Assembly (NCBI GenBank): GCA_934162195.1
Contig: CAKPHO010000002.1
Span: forward strand, 13,689-77,688
Origin: an uncultured Bacilli bacterium
Lineage (GTDB): Bacteria > Bacillota_I > Bacilli_A > RF39 > UBA660
Direction of reading: 5' to 3'
Length of the DNA stretch: 64,000 bases
Shown: positions 1 to 64,000 of the stretch, piece after piece
How the letters are laid out: every line of letters begins with the position of its first letter
Numbering within the stretch: the stretch's first letter is position 1
The notes under the pieces: generated by a model
The model's database searches: none
Told to the model about the DNA's origin: nothing
The model's input: the letters and a program-made list of their open reading frames with translations, nothing else
Made by a program: the position numbers and the translations under genes

Positions 1-290
1 ATGGTGGTACTGTAGCAGCGCCGATTGCTCGTCAAGTACTATTAGATTCAATTGATGCTTTAAATATAAACAAAAGAGAAGGTGCTTCTGATAAAAAATA
101 TAATTATAATGATAAAAAGTATATAGAAGTTCCTAATGTGGAAGGTAAGAGTGTAGAAGATGCTATGAAAGAATTAAAAAGTTTTAAAGTAGAATTTAGT
201 GGTAGTGGAAATAATGTTTCTATTCAAACACCAAGTGCTGGAGAAAGAATTTTAGAAGGAGAAACAATAAAATTATTGTTAACTGAATAG
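1..290 (+). CDS. penicillin-binding protein, C-terminal fragment with PASTA-like domain (5-prime end outside window)
   Basis: Frame 3 reads GGTVAAPIARQVLLDSIDAL...KYIEVPNVEGKSVEDAMKELKSFKVEFSGSGNNVSIQTPSAGERILEGETIKLLLTE, with TAG at 288-290. The pattern is PASTA-like, and the fragment sits directly upstream of mraY as in dcw clusters. Confidence 0.6.
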   Translation, partial: GGTVAAPIARQVLLDSIDALNINKREGASDKKYNYNDKKYIEVPNVEGKSVEDAMKELKSFKVEFSGSGNNVSIQTPSAGERILEGETIKLLLTE

Positions 291-300
291 GGGTGATAGA

Positions 301-1293
301 GTGTTAATAATGACTAAATCGGTATTAAGTTTAATGTGTAGTTTCTTATTTTCGATTGTAATAGGAATTATTTTAGTACCACTTTTAAAAAAATTAAAAG
401 CAGGTCAAAGTCTTAGTATTTATTTGAGTGAAAGACACAAAAGCAAGAACGGAACACCAACAATGGGAGGATTAATCTTTATTATTCCAACTATTATAAT
501 TACTATTATTTTAATTGCTATAAAAAAAATTACCATTACTCATAATTTTTTAATTATCATATTTACATTTATTGGTTATGCTTTAATAGGATTTATTGAT
601 GATTATTTAATTATAGTTAGACATAATAATAAAGGTTTAAGTGAGAGTACTAAACTTTTGATGCAAGTAATTATATCAGTGGTATTTTTCTATTTGTTTA
701 TGAGAAGCGGTAATGAACCACTTCTATGGATACACACCTTAAATATAAAGATAAATATTGGTTGGTATTACGGTTTATTCATCTTACTAGTTTTAGTATC
801 AAGTAGTAATGCGGTTAATTTAACAGATGGCTTAGATGGGCTAGCCGGTGGTCTTTCAATAATAGCATTTTTAGCATTTGGAATTATTACTTGGAATACA
901 GGATGGTTGGAAGGTTATGAAGATATTGCTATCTTTATCTTCATCTTAATTGGATCATTATTAGGTTTTCTATTGTTTAATTTAAATCCTGCTAAAATTT
1001 TTATGGGGGATACTGGTTCTCTTGCTTTAGGAGCAACTTTAGGTAGTTTAGCCATTATTACTCGTCATGAACTATTACTCATTATTATAGGTATTGTGTT
1101 TGTTTTAGAAACATTAAGTTGTGTTATTCAAAGAGTGTATTATAAATTTACTAAAAAAAGAATATTTCTGATGACTCCTATTCATCACACTTTTGAAAAA
1201 CTAGGTTGGAAAGAAATAGATATTGTTAGATTGTTTTGGGTTATAGGATTAATAGGCGCTATGGTATCTATAGCTTTTGGAGTACTACTATGA
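301..1293 (+). CDS. mraY: phospho-N-acetylmuramoyl-pentapeptide transferase
   Basis: 330-aa polytopic membrane protein with MraY hallmarks (GTPTMGG, IDDY, NAVNLTDGLDGLA, MGDTGSLALG, HHHFE-like PIHHTFE). The start may be ATG 310 rather than GTG 301. Confidence 0.95.
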   Translation: MLIMTKSVLSLMCSFLFSIVIGIILVPLLKKLKAGQSLSIYLSERHKSKNGTPTMGGLIFIIPTIIITIILIAIKKITITHNFLIIIFTFIGYALIGFIDDYLIIVRHNNKGLSESTKLLMQVIISVVFFYLFMRSGNEPLLWIHTLNIKINIGWYYGLFILLVLVSSSNAVNLTDGLDGLAGGLSIIAFLAFGIITWNTGWLEGYEDIAIFIFILIGSLLGFLLFNLNPAKIFMGDTGSLALGATLGSLAIITRHELLLIIIGIVFVLETLSCVIQRVYYKFTKKRIFLMTPIHHTFEKLGWKEIDIVRLFWVIGLIGAMVSIAFGVLL

Positions 1294-2381
1294 AAAAGAA
1301 CAAACCAGAATTATTACTTTTAATAAGTGTTATTGTTATATCTTTATTTGGACTTATTATGATATATTCAGCGTCTTATATTTGGGCAGAATATAAATTT
1401 AATGATGCTTTCAAATTTGTAAAAAACCAAGGCATATTTTTTATTGTAGGTGTAATACTTATGATTATCATTAGTAAAATAGATTATCGTAAGTATTATG
1501 AAAAAGCAAATCTTCTATTATTAGGATGTGTAATTCTTTTAATACTGGTTTTAATCCCTGGTGTTGGTAGCGTTAGAAATGGTAGTAGAAGTTGGTTTGG
1601 AATAGGTTCTTTTGGCATTCAACCTAGTGAATTTACTAAATTAGCGCTTATTATTTTTACTTCTAAATATTTAGTTAATAATGAAAAGAACATGAAGTAC
1701 TTTAAAAAAGGAGTTCTTCCTATTTTGGGTATTACTCTAGGTATATTTGCGATTATAATGTTACAACCAGATTTTGGAACTGGAACAATTATTGTTATGT
1801 CTATCATCGGATTACTTTTTGTTGGTGGTGTTGATTTTAAATTTTTTCTAAAGATTGGTCTAGTTGGTTTAGCGGGTGTAGTAGCTTTAATTGCAGTTGC
1901 TCCTTATCGCTTAAGCCGTATTTTATCATTTTTAAATCCTTGGACTGATCCCTTGGGAAGTGGATTTCAAATTATTCAATCGTTATATGCAATTGGCCCT
2001 GGGGGATTATTTGGTTACGGTTTTTTAAATTCTCGTCAAAAACATTTTTATCTTCCGGAACCACAAACGGATTTTATTTTTTCTATCATCAGTGAAGAAT
2101 TTGGCTTTTTAGCAGTCCTACTAGTAACTTCTTTATTTTTAACAATCATTTTAACGGGGTTTAAAATTGCTCGTAATTCTAAAGATTTGTTTGGCAAATA
2201 TTTAGCTTTTGGAATAATGTTTCAAATATCATTTCAAACTCTACTTAATTTGATGGTTGTCGTAGGTTTAATTCCAGTAACTGGTGTAACACTTCCTTTT
2301 CTTTCATATGGAGGATCTAGTTTACTTATTACTTTGTGTGAAATAGGAATAGTATTAAATATATCAAGATATGAGAAATAA
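1290..2381 (+). CDS. ftsW: FtsW/RodA/SpoVE family peptidoglycan glycosyltransferase
   Basis: SEDS motifs are present (QPSEFTKL, LQPDFGT, LPEPQTDFIFS, PVTGVTLPFLSYGGSS). ATG 1290 overlaps the mraY stop (ATGA). I moved the ORF-track start at 1236 to this ATG (MKKNKPELL). Confidence 0.9.
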   Translation: MKKNKPELLLLISVIVISLFGLIMIYSASYIWAEYKFNDAFKFVKNQGIFFIVGVILMIIISKIDYRKYYEKANLLLLGCVILLILVLIPGVGSVRNGSRSWFGIGSFGIQPSEFTKLALIIFTSKYLVNNEKNMKYFKKGVLPILGITLGIFAIIMLQPDFGTGTIIVMSIIGLLFVGGVDFKFFLKIGLVGLAGVVALIAVAPYRLSRILSFLNPWTDPLGSGFQIIQSLYAIGPGGLFGYGFLNSRQKHFYLPEPQTDFIFSIISEEFGFLAVLLVTSLFLTIILTGFKIARNSKDLFGKYLAFGIMFQISFQTLLNLMVVVGLIPVTGVTLPFLSYGGSSLLITLCEIGIVLNISRYEK

Positions 2382-2418
2382 TTTGGATAACTATAACTTT
2401 TAATAGGTAAAGATATTA

Positions 2419-2447
2419 TTGTCAAATGTAATAAAATGTGTTAATAT
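2419..2447 (+). promoter_or_regulatory. candidate sigma-A promoter (TTGTCA-17-TAATAT) in the ftsW/response-regulator spacer
   Basis: TTGTCA at 2419, a 17-nt spacer, then TAATAT. No annotated gene lies between it and the terminator at 2529-2563. Confidence 0.35.
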
Positions 2448-2454
2448 GTATGTA

Positions 2455-2563
2455 GCAAGAAGTCTTGCATAAAATAAAAAAGAGGAACATTCAATTTTGC
2501 AAGTGAATGTCGCCTCACAAATGTGTGTGACACCCTACATATGCAGGGTGTCTATTTTTTTTT
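2455..2563 (+). ncRNA. candidate ~110-nt small RNA (or carrier of a 22-codon ORF)
   Basis: Three hairpins follow the promoter: GCAAG-AAGT-CTTGC, ACATTCA-(10 nt)-TGAATGT, and the terminator hairpin GACACCCT-(8 nt)-AGGGTGTC plus T9. A TTG-initiated ORF (MQVNVASQMCVTPYICRVSIFF) after AAGAGGA is an alternative reading. Confidence 0.3.
2529..2563 (+). terminator. intrinsic terminator
   Basis: The 8-bp stem GACACCCT/AGGGTGTC is GC-rich for this genome. It has an 8-nt loop and is followed by a run of 9 T. Confidence 0.75.
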
Positions 2564-2765
2564 AATGCTAGTACCAGTAAGGTAGATAGTAGTAAAATTA
2601 TAGAAATGTATCTAAGAACTTTTAAAACTAACTTTTTTAAAGAAGCAATATCTTTAATTTTAATATGGAGATATTTATTTGACATAAAAAGTGACAAATG
2701 GCAAAAAAATAACAAATTATCTTTATTATCAAAGAAAATATGTTATAATTAATATAGGTGATAAT

Positions 2766-3536
2766 ATGAAAGATGTTAGTTTTTTAGTTGAAAATGGAAT
2801 CGATGTTAAAGGAAGTTTAGAATTGTTTGGAGATATGGACATGTATAATGAAACAGCGTCTGATTTCTTGAATTCAGTTTCTAAGAAATTAGCAGATATA
2901 AAAAAATATAAGGAAGCATCTGATATGCCAAATTACGCTATACTTGTTCATTCTTTAAAAAGTGATTCCAGATATTTAGGGTTTACTAAGTTAGCTGAAC
3001 TTGCTTATAATCACGAAATGAAAAGTAAAGCTAATGATATTACATATGTTTATAATAATTATGATGAACTTATGAGAGAAGCACATCGTATTGTTAACGT
3101 TGTTAAAGAGTATATGGGGATGGAAGTAGAGGAACAAGAAGAAAAACCAATAATAGTAAAAGATAAAACGATCCTTGTTGTAGATGATTCTAATATTATT
3201 AGAAACTTTATTAAAAAGATATTTAACGATACATATGAAGTTATAGTAGCAAATGATGGAAAAGAAGCACTAGATATGATAGCGTTAAATCAAAACAGTA
3301 ATATTGTTGGAATGTTGCTTGATTTAAATATGCCAAACATAAATGGTTTTGAAGTATTAGAATATTTTGATAAGCATAATTTATTTTCTAAAATTCCAGT
3401 TTCAATTGTAACAGGTGATGATTATCGTGAAACTGTAGATAGGGTATTTGCATATCCTGTTGTAGATATTCTAATTAAACCTTTTAATGAAAGAGATATA
3501 AAAAGAATTGTAGAAAAAACAATTAATCGTGGGTAA
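2766..3536 (+). CDS. Hpt-domain plus receiver-domain protein (phosphorelay component, no output domain)
   Basis: The N-terminal half has an HPt-like helix bundle with HSLKSDSRYLGF. The C-terminal half is CheY-like REC (ILVVDDS, LLDLNMPNINGF, KP). ATG 2766 follows an extended -10 TGTTATAAT. Confidence 0.8.
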   Translation: MKDVSFLVENGIDVKGSLELFGDMDMYNETASDFLNSVSKKLADIKKYKEASDMPNYAILVHSLKSDSRYLGFTKLAELAYNHEMKSKANDITYVYNNYDELMREAHRIVNVVKEYMGMEVEEQEEKPIIVKDKTILVVDDSNIIRNFIKKIFNDTYEVIVANDGKEALDMIALNQNSNIVGMLLDLNMPNINGFEVLEYFDKHNLFSKIPVSIVTGDDYRETVDRVFAYPVVDILIKPFNERDIKRIVEKTINRG

Positions 3537-3540
3537 AATA

Positions 3541-3570
3541 TTAAAAGTAGTTGCAAAAACTACTTTTTTA
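3541..3570 (+). terminator. intrinsic terminator
   Basis: AAAAGTAGTT-GCAA-AAACTACTTTTTT hairpin with a T-tail, directly after the stop codon. Confidence 0.7.
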
Positions 3571-3659
3571 TGATAAAATTTATCTTGTCGTGATCCGCTG
3601 GGATTAAAAAATATTATATATTACTTATGATCATAGATTTAAAAAAGGAGAGTGAAATC

Positions 3660-4001
3660 GTGAATTTAGTTGAAAAAATAACTAAGAGTCAAATTAGAAC
3701 TGATATTCCTGAATTTCAAGTTGGAGATACTGTTCGTGTTGATGTAAAAATCGTCGAAGGTAAACGAGAAAGAATCCAAGCTTTTGAAGGTATTGTTATT
3801 GCTATTCAAGGACGTGGAATTGGAAGAAACTTTATTGTAAGAAAGATTTCAGGTGGAGTAGGAGTTGAAAGAACATTCCCTATTAATTCACCAAAAGTTG
3901 CTGCTATTACAGTAGTAAGAAAAGGTGTAGTACGTCGTGCTAAAATTGGTTCTTACTTAAGAAAATCAGTTAAACAACCAAAGATTAAAGAAAGAAATTA
4001 A
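3660..4001 (+). CDS. rplS: 50S ribosomal protein L19
   Basis: The sequence [30 protein letters not shown]...[14 protein letters not shown] is classic L19. GTG 3660 is preceded by AAGGAGAG, and I regard the ORF-track start at 3627 as too long. Confidence 0.9.
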
Positions 4002-4042
4002 TAAGACGTATGAGTCTTATTTTTTCGTATGAGAGGTGAATT

Positions 4043-4537
4043 ATGAAATTTATAAAAGAACTAGTTCCTTATATAGTAATAATAGTCGTAGTAGTACTTA
4101 TTAGAACTTTTATTGTTACTCCAGTTCAAGTGGATGGAGAATCCATGTATCCAACATTACTTGATAATCAAATATTAATTTTAAAGAAATATGACCATAG
4201 TTATGATAGATTTGATATAGTAGTTTTTAAATATAATAATTCTAAATTAGTAAAAAGAATTATTGGGTTACCTGGAGAAACAGTAAGTTATAAAAACAAT
4301 ACTTTATATATCAATGATAAAGAAATAGATAACATAAAATTAGATGCTTACACATATGATTTTAATTTAAGCGAACTTGGTTTTGATAAGATACCAGAAG
4401 GATATTATTTTGTTTTAGGTGACAATAGAACAAATTCTTTAGATAGTAGAATGATAGGACTTATACCAGAAGATAGTATCCTGGGGGCAACTAATTTTAG
4501 TATTTTTCCTTTCAAAAGATTTGGCAGTATTAAATAA
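4043..4537 (+). CDS. lepB: signal peptidase I
   Basis: S26 motifs GESMYPTL, VKRIIGLPGE and GDNRTNSLDSR, with an N-terminal TM anchor. Confidence 0.9.
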   Translation: MKFIKELVPYIVIIVVVVLIRTFIVTPVQVDGESMYPTLLDNQILILKKYDHSYDRFDIVVFKYNNSKLVKRIIGLPGETVSYKNNTLYINDKEIDNIKLDAYTYDFNLSELGFDKIPEGYYFVLGDNRTNSLDSRMIGLIPEDSILGATNFSIFPFKRFGSIK

Positions 4538-4586
4538 TAGAATTTATTTCTATTATTTTTTTTGGTATAATTGATATGGTGATGGT

Positions 4587-5567
4587 ATGAACAAAAAGAC
4601 AGTAGCGTTAATAATATCTTTGCTAATTATACTTTTTCTAAGTATTTTCTTTATAAATACCAAAAAAGAATATAAAGCAAATATGTATTATATGGATACA
4701 TATATATATATAAAACTATATAGTAAAAAAGATGCTAGTGAGATACTAAAAAAAATAGATGATATATATAAAGAGTATCACTCTTTAACAGATAGATATA
4801 ATCATTATGAGGGAATTGTTAATATCTATGATATTTATCATAATACTTTAAGTGATAATGAATTAATAATAGATCCTAAACTATATGATATGTTAAAGTA
4901 TGCTAAAGAGTGGGAAGAAAAGTATCCCAAATTTAGTATTGAAATAGGTAGTACTATTGATGTATGGAAAAAATATAGAGATAGTGGTAAAGGTATTCCG
5001 TCAAAAGAAGAACTTGATAATACTAAAGAATATACAAAATTAATTTTGCTTGAAGATAATAAAATATTAAATAATCATCCTAATTTAGATCTAGGAGCTA
5101 TATCTAAAGGATATACTACAGAAGTAGTTGGTAAATATTTAGAGAGTATTGGCATTGACGAATATTTAATAAATGCTGGTGGTAATGTCAAAGTAGGAAG
5201 TAACTATAAAAAGAAAAATTATAGTATTGGTATCCAAAGTCCGATTAAAGGTGAAGATCTAATGTCAGTAATAAAAGGAAATAATATTAGTGTTGTAACC
5301 AGTGGCGGATATGAAAGAAATTATGAATATAATGGGATTACTTATCATCATATTATAGATCCAGATACTTTATATCCAAGTAATAATATGAAAAGTGTTA
5401 CAGTAGTTACAAAAGATAGTGCATTAGGTGATATACTTTCAACAACATTATTTTTAAGTAGTGTAGAAGAAGTTCAAGAAATAATTAAAAATTATGATTG
5501 TGAAGCCATATGGTATACTAATGACAATAAAATAATTAGAAGTGAGAATTTCAATAAGTATGAATAA
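4587..5567 (+). CDS. apbE: FAD:protein FMN transferase (ApbE family)
   Basis: ApbE motifs ISKGY, INAGGN, TSGGYER and HHIIDP, with an N-terminal membrane anchor. Confidence 0.85.
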   Translation: MNKKTVALIISLLIILFLSIFFINTKKEYKANMYYMDTYIYIKLYSKKDASEILKKIDDIYKEYHSLTDRYNHYEGIVNIYDIYHNTLSDNELIIDPKLYDMLKYAKEWEEKYPKFSIEIGSTIDVWKKYRDSGKGIPSKEELDNTKEYTKLILLEDNKILNNHPNLDLGAISKGYTTEVVGKYLESIGIDEYLINAGGNVKVGSNYKKKNYSIGIQSPIKGEDLMSVIKGNNISVVTSGGYERNYEYNGITYHHIIDPDTLYPSNNMKSVTVVTKDSALGDILSTTLFLSSVEEVQEIIKNYDCEAIWYTNDNKIIRSENFNKYE

Positions 5568-5928
5568 AAGTGATTGGAAATTAGTTATAAGTTTAGCACT
5601 TGTAATAATCGTTAGCTTTGCATTATTATTTTTAGTTAAAAATAATAATACCCCTAAAAAAGCACTAGTATATTATGAAAATGAATTAGTATTAGAAATA
5701 GATTTAAGTTTAAAAGGAGAACATGAATATCATGTTTCTGGATATAACGGAGATATATTAATTAAAACAAATGATAATAAAATTAAAGTTGAAGAGGAAA
5801 ATAGTCCTAATCATATATGTTCTAAACAAGGATATATAGATAGTAGTTATGAAGTACTTGTTTGTCTTCCTAATAAAGTAGTTATCAAAATAGAAGATAA
5901 TAAAGAAATAGATACGGTTGTGAAATGA
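5560..5928 (+). CDS. NusG domain II-containing membrane-anchored protein
   Basis: N-terminal TM followed by a beta-rich domain ending ICSKQGYI...VCLPNKVVI, typical of the NusG_II/DUF1312 family. ATG 5560 overlaps the apbE stop. Confidence 0.65.
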   Translation: MNKSDWKLVISLALVIIVSFALLFLVKNNNTPKKALVYYENELVLEIDLSLKGEHEYHVSGYNGDILIKTNDNKIKVEEENSPNHICSKQGYIDSSYEVLVCLPNKVVIKIEDNKEIDTVVK

Positions 5929-6425
5929 TGAAAAAATTTACAAGATTAACAATGTTACTAGCACTTAGTGTAGTATTAAATATTATAGAAAGTTTTATAC
6001 CACTCTTTAATGGTAATATTCCAGGATTAAAGTTAGGTCTTGCTAATATTATTATTTTAATAGTTTTATATATGTTTTCTTTTAAAGATGCTTTATATGT
6101 ATCACTACTTAGAATAATATTAGTAGGTATTTTAAGAACAGGTTTATTTAGTATGACCTTCTTCTTTTCATTAGGGGGAGCTTTCCTTAGCTTGTGTTCT
6201 ATGTTTATAGCTAAGAAGACTAAACTCTCTATTATAGGTGTAAGTATTGTAGGCTCTATCTTTCACAGTATAGGACAAATTTTAGTTGCAATTCTAATTA
6301 TAAAAAATAGGTACATAATTTATTATGTACCTTGGTTACTTTTATTTTCTATTCCTACAGGTATATTAGTAGGATTTACAAGCAAGACTATTTTAAATAA
6401 CTTGGAGAATAGAAAAATAATATAA
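5925..6425 (+). CDS. Gx transporter family protein (heptaprenyl diphosphate synthase component I-like)
   Basis: 166-aa five-TM protein beginning LALSVVLNIIESFIPL. The context is the usual ApbE / NusG_II / Gx trio, and the start overlaps the upstream stop (ATGATG). Confidence 0.65.
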   Translation: MMKKFTRLTMLLALSVVLNIIESFIPLFNGNIPGLKLGLANIIILIVLYMFSFKDALYVSLLRIILVGILRTGLFSMTFFFSLGGAFLSLCSMFIAKKTKLSIIGVSIVGSIFHSIGQILVAILIIKNRYIIYYVPWLLLFSIPTGILVGFTSKTILNNLENRKII

Positions 6426-6485
6426 AGATACTTGCAAACTGGATGACAATGATGTATACTTAGTACAGTAAAGGACAGTGGTAGT

Positions 6486-6545
6486 ATGGTTAAAGTAGCT
6501 TTGAAAATAATAGCAAAAGCACCAACCTGGGGGGGGGTTATTTAA
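6486..6545 (+). CDS. candidate 19-codon leader peptide MVKVALKIIAKAPTWGGVI
   Basis: AAAGGA lies 10 nt upstream of the ATG. The paralogous copy at 31989-32048 has the same length and frame and the same MVK...PTWGGVI ends, although the middle differs at the nucleotide level. Confidence 0.45.
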   Translation: MVKVALKIIAKAPTWGGVI

Positions 6546-6575
6546 TCATACTATAGTATTAAATGATAAAGAAAA

Positions 6576-6624
6576 CACAAAGTTTCTAGACTTTTTAGTA
6601 GTCTAGATTTCTTTGTGCTTTTTT
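6576..6624 (+). terminator. intrinsic terminator between the uORF and the pilin gene
   Basis: CACAAAG-TTT-CTAGACT / AGTCTAG-ATT?TTT-CTTTGTG long hairpin with a 3x3 internal loop, followed by CTTTTTTG. It is conserved in copy 2. Confidence 0.65.
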
Positions 6625-6674
6625 GTTGTACCTTTACAAAAAAAGTAAATCTAAATAAAAGAAGGAGGAAGATT

Positions 6675-7574
6675 ATGAAATTAAAAAATAAATACGGATT
6701 TACACTTATTGAATTACTAGCGGTAATAGTAGTATTAGCAATAATCGCACTAATCGCAACACCAATAGTAATGAATACAATTAAGAATGCGAAGAAAGGA
6801 GCGGCTGAAAGAAGTGCGGATAGCTATGTTAAACAAGTAGAAGTAGCAGTAGCAGAAGAACGACTAAATAAAAATGAAGTACCAGAAGGCGAATATCAAA
6901 TAACAAGTGATGGAAATCTATGTAGAGATAAAAGTGCAAGTTGTTCAGATGAAGAAAAAATAAAAATTGAAATGAGCGGAACAAAACCAACATCAGGGAA
7001 AATAAAGATAACAAATGGAAGTGTTGATCAAACATCATCAAGTATGACAATAGGAGATTATACTGTTTCATATAATTCTACTAAAAAAACATATGAAGCA
7101 ACAGAGAAAGGGAATACAACTCCTGATACACAATCAACAACAGTAGTGTATAGATGGGCACCAGATACTATAGAAATAGGTGATACAATAAATCCAAGTG
7201 ATTATACAAAAGATGCAAGTACATTAGGAAAAAGTAATTATTTAAAACATGTATTAGATAAAGATGATAAAGTAATAGAATCATATGCATGTGTTATATT
7301 TAATAGTAAAGAATATTGTTTAAGAGGAGGGAACTCATCTTTCTATGGATATGCAGAAAATGAAGCAGATTATACAGGAAATGCGTTAATATTAAAACAA
7401 ATAAAAGATGCAAAAATAGAGGGAATAAGCTGCTACTTCAATGCTAGCAACTGTAACTGCCATGATGGCTCCGTTAGTTTGAATGTGAATTCGTATGGTG
7501 ACGTTAGTGCGGGCGATGTTGATGGCGGCTGCTCCGTCGGTGGTGATGGTAGTTCGTATTGCGTAAGCGCGTAG
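6675..7574 (+). CDS. modular type IV pilin-like protein A (class III signal peptide plus C-terminal Cys/Gly-rich domain)
   Basis: MKLKNKYG/FTLIELLAVIVVLAIIALIATP has the prepilin cleavage motif with Glu at +5. RBS GAAGGAGGA precedes ATG 6675, so the ORF-track start at 6615 is rejected. The first ~145 aa are paralogous to the pilin at 32257. Confidence 0.85.
   Translation: MKLKNKYGFTLIELLAVIVVLAIIALIATPIVMNTIKNAKKGAAERSADSYVKQVEVAVAEERLNKNEVPEGEYQITSDGNLCRDKSASCSDEEKIKIEMSGTKPTSGKIKITNGSVDQTSSSMTIGDYTVSYNSTKKTYEATEKGNTTPDTQSTTVVYRWAPDTIEIGDTINPSDYTKDASTLGKSNYLKHVLDKDDKVIESYACVIFNSKEYCLRGGNSSFYGYAENEADYTGNALILKQIKDAKIEGISCYFNASNCNCHDGSVSLNVNSYGDVSAGDVDGGCSVGGDGSSYCVSA
7428..7574 (+). other. 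adenine-avoiding, codon-phased segment at the pilin A C-terminus (candidate DGR variable region)
   Basis: Of 48 codons, 47 end in C, T or G (a single GTA). GC is ~50% by hand count against ~30% upstream. Locally rare codons are used (GCG, TCG, GTG), and the boundary at ~7428 is sharp. Confidence 0.45.
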
Positions 7575-7606
7575 TTGTGCGCCTCTGTTCATATGATTAT
7601 AGTTAT

Positions 7607-7638
7607 AGATTATAGATAGATTCTATAATCTTTTTTTT
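7607..7638 (+). terminator. intrinsic terminator
   Basis: AGATTATAG-(7 nt)-CTATAATCT followed by T8. Confidence 0.7.
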
Positions 7639-7716
7639 AAGTAAAAAATATAATTTAAAATACTTGAAAAAAAATAACTAATATTATATACTTAATGTAT
7701 AGAAAGTAGGGATAAG

Positions 7717-8283
7717 ATGAAAAAAAGTTTAGGTATTGTGATTGGAGTAGTGGCTGCTGTTTTAATTATAATTGGTTTATTTGGTTCAAGCTACAATAAG
7801 ATGGTTAAAGAAAACGAAAATGTTGAAAGTAAATATTCAGATATTTCTGTTCAATTAAAAAGAAGAACTGATTTAATTCCAAATTTAGTTAATACTGTTA
7901 AAGGTTATATGGAACATGAACAAAATGTTATTGATAGTATTACTACAGCTCGTTCTAATTTAATGAGTGCAAAGACAGTTGAAGAACAAGCTAAAGCTAA
8001 CTCTGAATTAACCAGTGCATTAAATGCTCTTGCTGTTGTTGTAGAAAATTATCCAGATTTAAAAGCTAATACAAATTTTATACAATTACAAGATGAATTA
8101 GCTGGTACTGAAAATAGAATAGCTGTATCACGCAAAGATTATAATGATGCTGTTAAGAGTTATAATCAAATGATTAAAAGCTTTCCAAAAAATTTAGTTG
8201 TTGGTATGTTTGGTTTTGAAAAGAAAGCATATTTTGAAATTTCAGAATCAGAAAAAGAGGTACCAAATGTTTCATTTGAATAG
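7717..8283 (+). CDS. lemA: LemA family protein
   Basis: N-terminal TM plus LemA signature regions (RRTDLIPNLV, YMEHEQ, ENYPDLKAN, ELAGTENRIAVSRKDYN). Confidence 0.9.
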   Translation: MKKSLGIVIGVVAAVLIIIGLFGSSYNKMVKENENVESKYSDISVQLKRRTDLIPNLVNTVKGYMEHEQNVIDSITTARSNLMSAKTVEEQAKANSELTSALNALAVVVENYPDLKANTNFIQLQDELAGTENRIAVSRKDYNDAVKSYNQMIKSFPKNLVVGMFGFEKKAYFEISESEKEVPNVSFE

Positions 8284-9196
8284 GATTAAAAAGTATTTAA
8301 TCCTTCTTCTTTTATTTATTAGTATAGGTTGTTTTAGTAATGTAAAAGCTTTGGTAAATCCTACAAATGAATTTTATGTAAATGACTATGCTAATATATT
8401 ATCTGAAGAAACTGAAAAATATATTATTGATAAAAGTTCAAAACTAGCTAATGTTGATGGAACGCAAATTGTTGTTGTGACAGTTCCAAATTTAGAAGGT
8501 CAAAGTTTGGAATCTTATGCAACTGCGTTATTTCGTAAATTTGGAATAGGCAATAAAGAAAAGAATAATGGATTACTGTTATTACTTGCTTTAGAAGAAA
8601 GGCAGTTTAGAGTAGAGGTAGGATATGGTCTTGAAGGTATACTTCCAGATGGAAAAACAGGAAGGTTTCAAGATCAATATATAATTCCATATTTAAGAGA
8701 GAATAATTGGGATGAAGGAATTAAAAATGGTTATGATGCTTTCTATTCTGAAATAGTTAAACAAAATAATTTGGATTTAAGTTATACTGAAGCTACTGCT
8801 ATTGCGGATAGTCAAGGAGATTCGGAAAATTTAATGTTACTATTATTCTTAGGAGCGGTAATTGGATGCGTAAATGGTGCCATTTTAAAGAATGTGGTAA
8901 AAAATAAAGGTATTGGAATAAAGGTTTTAGCATTTATTTTGTACTACGTATTTGTATTTATTGTTGCAGGATGGGCACTTAGTAATAATTTACAAAATTT
9001 ATTTCTTTGTTTATGCCCAATGAATCCTATCGCATTCTTGTTTGGTTATTTAAATTTGCAAACTCGAATAGGTTCTGGATCTGGTGGATATGGAGGATGG
9101 TCATCAGGTGGTAGTAGTTGGGGTTCTTCCGGAGGCGGAGGATTCTCTGGCGGAGGAGGTTCTTCTGGTGGTGGAGGAAGCTCAAGAGGTTTTTAG
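8267..9196 (+). CDS. TPM domain-containing protein (YgcG-like) with Gly/Ser-rich tail
   Basis: Signal peptide, a TPM phosphatase-like domain (VNDYANILSEE...QIVVVTV...NGLLLLLALEERQFRVEVGYGLEG), TM segments and a GGSSGGG tail. It forms the usual LemA-TPM pair. ATG 8267 was chosen instead of 8198. Confidence 0.8.
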   Translation: MFHLNRIKKYLILLLLFISIGCFSNVKALVNPTNEFYVNDYANILSEETEKYIIDKSSKLANVDGTQIVVVTVPNLEGQSLESYATALFRKFGIGNKEKNNGLLLLLALEERQFRVEVGYGLEGILPDGKTGRFQDQYIIPYLRENNWDEGIKNGYDAFYSEIVKQNNLDLSYTEATAIADSQGDSENLMLLLFLGAVIGCVNGAILKNVVKNKGIGIKVLAFILYYVFVFIVAGWALSNNLQNLFLCLCPMNPIAFLFGYLNLQTRIGSGSGGYGGWSSGGSSWGSSGGGGFSGGGGSSGGGGSSRGF

Positions 9197-9210
9197 AAAG
9201 GAATATAAAA

Positions 9211-9645
9211 ATGAAAAAAATATTAATTAGTGTTTGTTTATTAGTATGTATGATTGGTATATGTGGTTGTGAAAAAGTAGGCTACAAAGAAGGAAAATAT
9301 AGTGGTAGTGCCTTAGATACTTATAATAACGAAGAAAATACTGCTACTGCAGATGTTGTTATTAACAAAGAAGGAAAAATCGAAAGTGTTTATATTGATA
9401 CAACTTATCAAGGAACTACTAAAAAAACTTTAGGATATAATTATAATATGCAAAAATATTATCCATCTGCACAAGGTGAATGGTTTGAACAAGTTGAAAG
9501 ATTAGAAAAAGCAATTGTTGAAAATCAAGGAACTGAATTCTTAAAATTAAATGAAGATGGTAAGACAGATGCAGTTAGTGGATGTACTATTAAAATAGAT
9601 GCTATAGTAAAAGCTGTAGATGCTGCTTTAAGTAAAGCAAAATAG
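9211..9645 (+). CDS. FMN-binding domain lipoprotein
   Basis: MKKILISVCLLVCMIGICGC is a lipoprotein-like signal. The C-terminal DAVSGCT resembles the ApbE flavinylation motif. ATG 9211 was chosen instead of 9118. Confidence 0.7.
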   Translation: MKKILISVCLLVCMIGICGCEKVGYKEGKYSGSALDTYNNEENTATADVVINKEGKIESVYIDTTYQGTTKKTLGYNYNMQKYYPSAQGEWFEQVERLEKAIVENQGTEFLKLNEDGKTDAVSGCTIKIDAIVKAVDAALSKAK

Positions 9646-9717
9646 AGTAGAATTTCTACTCTTTTTTTATCTTTGGAAATAATTAAAAAAGATGATATAA
9701 TATTAAAGGTGAGTGAG

Positions 9718-10188
9718 ATGAAAAAGATATTACCAATTAGTTTATTATTAGTTGTAATAGATCAAATAGTTAAAATACTTGTCATAAATAAGATGGCTCT
9801 ACAACAATCTATTATTGTTATTAACAATTTTTTTAATATAACATATGTTAAAAATACTGGAGCAGCATGGAGTATCTTAAGTGGTAATGTATTACTTCTA
9901 ATAATGATTTCAATCATTGCTTTAGGTGTTATATATTATTGTTTGATTAAAGGTAAAGAATTAAAAAAAATAGATATAGTAAGCTATAGTATGCTAATAG
10001 GTGGTATAATAGGAAATCTAATTGATCGAGTAGTACATGGCTATGTTATTGATTATTTAGATTTTAAAATATTTAATTATAATTTTCCAATTTTTAATAT
10101 CGCAGATACTTTAATAGTCATCTCTATTATAATAATTGGAATTAGCTTGATAGTAGGTGAATATCGTGAACAAAATAGAAATAAATGA
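9718..10188 (+). CDS. lspA: lipoprotein signal peptidase II
   Basis: NTGAAWS, NLIDR and FNIADT motifs in a 4-TM protein. ATG 9718 follows GGTGAGTGAG. Confidence 0.9.
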   Translation: MKKILPISLLLVVIDQIVKILVINKMALQQSIIVINNFFNITYVKNTGAAWSILSGNVLLLIMISIIALGVIYYCLIKGKELKKIDIVSYSMLIGGIIGNLIDRVVHGYVIDYLDFKIFNYNFPIFNIADTLIVISIIIIGISLIVGEYREQNRNK

Positions 10189-11068
10189 AGAAGTAAAAAC
10201 AAGATTAGACCAATATTTAAGTGAAAAAACTGAGTATAGCCGTAGTCAAATACAAAAAATGATTAAAGATGGTCTTGTTTTAGTAAATGATAAAAAAATT
10301 AAGAGTAGCTATATCCTAAAAATAGGTGATGTTTTAGAAATTGGTGAGCCAGAAGTGGATGTGTTAAGTGCAGAACCAGAAAAAATGGATTTAGATATAG
10401 TCTATGAAGATGATGATATTATTGTTGTTAATAAAGCAAATGGTGTAGTAGTACATCCTGCTGTTGGAAATAATCATGGAACACTTGTTAATGGTCTTGC
10501 TTATCATTCTAAAAATCTTAGTGATTTAAATGGTGAATTTAGACCGGGAATAGTACATAGAATTGATGCATATACAACAGGCTTATTAGTAGTTGCTAAA
10601 AATAACAAAGCACACGAGTCATTAGCGCGTCAATTAGAAGAAAAGTCAACACATCGTAAATATATCGCTTTAGTTTGGGGTGTTATTAATAATGAAACTG
10701 GTACTATTGATGCTCCTATCGGTAGAGATGAAAAAGACCGCAAAAAGATGGCTGTAACATCAACTAATAGCAAGCATGCTATTACACATTTTAAAGTATT
10801 AGAAAGATATAAAGATGCTACTTTAATTGAAGTAGAACTTGAAACTGGAAGAACACATCAAATTAGAGTTCATATGAATTATATAGGACATCCAGTAGTT
10901 AATGATCCAGTTTATGGAAATAAAAAATTAATAGATGAAACAGGACAATGTTTACATGCTAAAGAGTTAGGATTTGTTCATCCAACTACTGGAAAATATG
11001 TAGAATTTTCTAGCGAATTACCTAAATGTTTTGTTAATATTTTAAACAAATTTAAAGGGAGTGATTAA
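10166..11068 (+). CDS. rluD: 23S rRNA pseudouridine synthase, RluA/RluD family
   Basis: S4 domain (RLDQYLS) plus HRIDAYTTGLLVVAK and TGRTHQIRVH motifs. The lspA-rluD order is conserved. The start (GTG 10166) is uncertain by a few codons. Confidence 0.9.
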   Translation: MNKIEINEEVKTRLDQYLSEKTEYSRSQIQKMIKDGLVLVNDKKIKSSYILKIGDVLEIGEPEVDVLSAEPEKMDLDIVYEDDDIIVVNKANGVVVHPAVGNNHGTLVNGLAYHSKNLSDLNGEFRPGIVHRIDAYTTGLLVVAKNNKAHESLARQLEEKSTHRKYIALVWGVINNETGTIDAPIGRDEKDRKKMAVTSTNSKHAITHFKVLERYKDATLIEVELETGRTHQIRVHMNYIGHPVVNDPVYGNKKLIDETGQCLHAKELGFVHPTTGKYVEFSSELPKCFVNILNKFKGSD

Positions 11069-12217
11069 ATGGAAAGTATAATCAATAAAAATGATGAATT
11101 GGTTATGAAATTATTACATTATTTCATAACAGAAAAAGGTTATAATCCAATTGTTTTACATGGTGCTCAAAATGAAATATGGCTTGAAAACTTGGATCAA
11201 GACTATAAGATTGTAAGAATTGTAAGTAATTATATTCATAATGATGAACAATTAGATTTTGATATATTTAAAACAAAAAATATTATGAAAAAGATTAAAA
11301 GAAAAACCTTTTCTTTTAATATGAATGCTTTAAGTATTTTTCTAAATTTAGGTGATAATGTTCATTTTAATAATGATAAATTTGGTTCTAATTTGATTGC
11401 CATTGATTTAAAGAATTTTAATGATTTAGAAAATAACCAAGCAATAATAAAATCATTTCCAGATATTTGTAAAAAAGAAGAAACAAATGAAGATGGTTTT
11501 AATTTGTTTATGAAATTGACAAAGGATATTAATGATAAAAACGAGGTCGAAGCTAAGAAAGCAGAAGATATATTTACAAAGAAAAGACCGATTATTACTT
11601 ATGCTTTAATAATTATTAATGTCTTGGTTTTTATAGCAATGTATATTTTTGGTAAAGGTAGTGAAGATAATTTAACATTAGTATTATTTGGTGCTAATTA
11701 TCCAGCTTTAGTAAGAGCGGGAGATTATTATCGCCTTATTACAAGTGCTTTTCTTCATTCAGGTTTACTACATTTAATATTTAATAACTATGCATTATAT
11801 GTAATAGGTTCACAATTAGAAAGTTTTTTAGGTAGAGTTAAATTTTTGATCATATATTTAGTAAGTGCTATATGTGGAAGTTTAATGTCAATGTTATTTA
11901 GCAATGGAATAAGTGTAGGAGCTAGTGGTGCAATATTTGGTCTTTTAGGTTCACTTTTATATTTTGGATACAATTATCGTGTATATTTAGGTACTGTTTT
12001 AAAATCTCAAATAATACCTCTAATTATTCTTAACTTAATAATTGGTTTTGTAACACCAGGAATTGATAATGCTGCTCATATCGGAGGACTTTTAGGAGGA
12101 CTTGGTATGACTATGGCATTAGGTATCAAATATAAAACAAGTACATTTGAGAAAGTAAATGGTAAAATAATAATGGCTATATATGTAGGATTTTTAATTT
12201 TTATGGCATTTTTTTGA
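11069..12217 (+). CDS. rhomboid family intramembrane serine protease (YqgP/GluP-like)
   Basis: Cytoplasmic N-domain followed by a rhomboid core with HSGLLHLIFN, GASGAIFGL and AHIGG motifs. Confidence 0.85.
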   Translation: MESIINKNDELVMKLLHYFITEKGYNPIVLHGAQNEIWLENLDQDYKIVRIVSNYIHNDEQLDFDIFKTKNIMKKIKRKTFSFNMNALSIFLNLGDNVHFNNDKFGSNLIAIDLKNFNDLENNQAIIKSFPDICKKEETNEDGFNLFMKLTKDINDKNEVEAKKAEDIFTKKRPIITYALIIINVLVFIAMYIFGKGSEDNLTLVLFGANYPALVRAGDYYRLITSAFLHSGLLHLIFNNYALYVIGSQLESFLGRVKFLIIYLVSAICGSLMSMLFSNGISVGASGAIFGLLGSLLYFGYNYRVYLGTVLKSQIIPLIILNLIIGFVTPGIDNAAHIGGLLGGLGMTMALGIKYKTSTFEKVNGKIIMAIYVGFLIFMAFF

Positions 12218-12305
12218 TAAGAAAGGGTACAAGGATTTGTACTTTTTTTGTTTATAAAAAAGGAAATAGAAAAGTTATCTTGTATATTATAAGTAGGAGG
12301 TAACT

Positions 12306-13196
12306 ATGAACTATTATGATGAAATAAAAACTAAATTAATAGATAATGAAATATATTCTAGAGTAAAAGATTATTCAAAAGAGAGAAATACTGTTATTAC
12401 ATATTTTGAAATAGGTAAATTATTAAATGAAGCAGGCGGTAAATATGGGGATAATATTATAGATGAATATTCTAAAAAATTGGTTTTAGAAGTAGGTAAA
12501 AAATATAATAGAAGTACATTATTTAAGATGAAAAAATTATATAATGTATTTAGAAATGAAAAAGTGGCACCACTGGTGCCACAATTAACTTGGAGTCAGT
12601 GTTTATTGTTAATACCAATAAATAACATAAATGAAATCCGTTATTATGCAACGCAAGCTAAAGAAAGAAATTTATCAAAAAGACAGCTAGAAGAAATAGT
12701 TAAAAATAAAGAATATGAAAGATTGCCTATAGAAACTAAGAATAAACTAATGAATGAAGAAAAACTGGAAGTAAAAGATTTAGTGCCTAATCCAATATTA
12801 ATAAGAAATAAAAATAATATAGAGATAATTACAGAAAAAGTATTACATAATCTAATACTTGAAGATATAACATTATTTATGAGAGAGCTTGGTAATTCAT
12901 TTAGTTTTATAGATAGTGAATATAAAATAAAAATAGGAGATAGATATAATTATATAGATTTATTACTTTATAATATAAAGTACAATGCCTATATTGTGGT
13001 AGAACTAAAAGTAACTGAATTTAAAGTAGAATATATATCACAAGTACAAAAATACATGAATTATATAGATAAAAATGTTAAAGAAATAAGTAATAATAAT
13101 ACAATAGGTATCTTAATTTGTAAAAAGGAAAATAAATTTGTTATCGAATATTGTTCAGATGATAGAATTACAGTTAGAGAATATGAATTAGTGTAA
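12306..13196 (+). CDS. PDDEXK nuclease family protein (YhcG/DUF1016-like), intact copy
   Basis: 296 aa with the DUF1016-like N-terminal region (ITYFEIGKLLNEAGGKYGD, LTWSQ) and the core YIDLLLYN...VVELK. A paralog lies at 45462. Confidence 0.7.
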   Translation: MNYYDEIKTKLIDNEIYSRVKDYSKERNTVITYFEIGKLLNEAGGKYGDNIIDEYSKKLVLEVGKKYNRSTLFKMKKLYNVFRNEKVAPLVPQLTWSQCLLLIPINNINEIRYYATQAKERNLSKRQLEEIVKNKEYERLPIETKNKLMNEEKLEVKDLVPNPILIRNKNNIEIITEKVLHNLILEDITLFMRELGNSFSFIDSEYKIKIGDRYNYIDLLLYNIKYNAYIVVELKVTEFKVEYISQVQKYMNYIDKNVKEISNNNTIGILICKKENKFVIEYCSDDRITVREYELV

Positions 13197-13307
13197 AGAA
13201 TAATTAAAAATTTTAAAATATAAAAAATATTTTGTCAACTAGGTTAAAATCAGAGACAATCCTTTGCGATTGTTTTTTGTTGTGGTAAAATAAATGTGGT
13301 GATGGAA

Positions 13308-14021
13308 ATGCAAAGATATTTCAGTAATAAATTAAAAGATAATAAATTTGAACTTAGAAATGATGATATTTATCATATAACTCGTGTTATGCGTATGAAA
13401 AGTGGAGATAACATTGAGGTTGTTTATGATGAGAAAGTATATTTGTGCTGTATAGATTTTGTAAATGGAAATCTTGAAGTAAATGTAGTTAAGTGTCGTG
13501 AAACAAGTGATGAAAAGATAATTGAAAAAGTATTAATCATTCCACTTTTAAAAGAAACAAAAATGGATTTAATTTTACAAAAGGCAACAGAACTTGGAGT
13601 AAATAAGATTATTCCAGTTGAAATGGAACGTAGTATTATCAAGTTAAATAAAGAAAAAGAAGATAAAAAAATTGAAAGATGGATGAGAATAGTAAAAGAA
13701 GCTAGTGAACAATCTATGCGTGTTAATATTCCTATAATAACTGAAGTAAAAAAGATGAATGAATTAGAAAGCGAAACTGGCTTAAAACTAGTTTGTAGTA
13801 CTAAAGAAAAAGAAAATACTATCAAAATGGTTTTGCAATCACATAAAAGTTATGATAAAATTAATATAGTAATTGGACCTGAGGGAGGAATATCTCCGAA
13901 AGAAGAAGAGTACCTAAATAGTATTGGGTTTAAAAGTGTTAGTTTAGGGAAAAACATTATGAGAGTAGAGACCGTTCCTCTTTATATACTAAGTGTATTA
14001 AATTATGAAAATATGGAGTGA
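13308..14021 (+). CDS. rsmE: 16S rRNA (uracil1498-N3)-methyltransferase
   Basis: The RsmE pattern is present (HITRVMRMKSGD, KLDLILQKATELGV, ERSI, GPEGGISP, LGKNIMRVETVPL). It is followed by mtaB as in the yqeU-yqeV order. The start is ATG 13302 or 13308. Confidence 0.85.
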   Translation: MQRYFSNKLKDNKFELRNDDIYHITRVMRMKSGDNIEVVYDEKVYLCCIDFVNGNLEVNVVKCRETSDEKIIEKVLIIPLLKETKMDLILQKATELGVNKIIPVEMERSIIKLNKEKEDKKIERWMRIVKEASEQSMRVNIPIITEVKKMNELESETGLKLVCSTKEKENTIKMVLQSHKSYDKINIVIGPEGGISPKEEEYLNSIGFKSVSLGKNIMRVETVPLYILSVLNYENME

Positions 14022-14025
14022 TATT

Positions 14026-14697
14026 ATGAATTCATTAATGAATATTATTAATAATTCAACTTTTTATTATGTTGTAGTCGCATTAGCGTATGTTTTAGTG
14101 ATTCTTTTTGTTATATTTTTACTTGTTAGAAACAAAAAGAAAAGAATTGAAAAAAGAATAATGGAAGAAGAGAATAAAAAAGATATAGAGGCAGTTGATT
14201 TAGAAGCTGTTTTGGATAAGATGCAAGAAGATGTAAATAAGACCAAAGTTGATGAAGTAAAATCTTTTGAAGAAGAACAAGAAGAAAAAGCTATTATTAG
14301 TTATCAAGAATTATTAAAAGCTGTAAAAAAAGATGTTGATAATGTTACAAAGGTTGAACTTCCAAAAACAGAAATAGAAGTTGAAACAGAAGAAGAACCA
14401 GTTCAAATTATACCAGAAGAAACTATTGAAAAAGCGGATAATGCTCCTGAATTAGAGGTTATGGAAGAAAAAGAAATTAAAAAACCATCAAAATTTCAAA
14501 ATAGTGAATTTATATCTCCAATATATGGTAGAGTTAACAGTGATATGAAATATCCTAAAATACCTGCTTTTAGAGAAGAAGAGCAAACCAATCATGAAGA
14601 AGATTTAGAAAAAACTATTGTTTTCGATGCAATTAAAGATGATGATAGTGATGAATTTTTAAAAGCGCTAAAAGAATTTAGAAATAACTTAGAATAA
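14026..14697 (+). CDS. membrane-anchored acidic protein, unknown function
   Basis: One N-terminal TM followed by a Glu/Lys-rich low-complexity region. No family was recognised. Confidence 0.4.
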   Translation: MNSLMNIINNSTFYYVVVALAYVLVILFVIFLLVRNKKKRIEKRIMEEENKKDIEAVDLEAVLDKMQEDVNKTKVDEVKSFEEEQEEKAIISYQELLKAVKKDVDNVTKVELPKTEIEVETEEEPVQIIPEETIEKADNAPELEVMEEKEIKKPSKFQNSEFISPIYGRVNSDMKYPKIPAFREEEQTNHEEDLEKTIVFDAIKDDDSDEFLKALKEFRNNLE

Positions 14698-14731
14698 GCT
14701 TAGGCTTATTTTTTTACGAGGAAGTGATAAG

Positions 14732-16015
14732 ATGAAATTTTACATATATACACTAGGGTGTAAAGTAAATACATACGAGAGTAATGTTATGAGTGATTTA
14801 TTAAAAGATAAAGGATATAAAGAGGTATCTGATTTAGATGATGCGGATGTTTATATAATAAATACGTGTACAGTAACAAATACAGCTGATAATAAGTCAT
14901 TGAAAACAATTAGACAGGCGCATAGAACTAATCCTAACGCATTAATTGTAGTTTGTGGTTGTATGAGTCAACACCGCTTTAAAGATCTAATAGGCATGGA
15001 GGGTGTTAGTGTAGTACTAGGAAATAAAAATAAAAGTAAAATAGTTGAGTATATTGAAAAATACCAAAAAGATAAAAAGCAAATAGTTGATATATATGAT
15101 TTAACTGATGTTCCATTTGAAACAATGAAATTAAATAATTTCGATAAAACAAGAGCGTTTGTTAAAATTCAAGACGGATGTAATAACTTTTGTTCTTATT
15201 GTATAATTCCTTATACAAGAGGAAATGTTCGTAGTAAAAAACCAGAAGATGTTTTAGAAGAAATAAAAACTTTAGTTGAAGGTGGACATGAAGAAGTAGT
15301 TTTAACTGGAATTCATACCGGACACTATGGTTCAGAATTTGAAGACTATTCCTTCTCTGACTTATTAACAGATATTTTAAAAATAAAAGATTTAAAGAGA
15401 CTTAGAATATCTTCAATAGAAATTACAGAGTTGGATGATAAATTTTTAGATATATTAAAAAATAATAAAGTATTAGTTGATCATATGCATATACCTCTAC
15501 AATCTGGTTCAAATAAAATATTAAAATTGATGAATCGCAAATATGATAAAAAATACTTTATTGACAAGATTGAAAAGATAAGAAAGATTAGACCATTAAT
15601 TTCTATAACTACAGATATTATTGTAGGTTTTCCTGGAGAAACAGAAGAATTATTTAATGAAACACTAGAAACAGTAAAAAAGATAAGATTTAGTAAAATC
15701 CATGTTTTTCCATATTCTCCACGCGAAGGAACTAAGTCGACACTTATGGATGGACAAGTAGATGAAGTAACTAAAAAAAGAAGAGTTAAAACTTTAATTG
15801 AACTTAGTAAAGAATTAGAAATAGAGTATATGGATAAGTTTATTGGTCAGGAATTAGAATTTATTCCAGAAGTAGAACGTGATGGATATTTATTTGGCCA
15901 CACTGGTAACTATTTATATATCAAAACTAAAGGATGTAAAGAACTATTACATCAAAGTATAATGGTAAAGATAGAAAGTACTAACTACCCTTATTCAATT
16001 GGAGAGATTATTTAA
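14732..16015 (+). CDS. mtaB: tRNA methylthiotransferase, MiaB/MtaB family
   Basis: UPF0004 N-domain, radical SAM CNNFCSYCIIP motif and a TRAM-like C-terminus. It lies next to rsmE as yqeV does. Confidence 0.85.
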   Translation: MKFYIYTLGCKVNTYESNVMSDLLKDKGYKEVSDLDDADVYIINTCTVTNTADNKSLKTIRQAHRTNPNALIVVCGCMSQHRFKDLIGMEGVSVVLGNKNKSKIVEYIEKYQKDKKQIVDIYDLTDVPFETMKLNNFDKTRAFVKIQDGCNNFCSYCIIPYTRGNVRSKKPEDVLEEIKTLVEGGHEEVVLTGIHTGHYGSEFEDYSFSDLLTDILKIKDLKRLRISSIEITELDDKFLDILKNNKVLVDHMHIPLQSGSNKILKLMNRKYDKKYFIDKIEKIRKIRPLISITTDIIVGFPGETEELFNETLETVKKIRFSKIHVFPYSPREGTKSTLMDGQVDEVTKKRRVKTLIELSKELEIEYMDKFIGQELEFIPEVERDGYLFGHTGNYLYIKTKGCKELLHQSIMVKIESTNYPYSIGEII

Positions 16016-16071
16016 TCTCTTTTTTTGTTAACAAAAATCTTTTTATGCATAAACTATATTAGGTGGTTATC

Positions 16072-16437
16072 ATGGATAAAAAAGAGGAATTTAAAGCTTT
16101 TGTTAAAGAAAATCCGAAACTTTTAAAATATGTAAAAAGTGGAGAGATGACATGGCAGAAGTTTTATGAAATGTATGATATGTATGGTAAAGATGATAAT
16201 GTATGGAATGATTATCTAAAAGTAGGTGTTGCTACCGCTGCCGCAAGTGCAAGTGCCTTTTCATTTAATGATGTTATGAATTGGGTGAAAGGAATAAACT
16301 TGGATAGTGTTCAAACAGGAATAGGTAACCTTCAAAGAGTAATTGGGATGGTTCAAGATTTAACTAGTAAAGACTCTACCAATACAAAAAAAGAGGAATA
16401 TAAACCAAGACCTCTTTATAAACATTTTGATGATTAA
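16072..16437 (+). CDS. YlbD-like protein
   Basis: FKAFVKENPKLLKYVKSGEMTWQKFYEMYDMYGKDD resembles the YlbD family, and the protein precedes a YlbE-like ORF and rsmD (ylbH). Confidence 0.5.
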   Translation: MDKKEEFKAFVKENPKLLKYVKSGEMTWQKFYEMYDMYGKDDNVWNDYLKVGVATAAASASAFSFNDVMNWVKGINLDSVQTGIGNLQRVIGMVQDLTSKDSTNTKKEEYKPRPLYKHFDD

Positions 16438-16658
16438 TGATTCTAAAACTACAATTTATGATTAAAAATAACCCCAATTATGTTAAATATTTACATGAAC
16501 ACTCTGAGTGGTATAAGATATTAAATCGTAACCCTAATGCCTTTTCTTTGTTTGAAGAAAAAATGAAAGAAGATTATAAGTTAAGACCAAGTGATAAATT
16601 TGAAAGAGTTATTAGTACAATTGATATGTTACAAACAGTTCTTTCAACTTTAAAATAG
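16437..16658 (+). CDS. YlbE-like protein
   Basis: 73-aa protein containing YLHEHSEWYKILNRNP, in ylb-cluster synteny. Confidence 0.5.
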   Translation: MILKLQFMIKNNPNYVKYLHEHSEWYKILNRNPNAFSLFEEKMKEDYKLRPSDKFERVISTIDMLQTVLSTLK

Positions 16659-16685
16659 ATGTGGTAAAATATTGTTGGTGGTAAT

Positions 16686-17213
16686 ATGCGAATTATTAGT
16701 GGCAAATATAAAGGTAGAGAAATTAAAGGCTATAATATAGATGGTACTAGACCAACAATGGATAGAGTAAAAGAATCTTTGTTTGCATCTATTCAAAATT
16801 ATGTAAAAGGTAGTATATGTTTAGACTTATTTGCTGGATCCGGTGGCCTTGGAATAGAAGCTCTAAGTGAGGGAGCACTATCTTGTTATTTTGTAGATAA
16901 TAATAAAATAGTCATTGATACTTTAAGGCAAAATCTTACTAAGTTAAAAGTGGAAGAAGATTATTTTTTAATAAAAAAAGATTATGTGGAAGCTTTAAAA
17001 ACGTTTGATACAAAATTTGATATTATTTTTTTGGATCCACCATATCATTTAAATATGATGAACAATGCTATTGATTTAATAATTAAAAATGACCTATTAA
17101 ATGATGGTGGAATTATTGTTTGTGAATATGAAGAAGGAACAGTTAACTGTGACTTACAAATATTAAAAGAGAAGAAGTATGGAAGTAAAAACGTTACTAT
17201 TTTAAAAAAATAG
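16686..17213 (+). CDS. rsmD: 16S rRNA (guanine966-N2)-methyltransferase
   Basis: GTRPTMDRVKESLF, DLFAGSGGLGIEALS and the FLDPPY motif. Confidence 0.9.
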   Translation: MRIISGKYKGREIKGYNIDGTRPTMDRVKESLFASIQNYVKGSICLDLFAGSGGLGIEALSEGALSCYFVDNNKIVIDTLRQNLTKLKVEEDYFLIKKDYVEALKTFDTKFDIIFLDPPYHLNMMNNAIDLIIKNDLLNDGGIIVCEYEEGTVNCDLQILKEKKYGSKNVTILKK

Positions 17214-17281
17214 TAATTTTTTTTTGTAAAAAAAAGGATATAGCAAAATTTTAGCGAATGTTATAAGTGAGGAGGGAAAAA

Positions 17282-19351
17282 ATGACAAAGTATCCGTTTG
17301 TTAAACAAGTAGATTTAAAAGATTGTGCTAGTTGTTGTCTTTTAATGATTATTAAATATTATAATGGGTTTGTCTCGTTAGAAAAACTTAGGGATATAAC
17401 AAAGACAACAAAGCTAGGAGTTAATGCTTATAACTTATGTGAAGGTGCTAAAGAAGTTGGATTTGAAGCCGAATGTTTAAAGGTAAGTATTGAAAATTTA
17501 GATAAAAAAGAAATTTTTTTACCTATAATCGCTCATGTTAAAATAAATAACTATGGTCATTATGTGGTTATTTATAAAGTAAATAAAAAGAAGAAATATT
17601 TGATTATTGGAGATCCGGCTTCTAAAGTAAAAAAAGTTACATTTGAAGAATTTCTTAAAATATGGAATGGAATTATAATAAATTTACATCCTTGTAGAAA
17701 AATGCCCATGGAAAATGATAACTCAATTTTTTATTTCATTGTAGAATTAATTAAACCTTTTAAAACTATCTCTATTTTCGTTTTCTTGTTATCTGTTCTT
17801 GTTATAATTTTTTCATGTGCATCATCTTTATATTTTAAGATAATTTTAGATAATATAAATACCTCGTATAATTATCTCTTGTTTATTTTTATTATTTTTT
17901 TGATTATTGAAATTATAAAGTTATTAAACACTTACCTCAGAAATAGACTTGTAATTTTTTTAAATCAAAAATTAGACATGAATATTTCTAGTAATGTTTT
18001 TGATAAAATCATTGACCTTCCTTATCAATATTATCGCAATAGGACAACTGGAGAAATAGTATCTCGCTTTAATGACCTCAACTTGATTAAAGATACTATT
18101 ATCAAAATAATAGTTAGTGTAAGTACTGATTTACCACTTTTGATTGTTTCACTTATTATTATGTTTTTCACAAGCATTAAATTAAGTATAATCCTTGTTT
18201 CATTTGTCGTTTGTTATGTAATCATGGTTATTATTTTTCACCCCTTAACAAATAAAAAAATCCATGATTTACAGTTTCAAAAAGAAGATTATACATCAAC
18301 CATAGTAGAAGCAGTAGGAGGATTTGAAACCATTAAAAACTTAAATATTGAAAGTAGTATAAAAAATAAATTTGGACTCAAGTATTATAATTTTCTAGAA
18401 AAATATTTCAAATTTCAGAGCATGATTAATTTTAAACAACTGTTAAGTGATTTAATACTTGGAGTAAGTATCACTATTATAATTTATTATTCATCAGTTC
18501 AAATATATGATAATAATTTTACGATAGGCACTTTGATGATGTTTTATACTCTTGCTAATTATTTTATCGATTCTATTAAAAATATTTTAAATTTAGATGT
18601 TAATTTTAAAGAAGCTATTAATTCACTAAAAAGAGTAGTAGGACTTTTCATTGATTATAAAGATAGTGGAATTGTTAATAATTTCAACTTTAAAAAAATT
18701 GAAATTTCTAATCTTACATATTCTTATGATAATTGTGAAACTATTCTTGATAACATTAATTTAGAAATAAATAGAGGAGAAAAAATATTAATAACCGGAT
18801 CTTCTGGTAGTGGTAAATCAACACTATTTAAAATATTGATGAAGTATTATCCAATAGATAATAATAAAGTTTTTGTTGATGATATTGATTATAATTATTT
18901 TAGTAAAAAAGCTATATCTAGTAGTATCACTTATATAAGTCAAAATGAAATATTATTTTCAGATACACTTTTAAATAACTTAAGTGTTTATAAAAAGGAT
19001 AAGTTAGAAGAAGTAATTAGTTTATGTGAGATAGATAAAATCTTGAACAAAAGAAAAATTAATTTAAATTACGTTGTAGAAGAAAATGGATTTAATTTTT
19101 CAGGAGGAGAAAAGCAACGTTTTATATTGGGACGCTCTTTACAAAAAGACTTTAAAATTTTACTTATTGATGAAGAATTAAATCAAATGGATGTAAATTT
19201 GGAAAGGAGAATCTTAAAAAGATTATTTTCTAAATATCATGATAAAACAATAATAATAGTTTCTCATCGCTTAGATAATTTAGATTTGTATGATCGAAAC
19301 ATAGAAATTAAAGATGGCAAAATAGAGAAGGATGTGAAAAAAAGTGAATAA
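17282..19351 (+). CDS. bacteriocin-processing ABC transporter with N-terminal C39 peptidase domain
   Basis: C39 catalytic context (QVDLKDCASCCLLMI; HYVVIY), 6-TM domain, Walker A GSSGSGKST, signature FSGGEKQR, Walker B LLIDEE. ATG 17282 follows GAGGAGGG. Confidence 0.9.
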   Translation: MTKYPFVKQVDLKDCASCCLLMIIKYYNGFVSLEKLRDITKTTKLGVNAYNLCEGAKEVGFEAECLKVSIENLDKKEIFLPIIAHVKINNYGHYVVIYKVNKKKKYLIIGDPASKVKKVTFEEFLKIWNGIIINLHPCRKMPMENDNSIFYFIVELIKPFKTISIFVFLLSVLVIIFSCASSLYFKIILDNINTSYNYLLFIFIIFLIIEIIKLLNTYLRNRLVIFLNQKLDMNISSNVFDKIIDLPYQYYRNRTTGEIVSRFNDLNLIKDTIIKIIVSVSTDLPLLIVSLIIMFFTSIKLSIILVSFVVCYVIMVIIFHPLTNKKIHDLQFQKEDYTSTIVEAVGGFETIKNLNIESSIKNKFGLKYYNFLEKYFKFQSMINFKQLLSDLILGVSITIIIYYSSVQIYDNNFTIGTLMMFYTLANYFIDSIKNILNLDVNFKEAINSLKRVVGLFIDYKDSGIVNNFNFKKIEISNLTYSYDNCETILDNINLEINRGEKILITGSSGSGKSTLFKILMKYYPIDNNKVFVDDIDYNYFSKKAISSSITYISQNEILFSDTLLNNLSVYKKDKLEEVISLCEIDKILNKRKINLNYVVEENGFNFSGGEKQRFILGRSLQKDFKILLIDEELNQMDVNLERRILKRLFSKYHDKTIIIVSHRLDNLDLYDRNIEIKDGKIEKDVKKSE

Positions 19352-19766
19352 GTATCAAGAACTAATATTTAGAAAGAATCCTCACTGTATTTTCACTACA
19401 ACAATAAGTCTAACTATTATATTACTAACACTTATTATTATTAGCTGCTTTTATAAATATAATAGATATTATTATTTTAATGGAATAAAAAACGAGGAAG
19501 GAGGAAATAATTGTGTTAATATCTTGGTTCCACATGATGAAGTGGATATTATCAAGAATAATGATCTCTTTATAAATAAGAAAAAGATTGGTTTCTCTTA
19601 TGAAATAACAAGTGATTATTATAATGATTCTAATAAAATATATAATAATGTAATAATGCACTTTGATACTAATATTGATGTTAATGTAGTTAAACTAGTT
19701 TTTGAATCTAGTAAAACAACATTTATGAAAGAAATTATAAAAAAAATTAAGAAGGGAATGATATAA
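19344..19766 (+). CDS. small membrane-anchored accessory protein of the bacteriocin export locus
   Basis: It overlaps the ABC gene stop and has one TM followed by a ~100-aa domain. The position matches bacteriocin secretion accessory proteins, but it is much shorter than HlyD-type partners. Confidence 0.4.
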   Translation: MNKYQELIFRKNPHCIFTTTISLTIILLTLIIISCFYKYNRYYYFNGIKNEEGGNNCVNILVPHDEVDIIKNNDLFINKKKIGFSYEITSDYYNDSNKIYNNVIMHFDTNIDVNVVKLVFESSKTTFMKEIIKKIKKGMI

Positions 19767-19906
19767 TGAATAAATTAAAAAAAGAAGAAATGTTAAAAGT
19801 TAATGGTGGTGGATTTAGTTTTGGTTTTTGGGCTTTAATTGGTAGTGGTATTGTTTTTATAGTTGGACTTATAGACGGGTTTGTTCGTCCGCTAAAATGT
19901 AATTAG
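19766..19906 (+). CDS. double-glycine leader bacteriocin precursor 1 (46 aa)
   Basis: MNKLKKEEMLKVNGG / GFSFGFWALIGSGIVFIVGLIDGFVRPLKCN. The start overlaps the upstream stop (TAATG), and the ORF is absent from the ORF track. Confidence 0.75.
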   Translation: MNKLKKEEMLKVNGGGFSFGFWALIGSGIVFIVGLIDGFVRPLKCN

Positions 19907-19914
19907 GAGGTACT

Positions 19915-20076
19915 ATGAAATTAGGAAAAAAAGAAATGTTAGAAATATATGGTGGAGCTATTTCAGGAACTTTATTTAGTTCTATCGTAAGAGGAATTAG
20001 TGCAATGTTAGATTTAGGTAGAAGCTTAGGTTCTGCTATCAGAAGGCTAACTGCTAATCGTTTATGTCAAATATAA
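19915..20076 (+). CDS. double-glycine leader bacteriocin precursor 2 (53 aa)
   Basis: MKLGKKEMLEIYGG / AISGTLFSSIVRGISAMLDLGRSLGSAIRRLTANRLCQI. RBS AGGAGG lies 7 nt upstream, and the ORF is absent from the ORF track. Confidence 0.75.
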   Translation: MKLGKKEMLEIYGGAISGTLFSSIVRGISAMLDLGRSLGSAIRRLTANRLCQI

Positions 20077-20228
20077 TAAGTTTTATAGAAAAGAATAAAA
20101 AAATCTTATTACTCGTATTATTTATTCTTTTAATACCAATTATAGAGCCAATTGTAGAAGTACTTGGAAAGATTCTATTTTACCTTGGTAAATATATAGG
20201 AACTTTTACGAGAAAAATAATGATTTAA
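20064..20228 (+). CDS. candidate immunity protein (54-aa membrane peptide)
   Basis: MSNIISFIEKNKKILLLVLFILLIPIIEPIVEVLGKILFYLGKYIGTFTRKIMI. It overlaps the end of precursor 2 by 13 nt, and the operon terminator follows. Confidence 0.4.
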   Translation: MSNIISFIEKNKKILLLVLFILLIPIIEPIVEVLGKILFYLGKYIGTFTRKIMI

Positions 20229-20230
20229 CT

Positions 20231-20260
20231 AAAAAAGTGGTTTTTTATGCCACTTTTTTT
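20231..20260 (+). terminator. intrinsic terminator of the bacteriocin operon
   Basis: AAAAAAGTGG-(loop)-CCACTTTTTTT. Confidence 0.7.
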
Positions 20261-20357
20261 GCAAATTACTAAGTAAAACAACGATTAAATAAAATTTTTC
20301 TTGTAATAAATAATAATTGGTGTTATAATATTGACAGTCAAGAAGGGAGGGATATAG

Positions 20358-20555
20358 ATGTCTACAGTAGTAGTAAAGAACGGAAACGTTGAAGGTGCAT
20401 TACGTACTATGAAACAAAAAAATATGAGAGACGGCCTCCTAAAAGCAGTTAGAGAAAGAAACGAAGGTTATATGAAACCAGGCGTTAAAAGAAGATTAGC
20501 TAAAAAAGAAGCAATCCGTAATAGTCGTAAAAGAAATAGAGAAAGAGATTATTAG
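20358..20555 (+). CDS. rpsU: 30S ribosomal protein S21
   Basis: 65-aa basic protein: VVVKNGNVEGALRTMKQK...KPGVKRRLAKKEA. Confidence 0.9.
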   Translation: MSTVVVKNGNVEGALRTMKQKNMRDGLLKAVRERNEGYMKPGVKRRLAKKEAIRNSRKRNRERDY

Positions 20556-20593
20556 TAGAACCAATTAAGGTTCTCTTTTTGAAAGGTGATACT

Positions 20594-21040
20594 ATGAAAG
20601 AAAAGATTTTAATTGATTTAAAAAATGCGATGAAAAATCAAAATAGAGATTTATTATCAGTAATTAGAATGGTTAAGGGCGCTATCCAATTAGAAGAGAT
20701 AAAAGTAAAACATGAACTTAATGATGAAGAAATTATTACTATTATTGGTAGAGAAATAAAAACAAGACGTGAATCAATTAAAGAATTTGAAAAAGGTGGA
20801 AGACAAGATTTAATTGATAAAACACAAAAAGAAATTGATATACTAAGTAAGTATATGCCAGCTCAAATGAGTGAAGAAGAAGTGTTGAAAGTAATTGATG
20901 AAGTGTTTGCAAAAGTAAATCCTACCGGTCCTTCAGATATGGGAAAAGTCATGGGAGCAATCGCACCAATGGTTAAAGGTAAAGCTGATTTAGGTTTTGT
21001 TAATAATAAAATAAAAGAAAGATTAGCTAATTTAAAATAG
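20594..21040 (+). CDS. yqeY: GatB/YqeY domain-containing protein
   Basis: LKNAMKNQNRDLLSVIRMVKGAIQ...EIKTRRESIKEFEKGGRQDL...MGKVMG. The rpsU-yqeY order is conserved. Confidence 0.85.
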   Translation: MKEKILIDLKNAMKNQNRDLLSVIRMVKGAIQLEEIKVKHELNDEEIITIIGREIKTRRESIKEFEKGGRQDLIDKTQKEIDILSKYMPAQMSEEEVLKVIDEVFAKVNPTGPSDMGKVMGAIAPMVKGKADLGFVNNKIKERLANLK

Positions 21041-21085
21041 ATATATTTATTTATATCTATTTTTTTGTTATAATGTCTTTGTAAT

Positions 21086-21161
21086 GCTGAAATAGCTCAG
21101 CTGGTAGAGCAGCTCCCTCGTAAAGAGCAGGTCGGGGGTTCAAATCCCTTTTTCAGCACCA
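21086..21161 (+). tRNA. tRNA-Thr (anticodon CGT), CCA encoded
   Basis: Hand-folded cloverleaf: acceptor GCTGAAA/TTTCAGC, D arm GCTC/GAGC, anticodon loop CTCGTAA, T arm GGGGG-TTCAAAT-CCCTT. An extended -10 TGTTATAAT lies at ~21066. Confidence 0.8.
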
Positions 21162-21164
21162 TAT

Positions 21165-21238
21165 GCCGATATAGTTTAGTGGTAAAATAGGTCATTGGTA
21201 ATGATCAGCGGATAGTTCAATTCTATCTTTCGGCACCA
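21165..21238 (+). tRNA. tRNA-Thr (anticodon GGT), CCA encoded
   Basis: Acceptor GCCGATA/TTTCGGC (one U-U mismatch), anticodon stem GGTCA/TGATC with loop TTGGTAA, T arm GATAG-TTCAATT-CTATC. A hairpin terminator follows at ~21279-21316. Confidence 0.7.
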
Positions 21239-21406
21239 TTAGAAAATTTATTTATATTTTTATAAGTTTGGATTTGACATAAAAAATATCAATTTTAAAA
21301 TAGATTGATATTTTTTGTTGACTTAAAATATTATAGTAGAAAAATTTTAATTGATTTCTGTTAGAACAGTTAATTTTCATGTTATAATAAAATAGGTGAT
21401 AACTCT

Positions 21407-23917
21407 ATGGAAATAAATTACAATGATGCACTTCAACAAACAATGCTTAATTGGAAATATTATGATAAAAATATGGATCCATTTTATGGTTGCCTAATAT
21501 CATATCTAATAGAAGTTGGCGGTTACAAATTAAGTAAAGATGGAAGTGAACGTGATCAAGTAAAAAAGATAGAAATTATTTTAAAAAATGAACCCAAAAT
21601 ATTTAAAGGTATACTTAAAATATTGATGCAAAATGAATTTTCTGGTAATTTAGGTTTTAGATATCAATATAGAAACACGCTTTATAAAGGGCGTGATGAA
21701 GAAAATCATTTTAGTATACTAAAATTTAAAATAATCGATGATAAATTATATGTGTATGACTTAATTGTCAGTAGAGAAAATAGAAAATATGTAGAAATTA
21801 AAAAAATAAATAACGTTGATGCTAATGAGCTTATAGCTTTGTTAAAAAATGATGGATATTCTGAGGAAGAAATAGAAATTCTACTTCAGCACAAAGAGGT
21901 ATTGCAAGCTTATGGTATTGACAGTTTATCTTATACTATAACAGTGTTAAATAATAATTTAATTAACATGCAACTAGATGATCCAAATATTAAATTAGAT
22001 TTTTCTATTTTCTACAAAGAACACGCTAAATCTAATTTGCTCACTAAGACTAATTTTTCTTTAAAACCTGGAACAAGTGATAGTAATGCTTCTTATGGTT
22101 ATGATAGTAATATAAAGTTATTATTTTTGTTGCATGGTCTATGTAAAAGCCAAAAAGATTTATCTTTTTTTGAGAATGCATATAAGAAAAATGTTGGTTT
22201 GTTAGGCGATGGTAGTAATACAGATATTAATGTAGATTGGGTGTTTTTGAGTAGCTTCTTTTTATTTAATCGCGAAGAAAAGAATACATTGCCTGATTAC
22301 TTGTATCTTGATTTAGAAAGAAAACTTAAATTGGTTAGTCCATATGGGGCAATGTGCATATTTTTAGATGAAAATAATAAAGAAGTATCTTATCAATCTA
22401 ACTCAACACAATTAGATTATGGAAGTAATGATTATATACTAAAAGATGGAAAACTTGATTCAAAAATGTTATTTCATGCTATAAGAAACGCTTTAGCTCA
22501 CTCATCGTATGAAGTTATTGATAAAAATTATATTCGTATTTTTGGATATAATAATGAAGGTGTAATGAATTGTAATTTTAAAATTCATAGAGATATGGTA
22601 ATTGAATTTATTAATAAATTATCGGCCTATAATAACTTTGGAAATATATTTCCAATATGCACATTGGAAAAACCAAATTATGCTAATAATCCCATTTTAA
22701 CAAAAGAAGATTTAAAAAGCTATTTAGAAAGCATTATTATTTCAGATATTACTAATGTTAAGTATCAAGACTTAGACGCCTTAAAAAAGCTTCAAATGTA
22801 TGCACAGCGTTTTGTCAAAGAGGAAAACAAAGAGGTAAATAAAAATATAGATTATAAATTTTTAGAAGTGCTTGAATATGATTATGAACGAAAAATTCAT
22901 TACCTAAAACAAGAATTACAAAGCCCTATGACAGTAAAGCCTGAATTTGTTGAATTTATTACCAAATCACGACTTAAGTATTTCTTAGATTATAAATTAG
23001 AAGAATATAGGTTATCCGAAATACAAATTAATAAAATTGTTGAAAAAATAGAACAAATATCTGATACTTTTTATGGACATAGTGCAACAAACCAACATGC
23101 AATAATAACTGAATTAATAAGAAATCAAATAAATCCAAGTAGAAATATATCAATGATTATAGAAGATATTATTGAAACAAGTGATAAATCTAATGGCACA
23201 ATTATGGATATGTTAAATGATACTTCTATAAAATATATTGATTATGATAAAGTACTAAAAGCAACCATTATAGCGTATTTAAATAATATACTTTTATATA
23301 GTTATAATGGTACAAAAATTGATTTGAGTGATTTAAATTTTTCAAAATTAAAGTGTGATATTGATTTTGAAAAATTGATTTCTGATAAGCAAAAAAGACT
23401 CAATGATTTGAGAAGAGAAAATAGTAATATTTGCAAGACTAATAGAAAGAAGAAAAAAAGAATTAGTGATATAACTATTCGACTTAAAAAAATAACTGAT
23501 GAAGAAGAAAGAAATAGGTTGATTGAAGAAAAACAAATCCTTGAAGATAGCCTTCGCCAAGATGATAACTCTAAACAAGAAGAAAACATTAAAGAAATGA
23601 CTGATTTAATAAATGATTTAGAAGATTTAAATAACAGGAGATTGGATAGTCCTTTTATAAGTGCTTATATATTAGAACATTTGAGAAATTCTCTTGCCCA
23701 TGGAAATATATTCTTTTCTGATACAATTGATTTAAATGATATAGGAGATTTGCAAATAACATTTATAGATTATTATCCTGATACAACAGACGAATCGTTT
23801 AAAGCCACAATTAAGCTTGAACAATTATTGACTATATTGAATAATGATAAATTTATTAGCAGTATTTTTGCAAATACACATAAAAAATCTATTGATAATC
23901 ATTCTCAAAAAAACTAG
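21407..23917 (+). CDS. tandem-HEPN-motif protein, 836 aa, unknown family
   Basis: Two RX4H motifs in similar sequence context: IRNALAH (R360-H365, nt 22484-22501) and LRNSLAH (R760-H765, nt 23684-23701). A Lys/Glu-rich coiled-coil-like stretch lies between them. The gene has its own extended -10 promoter (TGTTATAAT ~21381). Confidence 0.6.
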   Translation: MEINYNDALQQTMLNWKYYDKNMDPFYGCLISYLIEVGGYKLSKDGSERDQVKKIEIILKNEPKIFKGILKILMQNEFSGNLGFRYQYRNTLYKGRDEENHFSILKFKIIDDKLYVYDLIVSRENRKYVEIKKINNVDANELIALLKNDGYSEEEIEILLQHKEVLQAYGIDSLSYTITVLNNNLINMQLDDPNIKLDFSIFYKEHAKSNLLTKTNFSLKPGTSDSNASYGYDSNIKLLFLLHGLCKSQKDLSFFENAYKKNVGLLGDGSNTDINVDWVFLSSFFLFNREEKNTLPDYLYLDLERKLKLVSPYGAMCIFLDENNKEVSYQSNSTQLDYGSNDYILKDGKLDSKMLFHAIRNALAHSSYEVIDKNYIRIFGYNNEGVMNCNFKIHRDMVIEFINKLSAYNNFGNIFPICTLEKPNYANNPILTKEDLKSYLESIIISDITNVKYQDLDALKKLQMYAQRFVKEENKEVNKNIDYKFLEVLEYDYERKIHYLKQELQSPMTVKPEFVEFITKSRLKYFLDYKLEEYRLSEIQINKIVEKIEQISDTFYGHSATNQHAIITELIRNQINPSRNISMIIEDIIETSDKSNGTIMDMLNDTSIKYIDYDKVLKATIIAYLNNILLYSYNGTKIDLSDLNFSKLKCDIDFEKLISDKQKRLNDLRRENSNICKTNRKKKKRISDITIRLKKITDEEERNRLIEEKQILEDSLRQDDNSKQEENIKEMTDLINDLEDLNNRRLDSPFISAYILEHLRNSLAHGNIFFSDTIDLNDIGDLQITFIDYYPDTTDESFKATIKLEQLLTILNNDKFISSIFANTHKKSIDNHSQKN

Positions 23918-24068
23918 TGAAAACTAATTAAATTGCGTTTAAATTAGAATTTGACAAAAACAAAAAAATGTATATAATATATAGCAACAACGGGGATAAA
24001 GACTGATTTGACAATATATAAGTAATGTGTTAGAATATAGCACATTCAGTAAGAAGAGGGGGATTTAT

Positions 24069-25043
24069 ATGAAAAATAAAGATACTTTATATGAAGAATC
24101 AAAAAAAGCTGTTCAAGAAGGTGAAAACAACAAATCATCACAAATAGTTGTGTATACACCACAAGAAGAAATGGCTAAGAAAAAATTTAAGTTAACTAAA
24201 AATAAAAAAGTAAGAGTTGTTGCTGGTACTTTAGCGTTCCTTGTTCTTTTAGGAGCAATCGTACTTGGTGCTAGATCTTGTAAAAAAGATAATAGAAATA
24301 CTGGCGCTGAGACTACAGTTTCATATAGTGATGATGAATTAAAAGTAATTTATATTGATAAAGAAACATATTTACAAAATGTTCAAACTTTAGCTCAATA
24401 CTTAAATAATTACGGTAATAAAAATGTTAAACCTGTTGATGTAAATAGTTTTTATTACCTAGCTAACATGGATAATATTAAATCTTCTACTTTTAAAGAA
24501 TTAGTTGAAGAAGGATATTTACCAGAAAGTGAAACTGATATTATTATTCAAGCTTTAGGTATCATGGATGATTTAAGAGATACAGTTGCTTTAGAAGGTA
24601 TTGCTGGAAAAGAAGCTTCAGTTGATTATTCTAAAATATTTGTAAACTCTAGAACAGCTAAAGTATTTAGTTCTGCTCAAGATGTATACAATGACGCTGT
24701 AAGAACATCACAAGGTGATACTAGAGATAGTATTTTAGAAGATAAAAGTGCTCCAATTAAAGATCAATTAACTAAATTAGGTGAAATAGAAGATAATTAT
24801 GAATTAGGAGAAAATACATTAAATGTAAATATTCCTGAATTTGGTACATTATCTGCTGCTGAACAAGTACTTTATTACAATCTTCAATCAAAAACATTTG
24901 ATATATTATTAGCTAATTATGGTGTATCAGTTGGTGGAGAGGCAAGAGATTATCGTATCGATGATATTTCTAACTTAGTAGTTTCATTACGTGATGAATT
25001 TGCTTGTCTACAAGATGAAAAGGGAAAAACTTATCAAAAATAG
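24069..25043 (+). CDS. single-pass membrane protein, unknown function
   Basis: RBS GAGGGGGA precedes ATG 24069. A ~60-aa cytoplasmic N-terminus and one TM (AGTLAFLVLLGAIVLGA) are followed by a ~240-aa external domain. No family was recognised. Confidence 0.4.
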   Translation: MKNKDTLYEESKKAVQEGENNKSSQIVVYTPQEEMAKKKFKLTKNKKVRVVAGTLAFLVLLGAIVLGARSCKKDNRNTGAETTVSYSDDELKVIYIDKETYLQNVQTLAQYLNNYGNKNVKPVDVNSFYYLANMDNIKSSTFKELVEEGYLPESETDIIIQALGIMDDLRDTVALEGIAGKEASVDYSKIFVNSRTAKVFSSAQDVYNDAVRTSQGDTRDSILEDKSAPIKDQLTKLGEIEDNYELGENTLNVNIPEFGTLSAAEQVLYYNLQSKTFDILLANYGVSVGGEARDYRIDDISNLVVSLRDEFACLQDEKGKTYQK

Positions 25044-25091
25044 TCAATGTGACTATTTTTTTTCTTTTTCATAAAATATATTGGTGATGAT

Positions 25092-26048
25092 ATGAATAGT
25101 TTAATAGGTAATACACCTCTAATAAAAATAAAATACGAGTATAATAGTAAAATTGAAGAAATATATACTAAGTTAGAGTATTACAATCTAACAGGTAGTA
25201 TAAAAGATAGAATGGCTGATTTTATTATAAAAGAAGCTTATAAAAGTAAATTGTTGGTAAAAGGTCAAGCTATAATAGAAGCTACTAGTGGTAATACTGG
25301 TATATCGCTTGCTTCAATAGGGGCTTTCTATCATAATCCTGTATATATATTTATGCCTGATTGGGTAAGCAGTGAAAGAAAAAAGATAATGGAAATGTAT
25401 GGAGCTACAGTAACGTTAATAAGCAAAGAAGAAGGGGGATTTAAAAGATGTATAGAAGAAGCTGAACGTTTAGCTTCTAAAATTAATGGTTTTAGAGTTA
25501 ATCAATTTAGTAATCCAAATAATCTTTTAGCCCATTTTCAAACCACGGGTGCAGAAATAATAAATAAGTTGAAAAAAGTAGATGGGTTTGTTAGTGGTAT
25601 TGGTACTGGTGGAACTTTGATGGGTACTGCTAGTAAGATAAAAGAGGTTAATAATAATTTAGTAGTATGTGCTGTAGAACCTAAAGAACTTCCTATATTA
25701 AAAAATGAAAATAGTGTAGGAAGTCATAAAATAGATGGTATAGGGGATGATTTTATACCTGAACTTTTAGATAGAAATAAAATAGATGTTATTTATGATA
25801 TTAGTGATGAAGATGCAATAAATATGTCGCGATTACTTTCATCTAAACTAGGATTAGGTGTTGGAATATCAAGTGGATGTAATTTTTTAGGTAGTATTTT
25901 ATTAAATGAAGAACTAGATGGTAATATTGTTACAGTATTTCCTGATGATAATAAAAAGTATCTTAGTACAAATTTAAGTAAAGGAATCAGCAAAGATGAG
26001 AAATTAATATCAAATAAAATAAAACTAATATCTTACGAAATAGTTTAA
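25092..26048 (+). CDS. cysK: cysteine synthase (PLP-dependent, CysK/CysM family)
   Basis: The SIKDR lysine motif, TSGNTGISLA and GIGTGGT are present. Confidence 0.85.
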   Translation: MNSLIGNTPLIKIKYEYNSKIEEIYTKLEYYNLTGSIKDRMADFIIKEAYKSKLLVKGQAIIEATSGNTGISLASIGAFYHNPVYIFMPDWVSSERKKIMEMYGATVTLISKEEGGFKRCIEEAERLASKINGFRVNQFSNPNNLLAHFQTTGAEIINKLKKVDGFVSGIGTGGTLMGTASKIKEVNNNLVVCAVEPKELPILKNENSVGSHKIDGIGDDFIPELLDRNKIDVIYDISDEDAINMSRLLSSKLGLGVGISSGCNFLGSILLNEELDGNIVTVFPDDNKKYLSTNLSKGISKDEKLISNKIKLISYEIV

Positions 26049-26089
26049 AATGTAATAAATTATGATATAATTAATATGGAGTTGATTAT

Positions 26090-27484
26090 ATGAAATTATA
26101 TAATACATTAACAAGAACTATAGAAGATTTTATTCCAAACAAAGAAGGTCATGTATCAATGTATACTTGTGGGCCTACGGTTTATCATTTCGCACATATT
26201 GGAAATCTTCGTACATATATATTTGAAGATGTTTTAGAAAGAAGTTTAAACTTTTTAGGATATGATGTAAAGAGAGTCATGAATATTACTGATGTTGGAC
26301 ATTTAAGTAGTGATTCTGATAGTGGTGAAGATAAAATGCTTAAAGGTGCTAAAAGGGAACATAAGTCAGTTTTAGAAATAGCCGATTTTTATACAGAAGA
26401 GTTTAAAAAAGATTGTGCTAAATTAAATATTAAGTGGCCTAAAATTGTTTCTAAAGCAACAGATAATATTGATTTTTATATAAAGATAATAACTAAACTA
26501 CTTGAAGATGGTAAAGCTTATATAGCTGGTGGAAATGTTTACTTTGATACTTCTAAGTTAGATGACTATTATAAATTAACTAATCATAAGGAAGATGAGA
26601 TGGTAGTTGGCGTACGTGATGGTGTAGAGGAAGATTCTAACAAAAAGAATCAAGCTGATTTTGTTTTATGGTTTACTAAATCAAAATTTGATTCTCAAGA
26701 ATTAAAATGGGATTCTCCTTGGGGGTATGGATATCCTGGTTGGCATATTGAATGTTCTGGTATTTCATTGAAATATTTAGGAGAATACTTAGATATACAC
26801 TGTGGTGGTGTTGATAATATTTTTCCTCACCACACTAATGAGATAGCTCAATCAGAAAGTTACCTTGGACATAAGTGGTGTAATTATTGGGTTCATGGGG
26901 AACATTTAAACGATAAAGATGGAAAGATGAGTAAATCAAAAGGAGAATTTTTAACTGTATCTTTACTAGAAAGTAAAGGTTATAATCCCTTAAGTTATCG
27001 TTTTATGTGTTTACAATCTCATTATCGTAAAGTGTTAGAATTTAGTTATGATGCTCTAGATAATAGTACTAATGCTTATAATAAATTAAGAAGCAAGATT
27101 AGTGATATTAAAGAAAATGGTGATATTGATTTAGATGGCTCTAGTAAATATATGAATCAATTCAAAACTGCTCTAGAAAATGACCTTAATACATCTGCTG
27201 CTTTAACAACTTTATATGATGTTTTAAAAAGTGATTTAAATAATACAACTAAATTATATTTAACTAAAAAGTTTGATGAAGTGCTAGGTTTAAATTTATG
27301 TGTAAAAGAAGAACTTGAGATAGATTCCCAGTTAGAACAATACATAAAAAATAAAATAGAAGAAAGAAATATAGCTAAAAAGAATAAAGATTACTCTTTG
27401 GCTGATCAGATCCGTGATGAATTAAAAGAAAAAGGAATAATAATCAAAGATACAAGGGAAGGAACTATTTTTGAAATAGTATAG
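26090..27484 (+). CDS. cysS: cysteine--tRNA ligase
   Basis: Class I motifs HIGN (HIGH) and KMSKS, plus WHIECS zinc-site context. Confidence 0.95.
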   Translation: MKLYNTLTRTIEDFIPNKEGHVSMYTCGPTVYHFAHIGNLRTYIFEDVLERSLNFLGYDVKRVMNITDVGHLSSDSDSGEDKMLKGAKREHKSVLEIADFYTEEFKKDCAKLNIKWPKIVSKATDNIDFYIKIITKLLEDGKAYIAGGNVYFDTSKLDDYYKLTNHKEDEMVVGVRDGVEEDSNKKNQADFVLWFTKSKFDSQELKWDSPWGYGYPGWHIECSGISLKYLGEYLDIHCGGVDNIFPHHTNEIAQSESYLGHKWCNYWVHGEHLNDKDGKMSKSKGEFLTVSLLESKGYNPLSYRFMCLQSHYRKVLEFSYDALDNSTNAYNKLRSKISDIKENGDIDLDGSSKYMNQFKTALENDLNTSAALTTLYDVLKSDLNNTTKLYLTKKFDEVLGLNLCVKEELEIDSQLEQYIKNKIEERNIAKKNKDYSLADQIRDELKEKGIIIKDTREGTIFEIV

Positions 27485-27492
27485 GTGATATT

Positions 27493-28194
27493 ATGAATTA
27501 TGGAACATGGGGATATGAAGATGGATTAACTTTACTTCTTAGTTTAATTGGTTTTATCATTGTTATTTATGCCCAAATAAAAGTAAATCTTAGTTATGCA
27601 AAAACCAGTAAAATTAAGTCAAATAGAGGATTATCAGGTCAAGAAGTAGCACGTAAAATACTTGATAGTAATGGACTTAATAATATTCATATTGTTGAGG
27701 TACAAGGCAAACTAACAGATCATTATGATCCAAGCAGAAAAGTATTAAGATTATCTCACGATATTTTTAATGGTGATAGTATTGCTTCTGTTTCGGTAGC
27801 GGCTCATGAATGTGGTCATGCTATTCAAGATAAAGACGGTTATGTTTTTATGCGTATTAGAGGCTTTTTAGTTCCTGTAGTTAATTTTGTTACATATATA
27901 GGATATTTTGTTGCTATTATATCTCTTATAGGAGGTATTACAGGTTATTTAAAAGTAAGTTTATTAATTATACTTGCAGCTGTTTTATTTCAACTAGTAA
28001 CTCTTCCTGTTGAGTTTGATGCTTCAAATCGTGCAAAAGAAGAATTGTTAAAACTAGGTTTAATAGATAATGAAGAACAAAAGAATGTAAAAAATATGTT
28101 AGGTTCTGCTGCGCTTACTTATGTAGCAAGCTTAGTATCTTCTATTTTAAATGTACTTAGAATTTTAATAATGTTAGGAAGAAGAGATGATTAG
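27493..28194 (+). CDS. zinc metallopeptidase, YugP/peptidase_M?-like membrane protein
   Basis: AAHECGHAIQD HExxH motif, TM segments at both ends, and the YugP-like N-terminal context SGQEVARKILD. Confidence 0.75.
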   Translation: MNYGTWGYEDGLTLLLSLIGFIIVIYAQIKVNLSYAKTSKIKSNRGLSGQEVARKILDSNGLNNIHIVEVQGKLTDHYDPSRKVLRLSHDIFNGDSIASVSVAAHECGHAIQDKDGYVFMRIRGFLVPVVNFVTYIGYFVAIISLIGGITGYLKVSLLIILAAVLFQLVTLPVEFDASNRAKEELLKLGLIDNEEQKNVKNMLGSAALTYVASLVSSILNVLRILIMLGRRDD

Positions 28195-28217
28195 TCTCTT
28201 TTATTGTCGGTGAAAAT

Positions 28218-29093
28218 ATGAATGGAATATTACTTGTAAACAAGGAAAAAAATTATACTAGTAGAGATATTGTAAATAAAGTTGGAAAGATTTTAGGAAC
28301 TAAAAAAATTGGTCATACCGGGACCTTAGATCCACTAGCAATAGGAGTATTAGTTTTATGTATAGGTTCAGCAACTAAACTAAATGAAATTTTAACATCT
28401 ACTTATAAAGAATATGAAGCAGAAATTACCTTAGGCCTTCTTACTGATACCCTAGATATAACTGGTAATGTGTTAAAAGAAGAAAGTGTGAAGGTAAATA
28501 AAGGACAATTATTAGAAGCTTTAAATAAAATGATTGGCAAATATATACAAGAAGTACCAATTTATTCAGCAGTTAAAGTAAATGGTAAAAAACTTTATGA
28601 ATATGCTAGAAATGGTGAAAGTGTTGAACTTCCTAAAAGAGAAGTTGATATAAAAAAACTGGAACTAGTAGGAGATATTAGATATATAGATAATAAAACT
28701 GTTTTTAATATTAGATGTTTAGTTAGTAAAGGAACTTATATTAGAGCCCTAGTTAATGATATAGCTACTAATTTAAATACAATTGGTGTTATGTCAAAAC
28801 TAAAAAGAACGAAACAAGGAATCTTTAATCTTGAGGATTGTTATACGTTAGATGATATAGAAAATGGTAATTATAAATTAATTAGTGTTGATGAAGTGTT
28901 GAACGAATATCCTAGAGTTATGGTTGAAGGAAGAGAAGAAAAATTAGTAAGTAATGGAGCAATTATAGATAATAGTTGGAATAAAGATAAAATATTATTT
29001 ATAGATAAAAATAATATTCTAATAGCGCTTTATAAAACTTATGAAAAAGATAAAACAAAATTAAAACCATGGAAAATGTTAAAAAACAAGTAA
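28218..29093 (+). CDS. truB: tRNA pseudouridine(55) synthase
   Basis: GHTGTLDPLAIGVL catalytic Asp motif and YSAVKVNGKKLYEYAR. Confidence 0.9.
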   Translation: MNGILLVNKEKNYTSRDIVNKVGKILGTKKIGHTGTLDPLAIGVLVLCIGSATKLNEILTSTYKEYEAEITLGLLTDTLDITGNVLKEESVKVNKGQLLEALNKMIGKYIQEVPIYSAVKVNGKKLYEYARNGESVELPKREVDIKKLELVGDIRYIDNKTVFNIRCLVSKGTYIRALVNDIATNLNTIGVMSKLKRTKQGIFNLEDCYTLDDIENGNYKLISVDEVLNEYPRVMVEGREEKLVSNGAIIDNSWNKDKILFIDKNNILIALYKTYEKDKTKLKPWKMLKNK

Positions 29094-29107
29094 GAAAGGA
29101 GGAATTT

Positions 29108-29338
29108 ATGAAAGAAATATATCGAGGTGACATTAGAAGGTTAGATCATGGAAAGACACCACTTGTTAAAGAAAGTGCGACTTTAATGAAAATAAATCAA
29201 TACCATTATTTAGACGTTGATTGTATTTTTAACGGAAAAAAGAAAGTTTATAATGTACTACCAAAAGAAGGTAATTGCTTTGTTGATGTTTATTCATTAA
29301 TAACAGTAAAAGAAAAAAGTTATCAAAAAATAAAATAA
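29108..29338 (+). CDS. small hypothetical protein (76 aa)
   Basis: AAGGAGG precedes ATG 29108. It occupies the slot where ribF often sits between truB and rpsO. No family was recognised. Confidence 0.35.
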   Translation: MKEIYRGDIRRLDHGKTPLVKESATLMKINQYHYLDVDCIFNGKKKVYNVLPKEGNCFVDVYSLITVKEKSYQKIK

Positions 29339-29450
29339 TACTTGCATGTTTTTAAAAACTCGTGTATATTATTAGTAGTACTTATTCTTGGATTGAGGAT
29401 TCTCCGTCCCTGTCTCAGTTTAAGCAAATAAAAAGAAAAGGAGAGATAAT

Positions 29451-29720
29451 ATGGCATTAAGTAAAGAAAAGAAAGCTGAAATAGTTAAAAATTTTGGTAC
29501 TTCAGCTAACGATACTGGATCTTGTGAAGTTCAAATTGCAATTTTAACAGAAGAAATTAAAAATTTAACTGAACACTTAAAAGAACATCAACATGACTTT
29601 CATTCTAGACGTGGATTACTTAAAAAAGTAGGTCAAAGAAGAAGTTTGTTAAATTACTTAGTTAAAAACGATGTTACAAGATATCGTGAAGTTATTAAGA
29701 AATTAGGATTAAGAAAATAA
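29451..29720 (+). CDS. rpsO: 30S ribosomal protein S15
   Basis: [42 protein letters not shown]. Confidence 0.95.
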
Positions 29721-29781
29721 TCATAAATAGTAGGCACTTATTTTAAGTGTCTTTATTTTTAATTAAAGAAGGAGGATTTAA

Positions 29782-31914
29782 ATGAAAAAAGTATTTGAAA
29801 TGGATTTTAGAGGAAGAAAAATAGTTGTTGAAAATGGAGAAATGGCTAAACAGGCAAATGGTGCAGTTTTAGTTAGATATGGTGATACTGTAGTACTATC
29901 TACAGCAGTTGTAAAAAAAGAAGCAAATATTTTATCTGACTTTTTTCCTTTGATGGTAATATATCAAGAAAAATTATATTCAGTTGGAAAGATTCCAGGG
30001 GGATTTATAAAAAGAGAGGGAAGACCAACGGATGCGGCTACACTTGCTGCGCGTATGATTGATCGTCCTATGCGCCCAATGTTTAGAGAAGATTTTAAAA
30101 ATGAGGTTCAAATTGTTAATACAGTATTATCTGTAGATACTGATAATTCACCTGAATTAACAGCAATGTTAGGCTCTTCTCTAGCAGTAGGAATTAGTGA
30201 AATACCTTTTGATGGACCAATTGCTGGTGTTAAAGTAGGGCATGTTAATGGAGAATTTATTATTAACCCAACTCCTGCTGAACTAGAATTATCTGATATC
30301 GATTTAACTGTTGCCGGAACTAAAGACGCTATTAATATGGTAGAAGCAGGAGCTAAACAAGTATCAGAAGATTTAATGTTAGAAGCATTAATGTTTGGTC
30401 ATGAAGCAATTAAAGAACTTGTTGAATTCCAAGAAAAAATCATTGCTGAAATAGGCGAAGAAGACATGGAATATGAAAAACTAGAGATAACTTCTGAATT
30501 CAAAAAAGAAATTAGAGATCTAGTTGAAGATAAATTAAATAAAGCTATGCGTATTAAAGAAAAGTTAGAAAAATATGCAGCTATAGATAATGCTAAAGAA
30601 GAAGTTGTAGAAAAATATCGTTTAGAATATGAAGATAAAATAAAAGAAAAAGAACTAAACGAATTATTAACTAAAGTTAAATTAGTACTTGAAGAAATAG
30701 AATATGAAATATTTAGATGTATAGTAGTTAAAGAACATACTCGTGCAGATGGACGAGCTATGACAGAAATTAGACCATTATCAACTGATATTGATATTCT
30801 ACCACGTACTCATGGTTCAGCGTTATTTACAAGAGGAGAAACACAAGCTTTAGCAATTACAACACTTGGAGCTTTAGGTGAACACCAAATATTAGATGGT
30901 CTTTCTTTAGAAGCCGAAAAGAGATTTATGTTACATTACAACTTCCCAGCATTCTCAGTAGGAGAAACAGGAAGATATGGAGCTCCTGGTAGAAGAGAAA
31001 TTGGACATGGAGCATTAGGAGAAAGAGCTTTACTTCAAGTAATGCCAAGTGAAGATGAATTCCCTTACACTGTTCGTGTTGTATCAGAAGTATTAGAAAG
31101 TAATGGTTCATCAAGCCAGGCAACGATTTGTGCTGGATGTATGAGTTTAATGGCTGCTGGTGTTCCTATTAAAGCCCCAGTTGCTGGTATAGCTATGGGA
31201 TTAATTACTGATGGTGATGATTATACTATTCTTACTGATATTCAAGGTATGGAAGATCATTTAGGAGATATGGATTTTAAAGTGGCAGGTACAAGAGATG
31301 GTATTTGTGCTTTACAAATGGATATCAAAATTAAAGGTATTACTAAACAGATTTTAAAAGAAGCTTTAGCTCAAGCAAAAGCAGCTCGTATGGAAATTCT
31401 TGATGTTATAGAAGCTCAAATAAAAGAACCAAGAAAAGAAGTTAGTAAGTATGCACCTAAAACTTTAACATTTACAATTGATCCAAATAAAATTAAAGAT
31501 GTTATTGGTAAAGGTGGAGAAACAATTACAAACATCATTCTTGAAGCTTCAAATGTAACAGCAGTAACAGATATGAATGCCGTTAAAGTTGATTTAGAAG
31601 ATGATGGTAGAGTAATTATTTATCACTCTGATAAAGAGATAATTGAAAGAACTGCTCAAATGATTAAAGATATTGTTCGTGAAGTAGAAGATGGCAAAGT
31701 TTATACTGGTAAAGTAGTAAAAGTAGAGGACTTTGGATGCTTTGTAGAATTATGGCCTGGATGTGAAGGATTAGTACATGTTTCACAACTTGCTAATGAA
31801 AGAGTAGAAAAACCTAGTGATGTTGTTAAAGTAGGGGACGAAATAATAGTTAAGTCATTAGGATATGATAAAAAAGGAAGATTAAATCTTTCTCGTAAAG
31901 AAGCTTTAAAATAG
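29782..31914 (+). CDS. pnp: polyribonucleotide nucleotidyltransferase (PNPase)
   Basis: Two RNase PH domains, a KH domain (VIGKGGETI) and an S1 domain ([15 protein letters not shown]). The rpsO-pnp order is conserved. Confidence 0.95.
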
Positions 31915-31988
31915 AAGCTTTATGGAAAAAACTACTTGTCAATATATCTAAAAAATGATACTATTGATATAGTAAAGGTAGTGATAGT

Positions 31989-32048
31989 ATGGTTAAAGAG
32001 ATAAATATGAAACTAGCTCAAAATCCAACCTGGGGGGGGGTTATTTAA
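31989..32048 (+). CDS. candidate 19-codon leader peptide MVKEINMKLAQNPTWGGVI
   Basis: Same length, frame, RBS spacing and MVK/PTWGGVI termini as 6486-6545. The G9 tract at 32032-32040 encodes W-G-G. Confidence 0.45.
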   Translation: MVKEINMKLAQNPTWGGVI

Positions 32049-32078
32049 TCATACTATAGTATTAAAAAATAAAGAAAA

Positions 32079-32125
32079 CACAAAGTTTCTAGACTTTTTG
32101 ATAGTCTAGATTTCTTTGTGTTTTT
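32079..32125 (+). terminator. intrinsic terminator between the uORF and the pilin gene
   Basis: Same hairpin arms as 6576-6617, followed by TTTTTAT. Confidence 0.6.
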
Positions 32126-32256
32126 ATGTGTACCTTTATAAGAAAGGGGTTGTTGTATAAATACATAAATATAGATAAAACATGTATTATGACTAGATGT
32201 TTATAAGAAATAAAACAAGGTATAATTAAAGTATAAAGTAAATAAGGAGGTATAGT

Positions 32257-33417
32257 ATGAAAAAGAAAGGATTTACTTTAATAGAATTACTAGCGGTAAT
32301 AGTAGTATTAGCAATAATAGCACTAATTGCAACACCAATAGTAATGAATACGATAAAAAGTGCAAAGAAAGGAGCTGCAGAAAGATCTGCGGATAGTTAT
32401 ATTGGAGCCGTAGAAACAGCAGTTGCAACAGCAAAATTAGATGGTAAAGATATACCAGATGGAACATACCAAATAGATAGTGATGGTAATTTAACAGGAG
32501 AAGGGTTACCAGATGGTAAATTAACAATAGATATGAAAGGAAATAAGCCAACAGGAGGAACAATAACAATAAAGAATGGACAAGTAACAAATGATTCAGA
32601 GATGACTATTGGAGATTATGATGTTAAATATAATGAAGATAACAATAAATATGAAGCAACCAAGTTAAAAACATATATAAATGGAGAGGTAGTATATTTT
32701 AATGTAACAACAGGAGAAAAATGTACATCATCAGATTATACAGAAACACAAAGTAATACAGGAACAAATAGGGGCTGTATGAAATTTTATGCCTTTAATG
32801 ATGATGGAGGAAATACAGTAAACTTAATATTGGATCACAATACAACAGCAACTGTAGCATGGAATTCAAGTAATAGTAATACAAATGGGCCAAAAGAAGT
32901 ATTAGAACAATTAAAAAAGGATACTGAATCATGGGAAGGGACAATAACACCGGCAAATTATACAATGGATCAAACAGGACAACCAAGTAATGCAAAATAT
33001 ACAATAGATTATAGTAGTTATAAAGCAAGATTAATAACAGCTAACGAAATAGCAAAAATTACAGGAAATACTTCTTGGAACGAGAAAACTGCAAGTAACA
33101 TATTCTATTTTGATACCAATACATCAACGATAAGTTCAACATGTGCTAAAGGAAATACAAGTGGATGTTCATATAGATGGTTATATGATAGATCAAGCAC
33201 CTATTGTACAACATATGGATGTTTAAATAATGCTGATTCTGCAATGACTGGAATTGGATATTGGACAGCATCTTCTCATGTCGGCTACGTTGGCACCATC
33301 TCTAACCGTGCTTGGTACGTGAACTGCCGCGCTCACGCGAACTACGGCGGCGTTTTCGATTCGAGCAGCCTTGGCGTTCGCCCAGTTATAGAAGTATTAA
33401 AATCTAAACTTTCATAA
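32257..33417 (+). CDS. modular type IV pilin-like protein B (pilin module plus DUF1566/C-type-lectin-like C-terminal domain)
   Basis: MKKKG/FTLIELLAV prepilin motif. The C-terminal domain carries ARLITANEIAKITG, GYWTASS and GVRPVIEV, as in Lcl/DUF1566-like folds. Confidence 0.85.
   Translation: MKKKGFTLIELLAVIVVLAIIALIATPIVMNTIKSAKKGAAERSADSYIGAVETAVATAKLDGKDIPDGTYQIDSDGNLTGEGLPDGKLTIDMKGNKPTGGTITIKNGQVTNDSEMTIGDYDVKYNEDNNKYEATKLKTYINGEVVYFNVTTGEKCTSSDYTETQSNTGTNRGCMKFYAFNDDGGNTVNLILDHNTTATVAWNSSNSNTNGPKEVLEQLKKDTESWEGTITPANYTMDQTGQPSNAKYTIDYSSYKARLITANEIAKITGNTSWNEKTASNIFYFDTNTSTISSTCAKGNTSGCSYRWLYDRSSTYCTTYGCLNNADSAMTGIGYWTASSHVGYVGTISNRAWYVNCRAHANYGGVFDSSSLGVRPVIEVLKSKLS
33280..33384 (+). 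other. adenine-avoiding, codon-phased segment near the pilin B C-terminus (candidate DGR variable region)
   Basis: Of 35 codons, 34 do not end in A. GC is ~61% by hand count. All three Arg codons are CGY although AGA dominates elsewhere in the window. AAC, TAC, CAC, AGC and GGC codons are enriched. Confidence 0.5.
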
Positions 33418-33426
33418 AAAGAAGAT

Positions 33427-33452
33427 AAACTGTGTAAGAACACAGTTTTCTT
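33427..33452 (+). terminator. intrinsic terminator
   Basis: AAACTGTGT-AAGA-ACACAGTTT followed by TCTT. Confidence 0.6.
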
Positions 33453-33515
33453 ATGATTTTAAAAGTGTTTACTTTATAATATAATTGTGGTAGAATACAT
33501 TCACGAGGTGAATGT

Positions 33516-33959
33516 ATGAAAAAAGCAAGTAATGACGTAAATGTAACTAACACAAAAACATTAACAATAATTAAACCAGATGGAATGAAACATATCGATG
33601 AGATTATTAATATGTTTTATGAGAATGGTTTAAAAATAAGTTCTTATAAGATTGAACAATTAACAGATGAAATTCTTGAAGAGCATTACTCTCATCTATT
33701 AGATAAACCATTTTATCCAAAGTTAAGAAATTATATGATGAGTGCTCCTGTAGCAATTATGGTTTTAGAGGGAGAAAATGCGGTTGAAAAATTAAGAAAT
33801 CTAATGGGACCTACCGATGCTACAAAAGCTGAACCTAACACGATTAGAGGTAAATTTGGAACAGATATAACTTATAATGCTATACATGGTTCAGATTCTG
33901 ATGAAAATGCTAAAATAGAAATAGAAAGATTTTTTAAGACAAAACAAAAGAGGATTTAA
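33516..33959 (+). CDS. ndk: nucleoside-diphosphate kinase
   Basis: TLTIIKPDG, GPTD and the NAIHGSDS active-site His motif. Confidence 0.9.
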   Translation: MKKASNDVNVTNTKTLTIIKPDGMKHIDEIINMFYENGLKISSYKIEQLTDEILEEHYSHLLDKPFYPKLRNYMMSAPVAIMVLEGENAVEKLRNLMGPTDATKAEPNTIRGKFGTDITYNAIHGSDSDENAKIEIERFFKTKQKRI

Positions 33960-34351
33960 TCCTCTTTTAATTTTTTATAAATATTTTCTACATTATCTAT
34001 AGCACTATCATTTTTAATTAACTTAATTGATATATTATCTTTATAGTATGGTTTTAAGTGCATATGATAATGTTTTACTTCTTGAACACATCCATTATTT
34101 TGTAGTAATGAAATGCCATCACACTGAAGTTTTTTTTCTAACCTCTTTTTTATTTTTTTACTAGCTTCATTGATGTGAGTTAAGGTTTCCATATCGATAT
34201 CATCTAAGTCTTGAAAATGTTTTTTGGGAATTATCAAAGTATGACCATTAGAATCAGGGTTGATATCTAAAAAAGCAAGAACATAATCATCTTCATATAA
34301 TTTATAACATGGTATTTCTCCAGCAATAATTTTACAAAATAAACAATCCAT
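33956..34351 (-). CDS. HIT family protein
   Basis: MDCLFCKIIAGEIP... and the histidine triad HYHMHL. ATG 34351 was chosen, so the 36-codon ORF-track extension is rejected. Confidence 0.85.
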   Translation of the reverse strand: MDCLFCKIIAGEIPCYKLYEDDYVLAFLDINPDSNGHTLIIPKKHFQDLDDIDMETLTHINEASKKIKKRLEKKLQCDGISLLQNNGCVQEVKHYHMHLKPYYKDNISIKLIKNDSAIDNVENIYKKLKED

Positions 34352-34653
34352 TTTATCATCTCCTATTTTGATTATAACAAAAAAAGAAAGAGAGATAAAC
34401 TCTTTTTTGTTTACTTGATAAAATTTTAAACAAGAATCGAGAGTAGTAATGCCCATCAAAATTCAAGCTTGTAGAAAATATCAGTAGTGATATCTGTGAA
34501 ACAAAAAATAAGAACCTAAGGTTCTTAAAATAAATTAAAACATTTATTATATGTTCTGAATACTGCGAATATTCATTATATTATTAGACAAAATAAATAA
34601 AAATATACAAAATAATAAGAAATTAATGTATAATACTAGTTGGAGATGATTTT

Positions 34654-35439
34654 ATGCATACATTAACAATTAAAAATTTAAGTGTGGAAGTTAATCATAA
34701 ACAGATATTAAAAAATTTAAATTTAGAGATAAATAGTGGTGAAATACATGCCATTATGGGTCCTAACGGAACCGGTAAATCAACTCTTACTAAAGTGATA
34801 ATGGGTGATAGGAACTATAAAGTAACTGAAGGTGAGATTCTTTTTGATGGAAAAAAAATAGATACTTTAACAACTGATGAAAGAGCCCGTTTAGGTATTT
34901 TTTTAGGTCTTCAAATGCCTTTAGAAATAGAAGGAGTTAGTAATGCCGATTTTATGAGAAGTGCATTACATGCTAAGGAAGGAAATAATTTTAAATTATT
35001 TAATTTTATTAAAGATATGGACAAATATGTCGAAAAATTAAAAATGAATAAAGACATGATTCATCGTGGTGTTAATCAAGGATTTTCTGGTGGCGAAAGA
35101 AAGAAAAATGAAATTCTTCAAATGTATTTATTAAAACCTTCTATGGTTTTGCTAGATGAGATAGATTCTGGTCTTGATGTTGATAGTTTAAAAATAGTAG
35201 GAGAAAATGTAATGGATTATTATAATGAATCAAATGCAGGAATTTTAGTAATTACTCATTACCAAAGATTACTTGACTACATTAAACCTACACATGTTCA
35301 TATCATAAAAGATGGAACAATTATCAAAAGTGGTGGTAATGAACTTGTTAAATATATTGAAGAAAATGGTTATGAAAAAATAGAAAAAGAAACAATATCT
35401 GGTACTTGTATAATTAAGGAAATTACTAATCATGAATAA
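34654..35439 (+). CDS. sufC: Fe-S cluster assembly ATPase SufC
   Basis: Walker A GPNGTGKST, FSGGERKKNEI and LLDEIDSGLD, with the SufC-like C-terminus. Confidence 0.9.
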   Translation: MHTLTIKNLSVEVNHKQILKNLNLEINSGEIHAIMGPNGTGKSTLTKVIMGDRNYKVTEGEILFDGKKIDTLTTDERARLGIFLGLQMPLEIEGVSNADFMRSALHAKEGNNFKLFNFIKDMDKYVEKLKMNKDMIHRGVNQGFSGGERKKNEILQMYLLKPSMVLLDEIDSGLDVDSLKIVGENVMDYYNESNAGILVITHYQRLLDYIKPTHVHIIKDGTIIKSGGNELVKYIEENGYEKIEKETISGTCIIKEITNHE

Positions 35440-36226
35440 AATAAATATAGTTAATAATGAATTAAAAAAAACTAAGTTAGACAAAAGTATTGAGTGTAGT
35501 TTTGATATTAATGATCGTTATGGTATTAATGTTTTAAAATTAATTATTAAAGAAAGTACAGATATAGAGTTAGATATTGAAGCACTAGAAGAATTAACTA
35601 TTGAAATTAATGTTTTGGTTTTAGATAATGTTACTTCAAATATATATGAAAATATAAATGGTAAAAAAGCTAAAATAAGAAGTAAATATGAATTAAAAAA
35701 AGATAGTAACTTGATAATCAAAAAAATTAATAATATAGATTCAATAAAGGAACAATGCATATTTTCACTGAATGGTGAAAAAGCTAGTGTTAAAAGAGTA
35801 TTGAAGACAATCAGTTGTAGTAATGAAAAGTACGATGTTATTGTAAATCATAATAGTAGAGCAACTAAAAGTGATATTATAAATCATGGTGTAAATATTG
35901 AAAAAGGAACATTGGTTTTTGATGTTTCTAGTATTGTTCCAGAAGATATGGATAAGTGTTACGTTAATCAAAGCAATAGGATTATTAATTTAACTAACAA
36001 TAAATGTAGTATTAGTCCTAATATGTATATTGATTGCTTTGATGTTATCGCAAACCATAGTGCATTTATAGGAACATTTAAAGATGATGAACTATTTTAT
36101 TTACAAAGTAGAGGAATAGATAAAATAGGAGCTACTAAATTATTAATTAGAGGATTCTTGACAAGTGAATTAAGTGAAGAACAAAAAGAAACATATAATA
36201 AGATAATTGATAAGTATTGGAGGTGA
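35432..36226 (+). CDS. short SufB/SufD family protein
   Basis: It sits between sufC and sufS. The C-terminal FYLQSRGI...A..LLI.GF motif is typical of SufB/D. At 264 aa it is shorter than canonical SufD. Confidence 0.6.
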   Translation: MNKINIVNNELKKTKLDKSIECSFDINDRYGINVLKLIIKESTDIELDIEALEELTIEINVLVLDNVTSNIYENINGKKAKIRSKYELKKDSNLIIKKINNIDSIKEQCIFSLNGEKASVKRVLKTISCSNEKYDVIVNHNSRATKSDIINHGVNIEKGTLVFDVSSIVPEDMDKCYVNQSNRIINLTNNKCSISPNMYIDCFDVIANHSAFIGTFKDDELFYLQSRGIDKIGATKLLIRGFLTSELSEEQKETYNKIIDKYWR

Positions 36227-36229
36227 ATT

Positions 36230-37426
36230 ATGAATAGGGAAGATTTTCCAATTCTTAAAAAGAATATAATTTATTTTGATAATAGTGCTACAACGTTGAA
36301 ACCAAAAGTATTATGTGATGGTTTAAATGATTATTATATGAATTATAGTGCTAATGCACATAGGGGAGACTATGATATTAGTTTAAAAGTGGATAAGATG
36401 TATGAAGGCACTAGAGAAAAAATTAGAAAGTTTATTAATGCTAAATATGCTCGTGAAATAATATTTACAAGTGGAGCAACTGACTCTTTAAATAAAATAA
36501 TTTTTGGTTATTTCAGAAATTATTTACAAGAAGGCGATGAAGTTATTTTGAATCATGCTGAGCATGCATCTAATCTGTTACCTTGGTATGAATTAAAAGA
36601 AGAAAAAAATTTAACTATTAAATATATTGAATTAGACAGTAATTATGCTGTAACACTAGAAAATGTAAAAAAAGAAATTACGGAAAAAACAAAAGTAATT
36701 TCTATTGCGCAAATAACTAACGTTGTAGGTGACGTAAGAGATGTAAAAGAGATAATAAAATATGCGCATTCTAAAGGAATATTAGTTGTTGTTGATGGTG
36801 CTCAAAGTGTTCCACATTTAAAAGTTGATGTTCAAGATTTAGATTGTGATTTCTTAGTTTTTTCAGCTCATAAAATGTGTGGACCTACAGGGTTAGGAAT
36901 TATGTATGGTAAGGAAGAATATTTAAATAATACACATCCTATTATCTTTGGTGGAGGAATGAATGCTTCATTTGATGAGGATGGTGTCCGTGTTTATAAA
37001 GAGATTCCAGGTATTTTAGAAGCCGGTACACCAAATATAGCGGATGTTATCGCTTTTGGAAATGTTATTGATTATTTAAATAATATAGGGATAGAAAATA
37101 TTGAAAAATATGAGCAAGAGTTAAAGGATTATGCTATATCTAAATTAAAAAAGGTAAAAGATATTATTATTTATAATGAGAATACAAAGAGTGGTATTGT
37201 AACATTTAATATGAAAGATATTTTTGCTCAAGATTTAGCTATTTATTTAAATAAATATAATATTTGTGTTAGGGCAGGTAATCATTGTGCTAAAATATTA
37301 AAAAATGATTTAAAAATAAAAAATACATGTCGAGCTAGTTTCTATTTTTATAACACAAAGGAAGAAATAGACAAACTAGTAGAAGTTCTTAGCAATCCTA
37401 ATATAAAAAATGAACTTATATACTAG
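36230..37426 (+). CDS. sufS: cysteine desulfurase, SufS family
   Basis: NSATT, the SAHKMCGPTG PLP-lysine motif and the RAGNHCA catalytic Cys loop. Confidence 0.9.
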   Translation: MNREDFPILKKNIIYFDNSATTLKPKVLCDGLNDYYMNYSANAHRGDYDISLKVDKMYEGTREKIRKFINAKYAREIIFTSGATDSLNKIIFGYFRNYLQEGDEVILNHAEHASNLLPWYELKEEKNLTIKYIELDSNYAVTLENVKKEITEKTKVISIAQITNVVGDVRDVKEIIKYAHSKGILVVVDGAQSVPHLKVDVQDLDCDFLVFSAHKMCGPTGLGIMYGKEEYLNNTHPIIFGGGMNASFDEDGVRVYKEIPGILEAGTPNIADVIAFGNVIDYLNNIGIENIEKYEQELKDYAISKLKKVKDIIIYNENTKSGIVTFNMKDIFAQDLAIYLNKYNICVRAGNHCAKILKNDLKIKNTCRASFYFYNTKEEIDKLVEVLSNPNIKNELIY

Positions 37427-37616
37427 TATTATATTTTACAAATTATAATATATATTTTAGATGTATAATGAAAAATTTAATCCAAATGGTTATTTTTTAA
37501 AATCTGTATGACTGAATATCTAAATTTTTAAGTTTATAAAATTTAATAAAAAGATGACAATTCATCTTTTTTTTGATATAATGTTTAAGTCTTAAAACGA
37601 AATGAAAGGAGAATTT

Positions 37617-39266
37617 ATGAGTAAAATAAAAATATTTAGTTTAGGCGGATTAAATGAAATAGGTAAAAACATGTATGTTGTAGAAGTTAATGATGATATT
37701 TTTGTTTTTGATGCAGGATTAAAATATGCGGATGATAATATGTTAGGTGTTGACTATATTATTCCTAACTATGATTATTTAATTGAAAACAAAAATCGTA
37801 TTAAGGGGTTGTTTATAACTCATGGACATGATCAACAATTAGGGGCTATATCAGACATATTGCTTGATATTCCTGATTTAAAAATATATGGTACAACATT
37901 TACTTTAGAAATATTAAAAGAACAATTAAAAGAAGATAATATTAGTACGGACAATTTATTTGAAATAAAAGCTCATAAAAAAATTTATTTTGGTGAAAAT
38001 AGCATTTTTCCAATTAGTTTAACTCATGCTGTACCAGATGCTGTAGGATATGTTTTGTATACTGTTGATGGAGCTATTTTTTATACTGGAAACTTTGTAT
38101 TCGATCCTAGTATGCAAGGGGCTTATAAAACAGATGTAGGAAAGCTTGCTTATGTTGGAAAACAAGGTGTACTTTGTTTATTAAGTGAATCATTATATGC
38201 GGATAAAAAAGGCTTTACTTCACCAAATCATCGTACCTCAAGTATAATTCGTGAGGCTTTATTTAAAAATAATAATTCAAGGATATTATTTAATACTTTC
38301 CAAGCTCAGTTATATCGTATTCAAGAATTATTTACAGAGGTTATGAAAACTAATCGTAAAGTAATTATTATGGGCAAAAGATTAGAATCTTTACTTGTAA
38401 AAGCAATTGATAATGGATATATCAATTTTGATAAATCAAGAATAGCTAGTTTAAAAGAAATTAATGATAAAAATGTAGTTATAATTATTTCTGATGAAAG
38501 AGAAAAACCATATTCTAATATTAAGCGTATTATTAGAGGTTATGATAAATTTATTAAAATAAGTGAAGAGGATACTATTATTTTTGCATCTCCTGTTTAT
38601 GATGGGATGGAAAAAAGTTCAACTAAAGTATTAGATGATTTAGCATCATTAGGAGTTAATATTGTAACTATCCCAACTAAGAAGTTTTTATCACTCCATG
38701 CATCTAGTGAAGATTTAATGTTAATGTTGGATTTGATGAAACCAAAATATTACTTTCCAGTAATTGGGGAATATCGACATCAAGTTGCAAACAAAGAAGT
38801 TGCAGAACAAATTGGTATGAGTGCTGAAAATGTAATTTTAAATTTGAATGGTGATGTGGCAACTTTTATAGATGGTAAATTAGTAGAAACTGGGGAAAAA
38901 GTAAAAGTTGATGATATTTTAATTGACGGTAAAACACCAGGTGATATTGGAGAGTTAGTATTAAAGGACCGTGAACTTTTAAGTGATAATGGTATTGTTA
39001 TTGTAACTGCTACTTTAGATAAAATAACTAAACAGATTTTAGCTGGGCCTGAAATATTAACACGCGGTTTCATTTACGTTAAGGAAAACATAGATTTAAT
39101 AAAAGAGGCTCAAAACATATCTCGTGATATCATTGAAAATAATATTAAACCACATTATGTTGATTTTAATAAAATCAAAATGGAAGTTAGAGACAAAGTA
39201 GGAAAATACTTCTATGAAGAAACAGAATGTAAACCTATGATTTTAATCGTTATACAAGAAGTTTAA
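37617..39266 (+). CDS. ribonuclease J family protein with degenerate metallo-beta-lactamase motif II
   Basis: RNase J architecture: IFSLGGLNEIGKNMY, a beta-CASP region and a C-terminal domain. Motif II reads THGHDQQLG instead of the canonical HGHEDH. Confidence 0.8.
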   Translation: MSKIKIFSLGGLNEIGKNMYVVEVNDDIFVFDAGLKYADDNMLGVDYIIPNYDYLIENKNRIKGLFITHGHDQQLGAISDILLDIPDLKIYGTTFTLEILKEQLKEDNISTDNLFEIKAHKKIYFGENSIFPISLTHAVPDAVGYVLYTVDGAIFYTGNFVFDPSMQGAYKTDVGKLAYVGKQGVLCLLSESLYADKKGFTSPNHRTSSIIREALFKNNNSRILFNTFQAQLYRIQELFTEVMKTNRKVIIMGKRLESLLVKAIDNGYINFDKSRIASLKEINDKNVVIIISDEREKPYSNIKRIIRGYDKFIKISEEDTIIFASPVYDGMEKSSTKVLDDLASLGVNIVTIPTKKFLSLHASSEDLMLMLDLMKPKYYFPVIGEYRHQVANKEVAEQIGMSAENVILNLNGDVATFIDGKLVETGEKVKVDDILIDGKTPGDIGELVLKDRELLSDNGIVIVTATLDKITKQILAGPEILTRGFIYVKENIDLIKEAQNISRDIIENNIKPHYVDFNKIKMEVRDKVGKYFYEETECKPMILIVIQEV

Positions 39267-39316
39267 TCTTCTTGTATTTTTTTTTATTTAAAGATATAAT
39301 AAATATAGGTGATAGA

Positions 39317-40270
39317 ATGAAACGAGGATTTACTTTAATAGAATTGATGGCTGTTATTGTTGTTCTAGGTATATTAGCAACAATATCAATAATATCTGTA
39401 GATAAGATAATTAAAGAAAATAAAGAAGAAACATATAAGGCACAAATTGCAACAATAGAAGATGCTGCCCGTACCTGGGGAGTAAAGCATATAAAAGAAC
39501 TTCCTGATAGTAATGGTGCTATATCTGTACCACTTCTTTATTTTAAAAATGAAGGAATAATACCACAAGATTTTAAAAATCCCAAAACAAATAAACCATT
39601 TAATGATGATTTATATGTAAATATTAGTTATGAAGGCGGTATATATAAATATGAAGTTGATGAAGCAAGTGGTCTTGGAACAAATGCTAATCCAACATTA
39701 TTAAAAAGAAGATATAGTTTATGTAAATTAGTAAATGGAACAAAGGAAACGGTAGGAGCAAAATATACATGTCATTTAGATAGTGATAGAACATTCTATG
39801 TATTAGAAACAAGTAAAGATAATGTATCACTAATTATGGATAGAAACTTCACAGATGCTATTGTACCTTCCAAATTAGCGTGGTGTATAGATGGTGGAAG
39901 TGATGGTTCAACATGTAAGAGTATAAATTCGAAAGAATATGGAACACCATTAAAACATATTCAAGATATATTTGGAACGGAGGTAGAAGTAAGTATTCCA
40001 AGTCCTAATCAAATAGCTGCTGCATCTGGAAAGACATTTTCTAGTGGAGACTTAATTTCTGGCTTATCATCTTGGTTATATGATTATTTAGATGGTACAA
40101 CTCACCCAGTATCTGGAGTATTAGGCTATTGGATATCAACAACTATAGATTCTAATTCTTCAAGTGCTTATATTACCATATACACTGGAAATATGTATGG
40201 AAGCAATGTTAACTCTAGCGATGGAGGCCTTCGCCCAGTTATTACAGTTGCAAAATCACAATTACAATAA
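39317..40270 (+). CDS. modular type IV pilin-like protein C (pilin module plus DUF1566/lectin-like C-terminal domain)
   Basis: MKRG/FTLIELMAV prepilin motif. The C-terminus has PSPNQIAAASG, GYWISTT and GGLRPVITV. Codon usage is AT-rich throughout, and the uORF leader is absent. Confidence 0.85.
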   Translation: MKRGFTLIELMAVIVVLGILATISIISVDKIIKENKEETYKAQIATIEDAARTWGVKHIKELPDSNGAISVPLLYFKNEGIIPQDFKNPKTNKPFNDDLYVNISYEGGIYKYEVDEASGLGTNANPTLLKRRYSLCKLVNGTKETVGAKYTCHLDSDRTFYVLETSKDNVSLIMDRNFTDAIVPSKLAWCIDGGSDGSTCKSINSKEYGTPLKHIQDIFGTEVEVSIPSPNQIAAASGKTFSSGDLISGLSSWLYDYLDGTTHPVSGVLGYWISTTIDSNSSSAYITIYTGNMYGSNVNSSDGGLRPVITVAKSQLQ

Positions 40271-40295
40271 AAAGGTATCTTAAATACCTTTTTTT
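40271..40295 (+). terminator. intrinsic terminator
   Basis: AAAGGTAT-CTTA-AATACCTTT followed by a T-run. Confidence 0.7.
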
Positions 40296-40322
40296 GTGAT
40301 AAAATTAAGAAGGAGGGATAAT

Positions 40323-41048
40323 ATGATTTATACATCGACAGATAATAAAAAAATTAAAGAATTAAAAAAATTAAATATTAAAAAATATCGTGATCAAAGT
40401 AATTTATTTTTAGTAGAGGGAGAACATCTTGTTTTAGAAGCTTATAAAAAAGGATTGTTAGAAGAACTTTTTTTAGAAGAAAATGCTGTATTAGATTTAG
40501 ATGTAAAGACATCATATTTATCTCGTAATGTAATTAAATTTATAAGTGAATTAGATAATCCAAGTAATATAATAGGATTGTGTAAAAAAGTAGAAAAAAA
40601 AGAAATTGGAAATAAAATATTAGTTTTAGATAATATACAAGACCCCGGCAACTTTGGAACAATTATTAGAAGTGCGGTTGCGTTTAACATTGATACTATT
40701 ATTGTTAGTAATAATACGGTTGATCTTTATAATTCCAAAGTTATTAGGGCAAGTCAGGGAATGCTTTTTAATATAAACGTAATAAAAAAAGATTTAGCTG
40801 TTTTTATACCAGAATTAAAAAATAATGGTTATCAAATATATGCAACAAAGGTAAATGGTGGTAAAAGTTTAAAAACTATTGAAAAGATGGAAAAATTTGC
40901 TATAATAATGGGTAATGAAGGCGCAGGGGTTAGTGATAATTTAATAGATTTAGCAGATGAGTATTTATATATTGATATGAATACTAATTGTGAAAGTCTA
41001 AATGTTGCTGTTGCAACAAGTATTATTTTATATGAATTAGATAAGTAG
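40323..41048 (+). CDS. SpoU/TrmH family RNA 2-prime-O-methyltransferase
   Basis: DNIQDPGNFGTIIRSA, IMGNEGAGVS and SLNVAVATSIILYE motifs. Confidence 0.85.
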   Translation: MIYTSTDNKKIKELKKLNIKKYRDQSNLFLVEGEHLVLEAYKKGLLEELFLEENAVLDLDVKTSYLSRNVIKFISELDNPSNIIGLCKKVEKKEIGNKILVLDNIQDPGNFGTIIRSAVAFNIDTIIVSNNTVDLYNSKVIRASQGMLFNINVIKKDLAVFIPELKNNGYQIYATKVNGGKSLKTIEKMEKFAIIMGNEGAGVSDNLIDLADEYLYIDMNTNCESLNVAVATSIILYELDK

Positions 41049-41055
41049 GTGGATT

Positions 41056-41550
41056 ATGAAAGAAGTATATATTGGTAGAATAGTAAATACTCATGGAATA
41101 AAAGGAGAATTAAGAATTATATCTGATTTTCAATATAAAGAAGAGGTATTTAAACCAAATTTTATACTTTATGTAGGAAAAAAAAGAGAACCTCTTACTA
41201 TAGTTTCTTGTCGAAAACATAAAAATTATGATATGGTACAATTTGCTGATATTAATGATATAAATGAAGCCTTACCATATAAAGGTGAAGAGGTTTATAT
41301 AAATAGGGATGATCTTAATATTGATGGATATGTTAATGAAGATCTTATTGGATTAGAAGTTTACAGTAATGATAAATATGTGGGGGTACTTATCAATATA
41401 ATCAATAATGGAGCTCATGAAATATTAGTTATAGATAAAAATGGAGTTAATAATTTAGTTCCTTTTGTAGATGAATTCATAAATAAAATAGATATTAATA
41501 ATAAAAAAATATATATTAATGAAATAGAGGGATTAATAAATGAAGATTGA
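41056..41550 (+). CDS. rimM: ribosome maturation factor RimM
   Basis: IGRIVNTHGIKGELRI, followed by a PRC barrel. The rimM-trmD order is conserved. Confidence 0.9.
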   Translation: MKEVYIGRIVNTHGIKGELRIISDFQYKEEVFKPNFILYVGKKREPLTIVSCRKHKNYDMVQFADINDINEALPYKGEEVYINRDDLNIDGYVNEDLIGLEVYSNDKYVGVLINIINNGAHEILVIDKNGVNNLVPFVDEFINKIDINNKKIYINEIEGLINED

Positions 41551-42208
41551 TATTTTAACACTATTTCCAAATATGTTTACAGGTTTTTTAACTGAATCAA
41601 TTATTAAAAGAGCAATAGAAAATAATAAAGTAGAAATAAATATACATGATATTAGAAATTATTCTAAAGATCCACACAAAAAAGTAGATGATTATGGGTT
41701 TGGCGGGGGAGATGGAATGGTTCTTATGCCTCAACCTATATTTGATGCAGTAAACAGTTTAAAAAATGAGGATTCACATGTTATTTTGCTTACACCTCAA
41801 GGTACTCCATATCATCAAAGTAAAGCGCACCAACTATTAAATTATAAGCATATAATTATGGTATGTGGACATTATGAAGGTTTTGATGAAAGAATTAGAA
41901 CTTTAGCAGATGAAGAAATAAGTATTGGAGATTTTGTCCTTACCGGTGGAGAACTACCAAGTATGGTTATAAGTGATAGTATAATTAGACTTTTGAATGG
42001 TGTTATAAAAGAAGGATCACATCAAAATGATTCTTTTGAAAATGGATTACTTGATTATCCTGTTTATACTCATCCTGTAGATTACGAGGGAATGAAAGTC
42101 CCCGAAGTATTATTATCTGGACATCATGAAAACATTAGAAAATGGCGTTATGAGGAACAGATAAAAAGAACAAAAGAAAGAAGACCAGAATTATTAGAAA
42201 AGAGTTGA
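41540..42208 (+). CDS. trmD: tRNA (guanine37-N1)-methyltransferase
   Basis: MKIDILTLFP, GGGDGMVL, CGHYEGFDER, SIGDFVLTGGE and GHHENIRKWR. Confidence 0.95.
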   Translation: MKIDILTLFPNMFTGFLTESIIKRAIENNKVEINIHDIRNYSKDPHKKVDDYGFGGGDGMVLMPQPIFDAVNSLKNEDSHVILLTPQGTPYHQSKAHQLLNYKHIIMVCGHYEGFDERIRTLADEEISIGDFVLTGGELPSMVISDSIIRLLNGVIKEGSHQNDSFENGLLDYPVYTHPVDYEGMKVPEVLLSGHHENIRKWRYEEQIKRTKERRPELLEKS

Positions 42209-42212
42209 TATT

Positions 42213-42671
42213 ATGGTACAAGGGAGAACTTATAAATTACATAAAACTAGTGATAATAAAAACTTATTAGATTTAAAAGATGGAAAAATAGATGGTTTTA
42301 GATTTGCTCCAAAATATACCAATGAGTATATGGGAATGGAAGTAAATAAAATGGTAGTTATAAATCCTAGCCTTATTGAAAAAGTTTTAAAGAAAAAAAT
42401 AAAAAGAAAACTAGATTTATATTTACAATTTATTGTTAGTGTAATTGATGATGAAGATACTGATCCATCTAACCTAAGATATGTTTTAGATGATTTAGAA
42501 AGATATCGACGTACAATTATCAATAAATATCAACATTATTTAGATGAAAAATATATAAATCTTCTTCTTAAGAAAATTGAGGTTTTAAATAATGAATTAA
42601 AAACAAAATTAATATATATGAGAAAGTCTATTGAAAAAGAAGAAGAAAAAGAAAATAATAGAACCCGTTAG
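42213..42671 (+). CDS. hypothetical protein (152 aa)
   Basis: Coding-like ORF directly after trmD. No family was recognised. Confidence 0.35.
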   Translation: MVQGRTYKLHKTSDNKNLLDLKDGKIDGFRFAPKYTNEYMGMEVNKMVVINPSLIEKVLKKKIKRKLDLYLQFIVSVIDDEDTDPSNLRYVLDDLERYRRTIINKYQHYLDEKYINLLLKKIEVLNNELKTKLIYMRKSIEKEEEKENNRTR

Positions 42672-42803
42672 ATTTTTCTTGGGTTGTTACACTCTTAAAC
42701 ATTTTTATAAAAATCATGAAATTTAAAAATTTTATGATTTTTTTTTAAAATAAAAAGGATATATGATAATTTTGTGGAATATTAGAAGTGAAAGGAGGAA
42801 AAA

Positions 42804-43475
42804 ATGAAAAGTATTTTAAATTTCATCAAAAAATATAAATATTTAATATTAAGTGGATTTATTATTTTAATTATGTTAGTAGGGGGTATGATGATATATA
42901 TTTTTAAAGAATCTGAATCAAAAGAAATAGTTAATGAAGATAGTATTAATGTAATAGAAGAAGTACATGCCATAGAAGAAGATGATGATGTAAAAGAAGA
43001 AACTATTACAATTGATATTAAAGGTGAAGTAAATAAACCTGGAGTATATGTTTTACCAATGGGTTCTAGGGTAATAGATGCTATAAAAATAAGTGGTGGA
43101 ACAACAAATAAAGCAGATACTTCAATGTTAAACTTAAGTAAGGTTCTTGCTGATGAAAATGTTATTATTGTTTATAATAAATATAACCAACAATCTATTA
43201 AATATGTAGAAAAAGAATGTAATTGTGATGCTTGTATTAATAACAGTAATGTTTCTTCTAATAGCAGTAAAGGTAGTACAAACAAAAAAATTTCTATTAA
43301 TAAGGCTACTAAAGAAGAACTTATGAATTTAAGTGGTATTGGGGAAAGTAGAGCTATCGATATTATTAATTATCGTAATGAAAATGGTTCGTTTAAGAGT
43401 GTTGAAGATTTAAAAAAAGTAAGCGGTATTGGAGATAAACTATTTGAAAAAATCAAAAATCAAATTATTATTTAG
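42804..43475 (+). CDS. comEA: competence protein ComEA (DNA receptor)
   Basis: N-terminal TM, SLBB-like region (VNKPGVYVLPMGSRVIDAI) and a C-terminal helix-hairpin-helix pair (INKATKEELMNLSGIGESRA...LKKVSGIGDKLFEKI). Confidence 0.9.
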   Translation: MKSILNFIKKYKYLILSGFIILIMLVGGMMIYIFKESESKEIVNEDSINVIEEVHAIEEDDDVKEETITIDIKGEVNKPGVYVLPMGSRVIDAIKISGGTTNKADTSMLNLSKVLADENVIIVYNKYNQQSIKYVEKECNCDACINNSNVSSNSSKGSTNKKISINKATKEELMNLSGIGESRAIDIINYRNENGSFKSVEDLKKVSGIGDKLFEKIKNQIII

Positions 43476-45450
43476 TTTTTTAATTATTTGTTGCTTTATT
43501 TATTGTTACTGGTACTTAAATAGTTATCACAAATCAAAGTATGATATTAAAGAAAGTGAATTTATTATTAAGGTTACAAAAATTAATTATAAAGATGATA
43601 GGATAGTAATTGAAGGAAAAGGAAAAGAAAAGTTGCTTATTAATTATAAAGGCGATTTTAAATATGAATTAGGTGATAAAATAATAGTTCATGGAGTATT
43701 AAATGAACCATCAGTAAATACTAACTTTAATTTATTTAACTATAAAGAATATTTATTAAGTAAGAAAATATATTATATTTTAAATGCTGAAGAAGTGAAA
43801 CTTTTGGAAAAGAACAAAAATATTTTTTATAAAATAAAAAATAAGATAATAAATAAATTAAATGGAAATATTTATTTAAATGGTTTTATATTAGGTGATA
43901 ACAGTTATATAGATGAAGAAGTAAAAAAGTCGTATCAACTAAATGGTATTAGTCATTTGTTTTCAGTATCGGGTATGCATGTAGGTTTTATTGTTTTTAT
44001 ATTAACAGCTATTTTTAAGAAGTTTAAATGGTATGAAATTTTTCTTATTTTAGGATTATTATTTTACTCTTTCTTAACTAATTTTTTACCATCGATTATG
44101 AGATCAGTGATATTTTTCTGCTTATGTTTAATTAAAAAAAAGAGAAAATGGGAAATTAGTACATTTTATTTGTTTTTGATTATGACCGTATTCTTTCTTT
44201 TTTATAATCCATTTTATATTTATAATATAGGATTTGTTTATAGTTTTGTAATATCAGGTTCTTTAATATATTTTAGTGATAAGTTAAAAGAAAAAAACTA
44301 TTTTAAAAGTTTATTTAAAATATCTCTTTTTTCTTTTTTATTTAGTTTTCCAATAACAATGTATAATAACTTTTCTATTAATCTTTTAAGCCCTATATTA
44401 AATTTATTTTTTGTTCCCTTTGTATCCTTAATTATATTTCCATTATCATTTATTATTTTCTTTTTATCTTTACTAAATACATTATTTTTGTTTTTAATAA
44501 ATATTTTAGAACAAATAAGTTTATTTTGTTCTAAAATTACTGTATTTAATTTAACATTTGCCAAACCATCTATTTTATTTTTACTAGTTTATTATATAAT
44601 TATTGTTTTTTCTATTAAAAATAAAAAAGGTTTTATCGTTTTATTTATATTTGCAGTTATTCATTATAACATTCATTTTTTTAAAGTATCACCAGCAGTA
44701 ACAATGTTAGATGTTGGACAAGGTGATTCATTGTTATTAGAATTGCCTTTTAATAAGGGAAATATGTTGATAGATACAGGAGGAAAGTTATTTAATGAAT
44801 CTAATAACATTAGTAACAATGTAATTATTCCATATTTAAAATCAATAGGTATAAACAAGATAGATTATTTAATAACTACACATGGTGATTATGATCATAT
44901 GGGGGAAAGCATTAATTTGATAGGAAATTTTAAAATAGATAAAGTTATATTTAATTGTGGTAATTATAATGATCTAGAAAACAAATTAATTAGTATTTTA
45001 GATGATAAAAAAATGAAATATTATTCATGCATTAAAGAATTGGATTTAAATAAATATAAACTGAAATTTTTAAATACAAGAGAATACGATAACGAAAATG
45101 ATAATTCTAATGTCATTTATATTGAATTAAATGGTTATAAATTTTTATTTATGGGTGATGCAGGAATTTACAAAGAAAAAGATATATTAGAAAAATACAA
45201 TTTGACTAACATTGATTTTTTTAAAGTAGGACATCACGGTTCTAATACATCATCGAGTGAGGATTTTATAAATAGAATAAATCCTAAATATTCATTAATT
45301 AGTGTAGGTAAAAACAATAGATATGGTCATCCAAAAGAAACAGTCTTGAGCATTTTGCATAATTCTAAAATTTATAGGACTGATTTAGACGGAAGTATTA
45401 AAATAAAACTAAACAATAATGGGTATGAGATAAAAACTTGTGATTCATAG
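43429..45450 (+). CDS. comEC: DNA internalization competence protein ComEC/Rec2
   Basis: Competence domain (GISHLFSVSGMHVG), a polytopic membrane region and a C-terminal MBL domain (VGQGDS, THGDYDHMG, VGHHGS). The start is uncertain: TTG 43429 or TTG 43444 after GGAGA. Confidence 0.85.
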   Translation: MEINYLKKSKIKLLFSFLIICCFIYCYWYLNSYHKSKYDIKESEFIIKVTKINYKDDRIVIEGKGKEKLLINYKGDFKYELGDKIIVHGVLNEPSVNTNFNLFNYKEYLLSKKIYYILNAEEVKLLEKNKNIFYKIKNKIINKLNGNIYLNGFILGDNSYIDEEVKKSYQLNGISHLFSVSGMHVGFIVFILTAIFKKFKWYEIFLILGLLFYSFLTNFLPSIMRSVIFFCLCLIKKKRKWEISTFYLFLIMTVFFLFYNPFYIYNIGFVYSFVISGSLIYFSDKLKEKNYFKSLFKISLFSFLFSFPITMYNNFSINLLSPILNLFFVPFVSLIIFPLSFIIFFLSLLNTLFLFLINILEQISLFCSKITVFNLTFAKPSILFLLVYYIIIVFSIKNKKGFIVLFIFAVIHYNIHFFKVSPAVTMLDVGQGDSLLLELPFNKGNMLIDTGGKLFNESNNISNNVIIPYLKSIGINKIDYLITTHGDYDHMGESINLIGNFKIDKVIFNCGNYNDLENKLISILDDKKMKYYSCIKELDLNKYKLKFLNTREYDNENDNSNVIYIELNGYKFLFMGDAGIYKEKDILEKYNLTNIDFFKVGHHGSNTSSSEDFINRINPKYSLISVGKNNRYGHPKETVLSILHNSKIYRTDLDGSIKIKLNNNGYEIKTCDS

Positions 45451-45461
45451 GAAGGAGAGAG

Positions 45462-46185
45462 ATGATGAATTATTACAATGAAATAAAAAATAGAATAATA
45501 GATAATGAGGTATATTGTAAGGTTAAGGATAATTCAAAAGAAAGAAATACTGTTATTACTTATTTTGAAATTGGTAGATTGTTAAATGAGGCAGGTGGAA
45601 AGTATGGTGATAATGTTATTGATAAGTATTCTGAAAAATTAATTATAGAGGTTGGTACAAAATACAATAGAAGAACCTTATTTAGGATGAAACAATTTTT
45701 TCTTTTGTTTAATGATCAAAAAGTGTCGCCACTGGCGACACAATTAACATGGAGCCATTATTCTGAACTGTTATCCATAAAAAATAGAAATAAATTAATA
45801 TATTATATAAATCTTACTATAGAAAATAATCTTTCAAAAAGGCAATTAAGAGAAAAAATCAAAAATAATGAATATGAAAGATTGCCGTTGGAAACGAAAA
45901 GTAAGCTAATTAATAGCGAAAAAATTGAAATTAGCGACTTGGTTCCTAATCCTATATTAATCCAAAATAAAAGCGGTATAGAAATTGTTACAGAAAAAGT
46001 ATTGCATAGTTTAATATTAGAGAATATAGAAGAATTTATGAAAGAACTTGGTAATTCATTCAGCTTCATAGGTAGTGAATATAAGATTAAAAACGGGAAT
46101 ATTAATATGTAAAAAAGAAAATAGATTTGTAATAGAATATTGTTCAGATGAACGAATTACAGTAAGAGAATACGAATTTGTATGA
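45462..46185 (+). pseudogene. YhcG/DUF1016-like nuclease paralog with internal deletion and frameshift
   Basis: Colinear with 12306-13196 up to SEYKIK, then a stop at 46110-46112. The C-terminal tail KKENRFVIEYCSDERITVREYEFV continues in another frame to 46185. The ~65-aa PD-(D/E)XK core (D...ELK) is missing. Confidence 0.7.
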
Positions 46186-46215
46186 TATAATTGATACATA
46201 ATAGGAGATGAAATT

Positions 46216-46845
46216 ATGGCTTCAGCAGTAATTCATTTAGCAGTAGCTAATGAAATAAACAAAAAACTAAATAGAGATAAAAGTAAACTATTGATTGGAT
46301 CAATCGCTCCAGATATATCTAAGCTGATAGGAGAAGATAAAAGTATAAGTCACTTTATAAAAGAAAAGGAAAACAATATTCCTGATATAGAAACCTTTGT
46401 AAAGAAATACAGAAATAATTTGAATGATGATTTTGTTATGGGATATTTTATACATTTATATACTGATTATTTGTGGTTTAAATATTTTATTACTGAATTT
46501 TATAATAAACCAATGATCACTAGATTAGATGGAACATCAGTTGAATGTGATGAAGAATTGTTAAGTTTTTATATTTATAATGACTATACAGATTTAAATA
46601 TTAAGTTGCTTGATGAATATAATATGGATTTAAAAATTTTTTATAATGATTTACCATATTTAAACAATATTATAGAAGAAATTCCAATGTCAAAGTTACA
46701 ATTAATAGTTGATTACATGGGAATAATAATCAAAAACAGCAGTAAAAAGAAGAATTATGTTTTCAATATAAAAAATGTAGAAATGTTTATTAAAACTAGT
46801 ACTGAATTGATTTTATCAAAAATAAATAATGGAACTATCAAGTAG
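46216..46845 (+). CDS. zinc-dependent phospholipase C-like family protein (tentative)
   Basis: N-terminal AVIHLAVANEI...GSIAPDISK...SHF and HLYTDYLW resemble the His/Asp metal-site pattern of that family. The assignment is weak. Confidence 0.4.
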   Translation: MASAVIHLAVANEINKKLNRDKSKLLIGSIAPDISKLIGEDKSISHFIKEKENNIPDIETFVKKYRNNLNDDFVMGYFIHLYTDYLWFKYFITEFYNKPMITRLDGTSVECDEELLSFYIYNDYTDLNIKLLDEYNMDLKIFYNDLPYLNNIIEEIPMSKLQLIVDYMGIIIKNSSKKKNYVFNIKNVEMFIKTSTELILSKINNGTIK

Positions 46846-47032
46846 ATAGTTTTTTATTTACACATAATAAAAAAATAAGAATATACTATTAATGAGTAAA
46901 AAATTTATGAATATCTTTTGCAAAATATGGATATATTAAAAGTAGATTGTTAAAAGTTGGTACGCTAACGTGTTAGCGTTTTATATATAGATGGGTAAAA
47001 ACCCTAAAAAAAATCAGATATTCTGGTTTTTT

Positions 47033-47581
47033 TTATTTGATTAAATAATTATTTATTCCATATTTTTCATTTAATGAATCTAAAAAGAAATCATTATGAA
47101 GAGGATAATATGTGAAATATGCAAATAAAATTATGAATAAAATAGTAAAGCCAAATGATAGATAGTTTAATACTTTATTATTTTGAGATGAAAGAATATA
47201 ATAACTAGTTATTTGTGATATACATATCGAGATTAATAAAACAATTAATGTGATTATCATATTTTCTCCAATCTGATAGTATATTGGCAACCAAATGATT
47301 AAAAATGATATTATAGAAATAATAGAACTTAAAAATAGAGAACTAAAAAAGTTATTAAACTTAATATTTTTCTTTCTTAAAAAAATATATAAAATAATTC
47401 CATCTATCAAGAAGGCAGTATAAATCATCTTCATATGTTCAAATATACTTTCATTGACAGGAAAAAAGATTGCAAATAAATCAATAGGTATAATTTTATA
47501 TACAAAATGAGTAAAAAATGATAATCCAAAAATTATTAAAATATTAAATTTTAAAATCTTTTTTAAGCCCATTTTTATCAC
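47033..47581 (-). CDS. polytopic membrane protein, unknown function
   Basis: 182 aa with about 6 hydrophobic segments. It is the only long ORF in this interval, and a hairpin terminator lies downstream at ~47005-47030. Confidence 0.5.
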   Translation of the reverse strand: MIKMGLKKILKFNILIIFGLSFFTHFVYKIIPIDLFAIFFPVNESIFEHMKMIYTAFLIDGIILYIFLRKKNIKFNNFFSSLFLSSIISIISFLIIWLPIYYQIGENMIITLIVLLISICISQITSYYILSSQNNKVLNYLSFGFTILFIILFAYFTYYPLHNDFFLDSLNEKYGINNYLIK

Positions 47582-47689
47582 TTCCTACCCAATATTATGC
47601 CTTTTTTTAAAAAAAATATAAAAAATTTCAATAAAAAAAAGGAAATTGAAAAGTTTTGTCGTATATTATAAGTAGGGAGTGTGATATAT

Positions 47690-49444
47690 ATGCCTAAATT
47701 AACAACAGAACAAATTAATGATATTCGTAGTAGTGTTGATATAGTTGATGTAGTTTCAAAATATGTATCACTAACTCAAAGAGGAAAAAATTATTTTGGA
47801 GTTTGTCCATTTCATGATGATCATTCTCCTAGTATGAGTGTTTCCAAAGACAAACAAATATATACTTGTTTCTCGTGTGGTGCTACAGGAAATGTTTTTA
47901 AATTTGTAATGGATTATGAAAACATATCATTTATTGAAGCTATAAAAAAAATAGCTGATATTGGTGGAATAAATGTTAAACTTGATGATTATCACTTCTC
48001 TAAAAAAAGTGTAAATAATTCTTTGTATGATATTTATGATTTAAGCTTAAAATTTTATCAGAACAATTTAAAAACTAAAGATGGTGAAAAAGCCAGAAAT
48101 TATTTGTATAAAAGAAAAATTACTGATGATATGATTAAATATTTTGAAATAGGGTATTCTTTGAAACAAAGAGGATTATTAACCAAATTGTTATTAAAAA
48201 AAGAATTTTTAGAAAACGATATTATAAAAAGTGGTTTAGTTATAAAAAATGAATATGGCCTAAATGATATATATTGTGACAGAATTATGTTTCCATTACA
48301 TGATTTAAATGGGAAAGTAGTCGGATATAGTGGAAGAGTATATGAAGGTACTGATAGTTCAAAATATATAAATAGTAAAGAAACTGAAATATTTAAAAAA
48401 GGTGAATTGCTTTATAATTATTATCGTGCTAAAGATGAATCTAGAAATGTAGGACAAGTTATCATTATGGAAGGATTTATGGACGTAATGAGAGCTTATT
48501 CTATAGGAGTTAAAAATGTAGTAGCTACTATGGGAACAGCGGTTACTAAAAATCAAGCATTACTTATTAAAAGAATGGCAAATGAAGTAATATTATTATT
48601 TGATGGTGATAGAGCAGGAGCCAAAGCAACGTTTTCATGTGCTAATGAACTTTCTAACATTGGAATTAATCCTAAGATAGTTAGACTGGAAGAAAACTTA
48701 GATCCTGATGAATATATTTTAAAATATGGAAAGGACAAGTTCCTTGAAAAATTAAAAAATCCTATTACTGTTATGGATTTTAAGCTTGATTATTTAAAGA
48801 AAGATAAAAATTTAAATGATAGTAATGAAACAGCTCTTTATGTTAATGAAATATTAAATGAACTTAATACAATTTCTGATGATGTTTTAAGAGAGATAAC
48901 GTTAGCAAAATTAAGTAAAGATTCTGCTTTAGATATTGATTTTCTAAGATCTAAGCTTAATTTAGAAAAAAAACCTAAAAAGATAGAAAAGCCAAAAGAA
49001 GTTAAGAAAAATGGTTTAACAAAATATGAAAAGGCAGAAATATATTTAGTTAATTATATGCTTAAGAGTAATGAAGTAGTAAATATATGCATGAATAAAT
49101 TGTCTAATTTGCCAACTAAAAAATATCGTGATTTAGAAAGATTAATTATAACTTACTATAAAGATTATGGTTATATAAATGAAGTTGATTTTCTATCATA
49201 TATTTTGGATAAAGACGACGAATATATGAATACAATAAAGGAAATTAATAAGTTAAATATTAAAGAAAACTTCACATTAGATGAAATTAATGATTATATA
49301 AATGTTGTTTTGGATTATAATATTGAGGAAGAAAAAAAGAGGTTAACTGATTTATTACATTCAACAAACGATGGTACTAAAAGAACTGAAATAGGACAAA
49401 AATTAGTAGAATTAAAAAAGTTAAGAGGAGAAAAGTATGATTAA
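47690..49444 (+). CDS. dnaG: DNA primase
   Basis: Zinc ribbon [13 protein letters not shown]...CFSCG and a TOPRIM domain ([18 protein letters not shown]). The dnaG-sigA order is conserved. Confidence 0.95.
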
Positions 49445-50519
49445 TGAAATTAAAAGTTTTGATGATAGAAAAAAAGAATTAGTAAAAAAAGGAAAAGAAC
49501 AAGGATTTATAACTTATGAGGAATTGGCAAATTCATTAAAAGGTTTGGATTTAGATGCAGATTCTCTAGATGAATTATATAATTTATTTAATGAAAATAA
49601 TATAGCTATTGTTTCAGAAGATGATAATGATGTTAATGCTGGTGCTGATAAGACATTATTAGATGATGGGGCGCTTACTAAAGATTTAACAATAAATGAC
49701 CCAGTTCGTATGTATTTAAAAGAAATAGGTCAAATTAAACTTCTTACGATGGAAGAGGAATTAGAACTTGCTGATCGTATTTTAGCAGGTGACGAAGAGG
49801 CTAAAACAATTTTAGCGGAAGCAAATTTACGTTTAGTTGTTAGTATTGCTAAAAGATATGTTGGTAGAGGAATGTTATTTCTTGATTTAATTCAAGAAGG
49901 TAATATTGGACTTATGAAGGCTGTAGAAAAATTTGATGTTAGTAAGGGATATAAATTTTCTACTTATGCAACATGGTGGATTAGACAAGCTATTACTCGT
50001 GCCATAGCAGATCAAGCTCGTACAATTCGTGTTCCTGTTCATATGGTTGAAACAATTAATAAACTTGCACGTATTCAAAGACAGTTAACACTTGAATTAA
50101 ATCGTGAGCCATCAGAAGAAGAACTTGCCAAAAAAATGAATGTTAGTGTTGAAAAAATTAGAGATATTTATAAAATTAGTCAAGAACCAGTAAGTTTGGA
50201 AACCCCTATAGGTGAAGAAGACGATTCCCATTTAGGTGATTTCATCAAAGATGAAAGAAATATGAGCCCTGAAGAATATGCTACGCATGAAATGCTTAAG
50301 GATGAAATTTCTGATGTTTTACTAACATTAACCGAAAGAGAAGAAAAAGTAATTCGTTTACGTTTTGGCCTTGAAGATGGTAAATCAAGAACTCTAGAAG
50401 AAGTAGGGCAAATGTTTGGTGTAACTCGTGAGCGTATTAGACAGATAGAAGCTAAGGCTTTAAGAAAATTACGTCATCCTTCACGTTCTAGAAAACTAAA
50501 AGATTATATGAGTGAATAA
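49437..50519 (+). CDS. sigA: RNA polymerase sigma factor SigA/RpoD
   Basis: Region 2 ([34 protein letters not shown]) and region 4 ([30 protein letters not shown]). Confidence 0.95.
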
Positions 50520-50520
50520 A

Positions 50521-51165
50521 ATGAGATTAAGCAAAAGATTAAAAACTATTGCTGATATGGTTGATGATAATTACCGAGTTATCGATGTAGGATGTGATCA
50601 TGGGTTACTTGATATATATTTAACTATGAATGATATAGAATGTGTAGCTATTGATAATAAAGAAAGTGTCTTAAAATATTCGAGGAAAAATATTAATGAA
50701 TATGGATTAAGTGATAAAATAAAAATACTACACAATGATGGATTAGAAAATATAAATATAAATAATAATGATTTAATTATTTTGGCTGGCCTTGGGACTA
50801 ATACCATATTAAATGTTATAAAAAATAAAAATGTTGGCCAAATGATTGTTCAAAGTAATGATGATGTTTATAACTTAAGGTTAAATTTATTAAACCAAGG
50901 TTATAAGATAATAGATGAAAAAATAGTTTACGAAAAAAAGTACTATGTTATTATAAAATGGGTTAAGGGTAAAGCTAAATATAATCAAGCGCAATTAAAA
51001 TATGGACCATTACTCTTAAAAGAAAAAAGTAAAGAGTTTGTAAACTACTTAAAAGATAGAAAAAAATATTTAGAAGATTTATTAAATACAATACCTAATA
51101 AATTTATGATAAGAAAGTTAAAGGTATTAATTGAAATATATAGAATAAAAGCGATACTTAAATGA
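50521..51165 (+). CDS. trmK: tRNA (adenine22-N1)-methyltransferase
   Basis: RLSKRLKTIADMV...IDVGCDHGLL and the ILAGLG motif, positioned after sigA as yqfN is. Confidence 0.8.
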   Translation: MRLSKRLKTIADMVDDNYRVIDVGCDHGLLDIYLTMNDIECVAIDNKESVLKYSRKNINEYGLSDKIKILHNDGLENININNNDLIILAGLGTNTILNVIKNKNVGQMIVQSNDDVYNLRLNLLNQGYKIIDEKIVYEKKYYVIIKWVKGKAKYNQAQLKYGPLLLKEKSKEFVNYLKDRKKYLEDLLNTIPNKFMIRKLKVLIEIYRIKAILK

Positions 51166-51173
51166 TATCGCTT

Positions 51174-51530
51174 TTAATTTAAGAAAAAAGTAGGCCCATT
51201 ATTATATGAATTTATATTTTCATGATTAGATGTTGTGTTATTAGTACTTTCTATAGTACTTGTTACATTATTAGAAGTATCTTCTTTTTTAAATTCATTC
51301 ATAATTCTAAACATTGTTTTAGCGTTTTTTACAACAGGAGACATTTGTTTAAACATTGGAATTGCTTGATTTACAATACCTAAAGTTTTTTGTGTATTGC
51401 TTAGTATTGAACTCCAGTTTAATCCTCGTCCTAATAATCTTGAAAATAAACCACCATTAGTAGCTGCGTTACTTAAAGCAGGAGTTACCATGTTTGGATA
51501 CATATTAAAGTATGGGACATAATAATTCAT
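51174..51530 (-). CDS. YqfQ-like protein
   Basis: The ORF was trimmed to ATG 51530 (MNYYVPYF...). The motif LSNTQKTLGIVNQAIPMFKQMSPVVKNAKTMFRIM resembles the YqfQ/VrrA family. Confidence 0.5.
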   Translation of the reverse strand: MNYYVPYFNMYPNMVTPALSNAATNGGLFSRLLGRGLNWSSILSNTQKTLGIVNQAIPMFKQMSPVVKNAKTMFRIMNEFKKEDTSNNVTSTIESTNNTTSNHENINSYNNGPTFFLN

Positions 51531-51645
51531 ATGTAAGCTCCTTTCTAAAATATTATATGAATTTGTAGAAATATGTTTTACAAAAAAAAAATATATGGTA
51601 TAATGGTTATGATAGAAGGATAGGGAGATTGGAAGGTGTTTTTTA

Positions 51646-54081
51646 ATGGACAAAGCAAATACTTCATTTTTTAAACTTGTCTATAAAATACTATTATATA
51701 TATTATTAATACCAGTCAGAAGTGTTAAGCTTTTTTGTTTAGGACTTTTTTACTGTTTTTATGTATTTACCAATTTTATTATAAACACTGTTATTTTAAT
51801 ATCATTTATTTTATATAAAGCAATAAAGTACTGTCTATTATCTTTAACTTTGCCAGTAATGATTGTTAATAGCTTAAAAAGAAAAGTTAAACATAAAAAA
51901 CAATATAACAAAGATGATGAAATTGTTAGAATACCAGATAATGCTCTAGAAATAGAAAATAATTATCAAATTAATAATTCTAAAGAGTTAGAAGATAATT
52001 CTGATGCGACTGTTCCTGATTTAGAAGAACCAGAATTAATGCCTGAAGAAGATACTTCAGTTCCAGAAGATATAGTTGAACCTATTACTGAGGATACTGT
52101 CGCTGATAGCGAACCAGATGAAAGTCTTGAATCATTAGATGTTCCTGAAGTTCAAGATGATGTAATGCCTATTGAAAATAATGAACCAATAGCTATATCA
52201 GAACCTATAAATAGCTCTGATGAGATAATAAAAATAAACGATATTCCTAAAAAGAAGCGTCATATAAGTTGGAGAAAATTATTCTTACCACTTCAAATTA
52301 TTTCTTATCCCGTTTATAAACTAGTTAAATATTTTACTTTTGGATTAGCGGTATTATTAAATTACTTTATAAAGGGATTTACAGTTGTAAGTTTTTATGT
52401 TTATAAATTATTTAAATATTTATTGTTCTCATTAGGTATTTTCTTGATGTTATATAATATTTTTGCTCGTAAAAATGAGAAAGCTAGAGCAATTAAAGCT
52501 AAAATTAAGCTAGAAAGAGTTCAAAAAAGAAAAGAAGCACAATTTAAAGCTAAATTACTTGTTCAACAAAAACAAGAAAATAAATTAAGAGAAGAATTAA
52601 GAAAGAAAAAAGAAAAAGAAGAAAACGAGTATCTAAGCAAAAGAACGCCAACTGAGAAAAAAACATTCAAAGAAAAAGTAGATGCTTTATTAAATTCAAT
52701 TTTCTCTTTCCCTAAAGTTGTTTTTAACAAGATTAAATATGGATTACAAAATTCCGTATTTGTTAAAGATTATAAGAACAAAAAAGATATGAGTAGGCAA
52801 GTTCTTTTGATTAATTTTGAAGGAGAAGATGCTGAAAAGAGTGATATTAAAGTTGTATATCAATATACAGCTAAGGATCCTAATGGAAAGATTGTAACAG
52901 ATTATTTTGAAGCTTATTCAAAAGTAGAAGTTCATTCATTCCTTTTAAGTGAAGGTTACGAAGTATATAATATTAAAACTAATAAGTGGATTCAGTTTGC
53001 TCATAAAAGCGCCTCTGTATCGTCTGCTAAAATGAAAAATAAGGATTTAATATTTTTCTTAACACAACTTTCAACTTATATTAAAGCAGGTATACCTTTA
53101 GTAGAAGCTTTAAAAATTTTAGCTAGACAATATTCTAAAAATAAAGCATATCAAAAATTATTTAGAACTATTATTTATGATTTGTCTATGGGAGAAAGCT
53201 TTAGTACTGCACTTGAAAAACAAAAAGATGCTTTTCCTAGAATCTTAATAAATATGATTAAAGCATCAGAGTTAACTGGAGAGTTGCCAGAAGTATTAGA
53301 TGATATGGCAGAGTATTTCACTGAAATGGAGAAAACAAAAAAACAAATGGTTACAGCGTTAATGTATCCAATGATTATTTTAGTATTTGCCATAGGTGTT
53401 ATTATTTTCATACTCGTTGGAGTTATTCCTCAATTTGTTGAGATTTATAGCAGTATGGATTCAGCGCAAATTCCAGGATTTACATTATTTATCTTATCAG
53501 TTAGTGATTACTTAAAGAATAACTATTTAATATTAATTGTTATTGTAACGGTAGTAGTAGTTACTTTAGTATATTTATATAAAAATGTAAAAGTGTTTAG
53601 GACTCTAGCACAATGGTTCTTTATGCATATGCCAGTTATAGGAAATGTTATCATTTATAATGAAGTAACAATATTTACTAAAACATTTTCTTCATTACTA
53701 TCACACAATGTATTTATTACAGATAGTATGAATATTCTTAATAAAGTAACAAACAATGAAATTTATAAAATGATTATTCTAGATACAATTACCAACTTAG
53801 CTAAGGGTGAAAAAATATCTAAGTCATTTGAAAACCACTGGGCTTTTCCAATACCTGCATATGAAATGTTAGTAACAGGGGAAAAGACTGGACAACTTCC
53901 AGAAATGATGAAAAAAGTTTCTGAGTATTATCAAGATTTACATAAAAACTCAGTTACAAGAATCAAAACATTTATTGAACCAATATTGATAATATTCTTA
54001 ACGGTAATAGTTGGTGCCATTGTATTAGCTATCGTTATACCGATGTTTAACCTTTATCAATCAGTTCAAAATTATAGTTAG
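51646..54081 (+). CDS. pilC: PilC/GspF-family platform protein with ~400-aa N-terminal extension
   Basis: From about residue 395 (VVYQYTAKDPNGKIV) onward it is a canonical two-repeat T2SSF protein. Residues 1-390 contain two related TM-hairpin modules, an acidic Pro/Glu/Asp spacer and a Lys/Glu coil. Confidence 0.8.
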   Translation: MDKANTSFFKLVYKILLYILLIPVRSVKLFCLGLFYCFYVFTNFIINTVILISFILYKAIKYCLLSLTLPVMIVNSLKRKVKHKKQYNKDDEIVRIPDNALEIENNYQINNSKELEDNSDATVPDLEEPELMPEEDTSVPEDIVEPITEDTVADSEPDESLESLDVPEVQDDVMPIENNEPIAISEPINSSDEIIKINDIPKKKRHISWRKLFLPLQIISYPVYKLVKYFTFGLAVLLNYFIKGFTVVSFYVYKLFKYLLFSLGIFLMLYNIFARKNEKARAIKAKIKLERVQKRKEAQFKAKLLVQQKQENKLREELRKKKEKEENEYLSKRTPTEKKTFKEKVDALLNSIFSFPKVVFNKIKYGLQNSVFVKDYKNKKDMSRQVLLINFEGEDAEKSDIKVVYQYTAKDPNGKIVTDYFEAYSKVEVHSFLLSEGYEVYNIKTNKWIQFAHKSASVSSAKMKNKDLIFFLTQLSTYIKAGIPLVEALKILARQYSKNKAYQKLFRTIIYDLSMGESFSTALEKQKDAFPRILINMIKASELTGELPEVLDDMAEYFTEMEKTKKQMVTALMYPMIILVFAIGVIIFILVGVIPQFVEIYSSMDSAQIPGFTLFILSVSDYLKNNYLILIVIVTVVVVTLVYLYKNVKVFRTLAQWFFMHMPVIGNVIIYNEVTIFTKTFSSLLSHNVFITDSMNILNKVTNNEIYKMIILDTITNLAKGEKISKSFENHWAFPIPAYEMLVTGEKTGQLPEMMKKVSEYYQDLHKNSVTRIKTFIEPILIIFLTVIVGAIVLAIVIPMFNLYQSVQNYS

Positions 54082-54089
54082 GGGGATTT

Positions 54090-54854
54090 ATGGAGTTATA
54101 TTATTCTTTATGTTTCTTTGTATTAGGAACCATTCTTGGTTCTTTCTACAATGTAGTAGGTTATAGATTGCCAAAAGGGGAATCAATTGTTTCCCCTCCA
54201 TCTCATTGTCCAAATTGCAATCATAGACTTAAATTTTGGGAATTACTCCCAATTGTGTCGTTTATATTACAAAGAGGTAAATGTACAAGTTGTAAACAAA
54301 AAATATCATGGTTTTATCCAATTTTTGAATTTAGTTGTGGCCTAGTATTTGCTTTAGCTTTTTTATCATTTGGGTTAAGTTGGAATTTGTTAATAGCTTT
54401 AACGTTTGTATCAATGTTAATTATAGTAATGGTAAGCGATTATATTTATATGATAATCCCAGATGAAATTTTACTATTTTTTGGAATAGCTCTATCTATT
54501 GAAATGTTATTTATAGATGGATATCATAGTCTTTTATTAAGTCTAGGAAACGGCTGTATTGCGGCTTTATTCATTTATTTATTAAAAATGTTAGGAGATT
54601 TGATTTTTAAAAAAGAATCCATGGGTGGAGGAGATATAAAGCTATTATTCATTTTTGGTCTAGTATTAGGCTGGCAACTTTCTGTTTTTTCTATTTTTTT
54701 AGCATCAATTATAGGGTTGCCATTATCATTATTAATTTTGTATAAAAACAAAGATCATGTTATTCCTTTTGGACCATTTTTAAGTATAGGGGCGTTAATA
54801 ATTTTGATTACTAGAATAGATTTAAATTGGTTATTGAATATATTGATTAAATAA
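54090..54854 (+). CDS. pilD: prepilin peptidase (A24 family)
   Basis: CPNC...CTSC zinc-binding motifs, the catalytic Asp contexts (VSDYIYMIIPDE, GGGDIKLL) and 7-8 TM segments. Confidence 0.9.
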   Translation: MELYYSLCFFVLGTILGSFYNVVGYRLPKGESIVSPPSHCPNCNHRLKFWELLPIVSFILQRGKCTSCKQKISWFYPIFEFSCGLVFALAFLSFGLSWNLLIALTFVSMLIIVMVSDYIYMIIPDEILLFFGIALSIEMLFIDGYHSLLLSLGNGCIAALFIYLLKMLGDLIFKKESMGGGDIKLLFIFGLVLGWQLSVFSIFLASIIGLPLSLLILYKNKDHVIPFGPFLSIGALIILITRIDLNWLLNILIK

Positions 54855-54985
54855 TATAAAAACAAGGATGATTAAATTGATATAAACCCAATTTCTTTGA
54901 ATAGAAATGGTATTTAGTTCAAAACATCCTTTTATAGTAAACTAATTTAAAATATTACAACAAAAAACGTATTTTATAATACGTT

Positions 54986-56485
54986 TTAATTTTTTTCATT
55001 TTTATTAATTTCTTCAATATCATCGCTCTCACTGTAACCTTCTGTTTGAGCTTCTGCATTAGTATCTACCATTTCAGTTGTTTCTTCTTCATTGTCATTA
55101 TTTGATGTTTCTATCTCTTCAGAATTATCTTCTGTTTTATTATCTGTGTCTTCATTAATATCTTCTTTTTTCTTTTTGTTTGTATTTTCGATTTCGGCTT
55201 CGTTTTCTTTCTGTATTCTTTCATGTTCTTCATTGTTTATATTAGCATACTTAAGCGCTGTTTGTAAATCGTAATCTCCAGCAATTTTATCATCATCATC
55301 TAATTCAATAATTTTTAGTAATTCTTCAAAAGTAGTTAAACCATTAGCAACTTTATCAAGCCCATCTTGAAGTAGAGTAACAACATCTGATTTATAAACT
55401 AATTCACGTAATTTATCACGTCTAATACCTCTACTTATAGCATCTTTGATTTCATCATTAATCATTAATACTTCGTGAATAGCAATACGACCTTTATAAC
55501 CATTACCACATTCTTCACAACCAACAGTAGTATATACTTCATCAATTTCTTTACCGATTACTTTTTTAAATAATTCTTTTTCATAATCATTAGTAGGTCT
55601 TTTTTCTCTACAGTGAGGACACAATCTTCTTGCTAATTTCTGAGAAACAATACCAGTTAAAGCACTAGAAAGTAAGTATCTTTCAACTTCCATATCAAGT
55701 AAACGTTCAATAGTATTTAATGAGTTGTTGGTGTGTAATGTAGAAAGAACTAAGTGCCCAGTAATTGATGCACGAACGGCAATTTTAGCTGTTTCAGTAT
55801 CACGAATTTCTCCAATCATTATTATGTTAGGATCTTGACGTAAGATTGAACGAAGAGCAGTAGCAAAAGTTAACCCGATTTCACTGTTTGTTTGAACTTG
55901 GTTAATACCAGCAATATCCATTTCTATTGGATCCTCAACTGTAATGATATTTGTTTCTTCACGGTTTAAACGTTGTAATATAGAATATACTGTTGTAGAT
56001 TTACCACTACCAGTAGCACCGGTTACAAGAATAATTCCGTTAGGAACATTAATCATCTCTAGCATCTTTTTGTAGTTACTTTCACTAAACCCTAGATGTT
56101 CAAGCCCTGATAAACTCATTGAGTAATCAAGAATACGAATAACTATTTTTTCTCCTTCGCTAGTAGGTAAGCTAGAAACACGGAGGTCTAAGTTAATACC
56201 TTGAAGTGTTGCTTTAATCGCACCATCTTGAGGTAATCTTGATTCAGTAATATTCATACCAGAAATTATCTTAACACGAGTAATTAAATTCTTTTTAATA
56301 GTATTAGGAACTTCTGTATAATCAATTAATTGACCATCAATACGGATTCTTATCTTTAAGTATTCTTCATATGGATCGAAGTGAATATCACTCGCTCCAC
56401 GTTTACTAGCGTCAACTAATATTTCATTAACAACCTCAACGACAGGTATTTTTTCATAATCAAAAATTTTGAGCACTGTACTCAA
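54986..56485 (-). CDS. pilB: type IV pilus / competence assembly ATPase (PilB/ComGA/GspE family) with acidic C-terminal tail
   Basis: SDIHFDP, Walker A GATGSGKSTT, Asp box, Walker B IIMIGEIRD, His box HLVLSTLHTN and the CxxC...CxxC tetracysteine motif. About 100 extra Asp/Glu/Asn-rich residues follow at the C-terminus. Confidence 0.9.
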   Translation of the reverse strand: MSTVLKIFDYEKIPVVEVVNEILVDASKRGASDIHFDPYEEYLKIRIRIDGQLIDYTEVPNTIKKNLITRVKIISGMNITESRLPQDGAIKATLQGINLDLRVSSLPTSEGEKIVIRILDYSMSLSGLEHLGFSESNYKKMLEMINVPNGIILVTGATGSGKSTTVYSILQRLNREETNIITVEDPIEMDIAGINQVQTNSEIGLTFATALRSILRQDPNIIMIGEIRDTETAKIAVRASITGHLVLSTLHTNNSLNTIERLLDMEVERYLLSSALTGIVSQKLARRLCPHCREKRPTNDYEKELFKKVIGKEIDEVYTTVGCEECGNGYKGRIAIHEVLMINDEIKDAISRGIRRDKLRELVYKSDVVTLLQDGLDKVANGLTTFEELLKIIELDDDDKIAGDYDLQTALKYANINNEEHERIQKENEAEIENTNKKKKEDINEDTDNKTEDNSEEIETSNNDNEEETTEMVDTNAEAQTEGYSESDDIEEINKNEKN

Positions 56486-56590
56486 CCCCTTTAATAAATT
56501 TTTTCTATTCTTCCATTTAGGACTAGTATTAATCCTAAAAATATTATATAATAAAAATATAATAAATACAATAATAACGAGGTAAAAAAT

Positions 56591-57043
56591 ATGAAAAAAA
56601 ATAATAAAGGATTTATGCTTGCAGAAGTATTTATAGTTTCTAGCTTTGTACTTGGAATTTTAGTTTATATTTTTGTTCAAACAAACAGTATTATGAGAAA
56701 TTACAATAGAAGTTTTTCATATGATACTGTACAAGGTCTTTATATTACAAATGAAGTAAAGAAGTTTATAGGTTATAGTGGATATGATAAAAATGAACTT
56801 GCTAATGCATGTGATACTTATCAATTTTTTGATGTATCTGATTATTATTATCAACGTATAAAACGAGCAGCAAATATCAAAACTGTTATATTAGGTAATT
56901 TGAATTATATGAAAGAAAATGTGGCAAACGATTCTAATATTTCTGCAAAAGAGAAAGATTATATTAACTATCTTAGTAACAGAGGTAAATGCGTTTTATT
57001 ATTGGAATTTAATGATGATACTTATGCATCATTAAGTATGTAG
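56591..57043 (+). CDS. minor pilin-like protein (prepilin-type N-terminus)
   Basis: MKKNNKG/FMLAEVFIV with Glu at +5 and a hydrophobic helix. Confidence 0.65.
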   Translation: MKKNNKGFMLAEVFIVSSFVLGILVYIFVQTNSIMRNYNRSFSYDTVQGLYITNEVKKFIGYSGYDKNELANACDTYQFFDVSDYYYQRIKRAANIKTVILGNLNYMKENVANDSNISAKEKDYINYLSNRGKCVLLLEFNDDTYASLSM

Positions 57044-57053
57044 TGGAGGAGTT

Positions 57054-57647
57054 ATGAAAAAAAATCAAGGTTTTTCAATTATAGAATTAATAGTATCTTT
57101 TACTTTAACGATGATTATTGTTGTTATTCTGTTTGAAATTATTATTTCTCTTAAAAATGTATATGAAAATTCTGTTACTAAATCTGCATTAATTAGTAAA
57201 CAAAATATTTTAACCGATTATATATATTCGGATTTTTATGACTATGGTTTAACAAATATAGATGTTTGTGGGAATAATTGTATTCAATTTACATATAAAA
57301 ATGGAGATGTTAAAAACTTATCATGGGAATACGAATATGATGATACTTCACAAAGACAATCATTTCAAAAAATTAAATATGGAGATTATACAGTTGATTT
57401 AATTGCTAATTCAAAGTTTGATTTAAGTTTAAGTGCAAGTCATAATACTTATGAATTTAAAGGCGCAAAAGTTTGTAACTCTTCAAAAACTTATTCTTCA
57501 AGGCTTATATATTTCTTAGATATTAAATTACCAGTTTATAATAATAAATTTGAAAATCAAGATTTTGGTTTAAATATTTTGTATGTTTTCCCTTATGATG
57601 GTACTGATGCTATAGTTTCTAGTTTACCTTATTCGCAAGGTTGTTAA
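57054..57647 (+). CDS. minor pilin-like protein (prepilin-type N-terminal cleavage/methylation domain)
   Basis: MKKNQG/FSIIELIVSFTL with Glu at +5. Confidence 0.7.
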   Translation: MKKNQGFSIIELIVSFTLTMIIVVILFEIIISLKNVYENSVTKSALISKQNILTDYIYSDFYDYGLTNIDVCGNNCIQFTYKNGDVKNLSWEYEYDDTSQRQSFQKIKYGDYTVDLIANSKFDLSLSASHNTYEFKGAKVCNSSKTYSSRLIYFLDIKLPVYNNKFENQDFGLNILYVFPYDGTDAIVSSLPYSQGC

Positions 57648-58615
57648 CAAAAAAACAAATCAAAAGTTAAAAAGACTATTAAACCTGAAATTAATGCATG
57701 TATAACTCTAGCAACTAAATATGGGAAATATTTGATTTTAGTATCACTCAAAATACTTATTATTTGCATATGAACACTTATGCCACCAAAAGATATAAAC
57801 ATGACTGAAATAATTGTTTTGATTTTTAAAGGTAAATCAAGAATGCTGATGTATTTTAATCCTTGAGTCATCTCAATAGTCCCATTTAAAATAGCTTGGT
57901 AATATGGCGTAATATTTATTGTATTATTAATTATTGTTGTTATTATTAAAAAGATAGTAACTGTTCCTAATATTAATAGAAGCGTATTAATTGTGTCTTT
58001 GATGGCGATGCTTAATATTTCTCCAAAGCTTTTTTGTTTTTTATTCATTATTTTAAATATATTATTAAATGAGAAGTTATTATTCTCATTTTTGCTAGGA
58101 TATAAATTTCTAATAATTAATCCAATGATAATGTTAGGTAAATAATGTACTATAAGTATTAAAAAACCAACCTCTTTGTTATTTAAAAAAGTTAAAGATA
58201 TAGTTCCAAGTATAAATAAAGGATTAGAAAAATGAGTGAACATTAAAATCTTTGTTCCTTCTTTTTCATCTATTAGTCCTTTTTTATATATTTCTCTTAC
58301 GTATTTAGCACTTGATGGAAAACCGGAAATTAAACTCATAATAAATATGAACGCTCCAGCTCCATTAACTTTAAAAACTTTATTCATAACTGGCTTGAAG
58401 ATTTCACTTATCAGTTCTACAAATCCATAATTAATAAGTATTTCAGACATAATAAAAAAAGGAAATAATGATGGAAAAATACTACCTTTCCAAATAGAAA
58501 AAGAAAACTCAACAGAGTTCATTACTTTATCGGATGTAAGTAAAATTTGAGTTGTAAAAAAAATTAAAATACTTATTGTAATAAAATTGATAATGATGGT
58601 GATATTTTTTTTCAT
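57644..58615 (-). CDS. YlbJ-like nucleoside-recognition (Gate) domain membrane protein
   Basis: 323-aa polytopic protein whose two Gate-like halves resemble sporulation membrane protein YlbJ. It is adjacent to a ylbL-like gene. Confidence 0.55.
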   Translation of the reverse strand: MKKNITIIINFITISILIFFTTQILLTSDKVMNSVEFSFSIWKGSIFPSLFPFFIMSEILINYGFVELISEIFKPVMNKVFKVNGAGAFIFIMSLISGFPSSAKYVREIYKKGLIDEKEGTKILMFTHFSNPLFILGTISLTFLNNKEVGFLILIVHYLPNIIIGLIIRNLYPSKNENNNFSFNNIFKIMNKKQKSFGEILSIAIKDTINTLLLILGTVTIFLIITTIINNTINITPYYQAILNGTIEMTQGLKYISILDLPLKIKTIISVMFISFGGISVHMQIISILSDTKIKYFPYLVARVIHALISGLIVFLTFDLFFC

Positions 58616-58660
58616 AATTGTCCCTCATTTACTATAGAATATAAAGAAAGGAATGAAAAT

Positions 58661-59665
58661 ATGATAAAAAAATTGTATGAAGAAATAAAGATGACAATAA
58701 AAAAAGATTATAAAATGTTTATTATTTTCGTGGCTATTTTTGTATTATGTATAATAGAATTTCCTTTTTATATAGAGGCTCCGGGTGGCGTTATAAAGGT
58801 AGATGATAGAATAAAAATAAATGATAGTTATAAATCAGCTGGTTCGTTTAATCTTGCTTATGTTTCTGAGATAAAAGCAACTATTCCGACTCTTTTATAT
58901 TCACTAATAAATAAAGACTGGGATGTTTTAAAAAAAGAAGATGTTATATATGATAATGAAACTATGAGTGAAGCAAGCTATCGTGATAAGTTATTGTTAG
59001 AAGAAGCTAAAAATAACGCTATTGTAGTGGCATATACCAAAGCGGGTAAAAAAATAGAAATTTCTAATGAACATTTATTTATTATTTATGTAGATGAAGA
59101 TTCTGATACGGATTTAAAAATAGGTGATGAGATATTAGAAGTTGATAATATAAAAATTACTAGTAAAAAACAATTGGATGATATCATGGTTACTAAAAAT
59201 GTAAATGATAAAGTCATTATAAATGTTAAAAGAAATAATAAAGAAATTGATTGTTATGGTAAAATAAAAGAAGTAGGAGGTAAAAAATTAATTGGTTTAT
59301 TACTCTCTAAAACCAGTGATTTAAAAACTGATCCAGAAATAAAACTTGAATTTAAGAAATCAGAATCAGGTCCAAGTGGAGGTTTAGTTTTAGCACTTTC
59401 TATTTACAATAACTTGATTAGTGAAGATATAACAAAAGGTAGAAAAATTGTGGGGACTGGCACAATTGATATTAATGGAAATGTTGGCTTAATTGGTGGA
59501 ATTGAATATAAAATTAAAGGTGCGGTGAAAGAAAATGCGGACATATTTTTAATTCCCGCTGGAGAAAATTATGAAGAAGCAAAAAAAATTATTGAAGAAA
59601 ACAATTATAAAATCACTTTGATACCAATAACTACTTTTGATGAAGCGTTAGAAAAATTAAAATAA
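58661..59665 (+). CDS. PDZ domain plus Lon-like S16 protease (YlbL/SepM family)
   Basis: N-terminal TM, a PDZ segment (GDEILEVDNIKI) and a Lon-type serine motif GPSGGLVLALSIYN with downstream GTGTID and IGGIEYKIKGA. Confidence 0.8.
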   Translation: MIKKLYEEIKMTIKKDYKMFIIFVAIFVLCIIEFPFYIEAPGGVIKVDDRIKINDSYKSAGSFNLAYVSEIKATIPTLLYSLINKDWDVLKKEDVIYDNETMSEASYRDKLLLEEAKNNAIVVAYTKAGKKIEISNEHLFIIYVDEDSDTDLKIGDEILEVDNIKITSKKQLDDIMVTKNVNDKVIINVKRNNKEIDCYGKIKEVGGKKLIGLLLSKTSDLKTDPEIKLEFKKSESGPSGGLVLALSIYNNLISEDITKGRKIVGTGTIDINGNVGLIGGIEYKIKGAVKENADIFLIPAGENYEEAKKIIEENNYKITLIPITTFDEALEKLK

Positions 59666-59714
59666 GCTAACTTTTAGTTAGTTTTTTTGTTATAATAAAA
59701 AAGAGGTGTTTACT

Positions 59715-61481
59715 ATGATTAAAGAAAAGTTATCGCTAGTTCCTAATTTGCCAGGATGTTATTTAATGAAAAATAAAAATGGTATTGTTATATACGTTGG
59801 TAAAGCAAAAAAACTTAAGAATAGATTAAGTTCTTATTTTCGTGGTACACACACTGGTAAAACAGCTAAATTAGTAAGTGAGATTGTTGACTTTGAATAT
59901 ATTGTTGTTGGTAGTGAAACTGAATCATTGATTCTTGAAATAAACTTAATAAAAAAATATGATCCTAAATATAACATTTTGCTTAGAGATGATAAAAGTT
60001 ACCCTTATATTGAACTTACAAGTGAAGATGTTCCAAGATTATTAATTGTTAGAAATTTAAATCGTAAGAAGAATAAAGGGAGATTATATGGACCATATCC
60101 TAACGTATATGCGGCTCGTCAAACTGTTAATCTTTTAAATCGTATGTATCCTTTAAGAAAGTGTAGTACTTATAATAAAAAGCCATGTTTATATTATCAT
60201 ATAAATCAATGCCTAGGTTATTGCACTAATAATATTGATAAAAAGATAATAAAAGATATGGAAGATGAAATAATTAAGTTCTTAAAAGGAGACCATACTA
60301 TAATTTCTAATAAGATTAAAAATGAGATGTTAAAAGAAAGTAATAATTTAAATTATGAAAAAGCAAAGGAATTAAAAGAATTATATGATTACATAAACAT
60401 TACTTTAGCTCGTCAAAAAGTAGAGGTAGAAGATAATGTAGACCGTGATATTTTTGGTTACTTTGAAGATAAAGGAATGTTATCAATTCAAGTACTATTT
60501 ATTAGAGGAAGTAAAATTGTTGGTAGACACTCTAAAATCACGCCTATTATTGATGAAGTAGGCGATGAACTTAATAGATATATAGTATCGTTCTATGAGA
60601 AAGGTGTTTTAAAACCAAAAGAAATTCTAGTTCCTAATATTGCTGATGAAAAAATACTTTCAGATGTTCTTGAAATAAAAGTCAAAGTTCCACAAAAAGG
60701 ATTAAAGTTAAAACTAGTCGATATGGCAAATGAAAATGCCAAAATAAGTTTAGAAAATGAGTTCGAAATGATAAAAAAAGATGAAAAGAAAACAATTGGC
60801 GCTAACGAAACATTATCTAAACTTCTTAATATAGAACCTCTTGATAGAATTGAAATATTTGATAATTCAAATCTTTTTGGCAGTTTCAATGTGTCGGGAA
60901 TGGTTGTTTTTACAAATGGACGACCAAATAAAAATGAATATCGTAAATTTAAAATAACAGTTGATAGGAATGATGATTATGGAACAATGAAAGAAGTTAT
61001 ATATCGTAGATATTTTAGAGTCCTTAGAGATAATCTTACTATGCCAGATTTGATTATTGTTGATGGTGGTATAGGACAAATTAATATTGCTAAAGAAGTA
61101 ATTGATTCTTTAAATTTAAATATCCCTGTAGTAGGATTAAAAAAAGATAATCATCACCGTACTGAGGCTTTAATAACTTCTGATAATATTGAAATAAAAG
61201 TAGAACATAATAGTGACGTATTTTTCTATCTAGAAAGAATGCAAGATGAAGTACACAATTTTACTATCAATTATCATAAACAATTAAGAAGTAAAGGAGC
61301 TATCGAAAGTATCCTTGATAGTATTGAAGGAATAGGAGAAAAAAGGAAAAAAGAACTATTAAAAAAATATAAAAGTATAAATAAGTTAAAAGAGATAGAT
61401 GTAAAAGAATTGGAAGAAATACTGCCAACTAGCGTAGCTATTAATTTAAAAGAATTTCTAGATAGTATGAATGATAAATAA
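59715..61481 (+). CDS. uvrC: excinuclease ABC subunit C
   Basis: GIY-YIG domain (PGCYLMKN...IYVGKAKKLKNRLSSYF), UVR domain, Endo V-like domain and C-terminal HhH (IEGIGEKRKKELLKKY). Confidence 0.95.
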   Translation: MIKEKLSLVPNLPGCYLMKNKNGIVIYVGKAKKLKNRLSSYFRGTHTGKTAKLVSEIVDFEYIVVGSETESLILEINLIKKYDPKYNILLRDDKSYPYIELTSEDVPRLLIVRNLNRKKNKGRLYGPYPNVYAARQTVNLLNRMYPLRKCSTYNKKPCLYYHINQCLGYCTNNIDKKIIKDMEDEIIKFLKGDHTIISNKIKNEMLKESNNLNYEKAKELKELYDYINITLARQKVEVEDNVDRDIFGYFEDKGMLSIQVLFIRGSKIVGRHSKITPIIDEVGDELNRYIVSFYEKGVLKPKEILVPNIADEKILSDVLEIKVKVPQKGLKLKLVDMANENAKISLENEFEMIKKDEKKTIGANETLSKLLNIEPLDRIEIFDNSNLFGSFNVSGMVVFTNGRPNKNEYRKFKITVDRNDDYGTMKEVIYRRYFRVLRDNLTMPDLIIVDGGIGQINIAKEVIDSLNLNIPVVGLKKDNHHRTEALITSDNIEIKVEHNSDVFFYLERMQDEVHNFTINYHKQLRSKGAIESILDSIEGIGEKRKKELLKKYKSINKLKEIDVKELEEILPTSVAINLKEFLDSMNDK

Positions 61482-61545
61482 TTTTATTGAATGCCAATAA
61501 AAAAGAATGTATATTTAAAATAATTTGGCATTACTTCCCCCTGAA

Positions 61546-61576
61546 GAGGACACTTTTTCAATGTGTCCTCATTTTT
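61546..61576 (+). terminator. intrinsic terminator after uvrC
   Basis: GAGGACAC-(9 nt)-GTGTCCTC followed by ATTTTTG. Confidence 0.65.
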
Positions 61577-61846
61577 GTGCCGTAATTACGCCATTTGTTA
61601 ATTTTTGAGTTAATTTTTTTGGCCCAATTTTGGTCCGATTTTATTTAGCGTTTTAACGAATATTTGCCTATTTTATAAAGAAATTAAAGAGATTTGTTTG
61701 GTACCAAGTAAATTATGTATCATACATAAATTTCGTACCTAAATCGTATCTATTACAATAATATTGTAATTTAAATATAGCAGAAGTCCTTATAAATAAA
61801 GAGATTGAGTAAAAAAGTTGCTCTCTTCTAATAGAAATGGAAAATA

Positions 61847-62638
61847 ATGGATTCAGATGCTCTTAAAATAACCACATATGTTATAATTAATATGGTGATA
61901 AAAATGACTAATCATGATAAATTCGTTGTAGAAGAAATGCCAGATTTAACTACTAATATAAAAAATAATCCATATGCTTCACAATTTAGAAATGAATTAT
62001 TGAGATATTCATCCAATAATATCGTTTTAGAAAATGGCCAAATGATATATATAGATTTATCTCAGGAGCTTATAAAGTCTATAAGTGAATATAATATGGA
62101 AATTTTTATTAATATTCTTAGAAGCGAAAATAAAATTATAGAATGTGAAAAAATTATTGATGACTATAAAATTAGTGGTAAGAATAATTCGAATACCTAT
62201 ATTAAAAATTGTTACGACGTTATAATTAACATGGATCAAGTTTATAAATATGTTTGGAATATTTGTAAATTATTAAATGATGATGTAGAAGGATATAATG
62301 ATTATCTACAATGGCAAAAGGATAAAATTAATATAGATTCTAAAATATATGATGATTGGTCAATAATTTATAATATTAGAAATGAAATTGAACATCCTGG
62401 AAATAATTTGTTTCCCACTTTAATTACTAAAGTAAATAATGTAGTTATTATTCCTACAATAACATATAAAGGTAAAAAATATGACTTATTATCGTTAGCT
62501 AAACAATCATTAGAAATAGCAAGTATTTTTGCTCGTTTAGTAATAGGTGCATCATTTTTATATAGTAAATATACAAAAGCTTTTACAGATGAGAATAGAA
62601 TGAATATATATATTGGAAAAGAAGATAAAGAAGTTTGA
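61847..62638 (+). CDS. HEPN-motif protein (Abi-like), unknown family
   Basis: IRNEIEH RX4H motif at nt 62378-62395 in a predicted helical protein. The start is uncertain (ATG 61847, or ATG 61905 after GGTGA). Confidence 0.45.
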   Translation: MDSDALKITTYVIINMVIKMTNHDKFVVEEMPDLTTNIKNNPYASQFRNELLRYSSNNIVLENGQMIYIDLSQELIKSISEYNMEIFINILRSENKIIECEKIIDDYKISGKNNSNTYIKNCYDVIINMDQVYKYVWNICKLLNDDVEGYNDYLQWQKDKINIDSKIYDDWSIIYNIRNEIEHPGNNLFPTLITKVNNVVIIPTITYKGKKYDLLSLAKQSLEIASIFARLVIGASFLYSKYTKAFTDENRMNIYIGKEDKEV

Positions 62639-62687
62639 TAAATAGTTAAACAATTATAGTATAATAAGTCATTAAGGAAGTGATATT

Positions 62688-63258
62688 ATGATGACAAAAT
62701 ATAAATATAGCAAGAATTCAATTGCATCAGTTTTTAACGATTTAAAACTGTTTGAACAAAGTTAGCTATTATTATGAGTATATAAGAAAAAAATATGACG
62801 AAATAGAAGAAGCAAAGATTAAAATTCATGCAGAAATAGCATCTGCTTGCTTCAGACAAGCAAGTGAGTATTATAAAATTGCATCTATGGCAAGCATCAG
62901 TACAAGTTCATTACTATATTCATATGCGCTAAATAATTTGCTTAAAGGGGGGGTATGTTACTTGATAAGTTTTGATGATGAAATTCTAGATGGATTTAAG
63001 GCACATGGATTTAAAGTAGACAATGCTTTTTTAACAGATGATGCCATGAATTCTAAAGTTACAGTTATGAAGCAAAAGGTGGCTGTTCATTCGTTACTCA
63101 AACTATATAATAATGAATTAAGAAAACAGGAAATACCTTTATATAAGGTATTTCGTCATATTCCAGGAATTGAAACGTTCTATTATCACTCTTTAGGAAG
63201 TATTTCATTATTAGCAACCAGAAAAAATAAAGGCGAAAACTATTTGATAACCAAATGA
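62688..63258 (+). pseudogene. YaaC-like protein gene, apparently frameshifted near its 5-prime end
   Basis: ATG 62688 (RBS AAGGAAGTGA) opens a 25-codon frame ending at TAG 62763-62765. The long ORF from 62752 continues in the +1 frame. LLYSYALNNLLKG resembles the YaaC family core. Confidence 0.4.
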
Positions 63259-64000
63259 GAATTGCTATGATTACTGAATATATAATAGACCATTTTAGTA
63301 CAAAAACTAAAACATCTGAAAGCTATGTATATTCAACTCTAGATAACGTTGTAGCAGTAGCTAAAAAGCAAGATGCTGAAGAAATAAAGTCTAAGAAGAG
63401 TATTAATGGCTTCAACTCAATATTCGCCGTATCAAGCATTAAAATGGCTAAAGAATACTATGCTGAATTTAAAAAACAGTTGGATATTAAAAAGAGTAAT
63501 CTTAAAGTAGCTATAATATATTCTTATGGTGTTAATGGAGAAGATGGAGTAATTGATGAAAACTCTGAATCAACAGAAGCATTAAGTACAGATGATAGAA
63601 CATTCTTAGAAAATGCTATTAAGGATTATAATAATATGTTTGGAACAAGTTATGATACATCATCAGAAAGATTCCAAAATTATTATAAAGATGTATCTTT
63701 AAGAATGAAGAATAGAGAAATTGATATATTAATTGTTGCTAATATGTTCTTAACAGGCTTTGATGCAAAAACACTAAATACATTATGGGTAGATAAGAAC
63801 TTAAAATGGCATGGATTAATTCAAGCATTCTCAAGAACTAATAGAATCCTTAATAGTGTTAAGACATATGGAAATATTGTCTCATTTAGAAATTTAGAAG
63901 ATAGATTAAATGAGGCACTTGCTAAATTTGGTGATGAGGAAGCTCATGGAATAGTTTTATTAAAACCATATAACGATTACTATTATGGATATGAAGATGA
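63255..64000 (+). pseudogene. hsdR: type I restriction enzyme R subunit (HsdR), 5-prime-truncated C-terminal portion; runs off the window
   Basis: It starts at MRIAMITEYIIDHF and continues through the helicase C-terminal motifs (ILIVANMFLTGFDAKTLNTLWVDKNL, LIQAFSRTNR). The nuclease and helicase motif I-III region expected upstream is absent. Confidence 0.6.

Follow-up and report, generated by a model that had tools for sequence, protein, structure and literature searches.

A duplicated leader with a length-variable G tract upstream of type IV pilin cassettes in an uncultured Bacilli lineage, and a candidate slipped-strand switch in which ribosomes would occlude a terminator

Two pilin genes in a 64,000-nt stretch of DNA from an uncultured Bacilli bacterium (GCA_934162195.1, CAKPHO010000002.1:13689-77688; the whole stretch analyzed is hereafter called the window) are each preceded by a leader block of about 175 nt. 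The window has a GC content of 26.5% and is carried by the human-gut metagenome contig ENA ERZ27286918 k141_617983. The duplication upstream of pilins A and B, noticed in the original prediction, was reproduced with blastn, which aligned 6464-6636 with 31968-32141 at ~85% identity over 176 to 179 nt. The blocks extend over 6464-6640 (copy A) and 31968-32141 (copy B) and, as had been described, are near 100% identical except for one stretch of ~27 nt. A search of the window revealed no third or diverged copy. The features of both loci are as follows.

6432..6460, + strand: copy A promoter (TTGCAA, 17-nt spacer, TATACT), from a promoter scan
6470..6475, + strand: Shine-Dalgarno (SD)-like AAAGGA of the copy A leader, single-stranded and 5′ of helix P1, read from the sequence
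6482..6553, + strand: P1 domain, in which helix 6482-6494/6541-6553 encloses the AUG and the short-frame UAA, from folds
6486..6545, + strand: copy A leader ORF, short form as set by G9 (19 codons and a UAA)
6529..6537, + strand: copy A G9 tract, codons 15 to 18 of the leader ORF, the proposed slippage site
6538..6606, + strand: copy A long-frame continuation, LFNHTIVLNDKENTKFLDFLVV, read if the tract is one G shorter
6572..6624, + strand: copy A intrinsic terminator, from a terminator scan and fold
6675..7574, + strand: pilin A, 299 aa, N_methyl prepilin, with SD AAGGAGG at 6662-6668
31936..31964, + strand: copy B promoter (TTGTCA, 17-nt spacer, TACTAT, with an upstream TG), from a promoter scan
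31985-31997/32044-32056, + strand: copy B P1 helix, from the minimum free energy (MFE) fold
31989..32048, + strand: copy B leader ORF, short form, peptide MVKEINMKLAQNPTWGGVI followed by a stop
32032..32040, + strand: copy B G9 tract, from a sequence scan
32075..32126, + strand: copy B terminator, from scan and fold, -23.8 kcal/mol
32257..33417, + strand: pilin B, 386 aa, with an extra spacer of ~117 nt after the terminator

In both copies, 6 nt separate the end of the sigma-70-like promoter from the first conserved base, which in copy A is also the predicted transcript start (~6467). The short uORF of copy A encodes MVKVALKIIAKAPTWGGVI followed by a stop. The 13-bp helix said to enclose its start and stop codons is present in the MFE fold of both copies (z scores of -4.4 and -5.8, with no shuffled sequence as stable); the 72-nt P1 domain folds at -19.6 kcal/mol, with the variable codons (~6495-6521) and the G tract located in its loop. 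The terminator hairpin and T run placed before the pilin genes were likewise recovered by scan and fold in both copies, with 4 (A) and 2 (B) sites reported against 0.1 expected and fold energies of -18 to -24 kcal/mol. In copy A the terminator consists of an outer stem (6576-6582/6612-6618), an inner stem of 8 pairs in the MFE fold (6585-6592/6600-6607), a loop (6593-6599), and a U run (6619-6624); the terminator scan reports this hairpin as 6585-6607.

The G9 tracts of the two leaders are the only runs of eight or more G residues in the window, where 0.04 matches are expected at 26.5% GC. With nine G residues the copy A ORF ends at the UAA at 6543-6545, 28 nt short of the terminator arm. With one G fewer, it continues to a UAG at 6604-6606, within the 3′ arm of the terminator, and the predicted long-frame stop of copy B is the UAG at 32107-32109. 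The earlier reading had missed the sigma-70-like promoter, the length-variable G9 tract, and the frame that opens to the terminator on loss of one G.

The promoter scan found no promoter-like site between the copy A terminator and the pilin A ATG, and at loci of this type (type A) only ~50 nt separate the terminator from the pilin start codon. The longer spacer of copy B (type B), shared with L006, L011, and L039, contains a TATAAT, yet in copy B no promoter reached the threshold of the scan. The TATAAT of type-B spacers might allow transcription independent of the terminator. The third pilin gene of the window, at 39317, lacks the leader, as originally described, and differs in its N-terminus. 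The adenine-avoiding 3′ tails attributed to the two leader-bearing genes are also present, with 16 to 18% A against ~45% elsewhere. At about 60 related loci from human-gut metagenomes, the next gene after the leader is a prepilin wherever the contig continues. These leader-linked pilins share an invariant N-terminus, GFTLIELLAVIVVLAIIALIATPIVMNTIK, and have a highly diverse C-terminal part, with total lengths of 290 to 653 aa; pilins with other N-termini, the third pilin of the window among them, lack the leader. The cassettes do not lie within a pilus operon. They are dispersed among housekeeping genes, and their neighbors include pnp, ftsAZ, rpmA, tmk, ndk, suf, and rnj. The gene neighborhoods also place mreCD and ftsAZ in this lineage. 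A scan of viral contigs for the leader returned 0 matches and no sign of phage association.

Related leaders were collected in two ways. A scan of a genome collection, centered on the tract with a pattern that forces its presence, gave 12 copies in the metagenome-assembled genome (MAG) uncultured Tenericutes bacterium UMGS688, of which many lie at the ends of contigs, and 1 copy in a Hadza “uncultured Bacilli” MAG. A metagenome scan anchored on the 5′ arm of the terminator, and hence unbiased for the tract, gave 28 loci in eight human-gut assemblies. In a single assembly, the leader stands before at least 12 to 13 type IV pilin cassettes, which are dispersed and hypervariable. Every related copy carries a near-consensus promoter (TTGACA/TTGCAT, 17-nt spacer, TATAAT) ~7 nt upstream of AGTAAAGG, and AAAGGA and the AUG are present in all full-length copies.

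Sequence comparison showed that the frame of the leader ORF changes with tract length as predicted: G5, G8, G11, or the lack of a tract gives the long frame and G9 the short one. The third frame (G7 or G10) stops early, at CUA UAG/UAA. Distinct leaders in the tract-independent set comprised 19 in the short frame (G9), 8 in the long frame, and 1 in the third. Many independent routes lead to the long frame: G8 (L009 and L056), G11 (L057), G5 (L041), G6 together with loss of a T (L039), retention of G9 with 1 nt deleted a few codons before it (L044 and L066), or interrupted tracts (L031 and L048). It is also found in tract-less leaders (L022/24/37, L060, L065, L067, and L042b, the second leader on L042). 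The long-frame ORF has 34 to 44 codons and spans the linker and the entire 5′ arm of the terminator. In all long copies it ends within the hairpin, either with a UAG in the inner-stem 3′ arm or with a UGA or UAA in the loop, and its peptide has the shape ...(L)FNHTII(L)NNKENTKFLD(L/F)F(V/I)V followed by the stop. In every related full-length copy the continuation frame remains open. The conserved 19-codon uORF of the original prediction is indeed kept, and homology searches find its frame in most relatives, but it is the truncated, out-of-frame state of this longer ORF.

A profile search with the long peptides recovered 135 clusters of 34- to 44-aa “hypothetical proteins” among public gene calls. 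The gene callers had started these long-form ORFs at the leader AUG, and each of those looked up is followed, ~70 nt downstream, by an N_methyl pilin gene. The peptide forms among the 120 matches listed were distributed as follows.

WGGLF, implying G8: 29 clusters among the 120 matches listed
WGLF, implying G5: 18 clusters among the 120 matches listed
WGGGLF or WGGGIF, implying G11: 13 clusters among the 120 matches listed
WGVF or WGGVF, implying T-deletion forms: 13 clusters among the 120 matches listed
Other peptides, with an interrupted tract or none: the remainder of the 120 matches listed

When distant relatives of the long ORF were sought exhaustively with a profile, no more than 12 representatives at 50% identity came back; the leader family is confined to a narrow lineage. 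In OLGM01, the assembly behind UMGS688, 12 G9 copies (11 short-frame and 1 third-frame, L005) accompany 1 long-frame copy, L039, the pattern expected of a repertoire that is mostly OFF. Judged by shared longest-contig sizes, several contigs carry two tract-less long-form leaders, so that several pilins would be on at once if the long frame is the ON state. Orthology grouping of the downstream pilins yielded few orthologues, the pilins being too diverse for tract comparison at the same locus.

Tract lengths, as read from assembled consensus sequences, were 5, 6, 8, 9, and 11 in related loci; G7, G10, and G12 did not occur among those collected. L056 and L057, found downstream of ftsA-ftsZ in two samples (ERZ27270443 and ERZ964368), allow a direct comparison. 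Ahead of the leader ORF their sequences are 100% identical by blastn for 2,500 nt, and G8 in L056 versus G11 in L057 is the only leader difference when read by eye. Three pairs of peptides (P0015/P0025, P0078/P0085, and P0062/P0065) differ only or nearly only by one Gly at the tract. At the copy A locus, two other samples have G9 and a third has a tract-less long-frame allele with a different pilin. The tract appears to be hypermutable, and its length is polymorphic in nature, with one-base errors possible in short-read assemblies. G9 is by far the commonest of the lengths predicted to be OFF. This excess is unlike a pure random walk; it could be a mutational bias toward G9, or G9 could itself take part in transcriptional or ribosomal slippage.

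What varies elsewhere in the leader largely respects the frame. Indels in the variable region are of +9 and -3 nt, with two exceptions, a 13-nt insertion in L005 and compensating 1-nt deletions (L044 and L066); among the related copies recovered independently of the tract, indels within the ORF are in frame save in two. From P1 to the terminator, 18 of 18 variants have a linker of either 15 or 12 nt, with indels of 3 nt only. Linker stops number 0 in the long frame versus 43 and 25 in the other two, a weak contrast given that few one-base paths lead to a stop and that the copies share descent. In L042b, L065, and L066 the inner stem of the terminator is altered by compensatory substitutions or an inserted pair, and the leader ORF still ends in the hairpin loop. 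A frame that is preserved while the sequence is free is what would be expected if a ribosome must pass and the peptide is irrelevant. The original proposal of a translated, cis-acting leader with an attenuator before a specific pilin class gains support from the uORF kept in relatives and from these in-frame indels.

At the RNA level, P1 shows 96.8% of cells paired across 24 related leaders, with one-sided changes only; a covariation test on 24 leaders gave 97.6% of cells paired and one double change, in a family too shallow for the test to be informative. Much of the apparent conservation may be concerted evolution among paralogues. Constrained folding revealed no antiterminator: P1 and the terminator fold independently, and the best alternative pairing of the terminator 5′ arm reaches -3.7 kcal/mol versus -18 to -21 kcal/mol for the terminator. 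Attenuation of the classical stalling or antiterminator type consequently has no structural basis, since the helix has no alternative pairing to the terminator. A search of Rfam 15, including c-di-GMP-I and c-di-GMP-II, returned nothing at gathering score and only chance-level, unrelated matches at E values up to 10, in agreement with the earlier remark that the element was not recognized as a known riboswitch or leader family. We also considered whether GUAAAGG (6468-6474) and CCUUUAC (6632-6638) close the whole element or are terminal inverted repeats of a mobile element. This pairing was rejected; it amounts to only 7 bp and is lost in L008/L030-type spacers, and its downstream part is explained by a local hairpin, UUUAC...GUAAA.

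We propose that the block is a slipped-strand contingency switch that works through ribosome occlusion of the terminator, a reading that we hold to be probable, though well short of certain. Each block would be the 5′ leader of a stand-alone pilin cassette, with a strong promoter starting the transcript at AGUAAAGG and a ribosome loading at AAAGGA/AUG to translate the leader ORF, whose frame is set by the G tract. In the long frame, a ribosome trailing RNA polymerase would keep the hairpin unformed, giving read-through and turning the pilin ON. With G9, release at the UAA 28 nt short of the arm would let the hairpin form and end the transcript (OFF), and early stops in the third frame (G7/G10) would also give OFF. 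Slipped-strand mispairing at the tract during replication would then switch each of at least 12 pilin genes independently, and the type IV pili would undergo phase and antigenic variation. P1 would hide the AUG once its 3′ strand is made. More speculatively, it may limit initiation to cotranscriptional loading, or act as a pause that synchronizes the two machines. We infer that the long frame gives read-through, that switching takes place in the DNA, and that P1 is a gate or pause tying ribosome loading to transcription.

Because no alternative RNA structure is available, only direct occlusion could couple translation to termination here. The distance from the long-frame stop (6604) to the end of the U run (6624) is 20 nt, and the 3′ reach of a ribosome together with the RNA held by RNA polymerase exceeds 20 nt, so a coupled ribosome could touch the polymerase through the termination point. 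Transcription and translation are reportedly uncoupled in Bacillus subtilis, and occlusion would therefore need either a pause or coupling in this lineage. Firmicutes do have ribosome-dependent attenuators, such as those of vmlR, bmrCD, and lmo0919. That homopolymer slippage in a leader ORF decides whether the pioneer ribosome escorts the polymerase over a terminator, which would make this a new class of contingency locus with independent heritable control of at least 12 cassettes and would imply coupling, is a broader claim to which we give an even chance.

The frequencies of tract lengths can be read in another way, in which G9 is the working state and some transcripts or ribosomes shift into the long frame by polymerase slippage or by +1 frameshifting on GGG GGG G. 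G9 loci would then give tunable, low-level read-through, with G8, G5, and tract-less alleles constitutive. The strong dominance of G9 among short-frame alleles and the absence of G7 and G10 would suit such recoding, as would the sequence itself, in which the P-site tRNA-Gly can re-pair perfectly one base downstream in the run; the logic of an ORF laid over a terminator applies equally. It is nevertheless unlikely. Assemblies show fixed lengths of 5, 6, 8, 9, and 11, and DNA that is otherwise identical differs at the tract only, so change of the tract at the DNA level is real. GUU, the codon that follows the run, is not obviously slow, and no stimulatory element was identified. A peptide-based view, in which a PTWGGVI C-terminus stalls the ribosome, remodels the 13-bp helix, and so controls the terminator, draws on the presence of the short uORF, in frame, in most copies and on the location of its start and stop within P1. 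PTWGGVI had been put forward originally as a sensory or arrest motif, and it is simply what G9 encodes in one frame: among copies gathered independently of the tract it is not conserved, and its position in relatives reads PTWGLF, PTWGGLF, PTWGGGLF, PTLVLF, PTWVIF, or LILGIY. P1 moreover lacks an alternative pairing to the terminator, and a ribosome at the UAA reaches only ~6556, 16 nt before the terminator arm, which makes control by an arrest or sensory peptide highly improbable.

The leader might also have nothing to do with expression of the pilin, being an independent small gene (a terminated sRNA of ~160 nt and/or a small protein) within a block of homology for gene conversion, with a neutral tract and pilins transcribed otherwise. 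Its own near-consensus promoter and terminator fit this, as do the TATAAT in type-B spacers, the frequent contig breaks inside the repeat, and the very high identity of paralogues with mosaic variable parts, which suggests concerted evolution. We consider it quite unlikely in view of the type-A loci, with ~50 nt and no promoter-like site before the pilin ATG, and of non-G9 alleles that are far more often long-frame than third-frame; the in-frame indels of linker and variable region and the overlap of ORF and terminator, kept in divergent members despite a changed stem, argue the same way. Pilin genes of Clostridioides difficile are under the control of a c-di-GMP-II riboswitch, and the stable 72-nt P1 domain ahead of a terminator invites the idea that P1 binds a ligand or protein factor, with the ORF incidental. 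No Rfam family matches, even at E values up to 10, however; the interior of P1 is its least conserved part, with codon-sized indels and a tract of 0 to 11 G, and no expression platform joins P1 to the terminator. A ligand- or protein-binding RNA is accordingly the least probable of these explanations.

If the occlusion switch is correct, a surface gene is silenced at the RNA level and its coding sequence is never damaged. The system would point to phase-variable and antigenically variable type IV pili in an abundant uncultured lineage of gut commensals and would imply strong selection on these pili by the host (IgA) or by phages, as well as functional transcription-translation coupling in this Bacilli lineage. 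Tract length in metagenomes could serve as a proxy for the expressed pilin, and the ~135 clusters of 34- to 44-aa “hypothetical proteins” would be ON-state leader ORFs. A full-text literature search found neither a homopolymer tract in a leader ORF gating a terminator nor this pilin system; a paper on TANB77 pilins was rejected as a precedent, since its subject is a pilus gene cluster in a clade of Clostridia and no leader is described (PMC11680825). The proposed arrangement would combine two known mechanisms, slipped-strand phase variation and ribosome-dependent attenuation, and belongs to no described family.

Among ribosome-dependent attenuators, the layout of a promoter-proximal ORF with a ribosome-binding site, followed by a terminator with no intervening promoter, is present here, with the TATAAT of type-B spacers as a caveat. 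The vmlR, bmrCD/bmrB, lmo0919, erm, and cat leaders likewise place a short uORF before a terminator in low-GC Gram-positive bacteria and respond to the position of the ribosome. In those leaders a stalled ribosome frees an alternative hairpin, whereas here there is neither such a hairpin nor a conserved stall motif. No mutually exclusive antiterminator of the trp/his/erm type was found, and the place of a conserved motif of the TnaC/SecM/MifM/Erm type is taken by residues that vary with tract length and are gone in tract-less copies. A close parallel is with Escherichia coli pyrBI and pyrE, where a leader or upstream ORF is translated up to or through a terminator for read-through. Here too an ORF runs into the terminator hairpin, in the long frame only, and there is no antiterminator. 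In rph-1, a 1-bp frameshift stops translation early and lowers pyrE expression by uncoupling, the same logic as that of G9 versus G8. In contrast to the present leaders, coupling at pyrBI/pyrE is set by UTP-dependent pausing of the polymerase and rph-1 is an accident of one strain; the hypermutable tract inside the leader ORF itself, and its recurrence at a dozen or more paralogous loci, also set this family apart, and there is no sequence homology.

Control through a leader terminator before a surface gene is known from C. difficile. The pilA1 c-di-GMP-II riboswitch (RF01786) governs a Gram-positive type IV pilin in this way, but the present element has no covariance-model match and no conserved ligand core, and it is translated. 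The cwpV and flgB switches of the same species are phase-variable, with a terminator or leader before the gene, and share with the proposed switch a heritable ON/OFF decision taken after initiation, in the 5′ leader, via an intrinsic terminator. They flip by site-specific inversion with a recombinase, whereas no inverted repeats or recombinase are involved here and replication slippage, read out by the ribosome, is proposed instead. Homopolymer contingency loci include Neisseria pilC and opa, the poly-G genes of Campylobacter, Treponema tpr, and the poly-G tract in the 5′ untranslated region of Moraxella uspA1. Such loci are recognized by a homopolymer of ~7 bases or more, and both window copies have G9. 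The pilin leaders resemble them in their G tract of 8 to 11 bases, polymorphic in otherwise identical strains, in the many paralogous surface genes involved, and, under the proposed model, in having one of three frames productive. In the known loci, the tract lies in the structural gene, the promoter, or a spacer; here, it lies in a separate upstream ORF, the proposed output is termination, and the pilin ORF is never disrupted.

The leader (promoter, leader ORF with its G tract, helix P1, and intrinsic terminator) and the initial ~130 nt of the pilin gene form a repeat of high identity in loci from other assemblies (L002 to L014 in UQVP01 and L016 to L043). Many leader copies lie at contig ends because this leader-pilin repeat breaks short-read assemblies. 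The pilin bodies 3′ of the repeat display extreme diversity between samples in the same loci, and the combination of a high-identity repeat with such diverse bodies suggests that the paralogues recombine in a cassette-like manner.

Among the related loci, L016 (OGOZ01000300.1) and L064 (ERZ27249942 k141_513107) are decayed leader copies: L016 has lost the promoter, the start, and the P1 5′ strand, and its long frame, in which the leader ORF runs into the terminator, contains a TAA inside the terminator loop; in L064 the terminator is interrupted beside an rve-family transposase gene. L041 (OGOZ01004325.1) is a G5 long-frame leader with its Shine-Dalgarno sequence altered from AAAGG to AAAAT, which may be a second route to cassette silencing. 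In L049 and L050 (about 1921 to 2937), a RhuM-family gene separates the leader-pilin cassette from tmk; this insertion is strain dependent and is absent from L048 and L051.

In the window, the two pilin genes that carry the leader, A and B, each end in a stretch of ~100 nt (7475 to 7574 and 33257 to 33356, respectively) that is A poor, with A contents of 16 to 18% versus ~45% over the remainder of the gene. Both tails are also G+C rich, against a genome GC content of 26.5%, and share no mutual similarity. The third pilin lacks an A-poor tail.

Other genes considered in the window are the following:

5542 to 5928, NusG_II-domain protein (PF07009) gene, two genes upstream of copy A
21086 to 21158 and 21165 to 21235, two adjoining tRNA genes (Rfam)

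Apart from these tRNA genes, the window gave no Rfam match. The NusG_II gene is worth noting because the proposed switch would depend on transcription-translation coupling; its position near copy A is probably a coincidence.

The following features were recorded in the leaders and in the spacer between terminator and pilin:

32141 to 32256, type-B spacer
6468 to 6474 with 6632 to 6638, complementary segments, copy A
31972 to 31979 with 32131 to 32138, complementary segments, copy B

The type-B spacer, a second type that is ~117 nt longer, is conserved between genomes (also in L006, L011, and L039). It carries TATTAT/TATAAT hexamers but lacks a good −35 element to go with them, and might represent a weak internal promoter or a further regulatory layer. 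GUAAAGG at the transcript 5′ end, overlapping the Shine-Dalgarno sequence of the leader, is complementary to CCUUUAC directly 3′ of the terminator; this complementarity is present in most type-A and type-B spacers and absent from L008 and L030. Alternatively to long-range pairing, a local hairpin (UUUAC..GUAAA) may account for it; pairing of GUAAAGG with CCUUUAC could occur in read-through transcripts only.

What the first reader, a model, noticed from the sequence alone, without database searches (positions are those of the whole stretch)
6529..6537. G9 homopolymer inside the uORF: a one-base length change would send ribosomes through the terminator
Seen in sequence: both leaders contain exactly nine G (6529-6537 and 32032-32040), which is extremely unusual for this AT-rich genome. 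They are read as TGG GGG GGG. With nine G the uORF stops at TAA, ~30 nt before the terminator. With eight G (or a -1 slip) the frame stays open in both copies for 23 more codons (TTA TTT AAT CAT ACT ATA GTA TTA ... GTC) and ends at the TAG inside the 3-prime arm of the terminator hairpin. A translating ribosome would then occupy the 5-prime arm. That alternative frame is stop-free in both copies, even though the two copies differ at several bases there. With ten G the uORF ends only four codons later (TAG at 6554-6556). Established knowledge: G/C homopolymers of 8 or more are classic slipped-strand phase-variation and transcriptional or ribosomal slippage sites, often in surface-structure genes. 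Inference: the tract may act as an ON/OFF switch for pilin expression through translation-coupled antitermination. Alternatively, the rare GGG-GGG codons may act as a programmed pause.
Basis: partly seen in the sequence, partly recalled or inferred. Interest (0 to 1): 0.65.

Follow-up and report, generated by a model that had tools for sequence, protein, structure and literature searches.

The report
Poly-G switch in pilin leader peptide
A run of nine G's sits inside a tiny translated reading frame ahead of each pilin gene, and its length decides whether ribosomes stop early or run into a transcription terminator. It is therefore most likely a heritable random on/off switch for surface pili, of a kind shown experimentally so far only in Streptococcus gallolyticus.

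Summary
G9 tracts at 6529-6537 and 32032-32040 are the only G runs of 8 or more in a 26.5 % GC window. Each lies in a 19-codon leader ORF that stops 30 nt before an intrinsic terminator. G8 or G11 extends the ORF to 39 or 40 aa (not 42), ending at a TAG inside the terminator's 3' arm.

I collected 35 distinct copies of this leader from related uncultured gut Bacilli. Up to 8 occur per genome, each ahead of a type IV pilin gene.
- Tract lengths are G8 (3 copies), G9 (19), G10 (3) and G11 (1).
- The long frame has no stop in any of the 25 full-length copies tested.
- All five G-less linker variants are 9 nt and in the long frame.
- Two strains 99.1 % identical over 2.9 kb differ by one indel only, G9 versus G10.

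This is the logic proven for S. gallolyticus pil1/pil3 (Danne 2014). There, repeat slippage in a leader-peptide ORF sets whether translation disrupts a terminator. Here the repeat is a homopolymer, the genes are type IV pilins, the family is multi-copy, and a 14-bp helix encloses the ORF's start and stop.

No read-level or expression data could be obtained, so switching itself is inferred. I rate it a new variant of a known kind.

The parts
6432..6460 (+). Leader promoter of copy A (TTGCAA-17-TATACT)
   Evidence: Relatives carry consensus TTGACA-17-TATAAT at the same place.
6470..6475 (+). Shine-Dalgarno sequence (AAAGGA) of the leader ORF
   Evidence: Read. AAAGG, AAGGG or AAAAGG is kept in all aligned copies.
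6486..6545 (+). Leader ORF as it stands with G9: MVKVALKIIAKAPTWGGVI, stop TAA 6543-6545 (short, predicted OFF frame)
   Evidence: The variable middle changes length only in multiples of 3 (24, 27 or 39 nt).
6481..6494 (+). 5' arm of the 14-bp helix P1 (GUAGUAUGGUUAAA); it contains the leader AUG
   Evidence: Folds. All cells paired in 24 sequences.
6529..6537 (+). G9 homopolymer, the proposed slipped-strand switch
   Evidence: Length is 8-11 in relatives.
6541..6554 (+). 3' arm of helix P1 (UUUAAUCAUACUAU). It contains the short-frame stop UAA and the first codons of the long frame (UUU AAU CAU).
   Evidence: Five one-sided changes in relatives all keep pairing.
6554..6556 (+). TAG stop used in the third frame (G7 or G10)
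   Evidence: This frame is seen in L023, L028 and L052/L055.
6538..6606 (+). Continuation of the leader ORF in the long frame (G8/G11): LFNHTIVLNDKENTKFLDFLVV, stop TAG 6604-6606 inside the terminator's 3' arm (predicted ON frame)
   Evidence: No stop in 25 unique copies. Public gene callers list 34-38 aa ORFs here in relatives.
6576..6624 (+). Intrinsic terminator (attenuator): outer stem CACAAAG/CUUUGUG, inner stem 6585-6607, then a U run
   Evidence: Compensatory changes in relatives. It still forms when the 5' leader is left out of the fold.
6675..7574 (+). Type IV pilin gene A (N-terminal methylation motif), 50 nt after the terminator, with its own GGAGG ribosome-binding site
   Evidence: No promoter-like site between the terminator and the ATG.
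31936..31964 (+). Leader promoter of copy B (TTGTCA-17-TACTAT, preceded by TG)
31989..32048 (+). Leader ORF of copy B: MVKEINMKLAQNPTWGGVI, stop TAA 32046-32048
32032..32040 (+). G9 homopolymer of copy B
32079..32125 (+). Terminator of copy B (inner stem 32088-32110). The long-frame stop TAG 32107-32109 lies in its 3' arm.
32257..33417 (+). Type IV pilin gene B

Best explanation
Each pilin gene is preceded by a strong promoter, a short translated leader ORF, and an intrinsic terminator.

Proposed mechanism:
- Ribosomes that translate the leader ORF in the long frame run through the 5' arm and loop of the terminator. This stops the hairpin from forming behind RNA polymerase, so transcription continues into the pilin gene (ON).
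- The poly-G tract lies inside the leader ORF. With G9 (or G10) the ORF is out of that frame and ends 30 nt (or 19 nt) before the hairpin. The terminator then forms and the pilin is OFF or low.
- Slipped-strand mispairing at the tract during replication adds or removes a G. This toggles each pilin gene heritably and at random.
- With several such cassettes per genome, a population carries many pilin expression combinations.

Shown here: the anatomy, conservation of the long frame and the terminator, and tract-length polymorphism between copies and between near-identical strains.

Inferred: that slippage occurs at high frequency within a population, and that the frame controls termination. The 14-bp helix P1 pairs the leader's start-codon region with its stop region. 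It probably limits leader translation to the co-transcriptional window; this is also inference.
For: 1. Anatomy in both window copies.
2. Thirty-five distinct leader copies from related gut MAGs and metagenomes, up to 8 per genome.
3. Uninterrupted tracts are G8 x3, G9 x19, G10 x3 and G11 x1. G9 is modal, as in C. jejuni contingency loci (PMC3401435).
4. By frame: 21 copies short, 11 long, 3 third.
5. The long frame has 0 stops over 48 or 51 nt in 25 unique copies, against 88 and 62 stops in the other two frames. Indels there and in the 5' variable part are 3 or 12 nt.
6. All five G-less linkers (TTGTTATTG, TTGGTATTG, TGGAGGAGA, TGGGTGATA, TTGGGAATA) are 9 nt and in the long frame.
7. L052 (G10) and L054 (G9) carry an identical 307-aa pilin and are 99.1 % identical over 2,924 nt. 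Their only indel is in the G tract, while ten A/T runs of 7-8 nt are unchanged. Each state was recovered in two independent assemblies.
8. At the window's own chromosomal locus, relatives carry G8 (L024), G9 (L013, L025, L047) or a G-less long-frame linker (L046).
9. The long-frame stop falls in the terminator loop or 3' arm in all but one copy. No alternative antiterminator fold exists.
10. Experimental precedent with the same geometry: a short peptide ending 28 nt or more before the hairpin gives low expression, and a stop within or beyond the hairpin gives high expression (PMC3894217).
Against:
- The window's own allele is G9 in every independent assembly seen (L043, L045, L047, L048). No switching is visible at consensus level.
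- G9TTA dominates (18 of 35 copies). Three interrupted tracts (L007, L010, L042) all keep the short frame and the AUU-UAA ending. This hints that the short state may itself be selected rather than being just OFF.
- The statistical case for selection on the long frame from substitutions alone is weak: P of seeing no stop is 0.17 and 0.15; 10 synonymous against 44 non-synonymous changes; no codon-position bias.
- B-type leaders, including window copy B, have an extra conserved segment of about 120 nt with a TATAAT between terminator and pilin. Copy B may therefore not depend wholly on read-through.
- Transcription and translation are often uncoupled in Bacilli (own knowledge).
Confidence: 0.62

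Rival explanations
1. The switch acts on RNA or at the ribosome rather than on DNA. G9 is the fixed functional state. A set fraction of transcripts (polymerase slippage on the C9 template) or of ribosomes reaches the long frame. The ribosomal route would be a +1 shift on GGG GGG, or a prfB-like shift at AUU UAA U with the G run acting as an upstream Shine-Dalgarno-like stimulator. The result would be graded, possibly regulated, pilin expression rather than heritable ON/OFF states.
For: - G9TTA is the state of 18 of 35 copies and of every assembly of the window strain.
- Interrupted tracts L042 (G7AG), L007 and L010 keep the same short frame and end in AUU UAA.
- The layout G-rich stretch, 2-3 nt, AUU UAA U, then UUU AAU, resembles prfB's AGGGGG UAU CUU UGA C (own knowledge).
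- GGG codons are rare, and GGG-GGG is absent from 17,036 codons.
Against: - Eleven copies are already in the long frame and three are in the third frame. A conserved zero-frame stop, which defines programmed shifts, is therefore not kept.
- A Shine-Dalgarno-like stimulator needs only 5-6 G, not an uninterrupted G8-G11.
- tRNA-Ile re-pairing from AUU to UUU is poor.
- Polymerase slippage is documented mainly for A/T runs (own knowledge).
Confidence: 0.13
2. The leader is mainly a structured RNA, and the small ORF is incidental. It could be a three-way junction of P1, P2 and P3 that binds a ligand, a protein or an sRNA. The G run would be a structural strand pairing with CCAACC, or a target for a C/U-rich sRNA as in the H. 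pylori tlpB G-repeat and RepG.
For: - The fold z-scores are -4.8 and -4.7.
- P1 is fully paired in 24 sequences, and changes in its 3' arm keep pairing while mostly changing the amino acid.
- Conservation is at nucleotide level, not peptide level.
Against: - No Rfam family matches, even at E = 10.
- P2 is poorly supported (72 % of cells paired), and P3 has no fixed register.
- The Shine-Dalgarno sequence, the AUG, indels in multiples of 3, stop-free frames and 9-nt G-less linkers all point to translation.
- No antiterminator alternative to the terminator exists for a ligand to select.
- No C-rich partner is present in the window (searched both strands).
Confidence: 0.12
3. The tract-length differences are neutral mutational noise or assembly error at a homopolymer, and the tract has no regulatory role. 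Pilin expression would be set elsewhere, for example by the internal TATAAT of B-type leaders.
For: - Homopolymers are error-prone.
- Consensus assemblies cannot show subpopulations.
- B-type copies have a possible second promoter.
Against: - G9 and G10 states were each reproduced in two independent assemblies.
- An uninterrupted G8-G11 is kept in 26 of 35 copies of a 26.5 % GC lineage that otherwise has almost no G runs.
- A-type copies, including window copy A, have no promoter-like site after the terminator.
Confidence: 0.08
4. One reading: rare GGG-GGG codons act as a programmed ribosome pause that times the ribosome relative to RNA polymerase. Tract length would not matter.
For: GGG makes up 7.6 % of Gly codons, and no GGG-GGG dicodon occurs elsewhere in the window.
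Against: - G-less copies keep the whole design without any GGG.
- A pause 40 nt before the hairpin, in a frame that stops 30 nt before it, cannot by itself prevent hairpin formation.
Confidence: 0.05

Closest known systems
Streptococcus gallolyticus pil1/pil3 phase-variable leader-peptide attenuator (Danne et al. 2014, PMC3894217)
   Same: Both have a promoter, a leader ORF holding a slippage-prone repeat, an intrinsic terminator and then pilus genes. The short frame stops 28 nt or more before the hairpin (39 bp there, 30 nt here). The out-of-frame repeat number gives a longer peptide whose stop lies within or beyond the hairpin. More than one pilus locus per genome carries the device.
   Different: - The repeat is a G homopolymer, not a GCAGA pentamer.
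- The genes are type IV pilins, not sortase-assembled pili.
- There are up to 8 or more cassettes per genome.
- A 14-bp helix encloses the ORF's start and stop.
- G-less, permanently long-frame members exist.
- There is no sequence homology, and the hosts are uncultured gut Bacilli.
- Nothing is tested experimentally here.
Poly-G/C contingency loci of Campylobacter jejuni (Bayliss et al. 2012, PMC3401435); also Neisseria pilC and opc (own knowledge)
   Same: G8-G11 tracts occur in an AT-rich genome, with a modal length of nine. They are tied to surface structures, and lengths differ between strains.
   Different: In those loci the tract sits in the structural gene or the promoter spacer and acts by truncating the protein or changing promoter strength. 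Here it sits in a regulatory uORF and would act through transcription termination.
Leader-peptide attenuators of E. coli: pyrBI (ribosome follows polymerase through the attenuator) and trp/his (own knowledge; trp is discussed in PMC3894217)
   Same: Translation of a leader ORF that overlaps or abuts an intrinsic terminator decides read-through. An upstream hairpin is present.
   Different: There are no regulatory codons and no alternative antiterminator hairpin. The input is reading frame (genotype), not tRNA charging or nucleotide pools.
prfB (RF2) programmed +1 frameshift (own knowledge)
   Same: A G-rich Shine-Dalgarno-like stretch lies 2-3 nt before an XUU codon followed by an in-frame stop, and the +1 frame continues as UUU.
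   Different: The zero-frame stop is not conserved across the family. The shift codon is AUU, not CUU, and the stop is UAA. No evidence of shifting exists.
Clostridioides difficile pilA1 c-di-GMP-II riboswitch (own knowledge)
   Same: A 5' leader with a terminator controls a type IV pilin gene in a Gram-positive gut bacterium.
   Different: No riboswitch aptamer is detectable here. Control is by a translated uORF.

Membership tests
Phase-variable leader-peptide attenuator (S. gallolyticus pil1/pil3 type) | Translatable leader ORF (Shine-Dalgarno sequence plus start codon) between the promoter and the pilus gene | tested here: met
   The Shine-Dalgarno sequence AAAGG and the ATG are kept in all copies. 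The frame is kept through a variable stretch of 24, 27 or 39 nt.
Phase-variable leader-peptide attenuator (S. gallolyticus pil1/pil3 type) | Simple-sequence repeat inside the leader ORF whose copy number differs between strains or variants | tested here: met
   G8, G9, G10 and G11 are all seen. G9 and G10 occur in strains 99.1 % identical, with no other indel.
Phase-variable leader-peptide attenuator (S. gallolyticus pil1/pil3 type) | Intrinsic terminator between the leader ORF and the structural gene | tested here: met
   compensatory changes.
Phase-variable leader-peptide attenuator (S. gallolyticus pil1/pil3 type) | One frame stops well upstream of the hairpin (28 nt or more); another ends within or beyond it | tested here: met
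   The short-frame stop lies 30 nt upstream. The long-frame stop lies in the 3' arm at 6604-6606. In relatives it lies in the loop or 3' arm.
Phase-variable leader-peptide attenuator (S. gallolyticus pil1/pil3 type) | Downstream transcription rises when the long peptide is translated; the effect depends on the start codon and on the terminator | not testable with these tools
   Needs reporter constructs or RNA data.
Phase-variable leader-peptide attenuator (S. gallolyticus pil1/pil3 type) | Mixed ON and OFF cells within a clonal population, with reversible switching at about 1e-3 to 1e-4 per generation | not testable with these tools
Poly-G/C slipped-strand contingency locus | Uninterrupted G/C tract of 7-8 or more, far above what base composition predicts | tested here: met
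Poly-G/C slipped-strand contingency locus | Tract mutates faster than surrounding sequence and faster than other homopolymers | tested here: inconclusive
   The only indel in 2.9 kb between two close strains is in the tract, while ten A/T runs of 7-8 nt are unchanged. This is a single comparison. The window's own allele is G9 in all assemblies.
prfB-type programmed +1 frameshift | In-frame stop at the shift site conserved in all members | tested here: not met
   Eleven of 35 copies are directly in the long frame and 3 are in the third frame.
Known riboswitch or RNA family (Rfam 15) | Match to a curated covariance model | tested here: not met
   No match at gathering score. Only chance-level matches up to E = 10.

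The most novel reading that the evidence does not exclude
G9 is not merely the OFF allele but a programmed recoding site. The G run would act as an internal Shine-Dalgarno-like stimulator, or as a slippery GGG-GGG site. A regulated fraction of ribosomes or transcripts would shift +1 into the long frame, at the run or at AUU UAA U, and override the terminator. Pilin transcription would then report translation-termination or Gly-tRNA status. That would be the first case of programmed frameshifting wired directly to transcription attenuation.
Probability: 0.08. Interest if true: 0.8.

Novelty: new variant of a known kind. Interest (0 to 1): 0.6.

Why it matters
Phase variation acting through a leader peptide and a terminator has so far been a one-species curiosity (S. 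gallolyticus pil1/pil3). This looks like an independent invention of the same logic. It uses a homopolymer, controls type IV pilins, and is spread over many paralogous cassettes per genome in widespread, uncultured, small-genome gut Bacilli. That suggests the mechanism is general and can be predicted from sequence.

According to earlier notes of this scan, the same pilins carry tips diversified by a retroelement. If so, these bacteria would vary both which pilins are expressed and what their tips look like. This matters for phage and immune evasion in the gut, and for reading metagenomes, where a one-base homopolymer difference would change the predicted surface phenotype.

It also gives a compact, portable ON/OFF module of about 165 nt that can be tested in laboratory strains.

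Tried and rejected
- Riboswitch or known RNA. Rfam at gathering score and at E up to 10 gave nothing relevant.
- Alternative antiterminator. Folding the leader without its 5' part still gives the terminator and no competing helix. A trp-style alternative-hairpin model is rejected.
- Peptide-level conservation. Variants in both halves of the ORF show no third-position bias (16/19/19 and 12/13/14). Non-synonymous changes outnumber synonymous ones (44:10 and 27:12). The no-stop test is weak (P = 0.17 and 0.15). The peptide itself is therefore not conserved, only its open frame.
- P2 hairpin in the variable part: only 72 % of cells pair, so it is not relied on.
- Contig ends near the tract (L048, L049) are explained by the multi-copy leader breaking assemblies, not by tract heterogeneity.
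- Look-ups that added nothing: the NDK neighbour of pilin B returned the same strain only, and the pilin of the G8 allele L024 returned the same contig or no leader.
- Absence of mismatch repair as a driver cannot be claimed. A relative has a full-length mutS beside a pilin cassette.
As a result there was no whole-genome census of cassettes and no read-level test.

Full report
**Observation**

Both reported tracts are exactly nine G (6529-6537 and 32032-32040). They are the only runs of 8 or more G or C in 64 kb of 26.5 % GC DNA. A G8 pattern matched four times (two loci) against 0.04 expected, and 0 of 100 shuffles reached that number. The other G runs are fourteen G5 and one G7.

The two tracts lie in paralogous leaders of about 165 nt. 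In copy A the parts are:
- a promoter, TTGCAA-17-TATACT, at 6432-6460;
- a Shine-Dalgarno sequence, AAAGGA, at 6470-6475;
- a leader ORF from ATG 6486 to TAA 6543-6545, encoding MVKVALKIIAKAPTWGGVI;
- a composite terminator hairpin at 6576-6617 followed by a U run;
- the pilin ATG at 6675, preceded by its own GGAGG.

I edited the tract in silico. G8 and G11 give 39 and 40 aa, ending at TAG 6604-6606 in the 3' arm of the terminator. G7 and G10 end at TAG 6554-6556. Copy B behaves identically.

The long peptide is 39 aa, not 42. A ribosomal -1 slip would give the G10 frame; the long frame needs loss of one G, or a +1 ribosomal shift.

**What surrounds it**

- The genes after both leaders are type IV pilins with the N-terminal methylation motif. 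They stand alone among housekeeping genes.
- A third pilin-like gene (ATG 39318) has no such leader.
- No Rfam family matches.
- Both leaders fold far better than shuffles (z = -4.8 and -4.7). The fold has a 14-bp helix (P1, 6481-6494 with 6541-6554) that pairs the start-codon region with the stop region, followed by the terminator.

**Relatives**

The pilin has thousands of homologues in gut metagenomes. I recovered 35 distinct leader copies from three sources:
- contigs that encode pilin homologues;
- one pattern scan of species-representative genomes;
- one pattern scan of JGI metagenomes.

One MAG labelled 'uncultured Bacilli bacterium' has eight copies. One labelled 'uncultured Tenericutes bacterium UMGS688' has three. 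Each copy sits ahead of a pilin gene, usually behind a consensus TTGACA-17-TATAAT promoter.

The linker is the stretch between CAACC and the P1 3' arm (TTTAAT...).

| Linker | Copies | Frame |
|---|---|---|
| T G9 TTA | 18 | short |
| Interrupted, same frame (G7AG-TTA, TGGTGGGGTA, G8AGG-TATA) | 3 | short |
| G8 TTA | 2 | long |
| G11 TTA | 1 | long |
| G10 TATA | 2 | long |
| G10 TTA, G9 TTAA, G8 TA | 3 (one each) | third |
| G-less 9-nt linkers (five different sequences) | 6 | long |

Uninterrupted tracts are therefore G8 x3, G9 x19, G10 x3 and G11 x1. Nine is also the modal length of C. jejuni contingency tracts, where G8 mutates mainly by insertion and G11 mainly by deletion (PMC3401435).

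**Is the long frame real?**

- In 25 unique full-length copies, the 48 or 51 nt from the P1 3' arm to the terminator's inner 5' arm contain no stop in the long frame. The other two frames contain 88 and 62 stops in total.
- Length changes in this stretch and in the 5' variable part are 3 nt and 12 nt.
- Public gene callers list ORFs of 34-38 aa at this place wherever the frame is continuous.
- The long-frame stop falls in the terminator loop or 3' arm in every copy but one, where it lies beyond the terminator.
- All five G-less linkers are exactly 9 nt.

The peptide itself is not conserved. Variants show no codon-position bias, non-synonymous changes dominate, and the substitution-based no-stop test is weak (P = 0.17 and 0.15). 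This is what a purely regulatory ORF predicts: translation matters, the product does not.

**RNA structure**

- P1 is paired in all cells of 24 sequences. Its five variable positions change only to wobble-compatible pairs. A caveat is that most of its 5' arm was fixed by my search pattern.
- The terminator shows compensatory changes.
- With the 5' leader removed, the terminator still forms and no competing helix appears.

The only evident way to prevent termination is therefore physical occupancy by a ribosome.

**Tract polymorphism at short distance**

- One pilin allele (identical 307-aa protein) was found in seven samples. L052 and L055 carry G10; L053, L054, L056, L057 and L058 carry G9.
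- L052 and L054 are 99.1 % identical over 2,924 nt. Their only indel is in the G tract, while ten A/T runs of 7-8 nt are unchanged. Each state was recovered in two independent assemblies, so this is not assembly noise.
- At the window's own locus (after the Hpre_diP_synt_I gene), relatives carry G8 (L024), G9 (L013, L025, L047) or a G-less long-frame linker (L046). The mosaic pattern of differences indicates cassette exchange.
- Against frequent switching: the window's own allele is G9 in every assembly seen.

**Mechanism**

The best explanation (confidence 0.62) is a slipped-strand switch inside a leader-peptide attenuator.
- In the long frame the ribosome runs into the terminator and blocks the hairpin, so the pilin is transcribed.
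- In the short (G9) or third (G10) frame it releases 30 or 19 nt upstream, the hairpin forms, and the pilin is off or low.

P1 probably confines leader translation to the moment of transcription; this is inference.

The logic is the one demonstrated genetically for S. gallolyticus pil1 and pil3. There, GCAGA repeat number sets the leader-peptide length. Peptides that end 28 nt or more before the hairpin give low piliation, and those that end within or beyond it give high piliation (PMC3894217). I found no other example in the literature searches.

**Rivals**

| Rival | Confidence | Main points |
|---|---|---|
| RNA-level or ribosomal +1 shifting with G9 as the fixed functional state | 0.13 | Favoured by the dominance of G9 and by three interrupted tracts that keep the short frame and AUU UAA. 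Disfavoured by 14 copies in other frames. |
| Structured RNA with an incidental ORF | 0.12 | Disfavoured by the frame evidence and by the lack of an alternative fold. |
| Neutral noise or assembly error | 0.08 | Disfavoured by states reproduced in independent assemblies. |
| Pause at GGG-GGG codons | 0.05 | G-less members do without those codons. |

**Caveats**

- B-type leaders, including window copy B, carry an extra conserved segment of about 120 nt with a TATAAT (32221-32226) between terminator and pilin. Copy B may therefore have a second promoter.

**Earlier notes**

After reaching this reading I found that earlier follow-ups of this scan, on other genomes, had come to the same one. They are not independent evidence.

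**Verdict**

It is a new variant of a known kind, of moderate to high interest.

Noticed in passing
window 32126-32256 (TATAAT at 32221-32226): B-type leaders have an extra segment of about 120 nt between terminator and pilin start. It includes GGGTATAATTAAA and TGTATTATGACTAGATGTTTATAA and is conserved across copies in several genomes (L002, L007, L010, L012, L018, L021, L052-58). It could be a second promoter or a further regulatory element. A-type leaders lack it.
   Followed up: partly
L046 and L047 versus window 6430-6640: At the same chromosomal locus, with an identical upstream protein, strains carry different leader-plus-pilin cassettes or mosaic leaders. L047 matches the window through the G9 and then diverges in the terminator. 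This suggests recombinational exchange of cassettes between paralogs or strains.
   Followed up: partly
window 39318-40270: A third pilin-like gene (MKRGFTLIELMAVIVVL...) lies directly after RNase J. It has no leader, no G tract and no terminator, so it is presumably a differently regulated or minor pilin.
   Followed up: no
window 62947-62953: The only other long G run in the window is a G7 inside the ORF at 62752-63258. It was not examined for frame consequences.
   Followed up: no
L063 1940-2309: A relative has a full-length mutS (851 aa) right after a pilin cassette. Tract instability therefore cannot simply be put down to absence of mismatch repair.
   Followed up: no
L048, L049, L028, L039 (contig ends): Several public contigs end inside the conserved part of the leader. 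This is consistent with the multi-copy leader breaking short-read assemblies, so cassette counts per MAG are probably underestimates.
   Followed up: partly
L039 (linker TGGAGGAGA): In one copy the G run is replaced by a strong Shine-Dalgarno-like GGAGGAG in the long frame. The G-rich character of this spot may matter beyond slippage, for example through anti-Shine-Dalgarno pairing or ribosome pausing.
   Followed up: no
window 6425-6432 and 31914-31936: No terminator separates the upstream operons (apbE / NusG_II / transporter; pnp) from the leader promoters. The leader terminator may also end read-through from upstream and insulate the pilin genes.
   Followed up: no

Follow-up and report, generated by a model that had tools for sequence, protein, structure and literature searches.

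To our knowledge, DGRs are the only prokaryotic system for the targeted hypermutation of proteins, and almost all of the structurally understood DGR targets that we know of adopt a C-type lectin fold. Modular type IV pilins of Gram-positive bacteria, such as PilB and PilC of Streptococcus sanguinis, consist of an N-terminal pilin module and a grafted, fixed C-terminal adhesin or lectin domain. Pilin A, the protein described here, likewise bears an extra functional C-terminal domain on a pilin module, but where this domain is fixed in S. sanguinis it would here be a hypervariable module written by a retroelement.

The locus shares with the DGR of phage BPP-1 (Mtd/TR/Avd/bRT) a C-terminal variable region (VR), a GC-rich end common to the VR and a template repeat (TR), adenine-specific substitutions and an AAY-rich template. 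The cassette found beside a pilin A homolog at a related locus (L083) also encodes an Avd-family protein and a reverse transcriptase (RT) whose best solved relative is PDB 8ub7. Unlike in BPP-1, where a phage tail-fibre protein is diversified, the target here is a type IV pilin encoded on the chromosome; a Cys-stapled, all-beta meander is predicted for its VR in place of a C-type lectin fold, the L083 cassette has a MutS-like accessory gene, and any cassette is at least ~17-66 kb away from the target.

A small MutS-like (MSL) gene accompanying avd is a described DGR architecture ("Architecture D"; Wu et al. 2018, PMC5758913). In chromosomal DGRs of the Treponema denticola/Legionella type, which also have an MSL gene with avd, one cassette can serve several scattered paralogous surface-protein targets (PMC5758913). 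The targets of such DGRs are lipoproteins whose VRs adopt the C-type lectin fold, whereas the targets considered here are prepilin-type proteins with a different predicted fold, for which service in trans is what we infer. In Bacteroides, Type V pilus adhesins whose VRs have a lectin fold are diversified by DGRs (bioRxiv 10.1101/2024.11.15.621889). There a gut-bacterial DGR acts on a pilus subunit in its C-terminal binding module, as would be the case here, with the difference that the Bacteroidota case involves Type V pili and a C-type lectin VR, and the present one a type IV pilin-like protein of an uncultured member of the Bacilli and a non-lectin VR.

A GspG/ComGC-type pilin with a DGR VR, the same broad target class, has been published; the passage that lists it does so only as a rare domain and gives no analysis of structure, family, distribution or remote targets. 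The largest metagenomic DGR survey states that remote targets are undetectable by its approach, and its main text is without pilins (PMC8144416). Our literature search, which was incomplete in coverage, returned no paper on a DGR-diversified type IV pilin family or on the VR fold described below. The novelty lies in the target class, in a VR scaffold predicted to be non-lectin and in how remotely the target is placed; the mechanism is already known.

We analysed a 64-kb stretch of DNA from an uncultured Bacilli bacterium, referred to below in its entirety as the window. Positions 7429-7583 very probably represent the VR of a DGR target together with its IMH-like end; the protein concerned is type IV pilin-like and carries this region C-terminally. 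This protein, pilin A (299 aa, 6675..7574, plus strand), is supported as a type IV pilin-like DGR variable protein by its ORF, by its homologs, and by matches above cut-off to Pfam N_methyl (E 1.4e-7) and NCBIfam IV_pilin_GFxxxE (TIGR02532). It starts with MKLKNKYG|FTLIELLAVIVVLAIIALIATP, a prepilin leader (MKLKNKYG|FTLIE) that ends in Gly and is followed by F-T-L-I-E and a hydrophobic N-terminal helix, the latter also present in the structural model; leader and helix together are encoded at 6675..6761 (plus strand). The N_methyl match covers residues 4-28, and the matched columns are invariant among 45 homologs. Models of the named pilin equivalogs (ComGC, GspG and PilA) all scored far below their cut-offs on pilin A and matched the N-terminal motif only. 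Since pilin A may be either a major pilin or a modular minor one, the label "tip domain" given to its C-terminus in the preliminary description is not established.

The window also encodes pilus machinery at 51646-56485: a T2SSF/PilC-type platform protein (51646..54081, plus strand; Pfam T2SSF, E 2e-52), a prepilin peptidase of the A24 type (54090..54854, plus strand; A24_N_bact, E 7e-34, and Peptidase_A24, E 3.5e-15) and a T2SSE/PilB-type assembly ATPase (54986..56485, minus strand; T2SSE, E 4e-127). Further prepilin-type genes are found at 32257-33417, 39272-40270 and 57054-57647. Homologs of pilin A are numerous (4524 at E<=1e-3) and come almost entirely from gut metagenomes; in genome collections, the matches are to MAGs of human, rumen, rabbit and mouse gut that bear the labels uncultured Bacilli, "Tenericutes" or Mycoplasmatota. 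With positions 3-6638 of the window, the nearest MAG (CAKOTU01) shares 92.5-94% identity. In alignments of pilin A homologs, the first ~250 residues are conserved and the last 48 are hypervariable at the x positions of the pattern SCxFxAxxSxCxxGSVxLxAxSxGxVxAxxxxGxCxVxxDGSSxCxS.

This boundary is also visible in nucleotide composition. The preliminary description had counted 47 of 48 codons ending without A from 7428 onwards, and our recount gave exactly this number: the third positions of the 48 sense codons 252-299 (7428-7571) are C19/T22/G6/A1. Codons 252-300 (7428-7574) have a GC content of 51.0% and an A content of 18.4%, against 30.1% and 46.3% for codons 1-251, where third positions are A147/T77/G19/C8. 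These values agree with the hand counts made earlier (GC ~50% and A ~18% in the tail, ~30% GC with NNA/NNT codons upstream), and the switch is as abrupt as it had been described, the 20 codons before 7428 being ordinary NNA/NNT codons. The whole window has ~27% GC. Among all of its 150-nt segments, the tail of pilin A ranks second in GC, after the C-terminus of a second pilin gene at ~33.2-33.4 kb, whose tail, at 33262-33390, is similarly A-poor; DNA alignment of this second tail with the lectin-type TR of another locus (L105) was not usable.

Such a composition might be thought a by-product of a surface loop rich in Gly, Ser and Cys and under positive selection, that is, of diversifying selection acting without targeted mutagenesis. 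The peptide is indeed rich in G, S, D, C and N, and another Gly-rich tail in the window, at ~9.0-9.2 kb, is also GC-rich. Amino acid content leaves unexplained the synonymous choice, with A at 1/48 third positions in the VR vs 147/251 upstream, as well as the restriction of residues to the sets reachable from AAY and GAT codons. The by-product reading is also contradicted by an adenine-rich, non-coding copy of the segment that lies beside an RT gene in a relative (see below), and we consider it very improbable.

This copy, TR83, belongs to the L083 locus (identical in L084), where the gene order is pilin homolog, MutS_I-domain gene, TR, bAvd and RT. The pilin homolog P0088 (L083 10001-10885; N_methyl) is 65% identical to pilin A. 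After it come a MutS domain I protein of 138 aa (11036-11452; Pfam MutS_I), the adenine-rich TR83 (11483-11639; recognised by its TR/VR mismatch pattern), a bAvd (11809-12186; PF22296, 49.4 bits for a cut-off of 40) and a 362-aa RT (12170-13258; PF00078). Over the 157 nt that TR83 shares with the 3' end of the P0088 gene (10743-10899), mismatches fall at 21 TR adenines and a single other base. As judged from this pattern and its neighbours, the adenine-rich repeat of L083 is a DGR template. The RT contains the motifs IGNQTSQ and YMDD, which we take to be characteristic of DGR RTs. Its best relative of solved structure is a 328-aa "Reverse transcriptase" (PDB 8ub7-8ube, E 6e-24), presumably the DGR RT of the Bordetella phage BPP-1, while group II intron RTs reach only 1e-8. 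TR83 consists mostly of AAY and GAT codons placed between A-free scaffold codons (TGC, GTT, TTG, GCG, TCG, GGT, GTC), and with 42 adenines in 47 codons it could specify ~10^24 peptides. The L083 gene set recurs in L168 and, in another gene order, in L178-L187; in one database RT (P0223), PF00078 and MutS_I domains occur together, and bAvd and RT genes adjoin homologous pilins in related contigs.

TR83 aligns without gaps to positions 7429-7583 of the window. Mismatches between the two affect 21/45 TR adenines vs 10/105 other positions (Fisher p ~1e-6), so that the DGR-type variable region proposed in the preliminary description now has an ungapped match to a real TR beside bAvd and RT genes, with mismatches concentrated at template adenines. 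TR83 is nonetheless, on sequence grounds, a heterologous template and not the cognate one of this genome, because 10-11 non-adenine mismatches remain. Several of these mismatches recur in the VR of L001, the closest MAG, and suggest a template allele specific to the lineage.

The VR (7429..7571, plus strand; 48 codons, A-poor and mostly NNY, delimited by composition, TR alignment and entropy) comprises the last 48 codons of the ORF and gives way directly to a GC-rich element shared with TR83. This element, TAGTTGTGCGCC (7572..7583, plus strand), includes the stop codon, forms the GC-rich end of TR homology and is identical or nearly so in TR83 and at every VR locus; homology does not extend beyond it. 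Within it, positions 7575-7583 (TTGTGCGCC) are identical to the corresponding sequence in L001. The GC-rich IMH-type end that had been predicted to follow a C-terminal VR is therefore conserved across VR loci and TR83, and by analogy with the IMH of phage BPP-1 it is expected to be IMH-like in function. At several other VR loci, the IMH-like end is followed by a ~20-nt motif, CTACATCTTAGAATCTA, that is absent at the window locus. The GCGC...GCGC hairpin reported at 7567-7583 did not hold up: it amounts to a weak 5-bp stem, and the fold of 7560-7650 is not significant relative to shuffled sequences (z = -1.4). An AT-rich hairpin followed by T8, found by folding at 7607..7639 (plus strand), is the terminator of the pilin gene and was missed by a consensus terminator scan because its stem is AT-rich. 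It is possibly also a structured element 3' of the DGR target, with a potential role in retrohoming. The Rfam scan of the window returned two tRNAs only and nothing at the pilin A locus.

The pattern of variation among homologs follows the template. Across 120 homologs, residue entropy averages 2.86 bits at codons that contain A in TR83 vs 0.92 bits at A-free codons (Mann-Whitney p 3e-8), and 90.8% of the residues at A-containing codons are reachable by adenine-only changes. AAY positions are occupied by N/S/D/G/Y/T/R/H/I/F and similar residues and GAT positions by D/G/V/A, while K/E/Q/M/W make up only 55/1918 residues at AAY positions vs 20.5% in the scaffold. The A-free codons (TGC, TTC, TCC, GTT, TTG, GCG, TCG, GGT, GTC) are conserved.

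The preliminary description had itself raised the possibility of a recent horizontal graft, in which the C-terminal segment would come from a higher-GC donor with ordinary codon usage and no retroelement would be involved. The abrupt GC step would fit such an event, as would the clearly recombinogenic nature of the pilin locus between strains. In pairwise comparisons of seven pilin genes, divergence at codon positions 1/2/3 is 0.34/0.37/0.18 in the VR and 0.18/0.15/0.26 in the scaffold. Differences between homologous VRs thus accumulate at positions 1 and 2 with third positions conserved, the reverse of ordinary divergence, and this reversal contradicts an ordinary grafted coding segment. In addition, the positions that vary match adenines in an actual template repeat, and the same GC-rich segment is present in thousands of homologs from equally AT-rich genomes. 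We regard the graft as having a negligible chance of being correct.

A closer view comes from strains of the same species. The MraY protein of the window is unchanged on 20 contigs, and three of these contigs (L172, L174 and L175) carry the same gene neighbourhood with flanks ~98-99% identical to those of the window. Divergence between these strains and the window is ~1-4% up to the pilin gene and from 7600 on, and rises to 25-35% over 7100-7590; the 3' limit of this diverged block coincides with the VR/IMH end. Between the window and L174, the VR differs by 26 nonsynonymous and 1 synonymous codon changes, residues 143-251 by 26 and 12, and residues 1-142 by 7 and 11. At the nucleotide level, 42/144 VR positions differ, of which 27/42 correspond to TR83 adenines and 5/42 are third positions. 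The alignment check that had been proposed earlier, across homologs and strains, thus shows variation limited to the codon positions that adenine templating predicts, both among the 120 homologs and against L174, and by this sequence pattern VR variation is DGR-like even within the species. The same comparison indicates that recombination among pilin alleles also acts at the locus, because the non-templated residues 143-251 have diverged as well. As a consequence, the VR difference between strains cannot be assigned with certainty to in-place retrohoming, and import is a possible source. Two contigs with the exact pilin A protein are identical over the 17.5 kb compared and hence uninformative on variation within populations, and the VRs beside an identical RT (P0217) in ten samples are mostly nearly identical, which is equally uninformative on activity.

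The preliminary description had placed the RT and template outside the window, and our searches fit this: none was found in the window or ~10 kb beyond each end, ~80 kb being reachable in total. Within the 64 kb, plain and adenine-tolerant sliding comparisons on both strands gave only chance A-rich matches as TR candidates, and a motif scan for RTs gave a single YxDD (YADD) in a long ORF and no RT. From its sequence context this ORF looks like a candidate of the metallo-beta-lactamase/RNase J type, and we rejected it as an RT. The ~10 kb beyond either window end, reached through window-encoded proteins, contained no RT, bAvd or repeat; upstream, the genes there are cell-division genes, and on the downstream side, which reaches the end of the contig, they are YaaC, one gene related to restriction and two unknown ORFs.

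The search for a matching template was extended to other data. An adenine-tolerant scan of 187 fetched loci found no template that fits the window VR, TR83 alone being partly compatible. Neither a conserved-core pattern in a viral collection nor a strict window-specific degenerate template pattern in metagenome contigs gave any match (0 in each case). Among 80 RT-guided metagenome loci, related AAY-rich templates were present, none of them closer to the window than TR83; the reach of this search is limited by the RT contigs, many of which span just 1-4 kb and several of which end at the repeat or close to it. The TRs of the RTs closest to that of L083 (P0123, P0124 and P0126) and of the widely seen P0217 did not fit the window VR either, and a translated-template protein search for ORFs called across TRs yielded no candidates. 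One locus, L170, is an apparent VR/TR assembly chimera.

These searches bear on whether pilin A carries an orphan or fossil VR, one that was written in an ancestor or imported by recombination from a DGR-bearing relative, has no matching template now and is subject to ordinary evolution. The lack of a TR or RT in the ~80 kb around the gene would be expected of such a VR, and so would the 10/105 non-adenine mismatches to the closest known TR, the missing CTACATCTTAGAATCTA motif and the recombination-like divergence upstream of the VR between strains. Apparently decayed VRs do exist in the family: in L085, 20 mismatches fall at non-adenine positions and the 3' end is degenerate, and the VR of P0105 contains many K/E/Q/M/W-type residues. 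The window VR shows no such sign of decay. It has no K/E/Q/M/W residues, it preserves the avoidance of third-position A at 47/48 codons in a 27% GC genome, and its IMH-like 3' end is the same as in L001. The excess of nonsynonymous over synonymous VR changes (26 vs 1) arose at a flank divergence of only ~1-2%, and the A-poor tail of the second pilin suggests that DGR activity has been maintained in the lineage. Remote DGR targets are also documented, with seven scattered targets in Treponema (PMC5758913). On balance we consider an orphan VR unlikely, though clearly less so than the graft or the by-product.

That the VR of pilin A is a real DGR target, remote or orphan, produced by the known DGR mechanism, is strongly supported by these sequence comparisons. 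As to its present state, the undecayed composition in an AT-rich genome, the intact 3' element and the within-species pattern suggest current activity, while the missing cassette and the absent CTACATCTTAGAATCTA motif point the other way. A cognate cassette in this genome, continued rewriting of the pilin A copy and ligand binding by its varied surface are what we infer beyond the observed composition, TR homology, adenine-specific variation and lack of a nearby cassette.

We further examined the VR in predicted structures. The full-length model of pilin A (pLDDT 85.7) consists of a long pilin helix (residues 11-66) and two beta-rich modules, and AlphaFold predicts the C-terminal module, residues 152-299, with a pLDDT of 95.5 and a pTM of 0.89. 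The conserved part of this VR-carrying globular module, residues 152-251, is encoded at 7128..7427 (plus strand). The VR itself is predicted to form six short beta strands (residues 252-255, 259-263, 267-272, 277-281, 284-288 and 294-298) and contains four nearly invariant cysteines (C253, C262, C286 and C296). With high confidence in the model, the VR is predicted to be a Cys-stapled six-strand beta meander and not a C-type lectin fold. Conserved and variable residues alternate along it, an arrangement that, together with the four cysteines, would fit one buried face and one exposed, diversified face. Foldseek searches of PDB and BFVD returned no match at E<0.001, and neither a C-type lectin nor an Mtd- or TvpA-like lectin; a sequence profile found no relative of the C-terminal module in PDB, and Pfam has no family for it. 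The predicted VR is thus without the C-type lectin (or Ig-like) fold, a feature that is typical of DGR targets and not strictly defining for them.

Pilin A is not the only protein of this type. The L083-type RT has 2284 homologs at E<=1e-30, and a screen for TR/VR pairs that covered the fetched loci from L083 onward, including the 80 RT-guided metagenome loci, identified adenine-specific pairs in 27 loci, which fall into two VR families. The Cys-rich family to which the window VR belongs occurs in ten loci (L083/84, L088-L091, L094, L095, L098-L100), with templates that can be aligned with TR83 as AAY-rich relatives; several targets in this group are surface proteins of other kinds, anchored N-terminally, and not prepilins. 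The other family is the classical lectin-type, with the pattern "...AW.V....G......GVRPV" (L105, L108, L109, L118, L122-L129, L135, L136). A broader proposal can be made: the disulfide-stapled beta meander may be a further, hitherto uncharacterised DGR scaffold besides the C-type lectin fold, used on type IV pilins in uncultured gut Bacilli and on other fibre-type surface proteins in relatives, and several scattered pilin loci per genome may be serviced in trans by one cassette containing the MutS-like gene, giving a multi-locus, reprogrammable pilus surface. We put this forward tentatively, as a conjecture with slightly more chance of failing than of holding.

For pilin A itself, the proposed course of events is as follows. 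A cassette of the L083 type (MutS-like accessory gene, TR, bAvd and RT) would reside elsewhere in the genome and transcribe the template repeat. By analogy with characterised DGRs, a complex of RT and bAvd would copy TR RNA into cDNA and misincorporate opposite template adenines. The cDNA would then replace the VR, anchored for homing by TAGTTGTGCGCC, the GC-rich 3' end that VR and TR have in common. Each round would re-randomise ~25 residues on one face of the beta meander and leave the fold-determining residues intact. Processing and assembly of the pilin would presumably fall to the type IV pilus machinery whose genes lie 44 kb downstream, and the cell would thereby probably gain a pilus whose binding or antigenic surface can be diversified.

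The pilin A case would add type IV pilin-like proteins to the classes of DGR targets, with >4500 pilin homologs and >2200 related RTs in public data, and with them a confidently predicted non-lectin VR scaffold that has no solved relative. It would also add targets that lie far from any cassette, a class missed by large metagenomic surveys (PMC8144416). The compact 48-residue module could serve as a scaffold for engineered, DGR-based evolution of binders. Altogether, this suggests that uncultured gut Bacilli with small genomes invest in the diversification of their pili, which bears on host and mucus adhesion, on escape from phages through their receptors and on evasion of IgA.

The pilin A locus is a mosaic hotspot among strains of the same species. 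We compared positions 6400-7600 of the window with three strains that share its gene neighbourhood (L172, L174 and L175). Two of them, L172 and L175, carry a pilin allele unlike that of the window from about 6800 on, and L174 carries one that is unlike it from about 7100 on; the flanks of the locus diverge by at most a few per cent in these comparisons. At the syntenic site of the closest MAG (the L030 end), a more divergent prepilin gene is found.

The window encodes a second pilin-like gene (386 aa; 32257-33417). Identity to pilin A is 84-88% across roughly the first 44 codons and some 190 nt of sequence upstream of them. Its C-terminus (GYWTASSHVGYVGTISNRAWYVNCRAHANYGGVFDSSSLGVRPV; GC-rich tail at about 33262-33390) is the GC-richest and A-poorest stretch of the window and resembles a classical lectin-type DGR variable region (VR), a kind that is paired with genuine template repeats (TRs) in L105, L118, L122 and other related loci. 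A template for this tail was found neither in the window nor in any of the retrieved loci. Third in GC richness within the window is the Gly/Ser-rich C-terminal tail (GSGSGGYGGWSSGGSSWGSSGGGGFSGGGGSSGGGGSSRGF; about 9000-9190) of the gene at 8198-9196. TR83, the template of the full DGR cassette on the metagenomic contig L083, gave no alignment to this tail, which looks like a low-complexity peptide, not a VR.

Directly 3' of the VR, just past the end of TR homology, about 17-25 nt (CTACATCTTAGAATCTA...) are common to L001 (the VR locus of the closest MAG), L081, L083 and L085, and partly to L082 and L086. VR loci with this motif sit in differing genomic contexts, and neither the template nor the window locus, compared at 7584-7606, has it. 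The motif may serve as a target-recognition element.

A small MutS domain I protein of about 137-138 aa recurs in these DGR cassettes, for instance in L083, L168 and L178 (11036-11452, 814-1230 and 9115-9528, respectively), at varying positions within the cassette. It accords with the class of accessory genes called "MSL" in Wu et al. (2018; PMC5758913). The database reverse transcriptase (RT) P0223 combines PF00078 and MutS_I domains in one protein.

The Cys-rich VR module of pilin A is also present on proteins that lack the FTLIE prepilin motif. These VR-bearing ORFs (L088, L089, L095, L099 and L100) have a hydrophobic N-terminus of another kind (for example, "...AFTQNLNINGTA..."), whose sequence gives an impression reminiscent of TasA/camelysin-type signal regions.

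In L170, an A-poor VR-like sequence (158-310) occupies the exact expected template site, about 180 nt upstream of bAvd; it probably reflects chimeric assembly across the VR/TR repeat. Contigs encoding RTs of this family are often short, several ending at or near the repeat. For the cassette of RT P0217 (L178-L187), RT and TR are identical across ten independent samples, and the adjacent VR is almost identical in the seven alignable ones, with one variable position. This conservation points either to wide sharing of one clone or to a P0217 cassette with little ongoing activity.

Follow-up and report, generated by a model that had tools for sequence, protein, structure and literature searches.

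Among the suicide effectors that bacteria use in immunity, HEPN RNases are a major class; to our knowledge nearly all of them build their active site from two separate chains, with Cas13 as the well-known exception. The AbiD/F lineage has been proposed as the ancestor of Cas13. Cas13 has also been proposed to have arisen when two HEPN genes of defence systems fused (PMC12165695). Among proteins with a single HEPN domain, the pEK499_p136 family (Pfam PF18736; WP_000528932.1, 'HEPN family nuclease', from the E. coli plasmid pEK499) is reported near restriction-modification genes, ADP-ribosyltransferases and Pgl defence genes, and DARNA/PD-T7-3 is a phage-triggered tRNA anticodon nuclease, an instance of single-gene HEPN defence that works without an antitoxin. 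Here we describe a two-HEPN gene located in a 64,000-nucleotide stretch of DNA (the window). As predicted from its sequence and genomic context, the product of this gene is probably a defence RNase of the abortive-infection type that works as a single-gene system and belongs to a family not annotated before. An earlier note on this DNA had proposed an effector that targets RNA on its own, in defence or as a toxin, and this predicted role is favored by the HEPN homology of the protein, the variability of its cassette between strains, the defence genes next to its homologs and the lack of a conserved partner.

The open reading frame was found as first described, encoding a protein of 836 amino acids, and it is a real gene because it evolves under purifying selection, with dN/dS values of 0.07-0.30. 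The two RNxLAH-type motifs are present at the residues already pointed out (Table 1), and it is their conservation among homologs that raises them above chance. R360, H365, R760, and H765 were invariant in 18 homologs with identities down to 30%. In an alignment of 83 sequences, with a median identity to the window protein of 24%, the only columns conserved in at least 85% of members were R360, A364, H365, Y368, R760, N761, A764, H765, G766, D788, and F798; the set was chosen for the R and H of the motifs, and the other conserved residues were not selected for. The residue following the motif arginine was N, D, or H in 83/83 aligned members; in HEPN structures, Rx4-6H occupies a helix end with a loop behind it, and its arginine likewise precedes N, D, or H (PMC3710099). 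Both R[NDH]xxxH motifs, spaced by 280-450 residues, occurred in 123 of the 137 family proteins that are no shorter than 450 amino acids, the remaining members being fragments or R[KC]/K-N variants. The two motifs are the most conserved positions in a family where divergence has brought identity down to about 15-25%.

Table 1. Features of the two-HEPN locus, in window coordinates
Feature	Coordinates	Strand	Basis
tRNA-Thr(CGT), first of pair	21086..21161		ARAGORN, Rfam
tRNA-Thr(GGT), second of pair	21165..21238	+	ARAGORN, Rfam; last base is the left cassette boundary
Strain-variable cassette, 2702 nt (leader, promoter, two-HEPN gene, 23-nt tail)	21239..23940	+	Strain alignment
Extended -10 element TGTTATAAT (putative promoter)	21380..21388	+	Sequence
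Ribosome-binding site AGGTGA	21394..21399	+	Sequence
Two-HEPN ORF, 836 aa	21407..23917	+	ORF list; homologs; dN/dS
N-terminal alpha/beta domain, aa 1-225	21407..22081	+	Secondary structure of model
HEPN1 module, aa 226-430, pEK499_p136-like	22082..22696	+	hhalign 93.8%, E 1.7e-7
Motif 1 RNALAH, R360-H365	22484..22501	+	C-terminal end of helix 352-364 (AlphaFold model)
Middle alpha/beta domain, aa 431-544	22697..23038	+	Secondary structure of model; hhalign control 0.1%
HEPN2 module, aa 545-836, pEK499_p136-like, interrupted by a helical insert	23039..23914	+	hhalign 87.8%, E 3.3e-6; Pfam PF18736
Charged coiled-coil-like insert, aa 651-744	23357..23638	+	Three long helices 654-742 (model); composition
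Motif 2 RNSLAH, R760-H765	23684..23701	+	C-terminal end of helix 749-764 (AlphaFold model)

When sub-alignments of the family were compared by hhalign with a 92-sequence alignment of pEK499_p136, HEPN1 matched at 93.8% probability and HEPN2 at 87.8%. As controls, the N-terminal, middle, and coiled-coil regions each gave 0.1%. Against Abi_2/AbiD, HEPN2 scored 84%, about as strong as its match to pEK499_p136, and HEPN1 scored 54%, with the likeness confined to the motif region; over the two comparisons, the regions outside the HEPN modules stayed at 0.1-0.4%. Pfam PF18736 searched against the C-terminal 96 residues alone returned 17.9 bits (E 0.0027), which is under the curated gathering threshold of 26.6 bits, and no match above that threshold was obtained in the full-length protein or in 17 homologs; faint or weak precomputed PF18736 matches nonetheless recur across homologs. 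Altogether, these comparisons indicate that both motif regions are homologous, at the level of sequence profiles, to a bona fide HEPN family.

The segments that follow the motifs resemble each other as previously written out (SSYEVIDKNYIRIFGY...NFKIHRDMVIEFINKL after motif 1 vs GNIFFSDTIDLNDIGDLQITFIDY...FKATIKLEQLLTIL after motif 2). In a profile-profile alignment derived from the 83 sequences, HEPN1 and HEPN2 matched at 96.5% probability over 57 columns, with an E value of 8.5e-10; an earlier test with a shallow 18-sequence alignment had aligned only 20 residues. The sequence comparison supports that the two modules are diverged copies from an internal duplication, in agreement with what the earlier note had read from the shared context. 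In the AlphaFold model, the elements of both motif regions come in the same order, with a helix that the motif closes, then three strands, then another helix; a loop directly follows each motif, and the predicted order of secondary structure places the motif at a helix end with helices before and after it (pLDDT 77 for the full-length model and 68 for a HEPN1-only model). Foldseek returned nothing significant and no HEPN structure for the full-length model against PDB and BFVD, and nothing significant for the HEPN1-only model against PDB. Profile comparison and structure search had both been suggested as checks of the HEPN assignment; the former linked both motif regions to HEPN, whereas the latter gave no match to a HEPN fold.

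Outside the motif regions, the N-terminal domain showed no known relatives (0.1-0.4% by hhalign against HEPN profiles); it is absent or shortened in family members of 550-690 amino acids, and it is an accessory domain. The insert of HEPN2, whose position was assigned according to PMC3710099, separates the 'YLNNILLY' helix from the motif helix. Residues 651-745 (95 amino acids) contain 48/95 K, E, R, or D and were modeled largely as three long helices, consistent with the Lys/Glu-rich, coiled-coil-like stretch that had been noticed between the motifs.

The protein had been called an orphan, a term that does not hold since we found 66 close homologs and 128 clusters at 50% identity among 1.84 billion representatives. 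Nearly all members originate from metagenome-assembled genomes of AT-rich, uncultured Bacilli of the human and animal gut, and none of the clusters bears a name. The full-length protein had no match in Pfam, PADLOC, NCBIfam, or PHROGs, in which divergent members likewise gave nothing above noise; sequence and profile searches of PDB returned coiled-coil noise only, and no relative was detected in the viral contigs of IMG/VR. None of Pfam, NCBIfam, PADLOC, PHROGs, and PDB contains the family, which was previously unannotated.

The gene adjoins a pair of tRNA-Thr genes, as noted before, and lies in a cassette that begins at the first base 3' of tRNA-Thr(GGT). Two strains (L030 and L031) aligned to the window at 14594-21238 and 23941-29452 only; their flanks were 99.2-99.5% identical to those of the window and their YqeY protein was identical, and the cassette was absent, with 290 unrelated bases in its place. 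The two-HEPN gene is therefore a single-gene cassette that varies between strains and directly follows a tRNA gene on its 3' side. A tRNA adjoins the gene in just one further context (L003, tRNA-His), so we regard the tRNA adjacency as an insertion hot spot and rejected a functional link to tRNA-Thr. A link to the membrane protein gene at 24069-25043, which had been described as the follower of the two-HEPN ORF, was also rejected because this gene is kept in the empty-site strains; it is absent from all other contexts. The GC content was uninformative as a sign of foreign origin, the genome being 25% GC.

The ORF had been credited with its own extended -10 promoter. The element is indeed present, and a TGnTAtAAT sequence recurs 15-25 nt before the start codon in most compared homologs from unrelated contexts, but a promoter scan of the whole region was not above chance; we infer that the TGTTATAAT element acts as the promoter of the two-HEPN gene. 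A scan for intrinsic terminators found none, and a hairpin at the 3' side was not significant (z -1.19). Around the gene, no CRISPR-like array and no att or other significant repeats were detected, CRISPR and att repeats were also missing from the related loci searched (L001-L015), and neither the repeat scans nor the annotated neighbors showed an array or cas genes in the flanks, in keeping with the earlier reading. When positions 20000-26000 of the window were searched with Rfam, the two tRNAs were the only hits, with no associated noncoding RNA and no AbiF-type RNA (RF03085).

Near-identical copies of the gene were found in many contexts without conserved synteny. Among copies 88-98% identical in DNA, the common DNA ends ~30 nt upstream and ~0-4 nt downstream of the gene. 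No conserved partner or antitoxin gene accompanies it, the neighbors differing in every context. In one locus, GajA (1.9e-58) and GajB (4.7e-73) lie directly upstream of the homolog, and in another, AbiD (5e-28) occupies this place; a neighbor in locus L004 matched both the Abi_2 and the PADLOC AbiD models. Further neighbors include AbiLi/AbiLii, a HEC-06/GmrSD-like gene, restriction-modification methyltransferases, and integrases, all of these being individual instances of adjacency rather than a statistic of enrichment. Housekeeping genes alone (such as tRNA, cysK, cysS, secA, and ndk) flank the gene in the window and in L006, L013, L015, L016, and L024-L027. The survey of homolog neighborhoods that the earlier note had recommended thus returned defence genes and integrases and, in the first 15 related loci (L001-L015), no array; rather than forming a fixed housekeeping context, the surroundings vary, and defence systems or integrases recur beside the gene. 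Altogether, the results show that the two-HEPN gene moves with mobile elements as an autonomous cassette and that its homologs occupy defence islands and regions flanked by integrases.

Other explanations of the gene were weighed against these data. It might be a toxin-antitoxin-like module that serves mainly addiction or the stabilization of mobile DNA, not phage defence, and whose antitoxin, be it a small RNA in the cassette comparable to the noncoding RNA that neutralizes AbiF or a tiny ORF, has gone unrecognized. HEPN toxins are often under antitoxin control, RNA antitoxins included, HEPN2 matches Abi_2/AbiD at 84% probability, and the gene travels with mobile elements. We nevertheless consider such a module unlikely: no partner ORF is conserved, copies have DNA in common only from ~30 nt ahead of the start codon to the stop codon, so that a flanking RNA gene would not fit, Rfam recognized only the two tRNAs, and the reverse-strand ORFs inside the gene fall in the low-complexity coiled-coil region. 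Presence or absence between strains with near-identical flanks, the occurrence of near-identical copies in many contexts without conserved synteny, the repeated adjacency to defence systems and integrases, and a family of no more than 128 clusters among 1.84 billion representatives all argue against a lineage-specific housekeeping RNase that would act in RNA processing or quality control in reduced-genome gut Bacilli and have no role in conflict. This explanation, which would fit the ordinary neighbors of the window and of the eight loci listed above as well as the housekeeping work done by the HEPN RNases Las1 and Swt1 in eukaryotes, is in our judgment decidedly unlikely.

It is very improbable that the modules are HEPN-like but noncatalytic, binding a ligand or forming a scaffold in a protein that acts by other means; some HEPN domains are indeed nucleotide-binding or inactive (PMC3710099), and Foldseek gave no HEPN fold match, but inactive HEPN domains typically lose the Rx4-6H motif (PMC3710099), whereas here both motifs outrank all other positions in conservation despite the depth of divergence. 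As for a relative of Cas13, or a Cas13-like RNA-guided nuclease with its guide outside a CRISPR array, it would be in line with a single chain that is similar to Cas13 in size and carries two HEPN motifs, and with the proposal that two HEPN genes from defence fused to give Cas13 (PMC12165695). However, no match was obtained to the Cas13 models of PADLOC and NCBIfam, to Cas13 chains in PDB by sequence or profile, or to Cas13 structures in PDB by Foldseek with the full-length and HEPN1 models; no CRISPR array was present in the window or in L001-L015, no cas genes were found among the annotated neighbors of homologs, there was no conserved noncoding flank and no Rfam noncoding RNA, and the HEPN modules look pEK499_p136-like. 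Kinship with Cas13 is accordingly extremely improbable, and the idea of a Cas13 relative whose array was lost or never existed was not supported. Because there is neither a Cas13 match nor an array and the modules resemble pEK499_p136, the 'Cas13-like layout' of the earlier note is an analogy of architecture and no evidence of relatedness.

For the single-gene defence RNase that we favor, the following course of action is envisaged. The enzyme would be made constitutively from its own promoter and held inactive by the N-terminal domain, the middle domain, and the coiled-coil insert. Its two HEPN modules would come together, in the likeliest case inside a single chain, as they do in Cas13, and otherwise between the chains of a homodimer, and by reference to known HEPN RNases the two Rx4H motifs would form one composite, metal-independent RNase site; a site of this kind within one chain is plausible by analogy, because a single polypeptide carries two Rx4H motifs, as in Cas13. 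A phage-derived cue may then activate the enzyme, which would cut host and/or phage RNA, with mRNA or the anticodon loops of tRNA as substrates and 2',3'-cyclic phosphate ends on the products, and the cleavage would stop growth and so abort the infection. If the defence role is true, the family adds a new single-gene system to the catalogs of defence and an independent example of HEPN fusion, and it offers a tractable case of a one-chain two-HEPN site that is switched off and on without a guide RNA. A bolder proposal, which we hold to be doubtful, is that of a CRISPR-independent, one-chain HEPN pseudo-dimer that would have arrived at the Cas13 design a second time, independently, or be an early sister of it, and whose N-terminal, middle, and coiled-coil parts would recognize a specific nucleic acid (such as a phage transcript, tRNA, or single-stranded DNA) and then open the composite RNase site. 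Were this the case, the protein would reveal how a nuclease made of two fused HEPN modules can be gated with no guide RNA, and it might provide a compact, ligand-activated RNase scaffold.

Compared to known systems, the two-HEPN protein shares with pEK499_p136 the R-N-S/A-x-A-H motif at a helix end, the short beta-meander and helix that follow it, and a conserved Asn on a helix upstream. While pEK499_p136 proteins are mostly proteobacterial, about 150-170 amino acids long (140-190 among the homologs compared), and have a single HEPN, the protein described here comes from a family of metagenome-assembled gut Bacilli and extends over 836 residues, with two modules in addition to the N-terminal domain, the middle domain, and the 95-residue insert. 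AbiD/AbiF (Abi_2), DARNA/PD-T7-3, ApeA, and PD-T4-2 are likewise standalone defence genes that combine a HEPN RNase with noncatalytic domains, have no protein antitoxin, and are located in defence islands; each of their chains bears one HEPN, and homo-oligomerization builds the active site, whereas the two-HEPN protein carries two, and it matched neither Abi_2, PADLOC AbiD, nor the other single-gene HEPN Abi models of Pfam and PADLOC. In eukaryotes, Swt1 and Las1 also use a HEPN dyad or two HEPN motifs for one cleavage site outside CRISPR, although these are enzymes of RNA processing or surveillance with other domains (PIN, Grc3 partner), and no sequence relationship to them was detected. Cas13 resembles the protein in having two Rx4H HEPN motifs in one polypeptide of similar size, but it comes with an adjacent CRISPR array and usually cas1/cas2 or accessory genes, while no array was found at the two-HEPN loci searched (the window and L001-L015), no cas genes were annotated nearby, and no noncoding flank for a guide is conserved. 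Next to Cas13, the family represents a fused two-HEPN protein that has no link to CRISPR and is built from HEPN modules of a different, pEK499_p136-like type.

The ORF was found to have the position, length and two motifs that an earlier note on this DNA had given (see the table), and the profile searches proposed there were divided in outcome. At full length, the protein had no match in Pfam, PADLOC, NCBIfam, PHROGs or PDB sequences, and ten divergent family members had no Pfam match; the only library trace was PF18736 ("HEPN pEK499 p136"), a faint or weak precomputed match in many homologs, which the last 96 residues scanned alone matched with an E value of 0.0027 and 17.9 bits, under the 26.6-bit threshold. 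Because these direct searches were uninformative, we built a dedicated alignment of the single-domain pEK499_p136 family from 92 full-length homologs, its type protein being a 166-aa "HEPN family nuclease" from plasmid pEK499 (PF18736 E value of 1e-49), and compared it by hhalign with sub-alignments of an 83-sequence alignment of the two-HEPN family. HEPN1 (residues 226-430) matched with 93.8% probability (E value of 1.7e-7, template positions 47-109) and HEPN2 (residues 545-650 plus 745-836) with 87.8% (E value of 3.3e-6, template positions 84-142), compared to 0.1% for control N-terminal, middle and coiled-coil regions. With an Abi_2/AbiD alignment as the target, the scores were 84% for HEPN2, 54% for HEPN1 and 90.8% for pEK499_p136 itself. 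The two motif regions also matched each other (96.5%, E value of 8.5e-10) over 57 columns that run from the motif helix through three strands to the helix after them, confirming the previously suspected internal duplication; a shallower alignment gave only 20 matching residues. It is very probable that the ORF product contains two HEPN modules.

In a full-length AlphaFold model (pLDDT 77, pTM 0.67), the motifs terminate predicted helices 352-364 and 749-764, and a 95-residue charged coiled-coil (predicted helices 654-742) occupies the canonical HEPN insert position in HEPN2 (PMC3710099); this predicted topology agrees with that of known HEPN domains. Foldseek returned nothing significant for the full-length model against PDB (best E value of 0.7, coiled-coil proteins) or BFVD (best E value of 0.02, TM 0.11), nor for a separate HEPN1 model (pLDDT 68; best E value of 0.22). 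The suggested structural check thus brought up neither Cas13 nor any other HEPN structure, and the HEPN fold is not confirmed by it.

The protein, previously called an orphan, has many relatives. In a word-indexed search, 66 unnamed homologs came from Logan, ENA and a few assemblies in NCBI, nearly all of them about 830 aa long; when 1.84 billion cluster representatives were searched exhaustively with a profile, 128 clusters of about 460-920 aa passed E ≤ 1e-3. The genome matches were all MAGs of "uncultured Bacilli/Firmicutes bacterium" from the guts of humans (Hadza), rabbits and goats; no relative was found on viral contigs. R360, H365, R760 and H765, whose conservation the earlier note had made decisive, were invariant in 18 sequences with identity down to 30%. 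Of the 137 members that are 450 aa or longer, 123 have a pair of R[NDH]xxxH motifs separated by 280-450 residues, the other 14 being contig-end fragments, R[KC]xxAH or KNxxAH variants or, in two proteins, sequences with no recognisable motif. In the 83-sequence alignment (median identity to the window protein, 24%), where R and H were selection criteria and the other conserved residues were not, only R360, A364, H365, Y368, R760, N761, A764, H765, G766, D788 and F798 were at least 85% conserved. Six pairs gave dN/dS values of 0.07-0.30, indicating purifying selection on the gene. A 592-aa member (L015:9521-11299) lacks the N-terminal 225-aa domain yet keeps both motifs (RNALAH and RNSLAH), as do many 550-690-aa members from the representative search; the N-terminal domain is thus an add-on to a two-HEPN core.

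Same-species strains were identified by their exact copies of the upstream YqeY protein. The gene is present in most of them (L028, L029 and L032-L035) and absent from L030 and L031. These two match the window at 99.2-99.5% identity as far as 21238, where tRNA-Thr(GGT) ends, and again from 23941 on, with 290 unrelated bases in between versus 2702 in the window. These empty sites show that the gene is a strain-variable cassette inserted at the tRNA gene 3' end; the membrane protein gene downstream belongs to the core genome. The 290-nt allele (L030:6646-6935, in place of window 21239-23940) contains several strong hairpins (MFE of -68 kcal/mol) and matched neither Rfam nor the other loci compared; it could be an ancestral spacer, what is left of another cassette or a gene for a small RNA. 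In one MAG (L006), whose protein is 92% identical, the cassette occupies this site too; all other homologs sit elsewhere. Among L004, L005, L007-L011, L016, L017 and L021, gene copies 88-98% identical in DNA lose similarity about 29-33 nt ahead of the start codon and, at the other end, within 0-4 nt of the stop codon; hence, the moving unit is one gene plus its promoter, and breakpoints this close to the gene ends suggest that cassette-like exchange has happened repeatedly. Some subsets of these loci have a further 100-400 nt in common, and the gene borders showed neither repeats nor recombination sites. A 30%-identical homolog begins about 100 nt after a tRNA-His gene (L003:7827-7902), a second tRNA-adjacent insertion. 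The gene also lies downstream of secA, directly in L007 (7329-9821) and L009 (2813-5305) and 2.4 kb off in L013 (4960-7464), and this position, in three loci from different family branches, may be a second recurrent insertion spot.

Features of the two-HEPN locus and its upstream region (window coordinates)
Feature	Position	Strand	Remarks
C39-peptidase ABC exporter	17267-19351		bacteriocin locus
140-aa accessory protein	19344-19766		bacteriocin locus
Small peptide	19766-19906		bacteriocin locus; double-glycine leader MNKLKKEEMLKVNGG|GFSF...
Small peptide	19915-20076		bacteriocin locus; double-glycine leader MKLGKKEMLEIYGG|AISG...
54-aa hydrophobic ORF	20064-20228		bacteriocin locus; immunity-like; after the two small peptides
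tRNA-Thr (CGT)	21086-21161		upstream of ORF
tRNA-Thr (GGT)	21165-21238		directly upstream of ORF
AT-rich inverted repeat and T run	21281-21315		AAAAATATCAAT...ATTGATATTTTT; cassette leader, 43 nt past tRNA pair
Extended -10 element	21380-21388		TGTTATAAT; perfect; ahead of start codon
Two-HEPN ORF, 836 aa	21407..23917	+	from sequence
Motif 1, RNALAH, residues 360-365	22484-22501	+	from sequence
Motif 2, RNSLAH, residues 760-765	23684-23701	+	from sequence
Single-pass membrane protein gene	24069-25043		downstream of ORF; then cysK, cysS

The tRNA-Thr pair and the extended -10 element of the earlier note were both recovered, and an AGGTGA ribosome-binding site precedes the start codon. Promoter-like hexamers around the gene were no more frequent than in shuffled sequence, so the case for a real promoter rests on the recurrence of TGnTAtAAT 15-25 nt ahead of the start codon in most homologs compared, whose contexts are unrelated. 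The leader inverted repeat, which could be the terminator of the tRNA transcript, falls within the leader portion without similarity between the window and 70%-identity homologs. Farther upstream lies a bacteriocin locus (17267-20228).

The neighborhood survey gave a mixed answer, with defense or integrase genes in many loci, neutral neighbors in others and no recurrent partner gene. Directly upstream of the homolog are type II restriction-modification genes, then GajA (1.9e-58) and GajB (4.7e-73) in L018, and an integrase, Mob_Pre and AbiD (5e-28) in L004, with an integrase downstream in both. Other neighbors include type I methylase and specificity subunits (L005), AbiLi (4e-97) and AbiLii (L019 and L020), a HEC-06/GmrSD-like gene and Bro-N (L003), NERD (L001), RhuM (L008), Fic (L009), KilA-N (L011) and integrases (L010 and L021). 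Neighbors are neutral in L015, L016 and L024-L027, as is secA. Directly upstream of the homologs in L001 (7352-7819) and L002 (2092-2559) is a 155-aa ORF with tRNA-synt_2b and HGTP_anticodon matches (class II aminoacyl-tRNA synthetase and anticodon-binding domains), whose length falls short of a full synthetase and which may be a fragment or decoy.

On balance, we favor a single-gene abortive-infection-type RNase that would be auto-inhibited until a phage cue is received. The observations show two HEPN-type modules with invariant catalytic-type motifs, an autonomous one-gene cassette, an accessory distribution and defense-island neighbors. Genomic context and profile homology support the earlier reading as a defense or toxin effector. 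In HEPN RNases, the active site consists of two Rx4-6H motifs at a domain-domain interface. With both motifs kept in one chain, HEPN1 and HEPN2 would most likely pair within it, in Cas13 fashion, the alternative being pairing across a homodimer. As there is no antitoxin gene, the non-catalytic parts probably inhibit the enzyme until a phage cue releases it to cleave RNA, by which growth would be arrested and infection aborted. Such release by a phage cue operates in DARNA/PD-T7-3, a single-gene HEPN system that senses SSB-bound single-stranded DNA and then cuts tRNA anticodon loops.

Control of a toxin by an unrecognised RNA antitoxin is unlikely, as the cassette borders leave little room for one, and the Rfam search found only tRNAs. 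A housekeeping RNase, distinctly improbable, is contradicted by the empty sites and shuffled contexts, and motif conservation speaks against non-catalytic HEPN modules, which we regard as highly improbable. Least probable of all is a Cas13 relative or other guided nuclease: as the earlier note had reported, there is no array, and neither 20900-25200 nor the rest of the window contains a CRISPR-like array, a cas gene or a significant repeat; with sequence or structural similarity and a conserved flank also absent, its suggestion of a Cas13-related protein went unsupported.

Compared to known systems, the two-HEPN protein has only the layout of two HEPN domains in one chain in common with Cas13. 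AbiD/F, DARNA and ApeA, single-gene HEPN abortive-infection proteins, appear functionally similar but have one HEPN domain per chain. Closest to the modules here are the pEK499_p136 proteins, although the two-HEPN protein misses their curated threshold and differs in architecture. On pEK499 (L023:41727-43013; NC_013122 111726-113012), the type gene, set between VapBC modules and IS elements, has a 257-aa hypothetical gene 12 nt after it; in contrast to the fused form, two genes may act as a unit in the canonical single-HEPN form. In full-text searches, tandem, dual or double HEPN led only to papers on Cas13 and Las1, and "pEK499_p136" was found only in a 2013 HEPN survey; we therefore predict an unannotated family of fused two-HEPN defense-type RNases. 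The two-HEPN protein is a credible candidate for a new single-gene defense system and, on its predicted HEPN modules, an independent example of HEPN fusion.
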